A stretch of DNA of 64,000 nt from Hormiphora californensis. Its lineage: Eukaryota > Animalia > Ctenophora. The translations under genes were made by a program, and so were the position numbers. Numbering within the stretch: the first letter of the stretch is position 1; the number at the start of each line of letters is the position of its first letter. This document shows positions 1 through 64,000 of this stretch, piece after piece. Below the pieces are notes generated by a model. That model was not told the DNA's origin. It did no database searches and was given only the letters and a program-made list of their open reading frames with translations. The stretch covers positions 7,440,001-7,504,000 of the forward strand of contig CM035351.1 of NCBI GenBank assembly GCA_020137815.1, given 5' to 3'.

Positions 1-527
1 ACCACCGGAGAGACTGCAGCACAGTTTTGAGCAAGAACAGTAGAGTAAGCTTTCACCTTCTGCACTGAGTTTGTCATTGAACTTAGTTGCTCCTGTTGAT
101 TGTTGATGACGGTCTGCTGCAGCTCGATCACCGTAACACGGTGGCGGTCAAGTTCTTCTTTGCACTTACGAAACTCCTCCTCTAGTTTCCTCGTACTGCT
201 AGCCTCATCAAGGCTATACATTGCACATTTCAGAAGTTTCACACCGGACAAAAAGGTTTTACATGTAGTGTCTATGATTTCCTCTTTAGATAAGGTCTTG
301 AGAATATGTCTAAAGTGAGAGCATATATCGTCACTAGGTGAACCAAGTTTTGACTCAGGGAATTGTTTGATAAAGTTGTAGTTATTCGTTACTTGCTGCG
401 GTTCAAAAGTTATCTCTTCCGAGGTATCCTCGTAGTCCATTCTCAAAATTTCCATAACATGGTCGTTCACTGCTTTTATCAATCGTTCATTCGTAGGGTT
501 ATCGCCCTCGTTATCTTTCGTTCCCAT
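1..527 (-). CDS. LINE ORF1-like coiled-coil protein, N-terminal part (runs off the window start); homologous to the ORF at 53792-54901
   Basis: Hand translation from ATG at 527: MGTKDNEGDNPTNERLIKAVNDHVMEILRMDYEDTSEEITFEPQQVT...SVQKVKAYSTVLAQNCAAVSPV, open to base 1. Aligns by eye with SEFDPNKLT and AVQTVVKEEIQSYSTVLE of the 53792-54901 ORF. Absent from the ORF track because it has no stop in the window. Confidence 0.75.
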   Translation of the reverse strand, partial: MGTKDNEGDNPTNERLIKAVNDHVMEILRMDYEDTSEEITFEPQQVTNNYNFIKQFPESKLGSPSDDICSHFRHILKTLSKEEIIDTTCKTFLSGVKLLKCAMYSLDEASSTRKLEEEFRKCKEELDRHRVTVIELQQTVINNQQEQLSSMTNSVQKVKAYSTVLAQNCAAVSPV

Positions 528-547
528 CACTACCTAGAGGCTCACGC

Positions 548-584
548 CTCAAATTAATTTGTTTAAAGTAGTGTTGAAAAGTTT
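548..584 (-). other. Spliced-leader (SL) relic at the 5' end of a retroelement
   Basis: Minus strand reads AAACTTTTCAACACTACTTTAAACAAATTAATTTGAG, ending 20 nt before the ORF1 ATG. The last 26 nt are identical to 18909-18934. Matches my recollection of the ctenophore SL. Confidence 0.85.
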
Positions 585-1398
585 CAGCGTTACCTTATCT
601 CACACTGCCTGTAGCATATTCCAACCTTTCTAGGTAGTTTATCTGGAATTTGGAGGCCGAATCACACCTCTGATCCCCACAAAGCTTTAGAATTGACATA
701 AAAATTATCCAAAAACGTTTTAGTAGTGTCTCAGGACTCAGACCCAGGTACTTTAGATTCCAAAAACGTAATTCCTAAATCCTGGGGTACTAAAGCTCCG
801 GAAACACTTGGCACATGCTACAGACCCATAGAAAGTGCGGGATAAGGGAGCGCTTTTCAACGAAAACACCAGAACCTGCCACCTGGAATAACCTGCACAC
901 CAGGCTGCTCTCCACCGTGTAGCGGTGCAGAGCAGCCACTAGACACGAATCACGATGAGGTGTAAATCAGGTCACCATACAGTCCCCGTGTGGGTTGTGT
1001 AGGAACCTGGAATAACGGAATAGAAAATAGACTAAGTATGAAGTTTAATATTTTTTTTCCTGGGTCAATCGCAACGCTTGTGAAGGTCTCCCTGTACAAA
1101 GAGCGAAGAGAAACAGGGGACACAAATGAGGGTGAACCGTAGGTATTGTGTTAGGACACCCTGTATAAATGTTTATGTTACAATGTAAAACCTATGTTGT
1201 ATTGTGCAACAGCACAAAACCTAAGACGGCTAAGAGGCCATCAGTTGGGGTTTGTTAATTTTTCATTAGTTTTTACTTAACCTAAAATGTACTCTTCAAT
1301 ATCGGTTTTATGCCTCCATTGCCTCCAAGCTTATACCACTCACCAATAATTATCTAAAAACTTTTAGCTCAGCAGTGAATGGTTGATACCAATGGGGG

Positions 1399-6988
<5,590 letters not shown>

Positions 6989-7839
6989 GTCAAATAAAAA
7001 CTCTCCGATCTGTACTACAATGTGTAACATGTAACATGTGTAATCTGTAACATGAGTTTGTGTGGACGTCTTGAGTGTTTTTTGTGTTTTTTTCTACCTG
7101 AGTTGAAGATATAATCTTTCTTTATATAATTTCAAATAACAACTGAACACTAGGCAATGTTTTCTAATAATTCATGTGCTAAACCAAATATTATACGATA
7201 TATTTCAATCAATAGCCCGTGGTAGAGTTATTTTTGACGAATATGAGCATTTATAAATTTGTAAGTAGCGTTTCTAGTTTTATGTTTTGAGTTAGAAATA
7301 GAGTTATGTAATCTGATTCTGCAGCATACCGAGTTATGGAGTCGGGATGTAGTGAGGGTCTTACTTAGATCGTTTATAGTGAGGCTAAAAATACCGAATT
7401 TCACGACGTTATACGATAGGAAGTTATAGCCTAGCTTGCTAAGACAAATTTAAATCTTTACGAATTGAGTGTGGATATCTAATTAATTTAATATTCCATG
7501 TCACCATATATCATTTTTTATCATACTTCCTTTACCCATAAATTTCTGTCTAGTAAATTCTCGTCAAGTACATCCCCCAACTCGCTACATCTTTCTCAGT
7601 CACTGTGTTCTATGCTGTCTGGCGCCGCCGACCCCATCTGAGCGCACTGAGAATCAAATTGGGATATGACGCCGCCAGACAGCTCCTAACCGGAAACACT
7701 AACACAGAAACTGTGTTCTATGTACATTGATCTCATGTGAGGTACACAGTACTTTTAGAGACCTAGGGGATGTACTTTTCAACAGTAATGTTAACATTGG
7801 ATTGGTTACATGGCTCCATAATTGGTACTGTCCCCCTAA

Positions 7840-8070
7840 AGTCGAATTTTTTATTTAAGCGACAGGCCGCCGCGCATCAAAATGCAGCGCTTGAAATCGA
7901 TTTCCGGTTCCTGATAAGCTAGCGACTTTTTCTTGGTGCCATTGGAAAGATAAAATTTTTATCTTTCCAACGCAACCAGGATCAAGTCTTTATCTTATCA
8001 GGAACCGGAGATATGACCAATTAACCAATTGAGTGCGCGGCGGCCTGTCGCTTAAATAAAAAATTCGACT
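7840..8070. mobile_element. MITE with ~37-bp terminal inverted repeats
   Basis: AGTCGAATTTTTTATTTAAGCGACAGGCCGCCGCGCA ... TGCGCGGCGGCCTGTCGCTTAAATAAAAAATTCGACT. Confidence 0.8.
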
Positions 8071-8663
8071 ATACTGTCCGCACCAATCTAAGCGAGTGCA
8101 CTGTCTGGCGCTGTCAGAGCATTGGCCTGCCCCTATAATTATCATTTATCATTTCTTTCAAACTCTTCTGCGTGCGAGAACCGTGGTCAGGTCTAGCGAC
8201 GTCGACCCGATCTGTGAATCAATACGGGGTCTGACGCCAGACAGCACTGTCTGGGGTATAACGGTGCCAGACAGCTTGGTGGCATGGATCCCCCCTCCCC
8301 CCTATGGATCATGCTCGCGGGAATAGGATGTGGAGATAGGATGCTGGATGCCAATATGGATCATCCAAGTATGGATTGTCATAATCATAATTCCCAATAG
8401 ATTCTGTCATTTCTCATACACATTTCGTATGCACGCAGAGCCCTACTATCACCCACGGTCGGCAGTTCTGATACCGATTCGGATTACCGGTCCATCCTAT
8501 TTCCAGCAAACACCAGATACCAATCCTTGAAGAACAAACTAAAAACACAGCAGTTTACATCACATGGTAAGGCCAATAACTTATACAAAATCGTAATTTC
8601 ACGGAGAGAAAGGATTGCCCTTGATCGTATTATTGTTTGAAGTGTCTATGTCTCGTGTCTTCT

Positions 8664-12438
<3,775 letters not shown>

Positions 12439-13308
12439 CCTGGAAACAAGTGGTGTTCGAGGTTAGTGGTAGGAAAGGGTTTGGAAATGCATTGGGTATT
12501 ATTGGAGGGTTTATTAGAGTTGGTTGAATGGTGAGATGATGATGATGATGTTGACGACATTTTACAGTGATCATGTTGATGAGTAATCATAATTGGAATG
12601 GGTTAGATTATGCATTACTTTTAACTTTCAATTGAATTCACCGATTACGTCAGATCGGTTCAGTCATAGTAAATGTTACTGCGGGTGCTCTCTAAAATAT
12701 CTCTCTCTTTCTCTCTCTACTTTATGATATCTCTCTCTTTCTCTCTGTCTCTAGCTATGCTTGCTCTCCCACTACTATAGAACTGTTCTCTGTGTACATA
12801 CATTACATCATGCCGTGGCTCTCTCTCTCTCTCTCCCATTCTCTCAACTTTTGCTATCATTTTTCAGTAATTAACCACTTTTTATTAAATATGATAAAAT
12901 TTACATCAGGATATTTCGGCTACAGAGATACTTTACGTACAAGTTATACCAGGCGTCTCTATATCTCAATGTGTAACGTCATCAATTATGAACACATGTG
13001 TGTGTGTGTGTGTGTGTGTGTATATCTGTTATACAATGTGTCTCATTGTCACAGAGAGGGAAGCTCTTCAGGGCAATTATTAATTGGAACTGGTAGGGGA
13101 AACAACGAAAATAAAACCCGCATTAATTGTGAAATTGTAAAAAAATAAATGTAGCGTTTATCGTACATTATGAACTCAACAACGCAGTCTTTTAAATAAT
13201 AAACGGTGTGCCTGTCAATTGTGTAAAGGAATTGTTTTGGTAGAAAGAGGAAATAGCATGTAAAACCACGCCAGAATAATATATGATGTGCCCTCTCACA
13301 ACTCTCTA

Positions 13309-16300
13309 TCAGGAGAGATATGTGCCGATGAATTGGGCCACCCCTAAAGCAGACATTTCCATTGCAAGACCATTGTAACGTGAATCTTCGTATGGATCAG
13401 CAAACCGGAACACAGCTTTTAGAGAGAGACAGGGTGTTCCTGAGAGGGAACAAGTTCGATACAACTCCACTGTCTCCGTGTCACTTCCCAACACCCTCTG
13501 AAACAATATATTACTGGAATTAGTGACTACATTACGAAATTTAGGATTAGGGTTTAAAAGTTAATATAAGTGAAGGGGTTTCAGAATTACAATTACCTCT
13601 GGACAAAGTGCGGATCGATGGAAGGCTGTACCAGTCTCATAAGGTAGGTCTACAGGAGACACTACACCCCGTTTTAGTGTTGGAGTTAAACGGCGCTTTC
13701 TCAGCGAGACTCCATCAGTAGATAGTACTGCAGCCTGGGGAGATATTTCAAACTTTCATCAACTCCAACGTAAAACTATTTATTGAGGATGACAGTGAAC
13801 TGTATGAGTCGAGTGCTGTAAATACACATAATTTGGGTGACAAGTCCCATGTTCACAGTAAACAGTTGTAGTACATGTTAATATGGTTACATACTGGGTC
13901 CTGGGACACGCTGAGATGTTAGTAGTCATAACTTAGATAACCACTTAGATAACCAACTTAACTGACAAACCCATCTAAAGAAGTGTCTTTACCTCTAGAT
14001 TCGGATCAACTGAGACGGTATTTCTAGATTCATTATACACAAGGGCCATATTGATGTTGTGAAGACAGGGATACTGAGAATGGTAGATGGCCATATTGTG
14101 GAGAAATCCCTGGGTATCATACCCCGCACTGTGATCGTAGTCAATAGAGTTGAGGAAATCAGATTTTAGCGGCTCAACCTAGGGGGGGGGGAGTTCAATA
14201 TCAGGAACTTAGAACTGGGGGTTGAATCACTTATAATATCGCCATCCATACACCCAGTTCAACGAATAGTGCTACTACAACTAACCGACTTTATCTCCAG
14301 TATAAGTTTGGTGATCCACAACAGGACCTGTGATGCTGGGATATCCATGGGTCGGGGAAGAAGGCCAGGTAACCTCCACAATTGGGTACCCCCACTACCC
14401 TCTACCCGGGCCAGGAGATCCCGCACAGAGTCAGCCAGGGTGTAGGTTATACTACTAAAGGGTACCTCATCACACACAACCAAGTCACACAGGGACACCT
14501 GGGGGGGGGGAAGGTGGTAAAGAACAGGGAGAGTGGTTCATTGGTTAATGGAACATTTTAAGTGCACGGTGAATTTGTAACTTACCCTGCCCCTAACACC
14601 ATCACACAGTCCCGTCAGTAGAATAAGGTGGGGATTAAACCGGTTTATAGAATCCTGGAGACATTTCCCAAACTCCCTCACCGGGCTACACACAATCACA
14701 ATGGCATCGAACAGTGTCACAAAGTAAAACTGTGAATCAGGAAGTTTCCGCATGGAGCTAGTTGTCTCCCCGCCCAGAATCTTCGTTAGCCGTGCCTGGA
14801 TCAGCTCACTTTGCAGAGTGTTACCCGTTAGGACCAGGATAGTGCGGCGGTTTGTGCAGGGTTTCCGTAGGTTTGGTGGTGCTACAGCTGCTCTGGCAGA
14901 GGGACGCACCCAGTTCCCGTCCTCTTTACTCTCCTCTCTGAGCTTGGTTATCTGGTCAAGGAGGGTGGAGGACGTAGGTCGGGTATCATGGTCTAGGGAG
15001 CAGGTTATGGCAATTTCTAGGAACCGTGATGCCACCTCAACTGGCCATGGGGCTCCTTTTCTAGACACTACATCGTGGGGTTTATTAGACTTCATGTCAA
15101 TCAAACCAACTAGGGACTGGGCTTCAACTGGGACCCGTTTGGAATCAAATGCACACAGGTTGGTTAGAAGCTCCAACAGTAGCACACCATAACTGTAACA
15201 ATCAGTCTTGGTTGAAATCTGACCTCGTGCTGCCTCGGGACTTATGTAACCCATTGTGCCCTGTAACCGGTTAGTCATGACAGTTGAGTTATCACTGCCA
15301 AGGCGAGCTAACCCAAAATCTCCGATCTTCGCTTGACACTCGTTAGTAAGGAGCACATTAGCCGATTTGAGATCTCTGTGTATCAGGGGTTTGTCCGTGG
15401 CCGTGTGAAGGTAAACCAGACCCTTGGCTATATCCTCTGCAATGTGAAGTCTTGTCCCCCATGCCATGGATTGGGAGTCTGGACCTGCCAGAGCACTCGC
15501 CAGCGAGCCCTTTTCCATATAGTAGTAGACCAAACAGGGTGCCTTAGGGTCCAGGGAGTAACCGACCAATTCCAGCAGATTTGGATGCCGGTATTTAGAT
15601 AGAGCCGCAACTTCCACTGCAAATTGTTTTAAACCGACCGATCTCGCATGCATGTCGTTTTGGATGTTCAGTTTTTTAATCGCGAATGTTGTGTTTTTCA
15701 AGTTCCCCTTGTACACAGTTCCAAATGATCCCATCCCAAGTTTACAGCTGGATGTGGATTCTCTAAAGTCATTAGTCGCGTGACACACCTCTTCGTAACT
15801 AAACTCAACTAGTCCCTTGTTCCTCAACGCCAATAGTATGTCATCCGTCATCGACTCCTTGGCTGCAGTGGCAACATACGACAAGCTAATATCGTGAGAC
15901 GTTGACGGGAAATCTGGTAACTCTGGTCGACCCTGCATTATGGATCGTGTCAGACCGCTCGGTTTAGGCTGGGGAGCACGGTTTGGTGCATCCGATAGTT
16001 TTAGACTTGCCGCCAACGATTTAGACACTTGACCAGATTTCTTGAGAAAATCGAAAGCTTTCTTGTTTCTCAGTTTAAACAAAATGGTAAATAGCTCATC
16101 AACATTTGTCCCAGTCATTGAGAGGTCACTGAGGAGGGCCCTTGAGGGGCTGCCGTCCATCTGTTTTTCACACAGCCCAAACGAACATATTTGGGTGTTG
16201 GAGTAGATGCCGAGCTTTGCAGCAAGGGCTCTCCAGTTCTGATCCCCATGAGACGTGTCAAGAATTTCGCTCAGCCCGTGGACGCAGGAGTAAGGGACAT

Positions 16301-16322
16301 CACTGAGACGTTTTGGTGCCAT
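13309..16322 (-). CDS. IRAK/Pelle-like kinase: Death domain + Ser/Thr kinase + C-terminal nucleoside phosphorylase (PNP_UDP_1)-like domain; at least 5 exons
   Basis: Exon 1 16322-14586: Death domain (NWRALAAKLG...SPSRALLSDL), kinase GMGSFGTVYKG, FAIKKL, Tyr-gatekeeper CLVYYYM, HRDLKSAN, DFG, GTMGYISPE, then PHLILLTGLCDGVRGR. In-frame phase-0 exons 14498-14286 (VSLCDLVV), 14178-13993, 13734-13597, 13497-13309 (RVLGSDTET...PCLSLKAVFRFAD...SALGVAQFI). Small extra exons in 13992-13735 cannot be excluded. Confidence 0.85.
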
Positions 16323-16759
16323 CACACAGTGAACATAGCTTCTTTTATCATTTTTTCTACGGATCAAAATATAAATTAGCTCAAAGTTACAAGTTTGTTA
16401 AGAAGTTCTATTACATCAATGGCGACAGGGGTCAGGGCCAGGGAATTTCTCGCCTTCTCAAATCCCAGACTTCTTAATTCTTCAACTTGAAACAGAAAAC
16501 TTGAAAATTAATAATATTCAAACAGAACCTTTTTTCTAGAAACAACAAATTAACACCGACTACCGGGGGCTCAGGCTTCAGAATCCAGAACTCAGATTTC
16601 AGAAATGGGAACTGAAAGTTAAAACGGACAACGGTGCAGAAAGTTGGCTTTTCAATGCAGAAAGATAAGAAAGAAATTGGCAAACGTTGCTGCCCCCCGC
16701 GGGATAAGGCAGCTGCAGCACTTTTCAACGCTTTTCAAAGAGATGTAGGTCGTAGGACT

Positions 16760-18192
16760 GAAGCATTCAAGTTCGCCGACGACGGATCTGTGTTGGTTTT
16801 TGGAGACCAGACTCAATGCGAGAGAACTATGGCAATAGTTTTGGACTACATTCACAACTGGTGTCGGAAGTGGAGACTAGCGGTGAACTGTGATAGAAAT
16901 AAAACAGAGATTGTCATCATCAGACCAAGGGGTTCATCAGATGATAGTGCATCACCTCAGCAACTGAAGATTGGAAATAAAGTTGTCTCTTTTGCCAAGA
17001 ATAGTAAAGTCCTTGGGGTTTACATTGATAGTAACCTAAATTTCATGACTCATGCTGCTGATGTACTGAAAAGATGCTGGTTTAACTGGAACACATTAAC
17101 CTCAATGACTGGTCGACTGACAGGGATTAACAGTTCGGGGCTTTCGCTACTATTCAGAACAGTAATCTTGACAAAGATCCTTTATGCAGCACCAGTTTGG
17201 TTAAGACAGCGAACGGACTTCTTCGGAGATCTTCTTTCCCGAGCACGGCTGAAGATAACAGGGGGACAAGTTCACATAGCCAAACCTCTGTCAGAACTCC
17301 TAGCATGCGTGCCTCCTATTGACGTTCTTGTGGAAACAGTGGTAACCAAATTTGTCCTAAAAGGCCTTGCAGCTAAAGATAATATATCAGCTAAACTACT
17401 ACAAATTGAAGCGGAACAAAATCATGTGTTCTTCTGGCAGATTGCTGCTACCAAAAGATATTTGGTTTGGAAGTCGACTCAACTAGACGGTGTCCAGATC
17501 CAGGATTCTAACAGAGATTCAATCAGAACTATTAACTTGGGAAGTTTAGAGCCGGACACTTTCCTGTACTCAAAAGAGGAAATGAGACAGTGCACATGTA
17601 GTTTATGGGACCGGTCACTCAAATCATCGATTAACCATTTGACTCGAGATGACCCTTTCAGCATACTTCCTATTCACTCTCAAGAAGAACTCGCCAACCT
17701 TATCAACTCAGAGGCCACTTTGGATTTCCCCATAATTCCAAGAAACATGTCCCGACAGAACTCATCTCAGGTCTTAGACTTTGTACATGGCAGATCCTTA
17801 CGTTTTCAAGACTTCAGCTTCAGTTACCTGAGATACGAGCGATCACTTACAGTTCCCAACTGTCTTGAATGTGGCCAACTCCCAGATTCAACATTCCACA
17901 AGTTGTTTGAATGTTCTGCGATAAAAGATGTGGAAGGGCCCCGTGAGGAACTAAGGGTGATATCTTCTTATGAAATGAACTTCCATCTTCCACTAATTTT
18001 CTCCAAAGACAAGCAGGTAAAATCGAACTTTAGAAAGCTAGTAAGAGCTGTAATAGAACAATCTTTATTTGGGGATCAACTGCTTGTGTAATGGGTTTAT
18101 ATTCTAATCAATTGTAAATGTATAACTGACCAGCCCGAGACGTACACACTGTGTACGAATCGCACTCCACGGAGTGAATTTTTAACTAACTT
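16760..18192 (+). mobile_element. 5'-truncated non-LTR retrotransposon (RT C-terminal half plus CCHC zinc knuckle)
   Basis: Begins at RT motif AFKFADDG; WCRKWRLAVNCDRNKTE, KVLGVYIDSNLNF, ILYAAPVW, CLECGQLPDSTFHKLFEC; stop at 18091; 3' hairpins CGTACACACTGTGTACG and CACTCCACGGAGTG; short TAAC tail. ORF-track residues before ~16760 are non-element sequence. Confidence 0.85.
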
Positions 18193-18199
18193 ATTTAAT

Positions 18200-18903
18200 C
18201 AATTTACAATATATTTTAATCATTATCTAATCAGTATTTTAATCGACATTTTTTATATTTTTTTGTATGATCTGACAGCTGAGAAAGTGTGAAAGAGACC
18301 TAGAGAGTTCCATTTTCCTCGCAAATAGGAGGGCAATATTGACAGTGTCAATTTATTGTAAACAGATTTAATAATAATAATCAAAGAAAGAAAAAGAAGA
18401 AGTTCAAAATTAAAAAAAAGGGGGGGGGGCGGCCAATATCGGCCTTAAAATAAAATATATAATAAATTACACAGTAGAAATCAATGGAATCAATAAATTA
18501 TTGTGGAATTAGTCCATACGATATAAATATTCATCAGCGTCACTTGCAGCCGTCTTGCCCCTGCCCCGATATCCCCTAATCGATACAGTTATTGAGCGAA
18601 CCATCGCAAATGATAAGCGCAGTCTAAGATACCGAATACAGTCCTGGCGCTCATATCCAGTTTTGGAAGATTTTCGGTGGGCTAACTGTTTCAGTGTGTT
18701 CTGAAATTCTCTACCAAGTCCGCCTGATGTTGACATGACAAGCGGAGTGAACACCGCCTTCTCAACCTGGAGAACTCGTTGCAGATAAGCTTTCTTCTTC
18801 TCAGTTTCATGCTTCTCATAGATCTTCTGTATACTCTGGTTGGCATTAGACTTTACCCTTGGATTAAAAATCCTTACGTCAAAATAGGTACAGTTTCAAG
18901 CTT
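18200..18903 (-). mobile_element. CRE-like (restriction-like endonuclease) non-LTR element, 3' part
   Basis: YFDVRIFNPR...HETEKKKAY...FTPLVMSTSGGLG...LSFAMVRS (RLE domain); stop at 18509; A/T-rich 3' UTR whose end is approximate. Continues the 24503-25266 piece. Confidence 0.85.
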
Positions 18904-18934
18904 TTCGGCACTACTTTAAACAAATTAATTTGAG
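18892..18934 (+). other. Spliced-leader (SL) relic at the 5' end of the full-length LINE
   Basis: AGTTTCAAGCTTTTCGGCACTACTTTAAACAAATTAATTTGAG. Last 26 nt identical to 548-573(-); located exactly at the insertion junction, 57 nt before the ORF1 ATG. Confidence 0.85.
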
Positions 18935-18991
18935 GTCTATGACCTCGAATTAGCCAATGTGTTTTAGTATGGCATACTAAGAGCACGGAAC

Positions 18992-20554
18992 ATGGCCACA
19001 CTACCCCCACCCAGTCCGAAGTCCCCCATCCCATTCTCCAATATCGCAAGTGAGGGGGTACTGATAAACAATAACGACATCGACCTTAAGCTCATCCAAG
19101 GATTGTCGGAACTGTCCCTAGCCCAGCTAGACAGACTGGTTGAACACCTCAACGTCGAATTATCCAGAAGAGTACCAGACTGCACCACAGCTGAGGATCC
19201 TAACCGGTATGTGGAGGTAGTCGAGGATTATGTGGGCGAAGATGACCTCAACTTGCTACATGGTGAGGTCATGGATTTAACAGAGAAAAACACTTGGGTA
19301 ACGTCCACAGGAATGCCCTATAGTTGGTTCAGTAAACGGGGACAACAGCTCGCTGAACATAAGTTGACCCCAGTCGCCCTTGAGGAATTCCCCGTTGTAG
19401 AGCGGATCATGAACACTATGAACACTATGCAAGGATGGAGACTAAATTCGTGTCTGGTCACAAGATACGACACGGGTGTCGGTGTGGGTTATCACAACGA
19501 TTTTGAGGTGACGATGGATAAGTCCTCCCCGATTGTTGTGTTAACTGTCGGAGCGCCGGGTAAAGTGGATTTCTTACCCTACAAAGCAGATGGAAGGACC
19601 ACGCCAGCTCTCACCCTGGAACTGATTGCTGGTTCCGCCTACGTCATGCACCCAGGATGTCAGGAGGTCCTGAAGCACCGGGCGGTCAAGAACGAGTCTA
19701 CTGAGAAGCGGTATGCTCTGTCCTTCAGAAGAGCAACCCCACAGCTCCCCTCAACAGATCTGGTACCACCACCACCACCACCTAGCCCACGGAGACTGCC
19801 CTCCCCACCATCGAGGGCAACAATAGGAGTCCAGCATTCCCCTCCTCCTCCTAATGGGGATGGTTACCAACCGGATCCTCCTCCTCCTCCCCCAGTGGCG
19901 AACGTGCCGGTACCCTCCGTTAGACCACCCCTACTTCCTACCCCTTCTGGAGTGGTCCCTTCTTTGAGACATGCCGTCAACCCTAGGAGCCCCACTACTC
20001 TGCTCTTGGGCACGAGCCTGTCCAAATGGGTACCTGAGATCCGGGGGCTTGAGAATATCTCTGTGTCGGGTGCAAGGATTGTGAAGCCCCATTCGAAATG
20101 GAAGGGTACTACAGCGTTTGAAGAGCTGTCCAGGTACCACCAGAGCCACCCTGAGGCACACTTTGAGAAGGTTGTTATCTGCTATGGTACGAACGATATT
20201 AGGTTTGATAAGAACTTCTGTGAGAACAGCGCAACGAAGAACCGACTCCAAGGGGCACTATGCCACCTAGTGAGGCAGATTAGACGGTTGTATGGGGACC
20301 CGGAGATAGTGATTACACATGTCCTTCCCCTGAGAGGAGACTTCTCATATACGGTCTCTAATGTTACCATGTACAACAAAATTGTAAATTGTGTGTCCCA
20401 ACTCATGAATTGCAGTTTTGTGAGTTGGATGGCTGATTTCCTAACGCGTGATTTGTTTTTCAACTCATCACTTTATTGTAGGGATGGTGTGCATTTGAAT
20501 AAATATGGTTACTCGGTCTTAACTGACCTGATTTATAACGAAGTTTTACGCTGA
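18992..20554 (+). CDS. LINE ORF1: AlkB-like 2OG-Fe(II) dioxygenase + Pro-rich linker + SGNH/GDSL esterase
   Basis: LNSCLVTRY...GYHND (HxD)...GSAYVM...LKHRA (H)...RYALSFR (RxxxxxR). SGNH blocks: LLLGTSL, SVSGA, CYGTND, DGVHLN. Confidence 0.88.
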   Translation: MATLPPPSPKSPIPFSNIASEGVLINNNDIDLKLIQGLSELSLAQLDRLVEHLNVELSRRVPDCTTAEDPNRYVEVVEDYVGEDDLNLLHGEVMDLTEKNTWVTSTGMPYSWFSKRGQQLAEHKLTPVALEEFPVVERIMNTMNTMQGWRLNSCLVTRYDTGVGVGYHNDFEVTMDKSSPIVVLTVGAPGKVDFLPYKADGRTTPALTLELIAGSAYVMHPGCQEVLKHRAVKNESTEKRYALSFRRATPQLPSTDLVPPPPPPSPRRLPSPPSRATIGVQHSPPPPNGDGYQPDPPPPPPVANVPVPSVRPPLLPTPSGVVPSLRHAVNPRSPTTLLLGTSLSKWVPEIRGLENISVSGARIVKPHSKWKGTTAFEELSRYHQSHPEAHFEKVVICYGTNDIRFDKNFCENSATKNRLQGALCHLVRQIRRLYGDPEIVITHVLPLRGDFSYTVSNVTMYNKIVNCVSQLMNCSFVSWMADFLTRDLFFNSSLYCRDGVHLNKYGYSVLTDLIYNEVLR

Positions 20555-20672
20555 TTGCTGATTTTGCTGCATTGATAATATATATGTTTGGGGGGAGAAG
20601 TTGTTTTATTACCCCAACCAACAGACCCTCCGTGAACCCTTAGTGCCGAAACCAAAATCCAAAACCCCCACA

Positions 20673-23600
20673 ATGATAAGTGCTGAACAGTACAGACAAA
20701 CTATTGGGAGGTTTGCAGGGGGGAGGGGTGGAAAAAGAAAAATGTTTACTAACAAAACCCTTGACCGACAGTACAGACAAACATCATCAATATCACCATT
20801 TCATTTGATTCTCTACCTAAGTTACAGTATACTAATACTTATTCTTTTAGGCTCTATGTCCAGATGTACTTCCTCTCTGTCCTGTAGAGAACTATGTATG
20901 GAAACAGGCCGAGAAGAAGTCGGTAAGAGTATCAACCAGCATTACATTTGGTATGCTAATTGTGTGTTAACCCTGGTGATATTCAAAAGTATGGGGAAAA
21001 TAGGGAACACCTGTTCCAAAATCATAGTTAGGTGTCGACTAGTCGTACTATTAATCTTTCTTTCGAGTCTAGCAAAAGCACTTATTGTTATCCACCAGCC
21101 CAGTATTGTAAATCCTGGGCCTACTGAACCAAAAACAAAAATTAGTGTGGTGTACTGCAACGTTAATGGTCTCATAAATATGCAATCAATTAGTGGTGAT
21201 CAGCCCCAGTTTCAAGTATCTAAACTCTCTGATCTCCGAGCATACTTGTTTACTTATGAGCCAGAAATTGTAGTATTAAATGAAACGTGGTTGAACAAGC
21301 ATGTCAATGATGGGGAATTAGTGTCCGATCAGTTCTATACAATATACAGAAAAGATAGAACTAAAAGGGACATGGAAATGTATGATAAAAAGGGTGGGGG
21401 AGGAGTTATGATTCTATGTAAGAATAACATGGGTATTGAAGTTGATCAGGTAAAGGACAAGGTAAATCTGCCTATTGTCACCATACTGCTCAAGTCAAAA
21501 AACCTGACCCCGATATGTATCTCAACATTCTACAGGTATGACTACTCGGGGTCAGATTGTCTTGAAGAAACTGAGCGGTACTACACACGCCTATCTAGAA
21601 AATATAAAAACCTAGCAATCATCGGGGATCTCAATCTAAGTTCGGTTAAAGATTGGGATGACCCAGTATCGAGCAATAGTATACACGAAGGCTTTGCTCA
21701 CCTTTTTACATCTCTGGGTATGAGTTCGTTAATAAACGCACCTACACACAGGGATGGAAATATATTAGATCTAATTCTCACAAATAATAGTTCGTGTTTT
21801 TCCAATGTATCGGTAGAAGAAAATTGTTTAGTCAAATCTGACCACTTCACTATTAAATGTGAGGTGCAAATCAAAAAGATAAGACCCAAGTTTAAGACGG
21901 CTAAAAAGTTTTCTTACAAGAAAGCTGATTGGGATGCGATTAATGAGGGACTGATTCGGTATGACTGGACTAAGGAATTCAAACACCTCAGGGCCGAGCA
22001 ATCTCTTCAGAAATTTAAATCAAAATTAGATATTACCCTAAGACACCATGTACCATTAGTTAATGTAAAAATAGGATCTCAACCACCCTGGTACGATGAT
22101 GAGTTGAGACAGTTAAAAAGGTCAATGGATAATTCTAGAAAAGCTTCTCTGAAGTTTCCAAATGATGTTTCCCTAAAAAATGTATTTACTTGTATGGAGG
22201 CAGAGTACAGAAAAGCGTCAAGGGAGAAAGAAACACACTTTCTAGAACTCTCCTCCATTGATGAGTCTGCCTCTACAGCTGCAATTTCCAAAAAGTTTTT
22301 TAAACATGTGAAATCAAAAACTAGCAGCACTAGAGTCCCTGATATAGTTCATTACGAGGATAACTCTGAAAAAAGTAGTCAACAAAAATGCAAAATGTTT
22401 AATGATTTTTTTTGTAAACAGTTCACACAAGCCAGTACGTATAGCACACCAATTGATTTTGATAGAAACCACGATAATGATTTTAACAACGAAACTTTTC
22501 ACTTTGATGAAGTTGTAGATATATTAAGAAAATTAGATGCATCCAAGGCCACTGGCCCAGATAATATAGACGGTATAGTTTTGAAAAAATGTCACAAATC
22601 ATTGGCATATCCACTAGTATTAATTTTTAACAAAGTTTTTGATGAAGGGTCTATTCCAACTGAGTGGAAAAATGCAAATGTTGTGCCAGTCCACAAAAAA
22701 GGAGATAAGTCTAATGTAGAGAATTATAGACCGATTTCTCTTACGTGTCTAATTATGAAGGTCTTCGAAAAGTTGGTTAGAGAGCGCCTGTATAGGGCTT
22801 GTCTGGAGAAAGTTACACCTCATCAGCATGGGTTCGTACCACTGAAGTCATGTACGACCCAACTGATCGAGTTTAACTGTGAGCTAGCAATAAATTTAAA
22901 CCAACACTTGCAAACAGATATTATATATTTTGATTTTCAAAAGGCTTTTGACAGCGTATCACACGATGTCATACTTGAAAAACTTAAAGTCCAGTATAAC
23001 ATAAACGGTAAAATGTTGCAATTTCTTAAAGCGTACTTATCTGGACGTCGACAGAGAGTAGCATTAGATGGTGAATTCTCGGAATGGTCTAATGTTAAGA
23101 GTGGAGTCCCTCAAGGATCCATCCTCGGTCCATTCCTTTTTGTTCTATTTATAAATGATATAGTTGAGGCCATTGGGGATGAAGGAGAAACCAATATAAA
23201 GCTATATGCAGATGATCTAAAAATCTGGAGGACGATTAAGAATGAAAATGATAGTCTCCAGCCTGATATTGATAGATTGATTGAGTGGAGTGTGAAAAAT
23301 AAAATGAAGTTCCACCCTAATAAATGTAAACTTCTTAGATGTACCTTGAAGCATAAGCCTGTTAACCTAAAATATTACTTAGGAAGTAGTGAGATTCAAC
23401 AATGTACAAATGAAACTGACCTGGGGGTGATCACCAATAGAAAATTATCGCCTCTAGAACACCAAAACATGATAATTTCTAAAACGTCTCAGAGGTTAGG
23501 CCTAGTCAAGAGAACTAGTGCTCTGGTTGATTCCCCTCTAAAGAGGAGAACACTTTATGTCAGTCTTGTTAGTTCGTTGTTTGAACACTGCAGCCAGATA

Positions 23601-24065
23601 TGGCGACCAGTTTCAGCCTCTAGTATTGAAAAGTTCGAAAAGCTCCAAAAACGTGCATTAAAATGGATAAATAATGAAATGGAGCTCAGCTATGATTGGA
23701 AAACGTATGTCAGTAAACTTAAACAAAGAAAGATTCTTCCTATTACCGAAAGGTTCCTTTATAATGACTTAAAACTGTTTCATAAGATATTCTACGGATC
23801 TTCATCCCTAAAACTTCCAATGTTCCTTCACAAATACATCCCTGACAGACACGACAGGCGTACAACTAGACAACAGACAAACCGGGACCAAACAGACATC
23901 ATTTGCACACATAACCCTAATATTGACGCTTTTAAACATAGTTATTTTTACCGTATCCATGTGGAATGGAATAACCTTCCGCATGACCTACGATGCCTAG
24001 ATTCTCATGATGCCTTTGTGGCCAAGCTCAAAGATTATCTCTGGAATAACATTCCAAATTCGTAA
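20673..24065 (+). CDS. LINE ORF2: hydrophobic leader ending in NPGP + APE endonuclease + reverse transcriptase
   Basis: First ATG at 20673 (MISAEQYRQTIGRF); YCNVNGL, LNETWL, IIGDLN, LDLILT, SDHF (APE); NYRPISLT, QHGF, DFQKAFDSV, GVPQGSILGP, LYADD (RT). Confidence 0.95.
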   Translation: MISAEQYRQTIGRFAGGRGGKRKMFTNKTLDRQYRQTSSISPFHLILYLSYSILILILLGSMSRCTSSLSCRELCMETGREEVGKSINQHYIWYANCVLTLVIFKSMGKIGNTCSKIIVRCRLVVLLIFLSSLAKALIVIHQPSIVNPGPTEPKTKISVVYCNVNGLINMQSISGDQPQFQVSKLSDLRAYLFTYEPEIVVLNETWLNKHVNDGELVSDQFYTIYRKDRTKRDMEMYDKKGGGGVMILCKNNMGIEVDQVKDKVNLPIVTILLKSKNLTPICISTFYRYDYSGSDCLEETERYYTRLSRKYKNLAIIGDLNLSSVKDWDDPVSSNSIHEGFAHLFTSLGMSSLINAPTHRDGNILDLILTNNSSCFSNVSVEENCLVKSDHFTIKCEVQIKKIRPKFKTAKKFSYKKADWDAINEGLIRYDWTKEFKHLRAEQSLQKFKSKLDITLRHHVPLVNVKIGSQPPWYDDELRQLKRSMDNSRKASLKFPNDVSLKNVFTCMEAEYRKASREKETHFLELSSIDESASTAAISKKFFKHVKSKTSSTRVPDIVHYEDNSEKSSQQKCKMFNDFFCKQFTQASTYSTPIDFDRNHDNDFNNETFHFDEVVDILRKLDASKATGPDNIDGIVLKKCHKSLAYPLVLIFNKVFDEGSIPTEWKNANVVPVHKKGDKSNVENYRPISLTCLIMKVFEKLVRERLYRACLEKVTPHQHGFVPLKSCTTQLIEFNCELAINLNQHLQTDIIYFDFQKAFDSVSHDVILEKLKVQYNINGKMLQFLKAYLSGRRQRVALDGEFSEWSNVKSGVPQGSILGPFLFVLFINDIVEAIGDEGETNIKLYADDLKIWRTIKNENDSLQPDIDRLIEWSVKNKMKFHPNKCKLLRCTLKHKPVNLKYYLGSSEIQQCTNETDLGVITNRKLSPLEHQNMIISKTSQRLGLVKRTSALVDSPLKRRTLYVSLVSSLFEHCSQIWRPVSASSIEKFEKLQKRALKWINNEMELSYDWKTYVSKLKQRKILPITERFLYNDLKLFHKIFYGSSSLKLPMFLHKYIPDRHDRRTTRQQTNRDQTDIICTHNPNIDAFKHSYFYRIHVEWNNLPHDLRCLDSHDAFVAKLKDYLWNNIPNS

Positions 24066-24502
24066 ATTCGCGGCTGTGCTATTGACTTCACCTACTTTCT
24101 AAACTTTAGATCAATCTCTCCTATCTCATGGACTTCAAATTATTTATTTCTTTGGTGTGGTGTTGAAGAGTTGAAACTATACAACAAGCAATCGCACAGT
24201 CGCGAATCTAATCACATAATTGATTACAAGACATTTACAAACAAGAATTTTGGGGGGTTGGCTAGGGAGGGGGAAATAATCAATATATTATCTATTATAG
24301 TAGCCATATTAGATTTTGTTTATTCTATTAAAAATATACTGTATTAGTCTGTTTGTCCGTAGTGTGTGAGAACTGTCTGTGTGTGAATTTTTAGAGTATT
24401 TTGAGGTGTAAGCGCTCCGTCGATATTGACACTCCGTCAATAGGAGCCAACCGGGATATTGTCTTTATAAATATATCGATTTTTATCCTTTTCCAAATCA
24501 AA

Positions 24503-25266
24503 TCAAGCTTGACCAGAGTCCACGGGTTCTGATGTCAAGGCGAGCCCCGTCTGCTGTGATGGTCCCAGCTGGAAGGGACGTCCCCCGAACGTTGAGAAGG
24601 TGAGGTTCGACCTTGGTATCGAGGCCGACAGTGCTAAGCTCTTTCGCAATAAAGTCTCTCACGTTGTCGTGCCTGTAGTTAACAAATCCTCCAAGCTTGC
24701 AGGAGATAGCATGATCGATACTGTTAGCTTCTCCGCATGTACACTGATCTGGTAGAGGTTCGCCAACAAGGGGGAGATTGTACCTAGCCGAGATAGCGTC
24801 GAACCATTCCTGTCGGTTTAGAGTGAAGTTAAGAGATTCAAGTGGGAGACAAGTTAGCCAGGAGGATGCACCCTTTTCGGCCAGGAGATCGAGGGTCCTC
24901 TTCTCTTCTGGTGTCGATTTTGATTTTATTTGATCGATTGCCGTCTGATGTTGATCGTTTTTCGTACGACGCACAATGAGTTTGTTCTCTGAGTTTTTGA
25001 CATCATCTGCAGTAAACGTATCTTCCTGGTTCAGCACAGCTGCAGACAGATTTTCAGTCATGAGTTTGGAGAAGTAGTACTCGCTATCCGATGTAGCGAC
25101 GGGGTTTTGAATCCCGAGTCCTCCAAATCTCGCTGGAAGAGAGAAAACTGATCGAAGTCTCTCGTTGATAACAGGTTGTCCAGTCATAGAAGTGATGAGT
25201 TGCTGCAGAATTGAATCCTCAATCGGGCCCAACTGATCAGAAATGCCTGGAGTCGTTCTCATAAAT
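24503..25266 (-). mobile_element. CRE-like non-LTR element, 5'-truncated upstream part (post-RT region, zinc knuckle, start of RLE)
   Basis: LPARFGGLGI, KGASSWLTCLP, CTCG...DHAISCKLGG, RHDNVRD, EPHL, GARLDIRTRGLW. Confidence 0.88.
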
Positions 25267-25322
25267 TAAAAAAAAGACAAATAAAATAAAAGGTACAAAC
25301 CGGAACGCGCGCCGATGCCAAA

Positions 25323-25466
25323 TAGTGGAAGCTCTTACGGTATTCCCACGGCCGTGGGAAAAGTGAGATAGTTAGAAATACTAAGAGAGAGAAATTTCTC
25401 TCTCTTAGTATTTCTATCTATCTCTCTTTTCCCACGGCCGTGGGAATACCGTAAGAGCTTCCACTA
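25323..25466. mobile_element. 144-bp near-perfect palindromic MITE bounded by TA
   Basis: TAGTGGAAGCTCTTACGGTATTCCCACGGCCGTGGG...CCCACGGCCGTGGGAATACCGTAAGAGCTTCCACTA. Confidence 0.85.
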
Positions 25467-26055
25467 AAAATGATCAAAAAATGTAATGCGCGAAAAAGAA
25501 ACCAATGTCGCGGCTTTTTCAACGACGCGCACTCTGAATTTCAATTTCGCGCTCCAAAATCGTGTCCTTTTTAATTTTTGAAAAGCGCTGCCAGCGGCGT
25601 TTGCCAATTTCGCGGCGGAGGCCGAAGCTGACCTTGGCATGCGCTGCAGACCCCAAGTGCGCGCGTTTTCCACGGCTTCTTTGAGGGCCTGTAGCATAGG
25701 CCAAAAGCTGACCGTGCGTCCACGCACAGATTTGTTTTCGGGTATAAAGAGGGAAAAATATTGTGATGCAAATCTTGCGATATCCCTGGCCCCGGACACA
25801 GTGACACGCTGGGCCGGGGCCCCAGCTCCGTTCCTGTGGCCTGTCCCCTGATTATTTTCCCAATTTCCTTCGTGGTTAGCGCCTAGCGGTTAAATCATAC
25901 ACTTTTTAGCCGATAATTTGGACAGTTTAGGTCACAATTCTTCCAATTCTCGGGCAATTCTCATGATCTTTGGTGCGATGGAAAGAGGGCGTCTTACTCT
26001 TTCGATAGACCCCCATCTCATTCAGTTTCATATTCCCTCTTTTAGGAATGATGTG

Positions 26056-27594
26056 ATGTCAATGTTTCTAATTCTCGCAATTGTTGGCATTGCCAACGCC
26101 CAATACCTTCACCTCCATGAGAATTTGAAGCGAGGCAAACATGGTGGACCACTCAAAATAACGAGAGACCCCCTACAATCGGCCACCAACCGTACACGAA
26201 ACAAGAGGTCCTGGGGAGATGAAACACATGACTCAACTGATCCTAACGACATCACTGTTATTGTCTTTAAACTTGCTAAAGACTCCCATAACGTGGCCTA
26301 TGTTGAATGGGGTGGGACGGACAATAATAGTCCCACCATTCTTGTACTTACCAGGGATTCATCCAGCCCACCGACGTATGTAATTTCATTAGTATCTATT
26401 ACCAAAAAGATACCAAACAATTAAATTGTGTCGGTTTGTTTTCTTTGTCAGTATGTAAATTGACTGTCTCTCGTTGCAGGGAGAGTACATTGTATGTGAG
26501 CACGAATTACGGGAAAAACTTTGACACCAAGGACCTGACTTACGGCGGGAAAAGTGTCATTTGTGATTTCATTTACCAAAGCACAGCCGATCATAAACTG
26601 GTATATTTCGGGTGGTACTGATATCTTTTTATTGTGTATTGGTAGCTGTTGATGTTTTGTACATCATCAGTCCTTTTTAGAACGAGTAGTAGCCCCTTAT
26701 TGATATCTCCATTCCTCAGATTCTTATGAATGACGAAGTTAACAAGTTAGTGTTAGTATCCACGGATGAAGGACAGAGTTGGACGATAGATAAAGTTGAA
26801 TTCACCCCTTCTCTTATTGATCATCACCCCACTAACCGAGATCTCATCCTATCATCTTGACCAACAGTCCGCCACTTTGTGGATATCCCAGGATGCTGGA
26901 ACCACCTGGAACCAAGTCCTCGCCGATAAGAAGATCTCTGGGGCCTACTGGTAATTCCTTCTGTGTCCCATTTGTCACTATAACATATTTCTTGGAGACC
27001 GCATTTTTCAAAGCTGATGCAGGATCCAAGGTCCCCTGCTTACACACTTCCTGTTCAACATGCCGCAACTTAAACAATGCTGCCAACCCCCCCCCCCCCT
27101 ACATCAGAAGGGGAAGATTTGTCACCTCTCTATAGCTATGTTTCTAATGCAGTTTATATGGCAAAAGTACCCAAAAGTAGCTATATATCATCAACTATCC
27201 CGGATAAGTTATCCGCGAATGGACCGCCATACTGTAACTATTTAGCCCCCCCCCTCCCTCTTAGCAACATCTCTCCCTATCTCTAGGTCCAATTCTAAGT
27301 ACGATACACCGAACACACTGTTCGTTGCATGAACACAATATAGACGGCACCCTGACGATTTACAAAAGTAGGGATCTCTTTGCAACTGATCCAGATAAAC
27401 CCTACGACTCCAATGTTTTACAGTTCGAAATAGTGGATGATTTTCTGTTTACTGTGAAAAAGGTAAATTGTCATATTATTATTTCTCAATTCCTCGCCAT
27501 GAGATATGATATATGGCGCATTATGTGTAGCTTTAGTGTGTGTAGCTTTCTTGTTGCTGTAGTGTTGGAGTGTTTGTTTTAGAGGGTTATGTGT

Positions 27595-27642
<48 letters not shown>

Positions 27643-30600
27643 ATAGTAACTTGTGTGTGGGAGAGAGAGAAGCTTAGGAAAACTTTCCGCAAAAGTTGTG
27701 TGTTTGTGTAACAAACATCTGTAGTACAGATTCTCTACTTTCATGTCATATAGTATATACATTGTACACACCACTGTACACACCACTGTATACACCACCG
27801 TACACACCATTGTACACACCATTGTAATGTGGATAGTCCACTGGATACTGCTGTATGTTCTGCAAACCACCATCATTTCATTTCGTTACCAGTACATTGG
27901 GGTTCAATGTTCATACATCTACAGCTGTATGCTGCTATTATACTTCAGTATATGGTAGCTAATCTCCTAGTTCATTGCTGTAGAGCTATCATCCCAGCTG
28001 TGTAGTGTGTCATGTGGGGTGCAAGAGAGAGATAGAGTAAGATAGAGCGGGGGTGCAGCATTTTCAACTATTGTTCTTTTGAAATCGAGATTGTGTGACG
28101 TGTGTAAATTTTTCGTAACAATGCATGGTGGTCTATAACACACAATAGACGTGCCATATTAGTATTTAGCTTGTGACTTGCTATTTTAGTAGCACCCAGC
28201 TTACTAACTCGTTCTCTTCTATTGGCTAGAAGTTTTGTGGGACTTGTCACCCATAAATTATGATAGCCCTCTCGTCTGTCTAATAATACGAATATGACAC
28301 TCCATTTCAGTCGACCCACGAGGACCACGGTGCCAATGACAGGGATCTGTTCATGTCGTATGACAGGGGTCATCCTTACAAGGCCCAGTTCGACCCCATT
28401 ACTGCTAAAAACCCGACTACTGTAAGTTGCTTTTACTTCCGATTTGAGAGCAACTACTGCATACTGAATATATCCCTACTGCTATCACATGCCCACCAGG
28501 GTATTAAAATTAGATTTTCACCCCTGCCCCCTCTTTTCTTTACCTGTTGACTCTCTATTGAGATAGTAGAAGCAATACTCTATCTTCCCACAATCTACGA
28601 CTCCTAACAATCCCCAACAACCCCAATATGTTTATTCCAGGAGTTTTTCATAGCCGATGCGGGGGAAGGCCAGGTATTTGTAGCAGTATCCCACTCCGAC
28701 AACTCAACCAATCTCTACATATCAGAACACAAGGGACAAAACATGGTCCTCTCTCTGGAGAGAGTCCTCTTTACCAACGCCGCCAGTTTCGAATCTGTCT
28801 CCTGGCTTAGGTAAGTGGTTATACATAATGTCTATTATATGAAGAGCGATAATTTGTGCATCATTTAATAAGACAGGGAGTGTGGGGCATGGTATTACAG
28901 GGGTAGGGAAGATGTATCTGACAGCCAATCGCATAATAAATCGCATAACAAATGTAGCACAGCTACACATGCCTCTCTCCATGAATGCTAGTGTGTATGT
29001 GATACCAGTTAACAGTGTCACTGTGCCATCTCAAATCTGTCTGAATGTCTGTCTGTAATCCGTGTATGTAACTGTATTTATGAATCTTTGTGTATAACAC
29101 TGTATATCACGCTGTTCATAGAGTCGCCATGCTGTTTGTGTTCATGGAGTCTTGCTGTTTAGTTGTCTGTTTAATAGTGTACACATGTTAATGGATCTAC
29201 ACACACTCAAATGTGTGGCTGCATAATGTGGTACTCGTCTTGTGGGAGGTACAGCACATATATTTATTAATGAAGGTGGAGGAAACCATTGCATAACCCC
29301 CCCCCCCTTCATTTCAGTGGTATAGAACCGTTTACAGACTTCCAGCCCGATAGAGGGGCTCCCCGGGGTGTTTATAGCATCCCAAGTGGATGTAGGGGCG
29401 GTGGGACACAGGAGGATTCACACCCTGATGACATATAACAAGGGTGGTACCTGGCAAAGGATCCAACCACCTCGATATGACATGTACGGGAGTCCCACGG
29501 AATGTTTCCTGGTGAGTGTCAGTAATGAATACAATCTATATAGTCTATACTCCCCCTTATTTCTCTCACCCACTCCCCAGTCATAAAGGGGAGGGGGAGT
29601 ATAATACTTGATCTTGATTATCTTTCAATAATCAATATATATTGATCTGTTCGGATGTTGCTGAGTTACAATATTGCTGTTACACACCGCACGTCTTCCT
29701 TGTGCAAGTGTACGTATCTCAAAGTCCATTTTGGGCTCACATTGGCAAATGTAAGAGAAAGGTTAATCTTTATAAAGGAGAATGGAGATTCAGGATGTAG
29801 AAAGAGAGAAAGGAGAGCTGTGAGAGGAATAGGAAAGAGAGATGAAAATGATTCCTTTGTGTGAGCAAAAACTCATTTACACCAAAGTCACATAGTAATT
29901 ATTATGCAATGCACGGGGCCCCAGTGCACGTCATCCAACTGCTACAAATCAATTGTATTCCTCTTTATTACCATCTTTAAGAACAGAAAATGTTGCTCTA
30001 TCTCTCAACTATCCCCATATATATTTCAGCCGGATTGTTCGCTCCATATCTCCCTTATTTTCGGGGTGAAGTTACCGTACGCTCAACACACACCCCTCCT
30101 AACAAAGGCTAACGCTCCCGGATTCATCATCGCATCAGGTACAATCATACAGTCAGACCCCGGGGTAACGGTAAATTGGGATCCAGTAAATCGGGGTCGG
30201 GGGTCCGACGGTATATGACTGTTATTACACCTGTGTTTAGTTAATAGGAGTAGTAGCACCTTCTTGCTAATCCCCCTGGTTATTGTCAGGTAATCTGGGT
30301 AGCTCCCACAGCACAAGGAACGATGTGTTCATGTCAAATGATGGTGGTGTTGAGTGGTTCCAGATCTTTGAAGGACAATACATGTTCCAGTTTGCAGATC
30401 ACGGAGGTATAGCTGTAGCTGCCCCTCGCAGCCCTACCAACCACATCATGTAAGTACTTCAGTAGAGGGTATCTTGTGTAATTTAGGGACCCTTCACCCT
30501 CCCTATGCATAGGAAGGGTGAAGGGTCCCAAAAGGACGGCATCACCCTCCCTATCCATAGGAAGGGTGAAGGGCATCACCCCCCCCCCCCCTATGATCTC

Positions 30601-33600
30601 CCTGTATCTAATGAATTAGTATGTTCTTGGAAGTAGTAAATTCAATTCCCAGAATCCCGGCTATTACCTACATCATAATTCTAGCCACGTGTTGTGTACA
30701 GTTCCACACTTACACACACAGCATTATCCCTTCCACCTTCATACCAGACCACCCTGATCATCCCCTCTCGCCCACTCCCTGACCCCTTCCTAAATCCCTT
30801 CCTTATCCCCCCCCCCCCTAAACCCCCTGGTTCACTCCATAACCCCCTGATTCACTACATAACCCCCATTATCCCCCCCTCTAAACCCCCTGATCTCCAC
30901 CAGGTATTCCCATTATCCCCCTCCCCTAAACCCCCTGATATCTCCACCCCTCCCCTAAACCCCCTGATATCTCCACCAGGTATTCCCATGACGAGGGAAT
31001 GACATGGCTCAACAAGACGATCAGCACAGAGAAGATCACTGTCCAGGGTCTTATAACAGAACCAGGGGAGACTACTACTATATTCAATGTGTATGCTACA
31101 GAGCCCGCAGGTGGCAATATGGGATGGATCATCTATACAATCGACTTTAAACCTGCCCTAGGTAATTTTATAATTGATCATTACATGTTCCTTGATTGCC
31201 ATTTGTTTCATTTGTTTTGGAGCAAAATACTCTTTCGGACTAGTTTTTTATTTCATATTTTGGCATATATAATACCTCGACCAAAACGCGGAGTTTTTAC
31301 GTCAGCCGACCCGAAACCGGATTAAATTTGGCCACCCGTCAAAATATGTCTGAATTGTCATTTGGGGTCATTTAGACCTTTTAATTACATGTAATTACCC
31401 TTTAATTACATGTAATTACATTTTAATTACATGTAATTACTTCCAATTACATTCCAATTACTTCAGCACCTCGAGAGCTTTCGAACGCACCCTAGAACAC
31501 TTTTCTACTCCTTCTAATTGCCGAGTTCTGTATACCCCTTATTTTGACTGTTTTTCGCGTCCTACCCCTTATAGGTTTGGGTATGGCCATCGCCACACCC
31601 CCTATACGTCGCGGGACCTCGAGACCTTTCCAACGAGCCATAGAACACCTCTCTACTACTTCAGGGGGCTTCAAAACTTTCACTCTAAAAATATCTATGG
31701 TTATGGTTATGGTTATGGTTTTATGGTTTTATGGTTTTTTTTCATCTGGTATTAAGGGCCTGTCGGCTCGGCCCCGTTGTTTTAGTTTTAGGGGGGATGT
31801 TTTAGGGGGGATGGGTTGAGTTTGGGTTATATTCGGGTCGGGGGGCCTTACCAGGCCCCGAATGTTTTGGCTCACACAACAGCTTGGTTATTAGTTTAAA
31901 TATTGTTACACCCCGCCACAGCTTTTCCTCCTCTCTCAGGGGAATACAAATTTGTGATAAGCGGGAAAGCGAAAGGGGTGGGGGTAGCTGGGAGACAGGG
32001 ACAGATTGATAAACACTCCTTCTTCTCTCAGGTCCTGCCTGCACGGGTGACGACTTCACATCATGGAGCATTAGAGATGAGCTGAAGAGCACAGAGTGTG
32101 TCCTGGGTATCGATACTCAATTTGAACGGAAGAAGGGTACCGCCCATTGTTACATTGGCTCTGATTACAAGCGGACTGTGTCGGAGTTATCGTGTCCATG
32201 TCAGGCATCCGATTTCGAATGGTGAGTGTTAGAACAGTTGTTATGTTCTAACCCTCCTTTACATTTGTAAAAGAGGGTCTCTCGCCGTCGTGGGGCACGG
32301 AGAGAAAGGGTCGAACAAGGCAGGTTAATTGTAGTGTATGAAATGTGTTTAACAACTTTTATTGATGTCCTGTCTCTCTCTCTCAGTGATTTCTTGTATG
32401 AGAGAGAATTCCCGGGTGACCCCTGTCTGCCCCTCCCCAACATTGACACCAAGTGGTTCATACCGTCCGACTGTAAGCCTGGAAACCGGTATAACGCCAC
32501 CTCTGGATACATAAAGATCGAGGGAGATAAGTGTGTAGGTGGAGAGGAGAATATCTTTGCAGCAAAGGAGGTCCCCTGCCCAGATGAAGGTATGTACTGG
32601 CAAGAGTCAGGTTGCGAGCTATCATTATAACATAGCGGGTCTTGATATATACGCTGTGTGAGAGGAAGGAAGGCGCGGTGACTCGCCTACTGGGCTTCTG
32701 GCGCGATCGTGTACTTGTGCGCGCAACTTTACACTGCTCTCTCTCTCTCTTGTTCAGTACACAAGTGTAATCTCGATCTTCAACACCTTCACACACATCA
32801 TTCGTAGTCAGGGCATATGATGCCAAAATAAATTAAAAAAGGGCATAATTGTTATCAAGCTAATTTCACTTCTAGTAGGCTCTATTAGGTCCCTAGAAAC
32901 ACCAAAAAAATTGGCCGCGGTTTTATCAATGAAGAAGTTGGGTTTTTGGGCCACGCCCTTTTACCTATGTTTTTAGCCTTCTGGCGAAACCAAAACGGGG
33001 CTTAGGAAAGGAGTAGAGACAAATCTAAGGACACTAAAATGTGTAGCGTCCTCGCATTAGTGGGGGTAGGTGCGGAAATTAAGTCTCTATCTCATCTGGT
33101 TAATTATGTAATTGGATAATTAGATATGCGCATAACCGTATTTTGGCTAAATGGCTATAGCCACTTAGGAATGGTTTAGAGACTTTTCACTGGTGCCATT
33201 TTGTAGGCAATAGCCAAGTTATGGGGGGTCGACGTCGAAATTTTAAGCTCTATCTCCAACCGTTTGACCGCTATTTGGCATTAAAGATGCTCAAAATGAG
33301 CAAAAAACGGTAAAAAGCCCGATTTTGAGCATCTTTAAAGCCAAATAGCGGCCAAACGGTTGGAGATAGAGCTTAAAAGTTCGACGTCGAACCCCCATAA
33401 CTTGGCTATTGCCTACAAAATGGCACCAGTGAAAAGTCTCTAAACCATTCCTAAGTGGCTATAGCCATTTAGCCAAAATACGGTTATGCGCATATCTAAT
33501 TATCCAATTACATAATTAACCAGATGAGATAGAGACTTAATTTCCGCACCTACCCCCACTAATGCGAGGACGCTACACATTTTAGTGTCCTTAGATTTGT

Positions 33601-36600
33601 CTCTACTCCTTTCCTAAGCCCCGTTTTGGTTTCGCCAGAAGGCTAAAAACATAGGTAAAAGGGCGTGGCCCAAAAACCCAACTTCTTCATTGATAAAACC
33701 GCGGCCAATTTTTTTGGTGTTTCTTGGGACCTATTAGAGCCTACTAGAAGTGAAATTAGCTTGATAACAATTATGCCCTCATTTTGTCACCGTATGCCCT
33801 GACTATCGCCACAATTCAGCTGTTCATTCTCAAAACTACAGCCCCATTTTCACCCTCTCTTGTTCAACCCTCTCTCTTGTTCGACCCTCTCTCTTGTTCC
33901 ACCCTCTCTCCCCTAAACATCTCTCTCAGTTCTTGGTAACTTGACGGTGGTAGTTGCGAGTAACACGGTCGCGGTGGGAGCTACTGTCTCTGTTCACGCT
34001 CAGAGCGATGGATATATGGGTGATGTGTACTTTATGTGGTATACAAGTGACAACCAGACTAGTAGAGGGCAGGGAATCAGTGGGCAGTATACTCAGTTCA
34101 CATTCAATGAGTAAGTGCCATTTGTCAGATCATGAAACATAAACTTGTTATTTTTATCCAACCAACATCTCCTTAACTAACCCTCTCCTCTCTGCAGAGA
34201 GGGAACATTCACAGTAACAGTTAGTGCCAGTAACGGTATGAAAAACCCGGTCGTTGCCATGGCTATTATTGATGTAGACAAAAAGATAACAGGACTAGAA
34301 CTGACCATATCTCCTGATGATCCTGCAGTCGGAGAGACTGTGTTTGCTATCGTCTCCCCTGGTGACCTTTCCCAGAAGTTTGATGTAAGTTTATAGAATG
34401 GTTCAGTAACTGTTTCATACGTCATGTCTGTCCCGTGATTCATGGATGACAACATAGTTTAGTTGTTTAGTTGTTATTATATTATATATCTTGAGTTACA
34501 TCAGTTACAAAGTGCGTATATCCCTGTTCGGCTATGACATCACCATCTTACCACCCCTCCCAAGTCCCATGATACCTCGTTGAGTAACAAATGATACCAT
34601 CACCTATACCACTCTTTCCTCCCTATAACCCTCCCCCCCAGTTTGGCCGGATGATGTTCGCCTGGACGCCTGGCCCAACCTCTCACCTACCTCTCCTCCT
34701 TCACACCGGGTTCGACAAGGCTGGGGAGCAGACCATTCGGGTTGTCGTATCCAACTCTGTCAGCAAACTGGAGCTAGAGAAAACGTTTACTGTCGCAGGT
34801 ATAATCAGCCAAGATATACAAATCAAGCCCTAAATATACGCCCCCTTCCTTGGCCCTATATGGCCCTATGACTATAACCGACTACCTATGACTGGTTAGC
34901 AGGGGGAAGAATGAACTAATTAGTAACCCACCTCCAACTGATTCAGATTTGTCCGTGTCTTCAATCCACGCGATACCAATTGATAATACCCACATTCAAG
35001 TTATCTGGCAGCCCCCTACATACAGGACCGGTATTGTCTCTTACTACAACGTCCAATACCAGAGGTAGAAGGAGTAGAGAGTTTAGGAATAAACTTCTTT
35101 CCTTCTTTCATAGGAGACATTACAATTTACATGTACCAATATCTCCCTCAATTTCAGTACTGGTAGTGATACATGGACGAGTGTGAAATGTAACAGTACC
35201 TTTTACCGTCTTGGTCCACTCTCCGCCTCCACAACCTACCAGATTAAAGTGCAGACTGGCAGTAGCACTGGTAAAGTCACTGACTCCACCAATGTGATCA
35301 AAGCCACCACTCTCCCGAACAGTAAGTTGTTTAATTAAACTAATTTATAACTTGACCAGCAACTATATTGTGGTTCAATACTATAATCAATAATACTGAC
35401 CGGTTGATTGTCTATGAGCCACAGTGAAGAATTTAGTTCTTCATGTTCTAACAGTTACAATTCCCTCCTGTTTTGTTAAGTAACAACAACTCTCACACCA
35501 GACGACAGAGACCCTGCAACGAACCTAAAGGTCTCATTTGATAACAAGAAACTAACCCTCTCCTGGGTTGAAGGGACGGGAGCCCAGTCCTATACCGTGG
35601 ACTATTGGACCCCGGAGAGATACCAGGAACCCCTGTCCATAACTGTATCTGGACCTAGTGCTACCATTGAAGGCTTGAGACCTTCTTCAAAGTACTCTCT
35701 TAGGGTAAGTACACTATTATTTATACTATTTAGTGTGATAAATTCTCTTATCTCGGATACCAATATAAATATACCTACATCGCTTGGTATTATTGGGATC
35801 ATATTCGTGTCTGCTTAGGCCTGTTTTTGCTAGCTCCTAAAATTGTTTGAGTCACTTCTCATCGACTCAATGTGACATCGACCAACTCTCTTTCCCGATA
35901 AAGAGAAAAGGGTAGCCTTGTTTACGGTTTATTCGATTGGAAAATACCCTAGAAAGAAACTTGTGGACCCTAGATCTCGTACCCCAAACCTGTTTATTTA
36001 AACCAGTTGTTGCATTATCTGGATGTAACGTGGACCCCAGCTGTATATACGTCCCACAACGAGTTCTCGAGAACGTTTTGAGTTTCAATCCCCAGTTCAG
36101 CTATCTCTGGGCTATCTCTCTTTCTCCTTCACTCTCTCACTATCTCTATCTCTCCTGTTGCGCATTTCAAACAACTCGAAAGTAGAACCGGTTTTGGTAG
36201 ACATAGTGGCATCTGCAATCCCCTCCGCCCACTGTATATGTGTTATCAGGGTACTCCACAAGCTGCACAGAGATACATGCAGAGATAACAATGACGTATT
36301 TAATGGGGCTCCAGGGAAGTGCTCTTAGTTTTTGTTTAGTATGCAGATTGCAGGGTATCTGTCAGGTCAATGTTCAGACCGCTATTCTCTCTAATTGAAA
36401 AGAAAGGAAACTAGGGCCAGGCTAATGCTCTGACAACATGCAGAATATGGTGGATTCAGATTCTCCATATAATACAACACAGGCCCCCGCCGCACCAACA
36501 TAATATGTTACGAAGCAAGCAGGGAGGTTGCAATCGGTATTGTACGAGTCAGTAATGTGATTACCACAACTGTAAAAGTTTGACTCACATTTCTTCAGAA

Positions 36601-39600
36601 TTCTAGGTTATACCACGTCTCGATGGGTTATCTTTGAGTGACATGAGTGCAACAAAAGTTGCAGTACTGCACATGTATATAATTTTAACCTTGTTTTTTA
36701 ACCGTGTTTCCGTCTCTTATCTCTGCCCCCTGGAATTAGTAATTCTTGGTAAAAGCCCCCCAAACCGGTTTTTTAATCTCATCTTCAACCCTTGTCAGGA
36801 CCATTTTGAGCTCCCTCAAACAAGAAACAAAACTCAGTCCCCTATCGAGAGACCACACTAGAATTAGGACCCTGTATAAAGACCTCCTTGCCATTGCCAC
36901 AATAAGTAGCGCCAATAATACCCCCTGACCAGGTAAAAAGTGAGTACGGTGCAGGTGACAATTCGGTGGCCTATTCAGCAGTAAAGGATGTCACAGTGCC
37001 GGGTGTAACTCCCTCGGTGGTTAAAAACTTGAGGACGTTAACTGCTAACAGTACTACAATATCCCTGACTTGGGATGTTCCTAGTGAGCCTGTTGATGTG
37101 AGTATTACAGATTCCATCCCTTCTCACCACGGTTACTATGGTTGCCTCCCTTCTCGCCACGGTTACCTCTCCAGGGTTACCATGGTTATCTCCCTTCTCC
37201 CCAGGGTTGCCATGGTTACCTCCCTTCTCCCATAGGTTACCTCCCTTCTCCCCGAGGTTACTATAGTTACATCCCTTCTCCCCATGGTTACCATGGTTAC
37301 ATCCCTTCTCCCCATGGTTACCTCTCGTCTCCCCAGGGTTACCACGTGTGGAATCTAAACACCACTCAAGTGATAGCCACAATAACTGCCAACACCGACA
37401 GCTACCTTGTGATCGGTCTCCAACCCTACACAGTCTACTCCTTCGCCGTGGAGCCATATCTCGGTTACAGAAAGGGAGAGAAAAGCAAATCTGTAACTGT
37501 TCGAACTGATTACGGAGGTAATAATAACATAATGATATTCACATAAAATTAAACTCTTTATCTTTCTTGGATATATAGATTCAGAATGATAGCTGAGAGA
37601 ATACTGTCTCCAGCGGTCCCTGTAAAACACCATTATGTTGTCTCATACATAGCTTCAGATTGTCACGGAATATTAGGGCATCAGTCTTTCAATTTCTGTC
37701 TTTGTACAACCCGGATATCTAATTAGTTCTCTAGTACTGCTTTGTCTCTGTACACAAGACTGTGTAACATCACATCTGCTGTCGAAGATTCACTGTTCCT
37801 ACGAACTGCATTAAGTCCCCCACATCACATTCTCAGCCCCATTGGAACTGGGAGAGAGCATCCAAGGTCCACCTCTTCTCAGGGTCTCCCTCCAGGCACC
37901 CCTCAATTAGTGTAGATAGACTCTCACTGATGACCTGGTTGGGTAGCTGGTAGTGCTGGATGGACTTGTAGCCCTCCAGGACTTGGTCCCTGTTTAGGAA
38001 GGGTGGTCGGCGGTAGTGGAGGACATATGCCAGGCACCCAATAGCCCAGACAATCCCGCCCTCCGTGGTATAGGAACCGGTAGTATAGAACTCTTGTGGG
38101 ATGTACACGTCAGTGCCTGGAGAGAGGGAGGAATCAGTTAGGTTGGAATACTCCAGAGATATTTAGAGAGAGAGGGAGGAAGAGAGTTAGGTTGGAGACA
38201 CAGGGAGTGGGTTGCTCCCTTTTCTCGACTATATCGATAACATGTTACACCTACACGATAGAAAGATAGTGAGGAAGGTAACTGATTTAGAATGATCTAG
38301 AAGAGTATAGAAGGAGAAATAACGAGGGCAAAAGCTCATTAGAATCGTCAGGAAAGAAAGCGGTTTAGTAGAGGGGGGAGAAGGGACTTTCGTGGGACCT
38401 TGTAAAAGTTGTAGCGGGTGTTTCTTGGTAAGCGAGGGTGGGGAGAATTAATTTAACTGATAAGAAATGCAGGTATACATGGTAGAGCCACTGAAAATGG
38501 AAGAAAAGACGAAATGTGCGTGACTACATTTCTGGGAAATTTGTTGAGGCTCTCACCTTGTAAAGCGGTGTAGACATGTCCTTTCTCCACCCGTGAAGCA
38601 GATCCAAAATCAATCAACTTGACATCCTTAGTGGTGGGATGGTAGAGGATGTTCTCATCCTTTATATCTCTGTGGTCCACCCCCGCATCCAACAGTGCCC
38701 GAGCAATGGCCACTATCTGTACAATTATCATCCTGATATCCTCTCCACTAAGCTTCTGGGTCATAGCATTGTAATCAAACAGGTCCGTATACCCTTCATG
38801 GTAGTCCGTCATTAGGATGTAGTAACTTCCCTTTTCAATAAACACGTCCACAATGTGAACCACTCCGGGTATCCCCTCCAGACCCTCCATCACACACGCT
38901 TCTAGAGGCAGGTTCATCTGCTTGCACCCACACCAGCTCACCCTCCTACACCTCTGGACAGGGATGATCTTTGCAGCCAGCTTGGTTCCATCGCACCTCC
39001 TAGATACCAGGTACACCGTCCCATAACCACCCTGACCCAGCTTCCTAGAGATGGTATAATCCCGATGGAGGGTTGAGGACTCTGCAAGGTGGGCCTTTCT
39101 GAACTTGGTGGAGCGCCAGGAGAAGCAGTTAGATTGGAGGTACCGTGACACCGTTTCCAGGGTCTCCATTACTGTAACTGTGGAGGAGGGAGAGAGGTGG
39201 TTTAGTAAGATTTGTTAGGCCCCAATATCTGGCAGCACAAATAGGCCTGTATAAAGTGTGTGAGCAATATGTTATCAAAACAATATGCGGATTGATGCGG
39301 CAAAGTGGGTCATAAAATAATGTGCTGCCCCTAGCGAATCGGCTACATTGTTATTCTAGTGAGTCATAAATCCGGCTGAATAAGTTAGACTGAAAAAGCT
39401 AGAAAGTTATGAAGAAATCAAATTAAAGTCTGGACTTGTGACACACGTTCATGGTGAATAGCAATTATACAAACAAGATTTGCTATACTATCGAGGAAGT
39501 GAAACACACTGCGTCTTATTGCAGTGGAAGTAAATCACGACTTTTATATGTGGCCTAGTGAGAGAGAGGGGGGCTTTCATGGTGACGCGTTATCAGACTG

Positions 39601-42600
39601 CAGATAACAATTGCTAGAGAAAGTAGCTGGGAGCAGGAATTTCTTGTGTGAGAATGGGGGGGTTCCAACCTATTTGTTGTACGTTTGTACGGAAAAAAAC
39701 ACGGGTTTCCTCAAACAAAAAAATACAAAAAAATACAAAAAAGTACAAAAAAATACAAAAAAATACAAAAAAATAAAATGGGGTATAAACGATTAAACAA
39801 AGCTTTTCTGATCGTTGAAACTTTAGTTTATGATCATAATTGTGTCATAAATTCCTATTAAACTGTGGTTTCATACAAAATTAGCAACTTTTTCTTATAA
39901 TTGGAAGATAAAAACATGTTTTAATCATGTTTTAATTGTTCTTTATCAAAACACAAGGAAATATTCTATTCAAAATTTTCAAAATCTGAATCAATGATGT
40001 TTACTTTTTCGAATTTCGAATGAAAGATAATAATTACACGACAAACGTTCCTAGGTGGTACATTAGGACAAAAGGAACCCGTCCATGAACTTTTACTAGG
40101 CACCCACCTCCATAATTTGTTGTGCTTTTTTTTGTACTGTTTGTACGAAAAATTGGAATTTCTAAGAGAGAAAATCTTTCCAAATCGAACTTTCTATCCA
40201 AGAAAGTATTATCGAATCGCAATTTCTAAGCGAGAGAAATTTTCCTGAATCGCAATTTCTTACCGAGAAATTTTTCTCGAATCGTATTTTCTAAGCGAGA
40301 AATTTCCCCGAATCACAATTTCTTACCGAGAAAATTTTCTTGAATCGTATTTTCTAAGCGAGAAATTTCCCCGAATCGCAATTTCTTACCGAGAAAATTT
40401 TCTCGAATCGTATTTTCTAAGCGAGAAATTTCCTAGCATCGCAATTTCTTACCGAGAAAATTTTCTCGAATCGTATTTTCTAAGCGAGATATTTCCCCGA
40501 ATCCCAATTTCTTACCGAAAAAAAAATCTCGAATCGTATTTTCTAAGCGTAAAATTTCCCCAAATCGCTATTTTTACCGAGAAAATTATCCCGAATCAAA
40601 ATTAGTACCGAAAAAGTGATCTCCAACTGAGAAAATTTTCTCGTAATCGTAACGGTAATCTGAATCAATGATTTCGTTTTTTTAGAATTTCAAAAACGTG
40701 TACTTTTACACACTTTTTTAGTATGTAATTTTAGCAGTAAACAGGAAAATATGATAGATGGTACATGAACATAAACGGAACCCAGCTATGTATTATTTAT
40801 ACTTTTATCAGGCACCCACATCCTTCATTATTTTTTTGTATTTTTTTGTATTGTTTGTATGGAAAAAAACAGGAATTTCGGATACTTTTATGTATGGTCC
40901 GTACAAAACCGTACAAAACCGTACAAAAAAATAGGTTGGAACCCCCCCGTGAGAATGCGTGAAACTGTGAATCAAGTGGTGCACATGCCGTCTTCTTATC
41001 CAATGCGTCAAACATCATATGTTTTCAAAGTCAAGACAACTTCCACACACCATATTATATTGCTGTTATCTATCCAGCATGCACAAAAACGGCACTCTCA
41101 GCTAGACTATAAAGTGGAGTACTCCAGCAAGTTGACCCTATTTAACTGGTGATCAGATAACCTTGAAAAACGAGTTTAGAGGCAGTTGTTGTGGGCATGG
41201 TACAGGGTGGGCCAGAAACATGGAGCCACTTGGAGATAACTAAGGTGTCAATACCGTCCACTCTCCCATGTACAGTGTAATTTTCACGGTCTATTGACTA
41301 GAAAAAGTGTCCCCTGAGGATTGAGATCGACAGAGAGTCACCCTTTCCTAACAATTATCAGCCTGTCAACTGACAGGGTAACACGTTGAAATTTGGATCC
41401 GTACAATAGAGAGAGGATTGTATTTTTCCAACTTTTATCTCCAAGTGGCTCCATGTTTCTGGCCCACCCTGTAGATAGGAAGCACTAGATCGAAAACTGG
41501 GGAGAGACAGATGAGATGGAAGATTGGTAGGGGAGAGGGAGGAGTGAGAGAAAAGGTCTTGTTGCCCGCCAGACTGTGATTGGTTTATCAAGTTATGTGT
41601 AACTGTAAGGGAAAGCTGGTTTCAGATAACAGCTGGTTTTCACCTCAAGTTACGTAATGGGTGGAAATAGGTAGGTAGCATAGGGCAGACATCTAGAATT
41701 GAGTGGAAACTGCAGCTTACAGACAGCTAGGAACAGCGTGTCTCACAAAAAGCTGCCCTCTCCGAACTCGAGCAGGGAGTTTGATATTACTGTCATGTAG
41801 TTTGGAGAAGAAGACTGAGAGAAACAGAATTTGTGGCTCTTTGAGTCTGGACTAGAACGATTTGGTAATTGTTGTGGAACTGGACATCCAAGCGAGAAAT
41901 TAAATAAATGGATGCGATGAGTGAGAGGGGGGGGGGGTTTAGAAAGGGCTAAATATCATCAAATATGGGCCAGGAAATAAGAATCTCTTCCAATGTTTAT
42001 CTTCGCACACACTCCTTTCTAATTCTCTACTGTGGGGAGAGCGCCCCTACCACTACCACATTACTTCCTTGTTTTTCACTCATTTGGTTCAGTTTCACCA
42101 CCACGTACAGCATCACACACATGTCAATTGTTGGAGAGATGCCAACTGTTTATCATCACTAGTCAGTCCTGTCTTTCCACACTTGTTTCTTGTTCTGGTC
42201 AGTTGAACCCGAGGTACCACTGCCACGCAAGTCCCACAACACACGCCCCCTTGTACGACTCGCCCCCATCTTTCTCTCTAAAACAAACTATTACACACAC
42301 AGTGTAACCTATTGTAGTATAGACACTCTAACATTCTCTATTTCAGTTCCGGGACCTGTCAGAGACCTGGGATGCTACATGAAGAATGGGAACCCAGTTT
42401 TGAAGTGGAATGAGCCAGCTAAAACAAATGGACCCCTGATAAACTACCTCCTTGCCTCCTCAGATACACCCGATTCTGCTACCATCCCTTCCACTGTACC
42501 ACCCCAACAACGATCTCTCACCATTACTGGGGTTAGTGAATTGTAGTGTCGCATGAGTGGCCAGTGGGTTAGGAATGTCTTAATGTATGACCAATGTAAG

Positions 42601-43831
42601 GATATTGTAGGTTGACTCGTGAGCCTAATTTTAACCTTTTATTTAAAATTAAAGGACAGCGATGAAAAATATAAGTTTTAACAGACAATAAGATAAAATG
42701 TAGACCTAGAGGACAACATATATATTACGTGTATTATTGTTACCAGGAACCGACCGAATCAGGAAATACTGGTCCCTGATTGGCTGATAACCAGTCACGT
42801 GACCTAAATATCGAGTTCTGATTGGTCGTTTACTTGTTTCGGTCGGTTCCTGATTGTTACCTACCCATATCCTCCTGCATTGCACAGTATCTAAAGTTCC
42901 ATCTCATAGAGACATCCCCTGTTGCTCCGTTACAGTATCGTCCTCCACGTGCACCAGGAACACAGCATTTACACTTACAACACTCGTCACATGATTGTGG
43001 TTCACAATTATCAGACATAGTACACTATATAACAGGGCAAATTAAATGAAGTTGTAGATCTGGCATGATCAAGCACATCTATCTTCAGTAAACAAGGTTG
43101 CAATCAGAGACATTCACATCGTGGTTATGTGTACCCCAGACAAGTTATATTTGCGGGATGGAAAATATACAAACAACACGATATGACAATGCAACGAATG
43201 GTGCGGCTCATCTCTCATTATTTGTTTACCCTTCTTCTTCCCTATTTCTCACCCTCTTTTTTTGAGTAACATTCTCGTTTTCTCTCTCTTTCTCCATTCC
43301 CATCTTTCTCTCTCTTATTATCTAAGACGAAAGGTGAAACTCAAGATCGATAAATCCAATCTGCCGGAATCAAACATTGAACCCTCCTCCCCTTTCTTCC
43401 CCCTCCCTCTCCCCGGTACATTCTTTTCTGAGGACTGAATCACATCATCTCCATAACCCATATATAGTATTAAGTTTCATCACATTTTCCTCCCGGCCAC
43501 CATCCTTCTTTCTCACACACTGAAAGCAACAGCATTCAATTTCAACCCATTTCAATGCACCAATGCACCATACATATAAAACATCGAACTCTAGGTTTGA
43601 CAATTACATTCAAACACTAGTATTCACGTGAAATGAATATTGAATCGACCCGTGACTTTTTATTCAACAACCCGTGACATAGGTACTACATATGACATAG
43701 ATGTGTTAACAGATGATTAGAGTCTGTAGAGCGAAGACAAAATAAGTCTAGCGCTCGGATCCTAAAGTACCTGCATTAACTACAAACACCTCACTATATT
43801 CTATCCGCCCTTTATAATATGCTTCTATCTC

Positions 43832-43924
<93 letters not shown>

Positions 43925-44017
43925 GCACACACGAATGACTCCGCTAATCAGTCACACTCTGCTCCCTCTAATCTGTCACTGACTCTTTGTTATGACAGTC
44001 AGAAATAGTGATAGAGA

Positions 44018-44107
<90 letters not shown>

Positions 44108-45878
44108 GGAGGGAGTGACAGAGAGAGAGAGAGAGGGAGGGAGAGAGAGAGGGGGGAGAGAGAATGTTGCATCTGACTTTATGTCACATACCGTAAGTTG
44201 GGGTAACTTTGTGCCACTTTTTAGCATTCTCCTAAAATAACTCCTTGCCAGAATCACACTCGAAAATTTTTGAACCAAATAATCCCGTTCCAGACCTAGT
44301 ACACCAGATATAACTAGTGAAATTTTTGGTTCCCTCTCATTTAATTACATTAATTAACGTGTATTTTAGTGTAAGTGGGGTTTTAGGGCATGGGGTAACT
44401 TTGGAATGAGGGTGGGGTAACTTTGGACACCCGTCCAAAGTTACCCCACGATAGTAATATTGGAACAAACATAAATCCGAACATTTTGCAATGATAAACA
44501 AATGAACCTAAAATGTTTAAATGGAGCTTAAATGAGACAATAAATTATAAAAGAACAATAGGGTTAGCCAAACGCCCCATGATTTAAAAAAATTGTTTAT
44601 GTCGACTTAACTTTTTTGGGTGTGAGGAATGATGAACCTAGCCACCAAATAAAATTTCAGCTCAATCGACTTGATTTAGAGGTTGCCACATCCGGCCTGA
44701 AACCCATCAAACATCAATAATTTGAGGTTCCTTATCCACCCTACCCCACCATAGATGGTATTGGCCCTCTAGGCGAGTGTGTTAGTTCTTTTTGCTGAAT
44801 TGGATAGACAGGAAGTGGTCTACTTTTGGGTACTGGCTAAATAAAGGAGTTTTGGTACCTGTGCTCCTGCATAGATTGTCTACAAGAACTAGAACACTCG
44901 CCTAGAGAGCCAATATCATCTAACAAGCTACAGGATGGATGAGGAACCCCAAATTTTTGAAGTTTGATGGGTTTCAGGCCGGATTTCTGTGATTTAGCTC
45001 CATAAAATAGTCCAAGTCCTAGTTTTTTCACTAACCTATCGAATAGATGGATGGAAATGGCGTGGAGTTGGTTGAATCTTGGTTATATGGCCCTAAACAA
45101 TTCAGAGAGGGTCTAGGGCAACTCTACAGACATCAAAAGTTCAAAACATGTAGTATGGGGTAACTTTGGCACCCCGTCCAAAGTTACCCCAAAATTCAAA
45201 AAACGGTGGGGTAACATTAGCCACCCCTATTAGTCTCAATTAAAGTAATTGATCGGATTTGAAAAATGGTGCCCCGAATTATTTGATCGAAACCCTTCCA
45301 CTCTATGGAGCAAACTTGATTCGGTCATTAGCCCGGTCAAATCTATGGTACCCATTTTGATTTGAACATTATTAGCGATTTTGACATCAATTATGTTTGC
45401 CCCTAATTAGGAGCTAATTAGCATAGAATTGAAAAAAATAAGTGTACCGTTAGTTAGACATTTGTGGGTCAATTACTTGTACACCCAAAAATTATGCCAA
45501 ATCTGTCGTTATCTGTTGGTAATTTTGGACTAAAGCCAAATTTTGAAAGTGTCCAAAGTTACCCTGCAAAACAAAGTTACCCCAGATTACGGTAGTCTGT
45601 TATAACTATCGCTGCTTGGTCCTGTTTTCCTATACACAAACTCCCTTATGCGAAGCTTCACTCTTGTTTCCCCTCTTCCCGGTTCCCCTTCCTGTATTTC
45701 GTTACTTCTTTCTCTCTATATGACTCTCTTTGCCGTCCAGTCGTGACAACTTTGAATGTGTGTCGGCTCTGAGTGCTATTATAGTACTACGCAACATTAT
45801 CGCCTACCAATTAACTGCCCTCTCTAGGAGAAGCAGATAGATAGAGAGTCAGAGAGATAGAGGATAGATATAGAGGGA

Positions 45879-45970
<92 letters not shown>

Positions 45971-47869
45971 CGTCCTAAGAGGGCACCGCATAGTGTTTTT
46001 GTCACATGTGCTACGTATACTCCAGTAGTGAAACTGTTCCTAACTTGTTAATTTTCCAACTACAACTATATCCCATTATGTTTAATAATAACCCAGCAGC
46101 TCCATATATAGAATGAGTGAGCCGACAACTCCATGTCCTCGTCCCCCCAGCGCAAAGTATGAACCGGATTTTTGCAGAGGTACTCAGTCAAGTTAAAACA
46201 GCTAAATCACCCCTTCTGAACCGGCGATATAAGAATTTCGGGGACATTAGCGGGAAGGATGATACCAGAATTCAAGATATCTACACGGAGGAAGATCTGA
46301 GGAAGACCCTCTCTGTGTCGGAGTGTCTGGTCTGTGTAACCTACTCTGCTAAGTGGTGTGGCCCCTGGAGGATGATTCGTCCTGATGTCCACAGGCTGTC
46401 TCACATCCACAGTGATGTTCTATTCCTGGAGGTTGATGTTGATGTTAGCACGGAGCTTGCCACTGCCCGCAAAGTTACCTGCATGCCTACCTTTCAGTTT
46501 TACAAGTCATCCTTCCTGTTAGACAGTTTTGCAGAGCCTAATCGGATTAAACTCGATGAGACGATAAGGAAGCTGAGGAAGGTGGAGGTGATGGTTGAGG
46601 ATGATAAATGGCCAAGCAGAAACAGCGTGTTTTACAAGTGATCTTGATGTTGTAGCAGTGATTATCATGTTGCTTTTGACTTTATGTAACGGAGAGAGAT
46701 GATGGATTTGAGGTTGAAACTTTCCTCGTTATGGAGGCTTCGTTTTATGATCAGAGATAGCGAGATTGACAGAGGTGGGCTATAAGAGCATTAGCCTGAC
46801 AGAGATGGACGAGTGAGTGGTTTAATGTAGTGCAGTGCGACGGAAAACATAATATTTTGCTTGTTAGTATACTGTGTTAACTATCTAAATTGTAAAAAGT
46901 TTTAACAAGATGTGTGCTAGCTCCTGATTAGTTAACTAGATGTACAGCAAGAACAACAAACAAGAGTGGTGGTCGGGTGATGAAACTGACACATTTTAAT
47001 TAGAAGGAAACACTGATTATGTCACATGAGGGATTGCATGATTTGATCAAAGATGGCCGCATTTCCAAATCTCAATAACTAGCGCACCCATTGGGTGCGC
47101 CTCAAGTAAGGGCTTTTTGATAACCCACCCGGCTTTGCCGGGTGGTTCGTTTTGCCCCTTTCCACGTCTATAACACGGTTGCCATGGCAACTGAATTGAT
47201 AACTATGGGGACTGGCATGTTGAAAGTCATTCGAAAATATTAACAAACTTCCACTGAAAGTTCCAAAAGTGTGAGCAACAGCTTTACAGCTTTGGTCACA
47301 TGAAGTTTTTTATGAAGGAGCAGTCTGTCGCTTAGATACCGCTGAACGAACGACCACCACTTCGACGTTCATCTCCAAATTATAATAGAGATTCTTCCCT
47401 TCCTCCTTTCTTTAACTCTCCCTGTTCCCTGACCCTTTCTCGCGAGGAGCGAGGAGAGTGGTCACTGGCCGGGCGCTGATACATCTTTCCTGAAATTTCT
47501 CTTCTTTCTTAGTTAATCGTCGACTCTCCGGTCGAGTCGCCGATCAACTCGAACAAATGCAGAACAAGTTACTCAGCAACACCACTATTTGGCCAATACC
47601 TTCATCTCTTGTTAAAATTACCCCTTCCTATAGATCCTTTGTCACTTCTCTCTCTCCTCACTGCTATAATTGCACATTATTAAATGTCCCAATGCCTGGG
47701 ACTCTTTTGGATGATCTTGAAATATCAAGAAAGTTCCAAATATATTTCTGGAGTAAATTGTCATGGCATAATGAATGTAGGAAGACTATATAAATTCTTT
47801 GCTGTATGTGTCCTGGAGGTGACAAATATATACCTCCCTAACAACATACTCTCTCTTTCTCTCTCTCTT

Positions 47870-47942
<73 letters not shown>

Positions 47943-50900
47943 AACTAGAGCTAACACCTGTACTTTTTGCAGTTGCAAGAATTCCAAGCGTACACTATTA
48001 CTGTCCAAGCCCAGAATGGAAAGTATACTGGTCCTCGATCAACAACAGTGTGTGTAGTGGAATCAAATCCAGGTAACCGGCATCCCTCTAGGAAATCCTG
48101 TGGGTAGTTAGAAAACTGTATGGGTACTACTAAATTAGGGAGCGGCCGGTAGATAAAGAATCCCTGAAATTATTCACCATGGTAGTGTCATGGTTTCATC
48201 CCCATTTCACCAGCCGACCAGGAGAGAAGCTCCTGCAACCCCTCCATTCTTTCATTTCACCTGTTCATCTACAGGTGTACCTGGGCCGGTGATAAACCTG
48301 TTTGCCCAAGATATCACCTACAACACCGCCACTTTGAGATGGGAGCCTCCTTTGTACAGAGGGACACTCGATCTAACTTATGAAATTAAGGTATGTCTGG
48401 AGACACCAGTCTGGACATGTGGTTCAATAATGAACGTGAGCTACTAACCCCACACCCCACTGTTTAGGGTCTTACCCCCACTCCCCACTGTTTAGGGTCT
48501 AACCCCCACTCCCCACTTTTTGGGAATTGAGCTAGAGTCTAACCCCCACACCCCACCATTTAGTTCGGTGCGTATGCCTATGGAGCGTTCGTTGGCCCAG
48601 TGCATGTGATCGTAACGGATGATACTAAATACAACATTCACAACTGGTTACAACCTCACAACGGCTATGCGGTGACCGTCACTGCTAATAACACTAAAGG
48701 ATCCGGACCTGAGTCAGCCACCATTGTTGTTACCACACTAACTGGTCAGTATATTGAGCTGTTTGTACCCCTCACCTATTACTGAACAACCCCTCCCCAC
48801 CAGTTAATTAAATGGAATGTAAAAGTAAAATCCAATTTTACCTTGTCCAATGTTTATCTGATCTTCCTTTGATCCTTTGAAAAACTAGACATGACCATAT
48901 AATTGAACTAGGTAGAACAGACACTCTAGCTCCTACTTTTACCAACTTTTTCCTCCCTCCGAATGAAGTCATATGTTTCCGTGTAATGACCAAACCTGGC
49001 ACACTCACAACACCCGCCCTCTTTATCACCCCACCGTTGATTATGTTTTTAAAAACCCGACCTGGCCTAAATCCAGTTTTTCCAACAGCCCCGATAGGAA
49101 GTGCAGAGTACGAGATAAAGTTCCCAGCGGTCCACTTTGTGGATTCCTCCAATGCAGCTGTGTGGGCTGACTTTACCAGCGAACTGCAGAATGCGATAGT
49201 AAAAGGAACAGGGGTAGACAGGTTAGAGAGACTGACACTACCAACAATTATCAACACAAGAAAAGCTTTACTTCCGGGTTACCTTTAAAATTACAACACA
49301 GCTTGTCTTTGCCTATCACACAATTCCCACCGGTTATTTGAAATTCCACCCTACATGACATGTGCCGGAAGTATACCATAATTATACATCTGGATTATTT
49401 GGCAAGGAAGCGCCTCTTCTTATCTAGAGGCCTTATCAACTATGCCAGTGCCAAAATATTTTATCTCACTAAAGCTATATTGCTGGATAGGAAAGTGAAG
49501 GCGCCAGCTGGAAATAATTCAACAATTCAGAATATGCATCGAATTATTATTATCGACTTGTACAGCGAAATATTTTCCCATAGCCAATTAGACCCCATGA
49601 CAAGCTTTTGTTATTTATGGGAAGCCTTTTGGACTTTAGCCATTTGGAACCATAACTACGAGTACTGCACTGCTCTCTCCCCTACAGCATCTACCAAGTG
49701 TAACCAGTAACCACATCTCATCTACATAATCTCACCACCTCTCTCTGTATTTCAGTGCACGAATCCTTGCTATAAGCCTCATTCAACAAGACAGCCAGTT
49801 TGCTAAGGTTGGGGTTTGGATTAAACCCCGGGACAAAGACTACTCCCAGCCGTCTACGGAGGAAATTGAGAAGTCCTTGTCTGGCATGATCAGTAGAAAG
49901 GAGTTGAAGGTGATGTCTCTCACTGCTACTGATGGAAAGTAAGTCACACTTGACAAACTCAAGAGTCATCCAGAGAGCTCAGAGCTGTTGGAGCTGCAAT
50001 AGATGTGACATGATTCTTATTTTTTCATTGAGTATTAGAACATCCGCCCTAGAACCCGTTAATCCCTGCCCCGACCCCTCTATCTAACACCTCTCTTCAG
50101 GATCGACAGGATAGCCCAACCAGTCTCATCGTCCCATCACGACGTGGCAGAGATAGTAATACCTGGTATCTGTGGACTTATTGTTGTCGCCCTTACGGCT
50201 GGACTACTTTACTATAGAAACAGGTGACTTATAGACCTTGGGTTATTCATATCTCTCACTCAACAATGATTTTATATACGAACCCCCCCCCCCCCATAAA
50301 ACCGGAAACCTCCTTCCCTCCTCCGGCATCCACCCGTTACGGCGTTACATGGTGGCCTTTGTTACTTTCGAACATTCACAATTTACCCGAACTGTAAAGT
50401 TTGCTCTTCAAAAAGGGTGTGACAACCTCTACCTCCCCCTCAGGTACCAGCAGGTGTTACGGCGTGCAAGGTTCACCAGCAGGTTCAATAATAACGGAGA
50501 TGAGGGCGATGTGAACATGATCGAATGTGCTGACGATTCCACAGGTAGGAAGAGAGAGATAGAGGGAGGGAGAGAGTTCCTCCCTTGCCGGCGCGCCAAA
50601 CGACGCGGCCTGAGTGTGAGGTGTCTTCGATACCAAGGGGGAGGTAAAGATATGTGTCAGTCTCAGAGCAAGTTGAAATATGTTCTTTTTACAGTTTCTG
50701 GTAGTGATCTGAGAGGAGGAGCGCTGGCGATATCAAGTGAAAGAAGTCACGCCCAACCACCAACCAGCTTCAAAAATATCTTTGGAAGGTTCGTACGGGT
50801 CGCAGTTTATACAAGTTCAACCGTTACTGTTTTGTTTATATTCAACCGTTAGACCGGCACCAGTATGATACCAAAACCTAATTAAATTGGATTCTATAAA

Positions 50901-51034
50901 CTATTTCCTAATCCAATCTACCTCCCAGATTAACTGGACGGAGTACTGCAAACGGTGGCGAATACTCCCGAGTGGGAGATCATGAAGAGTTACTAGATGA
51001 CGAGGAAGATGAGGAACACTTACTACCACTCTAG
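26056..51034 (+). CDS. VPS10-domain receptor (sortilin/SorCS/SorLA family): signal peptide, furin site, VPS10 + 10CC, ~2 PKD-like, ~5 FN3, juxtamembrane domain, TM, sorting tail; many exons
   Basis: [15 protein letters not shown]; RNKR; Asp-box/BNR repeats ([40 protein letters not shown]); GLITEPGE; 10CC ([23 protein letters not shown]); PKD-like ([19 protein letters not shown]); FN3 ([30 protein letters not shown]); [23 protein letters not shown] at ~50150-50215; tail YSRV and DEEHLLPL*. Apparent +1 indels near 26855 and 29347. Confidence 0.9.
30150..30211. mobile_element. Tiny Tc1/mariner-type MITE remnant in an intron
   Basis: TA|CAGTCAGACCCC ... GGGGTCCGACGG|TA. Confidence 0.6.
32805..33805. 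mobile_element. ~1-kb foldback element (two ~490-bp inverted arms, ~24-bp spacer) bounded by TA
   Basis: TAGTCAGGGCATA...TATGCCCTGACTA; arms nearly identical, centre near 33296-33320. Confidence 0.92.
37110..37343 (+). repeat. Degenerate tandem repeat built from the splice acceptor CTCCCCAG|GGTTACCA
   Basis: Repeated TCCCTTCTCCCCA(G/T)GGTTAC units ending at the true acceptor of the GYHVWNLNT exon. Confidence 0.8.
37833..39169 (-). CDS. PIM-like Ser/Thr kinase, 2 exons, nested antisense in an intron of the VPS10 gene
   Basis: Exons 39169-38557 and 38116-37833; [58 protein letters not shown]. Confidence 0.9.
39656..40948. mobile_element. Non-autonomous DNA transposon with G-run TIRs, 8-9 bp TSD and internal ~30-bp tandem repeats (Mutator-like)
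   Basis: GTGAGAAT(G) on both flanks; TIR GGGGGGGTTCCAACCTATTT...GTAC; internal alternating GAATCGTATTTTCTAAGCGAG / GAATCGCAATTTCTTACCGAG array at ~40160-40640. Confidence 0.85.
42744..42852. mobile_element. 109-bp hAT-like MITE with 8-bp TSD
   Basis: ATTGTTAC|CAGGAACCGACCGAA...TTCGGTCGGTTCCTG|ATTGTTAC. I recall this as an abundant Pleurobrachia repeat (unverified). Confidence 0.9.
43845..44160. repeat. Facing (CT)n and (GA)n microsatellites
   Basis: (CT)n at ~43845-43920 and (GA)n at ~44021-44160. Confidence 0.9.
44191..45592. mobile_element. Non-autonomous Tc1/pogo-like DNA transposon with TA TSD
   Basis: TA|CCGTAAGTTGGGGTAACTTTG ... CAAAGTTACCCCAGATTACGG|TA; internal copies of GGGGTAACTTTGG. 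Confidence 0.85.
46159..46641 (+). CDS. Intronless thioredoxin-like protein with atypical WCGPW motif, nested on the same strand in VPS10 intron 42532-47971; start uncertain
   Basis: [19 protein letters not shown]...FLEVDVD...[11 protein letters not shown] (Trx fold with cis-Pro MPTF). Confidence 0.7.
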   Translation: MNRIFAEVLSQVKTAKSPLLNRRYKNFGDISGKDDTRIQDIYTEEDLRKTLSVSECLVCVTYSAKWCGPWRMIRPDVHRLSHIHSDVLFLEVDVDVSTELATARKVTCMPTFQFYKSSFLLDSFAEPNRIKLDETIRKLRKVEVMVEDDKWPSRNSVFYK

Positions 51035-52603
51035 ATCACTCACTGAGATCTGTATATCTCACCTGAAATAAGAGAGAAAGCAAGATGAGACATTTGGTTG
51101 ATACCAATACGAGTGTGAGGTTTCTCAAAATAGCAGTATTTTTATTTTCATTGATATGAAGAAGAATTAGCGAGAGAGAGAAGGAGAAAGATATTCAGAA
51201 TGGAAAGACGACCTCTTCCAATTGATATTCTAATGTTGTAGACGAGTTAGATAAGTTTTGTATCATAGTCGATAGCCTCGTGAGATAGTGCTATTGTTAG
51301 AGTTTGTCTATTGTGTTTTTTTTCGCCCTGCCAAGGCGTGCAAAGTATTTTTGCCAGGTCTGCCTTTTGCGAGTGCGACCTACATGTGTCGATGAGCCAT
51401 ATTGCGTCAAATATTCTGTAAGTGTACACATTGTGTACATGAAGATTGTTGCCAGCTAGATCACCTTGTAGAGTACCCGGGTTCTTTTTTTTGTAAGTTG
51501 GTCCCTAACTCGACAAGGATCACTGCAGAGTCAGAAATTTTGCGACTTACGAAGTGAGGGTAGACCTGGCAAGTGTGTTTTTTCTTAACTGCTTTTTGGC
51601 AGCAATTTTAGCCGGCCCCAAAGTTGCTGCTCCTTTGTTTTTGTCCATATAGATTATAGGATTTATTGTTTGAGAGTGAAGCAATGAAATTAAACATTTT
51701 CCTGCCATGCGCCACCTAACAGCTCCATATTGGCTGTCTGGCGCCGCCGACCCGGTCAGGAATCCAAACAGGGTCGGTGCATTTTGTTTAGCTCCCATTA
51801 TGCCTTGTTGAGGGGGGTCCTCCTCAGCAAGGCATGCCATCAGGTGGAGTCAAAAGAAAACAGGACACATCAACTTAAACAATGCAATTACATTTAGTTT
51901 TGCATAACCAAAATTTAAATGCATATTATTATGTACTGGCCAGAGATCGAAGGCTCTAAACATCTAGTTTGTCCCAGTACAGGCCCTTCCGTGTGCTGTT
52001 TTACTGCACAAAGATCAATTGAAGCTGTTCTGGAGAAACTAGATAGGACGTCAGGAGTTATCGATGAATTGGTGTGTTTGTGTTACTGTTTGACTTTTGA
52101 TGTAAATTTCATTGAAAATTACTGCGTTTTGTTTTGTTCGACATCAGGGATCAGGCTTGCAGTTGCCTCAGCTCTGGGGTAGGGGTGCTGGTGACATTGA
52201 CAACAATGCCGAATGGTAGTCCCACTCCGACGATTCAAGGGAGGCTACTACTAGTACTAGTATAGTACTCCCACGGCCATTGGCCAAGGGTAGACCCCAT
52301 CTGAGCGCACTGTGAGAGTCAAATAGGGGTTTGTCGCCGCCAGTCAGAAGGAATCGTTTTAGGTGCAGTAGGTGTAATTGAACGGGCCCCGGGCACTCGG
52401 CCAGAATTGCACAATCACAATGCAGTTGGACTGCCAGTACCATTGGAAATGAAAGTGCTACTACCACAGTCCCATGTTCATATTGTGTAAACTGGTAAAT
52501 AACCAGTTTACCATTGACCTGGTTTGGATCCCATACTGATACTCGCTAGAATGGCTGGACTCCAGACTTAAAGTTGACCAACTTACAAAAAGTACCCGGG
52601 TAA

Positions 52604-53490
52604 TGTCTGGCGTGGCCAGACCCCGATTTGATTCTCAAGACAGTGCGCTCTGATGATCTGAGCCGCTCAGTGAGCGCACTGTCATGTCACTGTTGAATTT
52701 TGCATTGAATCAAATCGGGGTCTGGCGCCGCCAGACAGTCCATTAAAGGACTCACGAACTCGAAGTGAGAATAGGTGGCAATGGCAGTGGTACCAACCCG
52801 AACCGTACGTGTCGGGCTACCTAGACAATCTGTCAATGCTACACTGAACCAGAGACCTCTAGTTTAAATTTGTTCTGGTTCCAAATCCGAAGGAGAGCTG
52901 TCTGGCAGTGCCCACTGCCCACCCCGTTTTAATGGTTACGGAAGCTATCCAAATCCAATGTCCATTATGGACTCCATGTCTGGCCCAATCTGAGCCAACT
53001 GTCAGTGTCACTGCCATGACGGAAACAAGGTGACAGCGAGGCCAAACAATGACGGTCTGACATTGGTAACATAGACACCTGGCGGGGGTCGCGCCAGGTG
53101 TCTATGTCACCAAGGTCCTACATTGCGGGCACGCTAAAACGTGCCTTACTATCGCAATGCCCTATATCGACAGAGGGGTAACTTCGTTACCAACCATCTG
53201 AGCCTGTCTCGCGGCGCCATACCCCGATTTGATTCTCACGACAGTGCGCTCAGATGATCTGAGCGCACTATTGTCAACAGTGTTGAATTTTGCATTGAAT
53301 CAAATCGGGGTCTGGCGCCGCCAGACAACTGATTAACGGACTCAAGAACTCGAAATGCGAATAGGTCACCAATTCTCATTTCGAGGTGGCAGTGGACAAT
53401 GGTAGTGGTACCAACCCGAACCGTACGTGTCGACTGTCGGGCTACCTAGACAATCTGGCTATGCCACCCTGATCCTGAACCAGATCCCTC
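52604..53490. repeat. Two copies of a ~600-bp composite repeat containing a palindromic GTCTGGCG...GATTTGATTC/GAATCAAATC...CGCCAGAC MITE; the second copy continues at 54921-55280
   Basis: 52620-53060 matches 53221-53490 plus 54921-55280; related fragments at 7616-7682, 8085-8276, 51735-51770 and 52290-52345. Confidence 0.75.
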
Positions 53491-54915
53491 TCAATCAATC
53501 AATCAATCAATCAATCAAAGCTACCACGGTGGGTAGTGGCACTGAGCCGCAATAAAATATATAATATTAACGAAAACTGAACCACACGGACCAAACTAAG
53601 TGGGGATTCGGGACGGTGTAACATAGCCAGATGCTCGAAGACAAGGAGTCTTATGTGTGCATATAACCATGGTACACCATCCCGTTACCCACCATGTCCT
53701 TACAAACAAATGCAGCGGAAAGAAAATAGGCAATATATATAGAAAAATAGATTTCTCCCTTTCTTGCACTCACTCTGACTCTATCTCACTCTCACTCTGA
53801 TCTGGATCTCACTCTGACTCTATCTCTCTCTGACTCTGAATCTCTCTCTGACTCTCCCTCTCTCTCTGACTCTCCCTCGCTCTCCGACTCTCTCTCGCTC
53901 TCCCTCTCACACTCAATCTCAACAATTGAATCTCTTCTAATTCGCCAAGCTTTCTCAGGTTCATATTCTCTCCTTTCTCGTAGTCTCGCTACTAAAGCTC
54001 GCCGTTCAGTTCTCTCCTCAACAGTCCTGTCAGGGGCAATGTACACTGTCTGATACAAATCAGAGTCTTTCAGCTGAGCTGATTTACGAAGAACTGTCCT
54101 GGCTGCCTCTCTGGTCCTCAGCACCACTCGAACAGGTCGCGCTTTCACACTACTCCTCCCAAGTCTTTCAACTTTCGATAGAACTGGAGCCTCACCAAGC
54201 TCCTGGAATACTCCCTTTACCTTGTCATGATCGGTGCTATCGGTCGTTTCAGGTAGTCCGTAAACTATCAGGTTGGTGGTGCGATCCTCTGAAGCATTGG
54301 CAATGGCTGTCCGGATCTTGCTGGGGGCAAGAGCAGATACACAGGTCTCTTTAACAGCGGTGGCAGCAGTCTCCAAAACAGTTGAGTAGCTCTGGATCTC
54401 CTCCTTCACTACTGTCTGCACAGCATTGACACTCGTCTCCAGTAGGGAATCCTTCATGGAGATGATGGAGTCTTTTAGGGCACTCACCTCATCCTGTAGA
54501 GCGATAATTTTCCGGTCCCGCTCCAACAGTTCATCCTTGGTGGCGTGAAGACGATCCCTGGTGATCTTCAGATCATCTAGAACTTGGTTGTCAACAACCT
54601 CATTCCTCTCTCTCTTCTTTTCTAAATGTTTCATTGACAGTCTTGCTAGGGGCAGAGATCGGTACCAAAGAAGACCAGCCATGTCCCCGATTATCTTTAT
54701 CTTCTTGTTGGTGTCTAGCTTGTTCAGGCAGGCGCTCGTCAACTTGTTCGGATCAAACTCACTTCCCTCATTGTGGGGTTCATGGTACCCCGTGGCACGA
54801 CGTAGGGTAGCAACAATAGAGGTTTCTAGTCTCTTCAGGTCAACTGTGGTAGCATTTTCAACTGGGCATCCGGGTCGCCAACTGGAGAAGGTGCGATCCA
54901 TCTCCGTGTGGAGAG
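53491..54915 (-). mobile_element. ORF1-only (RT-less) non-autonomous non-LTR element with (TTGA)n tail
   Basis: TCTCA at 53489-53493 and 54916-54920; host repeat continuous across the insertion; tail at 53491-53518; 3' stem-loop CTACCACGGTGGGTAG; no ORF2. Confidence 0.85.
53792..54901 (-). CDS. CR1/L2-type ORF1 protein (coiled coil + RRM-like domain + ERES-rich tail)
   Basis: True start probably ATG 54901 (MDRTF); coiled coil; RTTNLIVYGLPE, VERLGR...RPVRV, VYIAPDRTVEER motifs typical of LINE ORF1. Confidence 0.82.
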   Translation of the reverse strand: MDRTFSSWRPGCPVENATTVDLKRLETSIVATLRRATGYHEPHNEGSEFDPNKLTSACLNKLDTNKKIKIIGDMAGLLWYRSLPLARLSMKHLEKKRERNEVVDNQVLDDLKITRDRLHATKDELLERDRKIIALQDEVSALKDSIISMKDSLLETSVNAVQTVVKEEIQSYSTVLETAATAVKETCVSALAPSKIRTAIANASEDRTTNLIVYGLPETTDSTDHDKVKGVFQELGEAPVLSKVERLGRSSVKARPVRVVLRTREAARTVLRKSAQLKDSDLYQTVYIAPDRTVEERTERRALVARLRERREYEPEKAWRIRRDSIVEIECERESERESESEGESEREGESERDSESERDRVRVRSRSE

Positions 54916-55729
54916 TCTCATTTAGATTTGTTCCAAATCTAAAGGAAGCTGACCCCGTTTTGACCTGTCTGGCGGTGCCCACCCCGTTTTGACCTGACTG
55001 GCGGTGCCCACTGCCCAGTGCCCACCCCGTTTTGACCTCTCTGGAACTGCCTACCCCGTTTTGACCTGTCTGGCGGTGCCCACCCTGTTTTGACTCTCAA
55101 AACGCGTGGTAGGGCGCTCAGATAGGGTCGGCGAGGCCAGATAGCAACGGTTAATGATTACGGAAGCTATCCAACGTCCATTATGGACTCCATGTCTGGC
55201 GGCGCTGGCCCAATCTGAGCCCACTGTCATGACGGAAACAGAAAAGAGGTGACAGCGAGGCCACACAGTGACGGTCTGACACTGTCGGGATGACCATTTT
55301 TCACTTGGACCCCGAGTCGGAGCGAGGTCAGGCATTTCGCTGGGTGCTGGCAGGTCAGGCATGGGATGTTCCTTTTTCCTTCACCATGAACAACTGATTT
55401 CCACCGTGACATAAATTAAAAGACGTCAACCAAAGGGCAAGAGAACAAGATCGGTGGATATTTGGTTGACGTCTTTTCTCAATTTAGAACACGGTTAATT
55501 TATTTGTGCCCTTTTTGTATTAATAACTGGGCAACTGAAATAAGTAAACAAAAGAAATAATTAATACCAGTTGAAAATAAAAACACGGTTCCGGGGTTAT
55601 ATAGTGTGGCAAATCAATTTGTACTTGCTCTACGAGTAATGTTCGGTGGGAATGGGTTCATAATAATAAGTTGTCCAATCATTGTCTCGCTAATTACTAA
55701 TTAGTAGTTTTATTATTGCACTGCATAGT

Positions 55730-58700
55730 TCACTGCTGTTTGCATTCGTCCTCTTTTTGTTTGGTAGATTTCTTAGTGAGGGCAACTCGTTTAGCGAGGA
55801 GGGGCTGCTTCGTCACGGAGGCTATTGAGGCCGAGGGGCCTGCAGGCGGCTCTGCTGGTGTCTGAAGCGGGATTAGAAATTAGAAAAACGGGCAAACTGG
55901 TAGAATTAAAATAATGACATTGAGAAAAGCAACTGTGGTTTAGCATTATTTTCCAACCTGTGGTTTAGGGTCGATGTTTTCAGATGAAGGTGGTGAGATG
56001 GTGCGGGTACTAGATTTCTCCTGGACTCCACGTTTTTCCGAAGGGACACTCGGAACAGCAAATCTCTCTGCTGCAGCTTGTTGCCTAGTTGAGGAGGGAT
56101 CGAGGACACGAGCGGTGGCTGCATCTCTCTTTTTATCACACTGTCTACACACCAGCCCTACTCCTTGATAGGTCAGCTTGATCCTGGGGGAAGGAATTAG
56201 GAATTAGGAGGGAATTATAAATTAGGATCAGGGAATAATGGCTGGAGCGAATTTATAGGAGGGAGGAAAATGGAAATTACATACGCTCCCCACAACTCAC
56301 TTTTCCAGGTAATCAGCGTGGTCGTTATCCAGACTTTTCACAAACTCCTCCAGGCTAACAGGCTGATAGGTTCGTGGGGTAACATAGGCAAGCTGCTCCA
56401 CATATTTCCTCCTTATAATCTCCCTCTCCAGAGACTTTGTGGTTTGGGTGACCTTGTTGACAGCGGTGTTGAACTTACTCTCAAGACTATCTGCCTCGTT
56501 CAATGCGTCCTGCCACTGTTTGTGGAGTGTGATGTACTCCGCGTTGTGTTTCGCCTGGGGGCAGGATACAAGGTTATGGTTTGAAAACATGGATCTACCC
56601 CCCCCCCACATTGCATCCCAACTAACCCTATTTCCAATTTGGTATCGAATACACCTCAACCTTCGGGGGCGCTGGCAAGGGGTAAGTTCGTAACCAAATT
56701 TCCAATTACTGTATCACACTACTTTCTAAATTACAACCCCTGAATTTACCACCCCTGCATTTACCATGTATCCCTCCCCGCTCTCTACTCACCAAACCTC
56801 CCCAACTCCCCCAATCCGCACCCAGTTGTCCCCCTCCCCGCTCTCTACTCACCATCGTATTGTTTTGTTCCTTGATCTCCTCGTCTTGTTTGTTCATCTT
56901 GTTGACAACAATCTGATGTTTCTCCTTGAACTGGCTGATGTCCTCTCTAGCTGTCTCCATCATCTCCTTCCCCATCTCCAACTGTTTCTCCAGGGTTACC
57001 AACTTCTCGTTCATTGCCATATTTTCAACCTGCAACTCCCGGTATTCCAAATCTATTGTTTTCCGGGAATCCTGTGCTTCCGCCAGGGCGTCTTCGTGGA
57101 ACTGTCGGAACTTCCCGAAATCCTGTTCTATCTCGGCCTTGGCGGTGTCTGCCTCGTCCTTCTTCAGTTGCAGAGTTTGCATGTTAGCGGATAGTTGACG
57201 GTGAGCTGTGGCTAACATCTCATATCGATTTGCCTTGTCCTGAAGTTCGTCCACCCTCGATTTCAGGGCATCCCTATCAGATATCATATCACTACCACTA
57301 GTCCTCCAGTTCTCTAACTCCGCAACCGCCTCATCCCGTTCACGTTCCCTCAATGCTAATCGCTCCTCTACTTCAGCCAACTGTCTGACATTCTTGGCAA
57401 ACTCGCACGTAACCGACTCCCTGGATCGCTCAATATCTGCTGAGAGTTTATCCATTTGTTCGGTTACCATGGCAACCTTTGCAGACTCCTCTTCCTTCTC
57501 TCGGACAAGCTGTTCAGTTCGCTCGGTAAGGGAGATAACCCGGGCAGTGAGATCTTGGCACTGCTGTTCCCGCTCCACCACTGCATCAGACAGGGTCTCC
57601 ATCTCACTGACCATAGTGGTCAGCTTGGACCGGGCCTCTGATATATCCGAAACAAGGACTTCCTTTTCCTTTTGGATTGCTGCCAGATATTCCTTGGTAG
57701 AATGAAGTTCCTGTTCTAGTTCCCTCATTGCTCCCTGCGTGGTGTTCTGAGATGCAGAGATCTGGTTTTGTAGCTCCTCTTTCTCAGCCCCCAATCCCTC
57801 CACCACTCCTTGAATCTGCTCCATTTCAGTCATTAGTCGCTCCATAGCTCCTTGAATCTGCTCCTTTTCAGTCACTATCTGATCTCGGATGCCACATGAT
57901 TCAGTTAGTTGCATCTTCAGCTCATCCCTTTCTTCAACTAGTTGCTCCTTCTGGCTAGCCATCTCTGATAATTGTGTCTTCATACCCTCGTACTCTGTGG
58001 AAGTCTGATCGATTTGTCCGACCAACATTCGCATCTCGGTTTCCATTTGCTCCAGTCGAGCGGCTCCTTCAGCAATAACCAACCTCTGTTCTTCTAGCTC
58101 CTTATCCTTCTCTGTCACCTGCTCCTGACTAGCAACAAGAGCTTCCTCCTTCTCCCTCACCAACTCTCCTAATTTCCCTGAATCCTCTTCCTCCCGGGCC
58201 TTTGTCTCCCGTTCCTTCCTCTGCAACAGAGTCATTAGCTCATCCAAATCATCACGCAGCGCCTCCTTCGCCTTACCCTCCGCAATCAACTTCCCAGAAA
58301 CATCGTCTAGTTTTGCCTGTAGAGCAGTCACGGCGCCCTCCATTTCTAGCACCTGACCTGACTTTTCCTCCAGGGCGGATTCAAGGGAAGTGATACATTG
58401 AAGCTGTGCAGCCACCTTCATCTGGTAATCACTGTTGCTCTGTTCTAACAACATCTTCTCCTCTAGCATCTGGAACTCATCCACCTCCTTTGTCCTGTAT
58501 TCCGCGACTACCCTCTGTAGGGATTGTGCCTCAGCAGCGTGCTCCCCCATCTCAGCCCGGAGGGTTTGTTCCTGTTTCCTCAGAGTTGCTATGGTAACCT
58601 CCAACTGGGCTACAGTTTGGTCGTCTACAGCAGGTGGTGATGACTCCAGGGTTTCGAGTTCTTCTTTGACTGCAGAGATCTTACCCTCCAATTCAACGCA

Positions 58701-61700
58701 TTTGAGACATTCTCTCTCCTGGGATAGAGACGAGATTTGAACCTCGAGTTCCGGGCATTTTGGACAATCCTGGGATAGAGCTGAAATCTGGGCTTCCAAC
58801 TGGGGACATTTGGGGCACTCAGCAGATTGTAGGGATGACAGTTCTTGTGATAGAGATGACACCGTCTCCTGAAGGGCCGGACATTGGTTGCAGTCGGGCG
58901 GTGGTGTGGCGTGGGCTTCAGCTAATGCGTGGGTGAGAGAACCGACTTGAACCCCCAACTCAGCACACTTCATACACTCGGCAGGCGGTTGGGCAGTTCT
59001 GAGAGCATCCAGTTCTTGAGATATACTGGCAATAAGTTCAGCTGATTCAGGACATTTTAAACATTCTGGGAGTGGGGAGGATTTAACTGCATCTAACTCT
59101 TGACAGGCAGCAGAGACCTGGGCAGCGAGTTCGGGACACTTTGTGCATTCTGGGAGTGGAGAGGATTTGACTGCATCTAACTCTTGACAGGCAGCAGAGA
59201 CCTGGGCAGCGAGTTCGGGACACTTTGTACATTCTGGGGTTGGAGAGGATTTAACTGCATCTAACTCTTGACAGGCAGCAGAGACCTGGGCAGCGAGTTC
59301 GGGACACTTTGTACATTCTGGGAGTGGAGAGGATTTGACTGCATCTAACTCTTGACAGGCAGCAGAGACCTGGGCAGCGAGGTCGGGACATTTTGTACAT
59401 TCTGGGGTTGGGGAGGATTTAACTGCATCTAACTCTTGACAGACTTCAGAGACCTGGGCAGCGAGTTCGGGACATTTTGTACATTCTGGGAGTGGGGAGG
59501 ATTTAACTGCATCTAACTCTTGACAGACAGCAGAGACCTGGGCAGCGAGTTCGGGACACTTTGTGCACTCAGTTGATTTGAGAGTGTCTAATTCTTGGGA
59601 AAGAGTAGAGATTTGTGCCAACAGTTCAGGACAATTATTACATTGAGCTGGTGGAGAATCTTGGAGGTTCGCCAGCTGTTGGGAGACATCGCCAATCTGA
59701 GCTTCTAATTCCGGACATTTCATACACTCAGGAACAATGTTGGGAGTAGATTTAAGAGTTTCTAGCTCCTGAGACACGACAGAGATCTGGGCTTGGAGTT
59801 TGGGACATTTAGAACACTGTGAAGATGTCTGCTGGATGTTCGCCATTTCATGTGACATGGCCTCTATCTGGGCGGTTAGTTGAGGACACTCTGTACAGGG
59901 TGGTGCAGTCCGGAGTGCCTCTTTCTCCACTATCATGGCCTCTATCTGGGCCTTTAGTTCGGGACACTCTGTACAGGATGCAGTCCGGAGTGCCTCCTTC
60001 TCTTCCTCCAGCAGTGAGATTCTCTGGGAGAGTGTTGATGATATCTCCAGCTTCTCATTAGACAGCTCAGTGTACCTCCGTGACAGGTCGGCACTATTCT
60101 TAGTGAGCTGCTCAAACCGGAGACTGTAGTCAACACTTGCTAACTGAAGGTGCATCATCTTGTCCTCAGCCTCGTTTAACTCCATGGTTTTGGTTTCCAG
60201 CTGCACGCTCTTCTCCTCCCACTGTAGAGCTCTGTCCACTACCTGCTCCAGTGGGAGATGTTGGACTCGTGCCAGAAGATCCTCGGAAGATGACAATTGA
60301 GCCTGGAGATCGGTTATTTGTTGTGTAAGGGTGGCGTTCTCCGTCACATGTCCCGCAATCTTTCTTTCCAATTCTTGAATTTGCTGAATCAAGTTCTCCT
60401 GTTGTTCAGAGGATGGGGAGTTGTTGAATTCCTCTCCTCTCCTCTGCAGGCTCTCTATCTCTGCCATTATCCGCTGCCTCTCAACATCAAACTCACTGCT
60501 AACAACAGCCAGCTTGTTCTGTGCCTCTGTGATCTGGACATTTGCCAGCTCCAGTTCTCCCCTGAACTTCTCCTGAAGATCCTCCATCGCTGAATCCTTG
60601 GCACTCAAAACTTCTTCCTGAAGTCTGTCACATCTTTCTAGGACAGCCCTCAGTTCTTCATCTTTCTGTCCCAGATCCTGTTGGTATTTGAGGAGTGCTT
60701 CAGATAACTCTCTCCTAGAATCTTCCAATAACTTTTCAAGCTCAACACGAGTAGACTGTATTTCATCCCTATCTCTTACAGCAGCCTCCAGGTTTAGTGT
60801 TAACTCCTGTACAGCAGTGCTTCTCTCACCCTCCAGTTCATTGCGGAGGGTTTTTAAGGATTTCTGATGCTCTTGATCCATCTTTCCAATCTCTGATTTT
60901 AGTGTAGCAACCTGAGAATAAGCACATGCAAGCTCGTGTTCCTTCTGTTCTGTTATCTCTGTTGTCCTTTGAGTGTTTGAATCCTCTACAGTTTCCATGT
61001 CTACTGCTCCAGAATTTTCTAGCTGTTCGATTTTAGAATTCAGTTCTGTGTTCTGTTCAGTTAACTGCTTCATATGCTCTTTTAATTTCGTCATTTGAGC
61101 AATAGCATCTTCATGGGCAGTCTTCACCTGTCCAAGAGATGATTCGTGAACAGCAATGACAGCCTGGGCTTCTTTAAGTGCCTCCTCGAGCTCTCTAGTC
61201 CTGATCTCAGATTCCTCTTGCAGTGCTCCACTCTCCTCTACTGCCCGCTGCTGCATCACCGAGAACTCTTGGTTCTTCCTCTCAGCAGCTTCTTCTAGAC
61301 TCTGTACAGTTTCCTGTAGTGATGCTATCCTCCCCTCAAGATCACCCCATTCCTCCTCAGATCTCTGACCCGATTTGGCAGTCTCCAGAGATTTCTCTAG
61401 CTCACTAATCTGGTGCTCAGCCTCAGTTTTAGTGCACTTCAAAGTTTCGGATAGACGCGTGATTTCGTGTGATTTGGCCTCAACCTCTGCTTTCAAGTTC
61501 TCGAAATCTTCTGGAGTGAGTGTATCGCTGGTACTGTCCGTCTTCCGTTTTTTACTCTGAAATAGAAAGGGGTTACCAGACGTGAATGTCAATTCAAAAG
61601 AAGCAACTTCATAGAAAGTTTATACTTCAATGAGCGGAACAGAGACAGAAAGACAGATAAGCAACTGTCGGTGCAACTTACGGGACTGGAAAAGGGAGAA

Positions 61701-64000
61701 GGATCTGAGGTGGAGAGTTGCGATAGTCGCTGCTCCAACTCGACACGCTGTTCCTCGGCCTCAGCAAGAATCATGTTGTTTCTGTTCTCCAACTGTTGGG
61801 CCCTTTCAGCGTTATTCTCTATCTGGTTCATCAGATCCAGTCTCTCCTCACCTGGGGGGGGGGGGGGGTGAGATTCAGAACACACCTGGTATAGTTCATA
61901 TATCATCAAGAAGCTCCTGATTCTAATCTAGAACTCCTAAACTAAAGCTAGTATTCATTACCCGCGGCAATAAGGATACTTTTCAGTTCCTCTAACCGAG
62001 TATCACGTTCCTCCAAAGTAGCTCTCAGCTGCTCAATTTGCTCCTGTTGATCATCAATTGTATCCTGCATTCTATCTCCCATCTCTGTACACATGGCCTC
62101 AAGACTGTCATGTGAGCTCTGTAGGGTGATAAGAATTGTGGTTACTGATCTTAGGGGAATGTGAGAGTATTCGAAACTTTTGAAAAGTGTTGAGAAAAGT
62201 GCATTTAACGTATGGTAACGTACTTGCAATCGGAGTGATTTTTGTCGTTCCTTTTCAAGGTTTGTCCGACACATCTCATACTCGAGCTCTATCGTGTCAG
62301 CTTCGTCGGTGGTCCTTCTTCGTCTATCTGATACGAGGGTAGGCAAGGCACCACCAGCCCCAAACAGATTTTTCACCACATCAGTATCATCTGTATAGGA
62401 GGGGTGGGGTTACTATTGAGGGGGAGGGGAGATGGAGGTGGGTAATATTGTGAAGGAGGAGTGGGCAGTTAACACAGTATTGATTATTGAAGTTATGTCA
62501 GGGGGTGGTACCTGAATTGGAGATCCTGCTGTTTTTAAAGAAAATGTTCCTCGGTGAGGGCATGAGACCACCCGGACCATGGAAGAACGTCTCTCTCCGA
62601 CCTTTCCTACCACCAGCAGGCTTTCCACCGGCCATCTGACTCTTTAGAGCCTGTACCTCAGTATCTTTTATCTTCATATTGGACTCTAGTTGGTTTTTCT
62701 CTTCTAGCTCTTTCTCTAGCGTCCTAGAGAGGGAGATGATCACTGTTAGCATAACATGCATCAGGGCATTGTAGGGGGTAGGGGGCTATTCTCCTAGTGC
62801 CGGCGATATCGCTTTGCAATAGTCCCCTTTGGGCTTGCCGTTGGCAAGCCCTGGCACTCTGTTGATAGATAGATAGATCAGGGCATTGTGGTCTGACGCG
62901 GAATACAAATCTTACTTGATTCTCTTCTCATATTTCAGGATGATAGCTTTGTCATTCATCGTTTCATTGATCTTTGGCTTGTTTTTCATCATCTTAGCAC
63001 TCTTCGCAAACTAATGGCATAAACAGAACGTTAATTACAGAACATCACATGTCAGTGCATTTAGTTTAAATAAGTGGAGTGTCTACAGATTGGAGCTGGG
63101 TTCTCAGTTCTCACCCTTAGTGTGGAGTGTGACTCCTCTACAGCCACTGGGGTCATGGTGCAGAGTACACAGGTCTTGGCATTTCCACCCAGGGACGATT
63201 GAAGGATCCGAGTTAGTCGGGACTCACGGAATGGGATCACACTAGTGAGAGAGAGGGGGAGTTAGTCGGGACTCACGAAATGGGATCACACTAGTGAGAG
63301 AGGGGGGAGTTAGTCGGGATTCAGGACTCGCGGAATGGGATCACACTAGTGAGAGGGGGAGTTTAAACATATGATATTACTCCGGGAAGGAATGCGTTTG
63401 AACGTAATATATGTATCACTGGTTGTGGAGGGGGGAGTTTAGAAGGTAATTTATATTCACTTACACTTCACTGACATCTGAGAGCTTGGCAATGACCTTG
63501 CTAAGGACCATGAGACTGTTATTGATATGTCCTCCCTCCTTCAACCTGATCCCCTCAGCTCCAGTCGCCTTCGCCCTCTCACTGCCAGCAAGATCAACTA
63601 GGTTCAACTGGCTGCATCTCACAGTCCGAGCCTGGCCATCTGCCTCCATCTCACAACCCTTGTCAGTGCTCTCTACCACCTGCAGGAGATACAGATATGG
63701 AACGATAGTGCTACAATAATGAACAGCTCTAGGGCCTCAAATCAAAATGACTTGTTTCATGTTCCAAACTCTCTCAAAAAAGAACATGCCCATGGGGTAG
63801 GTGGGTGGTGGGGTTTACATACCAGACGGAAGATTGTGTGAGATCTGCTAGATCTCTCGTTCATGTTGGTGGCTGCAAAGTGTCGCTGGACCTCCCCACT
63901 CTCTAGATAACTGAAGATATCCTCCTCACAGGTGACCAGGACTTCAGTGAGATCCTTTACATATACTTCACCCCTGATGTTCTCCCTTACTTTTAATTTC
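55730..64000 (-). CDS. CENPE: Kinesin-7 / CENP-E, partial (5' end outside the window); motor C-half, long coiled coil, C-terminal CAAX
   Basis: [70 protein letters not shown]; ~4.7-kb coiled-coil exon at ~56853-61557; last exon ends ECKQQ* at 55730. Confidence 0.9.
59040..59572 (-). repeat. 84-bp coding tandem repeat (28-aa [26 protein letters not shown][LT]P) in the CENP-E stalk
   Basis: About six near-identical copies visible in DNA and protein. Confidence 0.95.
62773..62876 (+). mobile_element. ~104-bp retroposed 3' fragment (truncated LINE or SINE) with (GATA)n tail and 13-bp TSD, in a CENP-E intron
   Basis: ATCAGGGCATTGT at 62760-62772 and 62877-62889; stem-loop GGGCTTGCCGTTGGCAAGCCC. 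Confidence 0.85.
63210..63362 (-). repeat. Three tandem copies of the acceptor plus first ~30 exon bases of a CENP-E motor exon
   Basis: Minus-strand unit TCCCCCTCTCTCACTAG|TGTGATCCCATTCCGTGAGTCCCGACTAAC. Confidence 0.88.

Follow-up and report, generated by a model that had tools for sequence, protein, structure and literature searches.

Human IRAK4 is a 460-aa protein in which an N-terminal Death domain precedes a kinase with a Tyr at the gatekeeper position and HRD and DFG motifs, and the chain ends after the kinase. For ctenophores, the Mnemiopsis immune-genome paper reports that canonical TLR and a clear MyD88 are absent, and describes a single protein combining TIR2 and Death domains, which does not cluster with MyD88 (PMC11797021). 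Among PNP-domain defence proteins, Cap17 and DtcC each lost their defence activity when a single Asp of the predicted catalytic site was replaced by Ala, according to Rousset et al. (bioRxiv 2023.01.24.525353). Detocs pairs a histidine kinase with a receiver-PNP protein, and the sponge Amphimedon has a Death-PNP protein (noted in PMC3879445), DDAN, that is described as an active ATP nucleosidase without a kinase. In cereals, WTK4, RWT4 and Pm4 fuse an IRAK/Pelle-related kinase to a non-kinase domain, as set out in bioRxiv 2025.08.26.672365.

The gene described here lies in a 64-kb stretch of Hormiphora californensis DNA (the window, to which all coordinates refer). Its product has the Death domain, kinase and kinase motifs listed above for IRAK4 and adds a PNP-fold domain of ~330 aa, the tail. 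Like Cap17 and DtcC, the tail has GxCxGxRG-x-LxDL and Kx(V/I)xxFxD-xx-DxxY motifs, the same fold and best profile matches to defence models, but it lacks their catalytic Glu and Asp columns and has ~80 residues inserted. As in Detocs, a kinase is coupled to a PNP domain, although here a Ser/Thr kinase and a PNP-like domain share one chain. DDAN, compared by description rather than sequence, likewise has Death and C-terminal PNP domains in an early-branching animal. The cereal proteins, an analogy only, are race-specific and variable, whereas the window gene is a conserved animal gene with Death and putative pseudo-PNP domains. We found no description of a Death-IRAK-kinase-PNP fusion in the literature searched, and the suggestion in the initial annotation that this architecture is possibly undescribed is thus borne out so far.

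Gene structure and transcript evidence

In our exon model, a five-exon gene on the minus strand (16322-13309) encodes an 820-aa product that runs from a Death domain through an intact, IRAK4-like kinase to the C-terminal PNP-like domain. Exon 1 (14586..16322; aa 1-579) is a stop-free frame within an ORF at 14538-16397 (619 codons) and contains the ATG, the Death domain, a linker, the kinase and the initial ~88 residues of the PNP-like domain. Exon 2 (14286..14498; aa 580-650) encodes the LCDLVV strand and the start of a helical insert, exon 3 (13993..14178; aa 651-712) continues the insert, exon 4 (13597..13734; aa 713-758) holds its end together with the strand and loop equivalent to the MTAN base-pocket lining, and exon 5 (13309..13497; aa 759-820 and stop) carries the DTE motif, K785, R789 and D792. 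All of the peptides quoted in the initial annotation occur on the minus strand, in the sequence in which it lists them; its extent of 13309..14860, however, falls short of the gene start at 16322. Exon 1 also holds the start of the PNP-like domain, near 14849 (aa 492), and the N-terminal part of the domain (14586..14849, minus strand; aa 492-579), placed by alignment, carries a GLCDGVRG motif.

The four introns (87, 107, 258 and 99 nt) are all GT-AG and phase 0, and each is seen as an exact skip of its predicted length in marine RNA contigs drawn from 7 runs, one of which (X7) gave repeat matches only. Splicing is seen for intron 1 in 2 runs from 2 studies and for intron 2 in 3 runs from 3 studies; a single study each supplies the 2 runs for intron 3 and the 3 runs for intron 4. 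The contigs support exons 2 to 5, joining exon 2 across introns 1 and 2, and overlap into a chain at 13342-14749 (~aa 525 onward); exon 1 is covered at 14584-14749, 14955-15096 and 15206-15539. No H. californensis contig in those runs spans the kinase-to-PNP linker at 14750-14954 and none covers the Death domain, an absence that proves nothing. The linker stretch lies inside the one stop-free 619-codon frame and orthologues keep it within one protein; it contains three GT donor-like hexamers and no AATAAA or ATTAAA. The Death domain, IRAK4-like kinase and PNP-like tail thus almost certainly form one spliced gene, as had been proposed, with both the exon model and the RNA contigs in agreement.

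Two adjacent genes mis-annotated as one can be set aside, as the kinase and the start of the PNP-like domain share a stop-free exon and the orthologues agree; contamination by a bacterial gene is excluded by the four spliced introns.

Death domain and kinase

The Death domain (16041..16274, minus strand; aa ~17-94) matches Pfam Death with E 6.8e-5 and 23.4 bits against a cut-off of 22.6, and the domain passes this cut-off in three of four full-length orthologues (P0012 falls under it at 20.2 bits). Its PDB matches, to the death domains of MALT1, IRAK3 and p105, are weak (E 0.014-0.052). The Ser/Thr kinase (14958..15746, minus strand; aa ~193-455; Pfam Pkinase E 5.5e-41) has IRAK4 as its best PDB match (E 1.5e-52), followed by plant receptor kinases (7e-46) and IRAK1 (5.2e-34), and IRAK4 takes the top 26 places among 57 PDB sequences at E<=1e-30. 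Ranked by best match, the assignment to the IRAK/Pelle kinases therefore stands at the level of the IRAK family but is refined to IRAK4-like, not Pelle/IRAK1-like.

The kinase contains K216, the αC Glu E237, HRD 315-317 and DFG 335-337, and its CLVYYYM segment aligns with CLVYVYM of IRAK4, where Y266 occupies the gatekeeper position. All 22 ctenophore-type proteins examined that include the kinase (many of them redundant) retain K, E, HRD and DFG, and the kinase is predicted to be active. For the window and four orthologues, Pfam returns Death and Pkinase, with neither a receiver nor a histidine kinase.

Fold and relatives of the tail

An AlphaFold2 model of the tail (pLDDT 90.5, pTM 0.87) was obtained for the Mnemiopsis orthologue rather than the spliced window domain, with bacterial PNPs in the alignment that steer the fold. 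Its best match among 48,161 chains is MTAN 4l0m (Z 22.9, rmsd 2.9 Å, 203 residues aligned), and MTAN and other NP-I enzymes are its best structural matches overall (Z 20-23), yet they match poorly in sequence and the tail is without MTAN catalytic residues. Foldseek places the model with uridine phosphorylase/MTAN (E 5e-11), and PNP_UDP_1 appears in 28 of 30 ESM Atlas matches. The model and these searches leave little doubt that the tail has a nucleoside-phosphorylase fold of MTAN type and PNP ancestry, in line with the initial annotation.

At the level of Pfam, the domain misses the PF01048 gathering cut-off of 25.1 bits (22.8 for P0012, 12.8 for the Mnemiopsis domain), single window exons give no PF01048 match, and the orthologues are named only IRAK4-like or hypothetical; standard annotation therefore misses the PNP-like domain. 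A profile of non-ctenophore PNPs has its two best matches in the window to the exon-5 frame (E 1.7e-12) and to the end of exon 1 (E 4.7e-5), with the next of 1219 six-frame ORFs at only E 0.92, a chance control that is not fully independent since the profile members were themselves found via a ctenophore profile.

The nearest non-ctenophore relatives are mostly of defence type (receiver-PNP, PNP-EAD, PNP-TIR and PNP-STAND), with the receiver-PNP architecture in 25 of 64 non-ctenophore matches scanned. Defence profiles match better (PADLOC PDC-M60C, E 1.1e-11; CBASS PN-superfamily effector, E 9e-8) than the best NCBIfam housekeeping PNP profile (E 2e-5), so that the kinship first proposed, with Cap17/Detocs-like rather than housekeeping PNPs, is upheld by both profiles and architectures. 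The E. coli MTAN gives a pairwise z of 3.1, whereas the best relative outside the ctenophores reaches 21, and the MTAN PDB profile reaches E 0.019. Fusion to a housekeeping MTAN, DeoD or Udp is rejected, as these rank lowest in pairwise score among 63 sequences, although the remaining sequences had been picked by similarity.

A quick IQ-TREE analysis (64 rows, 205 columns, without Cap17, DtcC and DDAN) groups the 5 ctenophore rows with support of 100; their branch is long and arises from an open fork shared with E. coli MTAN. A search for relatives of a Polysphondylium domain returned that domain alone (1 of 1790 candidates), and no named sponge protein occurs among the matches whose names were looked up.

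The helical insert of ~80 residues (exons 2-4) is modelled less well, a 93-aa stretch of the divergent orthologue P0035 giving pLDDT 66.5 and pTM 0.52 with a 24-row alignment, and it has no clear fold match (Foldseek best E 8.3, best Z 3.7, ESM Atlas best 0.88). The bacterial relative P0066 matches Pfam wHTH-PRTase_assc (E 0.0034) and Z-alpha-PNP proteins are described by Rousset et al. (bioRxiv 2023.01.24.525353), which together suggest that the insert may be a winged helix or Z-alpha.

Conservation in ctenophores

Full-length orthologues are present in Bolinopsis (XP_063674818.1, 851 aa, labelled IRAK4-like in RefSeq) and Mnemiopsis (KAL5255562.1, 850 aa), their tails 55-57% identical to that of the window, and there are two further proteins of 843 and 789 aa. 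This answers the question of orthologues in other ctenophores raised with the initial annotation, and the Death-kinase-PNP fusion is apparently ctenophore-wide. Tail identity to the window is 55% for P0008, 47% for P0012 and 57% for both P0013 and P0014, against 10-21% for the kinase-PNP linker in the same four orthologues. Across five proteins, invariant columns make up 54% of the kinase, 37% of the Death domain, 36% and 31% of the PNP core and 3% of the linker; conservation of the PNP-like domain is well above linker level. Where RNA contigs differ from the window, 6 of 7 coding differences, and 4 of 5 within the PNP-like domain, are synonymous, although these contigs are thin and may contain errors. 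Two scans of metagenome contigs gave 268 and 51 pattern matches, with 0 confirmed as orthologous loci.

The catalytic site is substituted

We compared pocket residues, in E. coli MTAN numbering, between 5 ctenophore proteins and 53 relatives. At Glu12, which we take to be the MTAN general base, the ctenophores have Q, Q, Q, Q and H (Gln504 in the window, 14813-14811) where 51 of 53 relatives have E. The Asp197 column reads R, G, G and G (the fifth protein is truncated; R789 in the window), and the Met173 column T, V, V, V and S (T765 in the window), where all 53 relatives have D and M, respectively. In a wider, redundant ctenophore set, Glu12 is replaced in 22 of 22 (Gln in 21, His in 1) and the Asp197 site is Gly in all 11 fragments and proteins covering it; P0035 has a Glu one position ahead of the Glu12 column. 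Further changes include Phe151 to Pro (P743 in the window), Gly78 to Asp or His, and loss of the ASG motif. The changes of EME to DTE and of SD to FR had been read as signs of an altered or inactive domain, and they do point to an altered, probably inactive site. The E-to-D change at the first EME position is itself normal (26 of 53 relatives), and the telling losses are Glu12, Met173 and Asp197.

Part of the pocket survives, as Glu174 is kept in 4 of 5 ctenophore proteins (E766 in the window), a Lys stands at Arg193 in 5 of 5 (K785), and the downstream Asp200 position is kept (D792). Glu174 and Arg193 are presumably ribose-side positions in MTAN. The pocket also varies among ctenophores: position 197 is R or G, P0035 has N in place of Glu174, and P0061 has EPD where EME would stand. 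The Polysphondylium relative has lost the Asp197 column too, so dead versions recur. Cap17 D472 and DtcC D353 lie 34 and 33 residues from the C-terminus, against medians of 35 and 32 (n=26) for the lost and kept Asp columns, which are 3 apart; these distances do not tell the two columns apart, and both residues putatively correspond to the MTAN Asp197 column.

The residue comparison indicates a remodelled adenine subsite beside a partly retained ribose subsite, and the tail very probably lacks canonical nucleosidase activity. Because both catalytic acids are substituted, the tail is most likely a conserved pseudo-nucleosidase and not an ATP-degrading effector of the Cap17 type. Nucleotide sensing is possible but unsupported: the ribose subsite is partly kept, though adenine-contacting positions have changed.

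Possible roles of the tail

MTAN-family enzymes dimerise, and IRAK4 undergoes trans-autophosphorylation. We hypothesize that this ctenophore IRAK4-like kinase carries its dead-nucleosidase tail as a non-catalytic control module, a reading to which we give an even chance, and we are equally balanced on whether the tail acts mainly as a scaffold or allosteric element that needs no ligand. As other IRAKs do, the protein would be recruited through its Death domain to an adaptor upstream that also has a Death domain. The pseudo-nucleosidase, having presumably given up ATP cleavage, would most likely serve as a protein-interaction module, for example by self-associating like the MTAN-family enzymes; this could hold kinase domains together and lead to trans-autophosphorylation. 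Alternatively, the tail may dock on the kinase or on a partner via its helical insert. Judged from domain kinship only, the pathway would be innate-immune.

It is conceivable, if rather unlikely, that the dead nucleosidase instead still binds a ribosyl metabolite and that binding switches the kinase; the ligand could be a nucleotide, an NAD+ product made by a TIR protein, or ribose-triphosphate remaining after the action of an active ATP nucleosidase. The retained Glu174 and Lys193 on the ribose side are consistent with this, and the lack of canonical TLR and clear MyD88, together with the TIR2 expansion described for Mnemiopsis in PMC11797021, makes an alternative IRAK input plausible; the base-side positions, however, are changed (Asp197, Met173, Phe151, Gly78 and the ASG motif), and pocket residues differ among ctenophores, unlike the usual conserved ligand site. 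We regard as quite improbable the stronger version, in which ctenophores would have converted an ATP nucleosidase of bacterial-defence type into a second-messenger receptor coupled directly to IRAK4, with a nucleotide-derived danger signal (the TIR-made NAD+ product, or ribose-triphosphate from an active PNP effector) activating the kinase through the dead domain and with Myddosome assembly replaced or gated.

There is a slim chance that the tail is an active enzyme with altered chemistry or substrate, which the kinase would phosphorylate and unleash in an animal parallel of Detocs. Its closest profiles are those of defence effectors, the receiver-PNP architecture is frequent among its relatives, the Asp200, Glu174 and Lys193 positions are kept, and the sponge Death-PNP protein is an active ATP nucleosidase, but both near-invariant acids are gone in every ctenophore sequence covering the sites, and the loss of the Asp column in Polysphondylium shows such decay elsewhere. 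By analogy with the cereal kinase-fusion resistance proteins (bioRxiv 2025.08.26.672365), the dead domain could also be an integrated decoy that mimics active PNP effectors, traps pathogen inhibitors and activates the kinase. Loss of catalysis with retention of the fold would suit a decoy, and plant receptor-like kinases are the next-best PDB matches after IRAK4. We nevertheless think this improbable, as the PNP-like domain shows a level of conservation similar to that of the Death domain and its RNA-contig differences are mostly synonymous, unlike a fast-evolving bait; moreover, a profile search of six-frame ORFs finds no second PNP copy in the 64-kb window, and no active PNP from a named ctenophore occurs among 79 matches (most without a name). 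Least probable is an old fusion whose tail takes no part in signalling and which is kept for stability or for an IRAK function in development: we found no immune-induction data, and 'IRAK' and 'PNP' have 0 occurrences in the main and readable supplementary text of PMC11797021, but some 330 residues are held at 47-57% identity beside so divergent a linker.

IRAK4 holds a central place in Toll/IL-1 signalling, and in ctenophores it would have to be driven in the absence of canonical TLR or MyD88. If the tail is a plain scaffold, the fusion would be a curiosity of one lineage; a tail that senses a metabolite would be a new input to an IRAK; and if the second-messenger-receptor reading were true, the Myddosome would be replaced or gated in the lineage that is sister to the rest of the animals. 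The Cap17/Detocs story, so far one of active effectors, would gain a likely case of regulatory reuse in animals, and an IRAK4 fused to an anti-phage-type pseudoenzyme provides a concrete, testable handle on IRAK input in ctenophores.

Gene structure and transcription

The gene lies on the minus strand as five exons delimited by splice signals (16322–14586, 14498–14286, 14178–13993, 13734–13597 and 13497–13309), with introns of 87, 107, 258 and 99 nt that are all GT–AG and in phase 0, and its product is 820 aa long. The peptides from which the initial annotation had proposed a kinase spliced to a nucleoside-phosphorylase-like domain are found on this strand, downstream of a stop-free 619-codon frame. 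The proposed exon joining is confirmed by RNA, as all four introns are skipped at exactly these lengths in marine RNA contigs from three studies (six of seven runs with real cover). A single contig crosses introns 2–4, another crosses introns 1–2, and a third extends to 14749, so that the contigs chain residue ~525 to the C-terminus; the kinase stretches are covered in separate pieces. In this species no contig of the six covering runs bridges the linker (14750–14954); the linker falls within the single frame of exon 1 and is part of one chain in the full-length orthologues too. Just past the stop codon (13286–13304) the contigs depart from the window by a C>T change at 13299 and short insertions at 13301–13302, which is 3′ UTR variation. 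The gene is real, transcribed and conserved.

The downstream neighbor is a spliced M16 peptidase (~8800–12440, minus strand; Pfam E 3.5e-12), by its motifs presumably the mitochondrial processing peptidase beta subunit, with a long GA microsatellite and a 20-bp tandem repeat in its introns. On the opposite strand, a 491-codon open frame (16616–18091, plus) starts ~300 bp upstream of the kinase start codon; it has no Pfam match and no similarity to the nearby LINE ORF2, and by eye it resembles the 3′ portion of a reverse-transcriptase ORF of the non-LTR type, with an FADD motif and a Cys/His knuckle. The Pfam domains of two ORFs mark an apparently intact LINE-type element (18968–24062, plus), in which a 528-aa ORF1 with AlkB-like 2OG-Fe(II) oxygenase (E 4.7e-14) and SGNH/GDSL esterase (E 4.3e-10) matches precedes ORF2 (1167 aa), which has an endonuclease and a reverse transcriptase. 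A coiled-coil-like single open frame of 1637 codons (56709–61619, minus) has just a weak KASH_CCD match (E 0.0069).

Orthologues and constraint

A search with residues 440–579 returned six proteins from 213 candidates, each with a kinase. The full-length members of their clusters include Bolinopsis microptera XP_063674818.1 (851 aa, database name 'IRAK4-like'), Mnemiopsis leidyi KAL5255562.1 (850 aa, 'hypothetical') and an unnamed protein of 843 aa, encoded on a Logan contig whose length (2905 nt) fits a spliced transcript; a second unnamed orthologue (789 aa) is more divergent and lacks the final ~45 residues. The window protein is ~60% identical to both named lobate proteins. Identity of the orthologues to it is 70–71% in the kinase, 58–60% in the Death region, 47–57% in the tail and 10–21% in the kinase–tail linker, and invariant columns among five proteins make up 54% of the kinase, 37% of the Death domain, 36% and 31% of the PNP core halves, 23% of the insert and 3% of the linker. 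As six of seven coding differences in the RNA contigs are also synonymous, these values together indicate that the tail is about as constrained as the Death domain. A repetitive, unnamed 716-aa ENA protein (P0055) matches the ctenophore tail in its last 33 residues (aa 640–672, E 1.2e-5) and has no PNP Pfam match; it is perhaps a mis-called piece of a further orthologue.

Death domain and kinase

The protein belongs to the IRAK family. Pfam recognizes a Death domain (23.4 bits, cut-off 22.6) and a protein kinase (E 5.5e-41), and in a PDB ranking the best 26 of 57 sequences are IRAK4 (E 1.5e-52), with plant receptor kinases and IRAK1 (E 5.2e-34) behind. K216, E237, HRD and DFG are kept in the window protein and in all 22 kinase-bearing relatives of a redundant set, and a Tyr aligns with the gatekeeper position of IRAK4. 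Judged by these motifs and PDB matches, the kinase looks like an active IRAK4-type enzyme.

Fold and relatives of the tail

PNP_UDP_1 is found in all three orthologous tails examined with Pfam (best E 5.2e-6), and the listed scores of 12.8 and 22.8 bits fall below the curated cut-off of 25.1, which explains why annotation overlooks the tail. The expected nucleoside phosphorylase fold is supported by an AlphaFold2 model of the Mnemiopsis tail (pLDDT 90.5, pTM 0.87), built from a 57-row alignment that included bacterial PNPs, to which the closest of 48,161 chains is MTAN (Z 22.9, rmsd 2.9 Å, 203 aligned); Foldseek concurs. In the ESM Atlas, which is independent of our alignment, 28 of 30 matches are PNP_UDP_1 clusters. 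The tail belongs to the NP-I fold superfamily.

A tail profile run against 1.84 billion representatives gave 79 matches, 14 at E<=1e-10, which by their identity are probably ctenophore-type pieces, and 65 weaker. Sixty-four of the latter were scanned for domains, excluding a ctenophore-type exon-5 piece (P0061): PNP_UDP_1 is listed in 60 and a receiver domain in 25, the further partners being EAD1, EAD7, TIR, STAND NTPase and TPR, and no protein kinase is among the families listed (for three proteins, the best five only). With PADLOC, the tail scores E 1.1e-11 against PDC-M60C, a candidate defence model listed without a description, and E 9e-8 against an effector of the PN superfamily from CBASS, the best housekeeping model reaching E 2e-5. 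Given these matches and architectures, the tail groups with the defence-type PNPs described in the accessible text of Rousset et al. (bioRxiv 2023.01.24.525353). In a quick tree of 64 rows the five ctenophore rows form a single group, with which several placements are compatible.

Active-site residues

We aligned five ctenophore tails with 56 of the 64 non-ctenophore matches and E. coli MTAN, DeoD and Udp, leaving out five truncated matches, P0055, P0066 and P0086. In MTAN, Glu12 is the general base, Asp197 the general acid, and Glu174 binds ribose; direct support for these roles is confined to PDB titles naming Asp197Asn and D198N substrate complexes. The Glu12 column reads Q,Q,Q,Q,H in ctenophores versus Glu in 51 of 53 relatives, the Asp197 column R,G,G,G (the fifth is truncated) versus Asp in 53 of 53, and the Met173 column T,V,V,V,S versus Met in 53 of 53. 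Further ctenophore fragments agree (non-Glu in 22/22 at Glu12, Gly in 11/11 at Asp197), and the tails carry Pro at Phe151 and Asp, His or Asn at Gly78. Glu174 is retained in four of five tails, Asp200 in four of four, and all five have Lys at Arg193, which is also the family norm (50/53). The suggestion of an altered, probably inactive domain is supported by the Glu12, Met173 and Asp197 columns. The simplest reading of the alignment is a pseudoenzyme whose base pocket has been remodelled and whose ribose side is retained in part.

A single Asp-to-Ala change, in what may be the lost or the kept Asp column, ends Cap17 and DtcC defence in the portion of bioRxiv 2023.01.24.525353 available to us. 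The window protein should not be classed as an ATP nucleosidase of this kind, and it is improbable that the tail works as an active effector of a kinase-to-PNP relay resembling Detocs.

A long insert and its distant relatives

Where MTAN has 43 residues (between its positions 100 and 143) and most relatives have ~60–65, the ctenophore domain has 136–144. Twelve other rows have 134–154 residues there: nine bacterial-type, two unnamed JGI metagenome proteins (P0064 and P0059) and Polysphondylium violaceum KAF2075153.1. This social-amoeba protein and the ctenophore insert have a 38-residue motif in common (E 4e-6 among 59; runner-up 0.032); the protein is also the top non-ctenophore pairwise match of the window domain (z 21), and has lost the Asp197 and Met173 columns as well. 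In it (P0104 in our searches, aa 245–580) a PNP-like domain, which has no PNP match in a Pfam scan, lies by eye between a Cys/His-rich RING/B-box-like N-terminus and a P-loop-like C-terminus. In P0064 and P0059 the PNP domain combines the long insert with an intact Asp197 column, and P0064 has a weakly Death-like N-terminus (E 0.062); by sequence, both could be relatives of the ctenophore domain that are still active. A search for fold matches to the insert (structure model, ESM Atlas, Foldseek, chain comparison) gave none that was clear.

Possible role of the tail

Death–PNP proteins are described from the sponge Amphimedon in the accessible parts of PMC3879445 and, as DDAN, of bioRxiv 2023.01.24.525353. 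The available text of PMC8195603 describes PNP effectors of bacterial systems with Death-like and TRADD-N domains; the words IRAK, Pelle and ctenophore do not occur in it. IRAK homologues from ctenophores appear in the available text of a review (PMC11359984) and of PMC12849515, where a PNP domain is unmentioned. According to the main text available for PMC11797021, Mnemiopsis lacks canonical TLR and has no clear MyD88 candidate; IRAK, PNP and phosphorylase do not occur there, nor do IRAK and PNP in 54,331 readable characters of its supplement. In the full-text literature accessible to us we found no description of an IRAK–PNP fusion, which may be listed in Table S6 of Rousset et al. or in Traylor-Knowles et al. 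2019.

That the tail is a metabolite sensor seems possible but rather doubtful. An integrated decoy, as in the cereal kinase-fusion proteins of bioRxiv 2025.08.26.672365 in its accessible text, would be an improbable role for the tail, and a non-immune or passive one is slightly less probable still. The reading we favor, at about even confidence, is that the tail may be an interaction module controlling the kinase by self-association or insert docking. MTAN-family enzymes self-associate, and by the simplest route the tail would do likewise, favoring trans-autophosphorylation; by the other, it would dock partners through the insert. The protein is an IRAK4-like kinase fused to a probably dead defence-type PNP domain; its Death domain would recruit it to an adaptor, the kinase would do the signalling, and the tail would control the kinase without cutting ATP.

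Follow-up and report, generated by a model that had tools for sequence, protein, structure and literature searches.

LINE retrotransposons that carry a host spliced leader (SL) as their 5' end are real and general within this ctenophore group, and they represent SL-relic retroposition in which the cargo is an autonomous element. Two leader-headed elements lie in the window, by which we mean the whole 64,000-nt stretch of Hormiphora californensis DNA that was analyzed. The same 26 nt occur exactly at 18909-18934(+) and 573-548(-), with no third match in the window at up to five mismatches; the chance expectation is 1.2e-10 for this 26-mer and 1.3e-6 for any exact 26-nt pair within the window. 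As originally predicted, the motif precedes two ORF1s, and the two copies part right after TTTGAG(G).

Two leader-headed elements in the window

The original prediction had taken this motif for the ctenophore SL, an identification that now stands on a published leader and on host transcripts. The Hormiphora genome paper prints a 44-nt leader, present on 56% of Iso-Seq reads (PMC8527503), which agrees with the window at 40 of 44 positions (18891-18934) and at 39 of 44 positions (591-548(-)), with at least 18 mismatches anywhere else; the motif also heads 83 host-mRNA contigs, described below. The claim that the LINE starts with this leader is borne out and extended, as the relic comprises the whole 43-nt leader and not just 26 nt. 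The features of the two elements and of the ORF interrupted by the first are as follows.

18892..18934, +: SL relic, full 43 nt, forming the 5' end of the LINE (by comparison with the published leader and the SL-gene exon of metagenome locus L062)
18896..18903, +: left copy of an apparent 8-bp duplication, TCAAGCTT, inside the relic
18925..18953, +: predicted 13-bp RNA hairpin of the leader 3' end with the first UTR bases (prediction only)
18935..18991, +: 5' UTR, 57 nt, with short upstream ORFs
18962..18967, +: TTTTAG, an acceptor-like hexamer kept in the UTR
18992..20554, +: ORF1, 520 aa, 2OG-Fe(II)/AlkB-like oxygenase and GDSL/SGNH esterase (Pfam)
20673..24065, +: ORF2, 1130 aa, AP endonuclease (PF03372) and reverse transcriptase (Pfam)
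24066..24503, +: 3' UTR, with two CAAAT repeats at its end (24494-24503) that are continuous with the CAA of the target
24503..24510, +: target-side (right) copy of TCAAGCTT
24504..25262, -: interrupted ORF, upstream half
18533..18894, -: interrupted ORF, downstream half
548..584, -: second SL relic, retaining the final 37 of 43 nt, identical to the L062 exon
528..547, -: 5' UTR of the second element, 20 nt
3..527, -: ORF1 of the second element, truncated at the edge of the window before any ORF2

The first element is an intact LINE of the AP endonuclease (APE) type, probably autonomous, with ORF1 and ORF2 both open and with APE and reverse transcriptase (RT) domains; its ORFs and the TTTTAG hexamer agree in position and content with the earlier description. 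The oxygenase motifs HND, HRA and RYALSFR are present in ORF1, and its esterase matches PF13472 (E 4e-10). An Rfam search of the window gave no match. Compared with the 43-nt exon of L062, the relic at 18892 is full length and differs by three A>G changes (18900, 18907, and 18908); its GG form occurs in none of the 40 metagenome matches that include at least two upstream bases. These changes could represent a minor SL-gene variant, editing or, for 18900, sequence derived from the target.

The 5' boundary of the LINE had originally been defined by the 8-bp duplication and the split ORF. This definition does not hold, because the left copy of TCAAGCTT sits within the relic and is not independent evidence; the boundary is instead marked by the leader's own 5' end at 18892. 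Removing the 8-bp duplication does not bring the interrupted ORF back into frame (at most 128 codons are open), and removing one further base leaves 227 codons open. Other copies of the interrupted element depart from the window after 18894, where their next base is C. As read from the sequence of the occupied site, the left junction is likely a microhomology join of the leader's first bases to a look-alike target. That the LINE splits this ORF is upheld; the CRE label once attached to it is less secure, in that we presume a CRE-like restriction-like endonuclease region from motifs, and Pfam and Atlas gave no family for it.

The ORF1 of the second element belongs to a different family, whose 24 sequences yield a predicted coiled coil, RRM and C-terminal domain (mean pLDDT 71). 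Pfam and a sequence search of solved structures gave this family no name; a fold search alone provided one, the 11 best PDB matches all being human LINE-1 ORF1p (E 7e-6 to 1e-4). By this structural prediction, the family shares the fold of human LINE-1 ORF1p. The window contains a third ORF1 of this family (54901-53792), which lacks a recognizable leader upstream. It lies in an ORF1-only element at 53491-54930(-), which has no ORF2 and ends in a GA-rich microsatellite and a (TTGA)n tail; upstream of this element is a 10-bp palindrome ending in TGAG.

Loci headed by the leader in metagenome contigs

Further leader copies were collected by an exact search of metagenome contigs for the 26-mer, in which copies with a diverged relic or none cannot appear; the sample is therefore biased toward young, canonical relics, and LINEs without a relic are invisible in it. 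Classified by what lies downstream, a check that the original prediction had suggested, the 97 matches fall in 96 loci: 83 host mRNAs, a single locus of tandem 5S/SL genes and 12 LINE-type 5' ends, of which 10 are firm and 2 probable. The leader thus heads many unrelated mRNAs, at 83 of the 96 loci, whose contigs begin at the 26-mer or at most 24 nt from it; 67 of these match a non-TE Pfam family, and the other 16 match neither such a family nor a LINE ORF1. None of the 11 genomic-type leader copies heads a host mRNA. The leader pattern has no match in the viral contigs or the prokaryote genomes searched. Two assemblies contain no host-mRNA match, with 10 of their 11 loci LINE-type and the remaining one the SL gene array, a content from which we infer that they are DNA assemblies. 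The LINE-type loci, which represent several distant families, were assigned as follows.

L025, L028, L044: ORF1, APE and RT, with ORF1 and ORF2 open
L016, L057, L060: ORF1 plus the beginning of an APE ORF (E 0.0015, 7.5e-7, and 1.7e-6)
L088, L095: DNA identity to L028 (92% and 76%), within a view of 300 nt behind the leader
L007, L049: ORF1 of the LINE-1-fold family
L086, L091: probable, placed by a shared UTR motif alone within a view of 300 nt behind the leader

L086 and L091 are graded as probable because of this sole basis, and a profile of the LINE-1-fold ORF1 family has no match in either. L007, a locus with the leader at the contig start among mRNA-type contigs, encodes an ORF1 48% identical to that of the second window element. 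L057 has about 350 nt of flank upstream of its relic, in an assembly made up mostly of leader-first mRNA contigs; it could be an unspliced read-through precursor or DNA.

Several short motifs recur behind the leader. Five loci with differing ORF1 types (L007, L049, L057, L086, and L091) have in common a UTR motif and a short GC-rich hairpin in the first 70 nt after the leader, and three of the five have TTT(C/T)AG straight after it. In another five (L016, L025, L028, L088, and L095), a conserved GGTGTTTTAGG stands immediately 5' of the ORF1 ATG; the UTR of the window LINE also contains GTGTTTTAG.

In the gene locus, L062, the leader occurs twice at a spacing of 778 bp, both times with a GTAAGC donor and a 5S rRNA gene behind it, which identifies the locus as the SL RNA gene. 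Its SL part has no match in Rfam. At 693-820, within the 778-bp repeat that it shares with 5S rRNA, the SL RNA gene is of ctenophore type and folds into three stems (z -4.1).

Origin and possible renewal of the leader

In all 14 LINE-type copies (the 12 loci and the two window elements), the junction between leader and element lies exactly at the exon end. Eight of the 11 genomic-type copies match 40-43 of the 43 leader nt perfectly, 14-17 nt of which lie outside the search pattern, and the other three end at 38, 35, and 28 leader nt, each in its own flank. The copies have the hallmark of an SL-relic retrocopy, a leader whose exon end abuts reverse-transcribed RNA, and their 5' truncation within the leader is variable. 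The exon-end junctions, the absence of the SL intron and the variable 5' loss all fit reverse transcription of SL trans-spliced RNA, which is almost certainly the source of the leader at these LINE 5' ends.

The elements NeSL, CRE, SLACS, and CZAR insert site-specifically into SL genes by means of a restriction-like endonuclease, which raises the possibility that the leader is a target, or else a chimera formed when the RT jumps onto free SL RNA. SL-gene-targeting retrotransposons of this restriction-like endonuclease (RLE) class are documented (PMC4640811), they share with the window LINEs an SL sequence abutting a non-LTR element, and the base after the exon is a donor-like G in both window copies (GT at the full-length relic). 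We nevertheless regard this origin as highly improbable and largely refuted. A conserved donor and Sm site behind the motif had been named beforehand as the observation that would point to SL RNA genes; the non-exon sequence of L062 (intron and 5S spacer) has no counterpart in the window or in the 11 genomic-type loci, and an SL RNA gene at the window relics was rejected on the same grounds, with donor, intron and 5S repeat lacking there. The upstream flanks are all different (only 1-6 nt of flank being present in L028, L044, and L086), and the 3' flank of the window LINE is the second half of the interrupted ORF rather than the remainder of an SL gene. Wherever ORF2 is visible, the elements are AP-endonuclease LINEs (PF03372 in the window) and not bearers of a restriction-like endonuclease, and a template jump would not be expected to hit the exon end every time, as seen in 14 of 14 copies.

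How the leader is maintained after its first acquisition from trans-spliced RNA is a separate matter. LINEs must rebuild their 5' end in each cycle, and the known answers to this are internal promoters and self-cleaving ribozymes. We lean toward the view that re-splicing at the terminal AG of the relic itself renews the leader in later cycles. A new copy would be transcribed from upstream, by host read-through or from a weak signal in or behind the relic, which would then serve as its own outron; a fresh capped leader would take the place of the relic, and the product would keep a single leader and the whole UTR. The leader exon is 77% A+T and has AG only at positions 1 and 42, and 97 of 98 sequences (the 96 loci and two window stretches) contain no second relic, the exception being the gene array. 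Given AG at the exon ends only and no tandem relic, renewal, if there is any, must take place at the terminal AG, and the absence of second relics outside the gene array is the expectation for such in-place replacement.

Renewal is further favored by the canonical state of the leader in elements that have otherwise diverged: among seven related loci, the ORF1s are 32-59% identical where whole and the ORF2s share 24-27% with that of the window, while the first 100 UTR bases align at 0.50-0.92. An internal promoter would have little space in the UTRs of the window elements, which are 20 and 57 nt long. The principal alternative is that the leader was captured once per family by trans-splicing and is now inherited, an internal promoter starting at the relic, with unspliced RNA as the template and splicing at a downstream TTT(C/T)AG reserved for the translated mRNA. 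The motif common to five loci with differing ORF1 types could be such a promoter element, and the TTTT box of the dinoflagellate SL has been proposed to act as a promoter (PMC12014239). Inheritance would, however, have to preserve a canonical leader while the UTRs approach unrelated levels, and most copies lose 1-15 leader bases, so that an end that is not refreshed would erode; the second window element, with its 20-nt UTR, does not have the UTR motif. Overall, we consider once-only capture unlikely.

Points for inheritance, and against renewal, come from the window relic itself. Its three A>G changes include the GG form absent from the metagenome, and the element is otherwise nearly unchanged relative to family contigs. 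A sister contig (X1 record 3 and X3 record 21) differs from the window by two letters and one gap over 18894-18949; a leader of canonical sequence would differ from the window more, which gives a weak hint, from these alignments, that at least one relic change is inherited in the family. No leader differing from the genomic relic has been seen on LINE RNA, where the data consist of run X22, labeled as RNA and presumed to be so, with 5 of 30 bins covered and the LINE UTR outside them. The variant window relic offers a direct RNA test of renewal versus inheritance. The third LINE-1-fold ORF1 in the window, which has no recognizable leader, also speaks against renewal.

Acceptor-like hexamers within the UTRs bear on the same choice. 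TTT(C/T)AG, which we presume to be a ctenophore acceptor by analogy with nematodes, occurs in the UTR of 9 of 14 LINE-type copies and in 6 of 10 families (0.86 expected from shuffles), compared with 1 of 79 host UTRs; at +1, it is found in 3 of 10 families and 0 of 83 hosts (p 0.0009, noticed post hoc). The original prediction that re-splicing at TTTTAG (18962-18967) could regenerate the element fails, because it would remove 18935-18967, which the family's contigs keep. As the hexamers are retained, the template RNA is not spliced there, which fits either a cycle with two acceptors or an unspliced template with an inherited relic. In the two-acceptor cycle, the downstream TTT(C/T)AG would yield a shorter mRNA for translation that is not a template for new copies. 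GAG is generally a weak 3' splice site, and the retained hexamers should compete with it, a further point against renewal.

A predicted pairing of the leader with the UTR is stronger in both window elements (18925-18953(+) and 590-463(-)) than in any of the 83 host mRNAs, and the sister contig has the same first 12 UTR bases that close the hairpin at 18925-18953. As a general feature, this hairpin was rejected: the 14 LINE-type copies together are no different from the hosts (p 0.13), as are the families (5 of 10, versus 30 of 83 hosts; p 0.49).

SL-headed copies could also be processed daughters that rarely transpose again, if the active masters are longer and have a promoter and an outron of their own 5' of the acceptor. 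An SL-based scan is blind to such masters, and one contig of run X3 (record 23, at a low depth of 34) enters the UTR at 18955 after 100 bases of unlike sequence. In the same run, a 1467-nt contig at LINE depth (323) connects the body of the LINE with the leader at 18917 without a break or branch and with one other letter; since single-copy depth is uncalibrated and contigs drop rare variants, it speaks for most copies and not for all. ORF1 and ORF2 are open in the SL-headed window copy and in L025, L028, and L044, and each new master would itself have to derive from RNA. Longer masters therefore appear quite improbable.

In its broadest form, the renewal model would have several distant ctenophore LINE lineages outsource their 5' end to the host. 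The leader would act as a self-renewing outron and acceptor in one, read-through transcripts would be cut and capped to unit length, a second acceptor would serve the translated mRNA, and the elements could do without an internal promoter or a 5' ribozyme; the unexplained leader copies, which number in the hundreds in ctenophore genomes, would then amount to a census of full-length LINE insertions. We put this forward as a tentative proposal, for which the odds are slightly unfavorable. If true, trans-splicing would be a third way to rebuild a LINE 5' end, in an animal and across distant LINE families, and the leader would be a simple tag for full-length LINE insertions.

Relation to known systems

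Slamovits and Keeling reportedly described SL-relic retrogenes of dinoflagellates in 2008. As the original prediction noted, such relics are in print; they stand in tandem on host genes (PMC12014239). In both systems, a trans-spliced RNA is reverse transcribed and its leader left in the genome, and the dinoflagellate relics, too, can be re-spliced (PMC12014239). The cargo differs, however, being host mRNA in dinoflagellates and the LINE itself in ctenophores. So does the outcome, in that re-splicing at internal AGs gives dinoflagellates tandem arrays of relics, whereas the ctenophore leader has AG at its ends only and no tandem relic.

A survey of parasitic flatworms discarded 597 loci with partial leaders near LTR or LINE elements, within 500 bp of a repeat, and its authors suggest integration of trans-spliced retrotransposon RNA (PMC12582326). 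The core idea is thus already in print for animals, in the part of that source available to us as a passing remark on filtered loci, with no account there of element anatomy, junction, intact ORFs or a renewal cycle. In contrast to these partial leaders, the ctenophore leaders are nearly complete and form the exact 5' ends of intact LINEs. At the RNA level, about 30% of TE Iso-Seq reads in Hydra bear an SL (PMC12220107), and in Heterodera, SL-bearing transcripts overlap with a LINE/CR1 repeat (PMC6362198); TE RNAs there also receive the host leader, and the accessible text of these reports does not describe it as a genomic 5' end.

In ctenophores, 718 leader copies have been counted in the Hormiphora genome and 491 of a leader motif in Mnemiopsis (PMC8527503). 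These dispersed copies are of the same kind of leader and, in the main text available, are neither classified nor tied to retrotransposons, a word absent from that paper, supplements aside. Our sample suggests that, apart from those in the 5S/SL array, most of these copies are LINE 5' ends; if so, this likely accounts for many of the unclassified copies in both species and cautions against counting dispersed leader copies as SL genes. A literature search, with subscription papers and the Hormiphora supplements mostly outside its reach, found no SL-headed LINEs in ctenophores, and the accessible parts of PMC7986045, PMC4664967, PMC4558846, PMC12460157, and PMC2566580 hold nothing on them.

Unlike NeSL, CRE, SLACS, and CZAR, the window LINEs have an AP endonuclease, unrelated flanks and no SL intron. 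LINEs of the CR1/L2 group have two ORFs, APE and RT, typically a GDSL esterase in ORF1, and a 3' tail of short repeats. The first window element resembles them in its ORFs and their domains and apparently in its tail, a likeness by domains and not by a tree, and it departs from them in its additional 2OG-Fe(II) oxygenase domain and its leader-derived 5' end. Its ORF1 (18992-20554(+)) joins an AlkB-like oxygenase, with intact-looking HxD...H...R motifs, to the GDSL esterase. Eleven relatives of this ORF1 were found, seven of them with both Pfam domains, and none in the viral contigs. The sole match in a literature search for an AlkB domain in retroelements was the AlkB demethylase described in orchid Gypsy elements (PMC9289625).

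Other features of the window include a 3' fragment of another LINE ORF2 at 16655-18091(+), weakly matching L028 and L044, and a long single-exon ORF for an IRAK/Pelle-like death-domain kinase at 14538-16322(-). Near-perfect long palindromes, possibly foldback elements, lie at 25323-25466 (144 bp) and 32805-33805 (about 1 kb), and an ORF at 56706-61256(-) encodes a 1516-aa coiled-coil protein with 84-bp tandem repeats containing CxxC.
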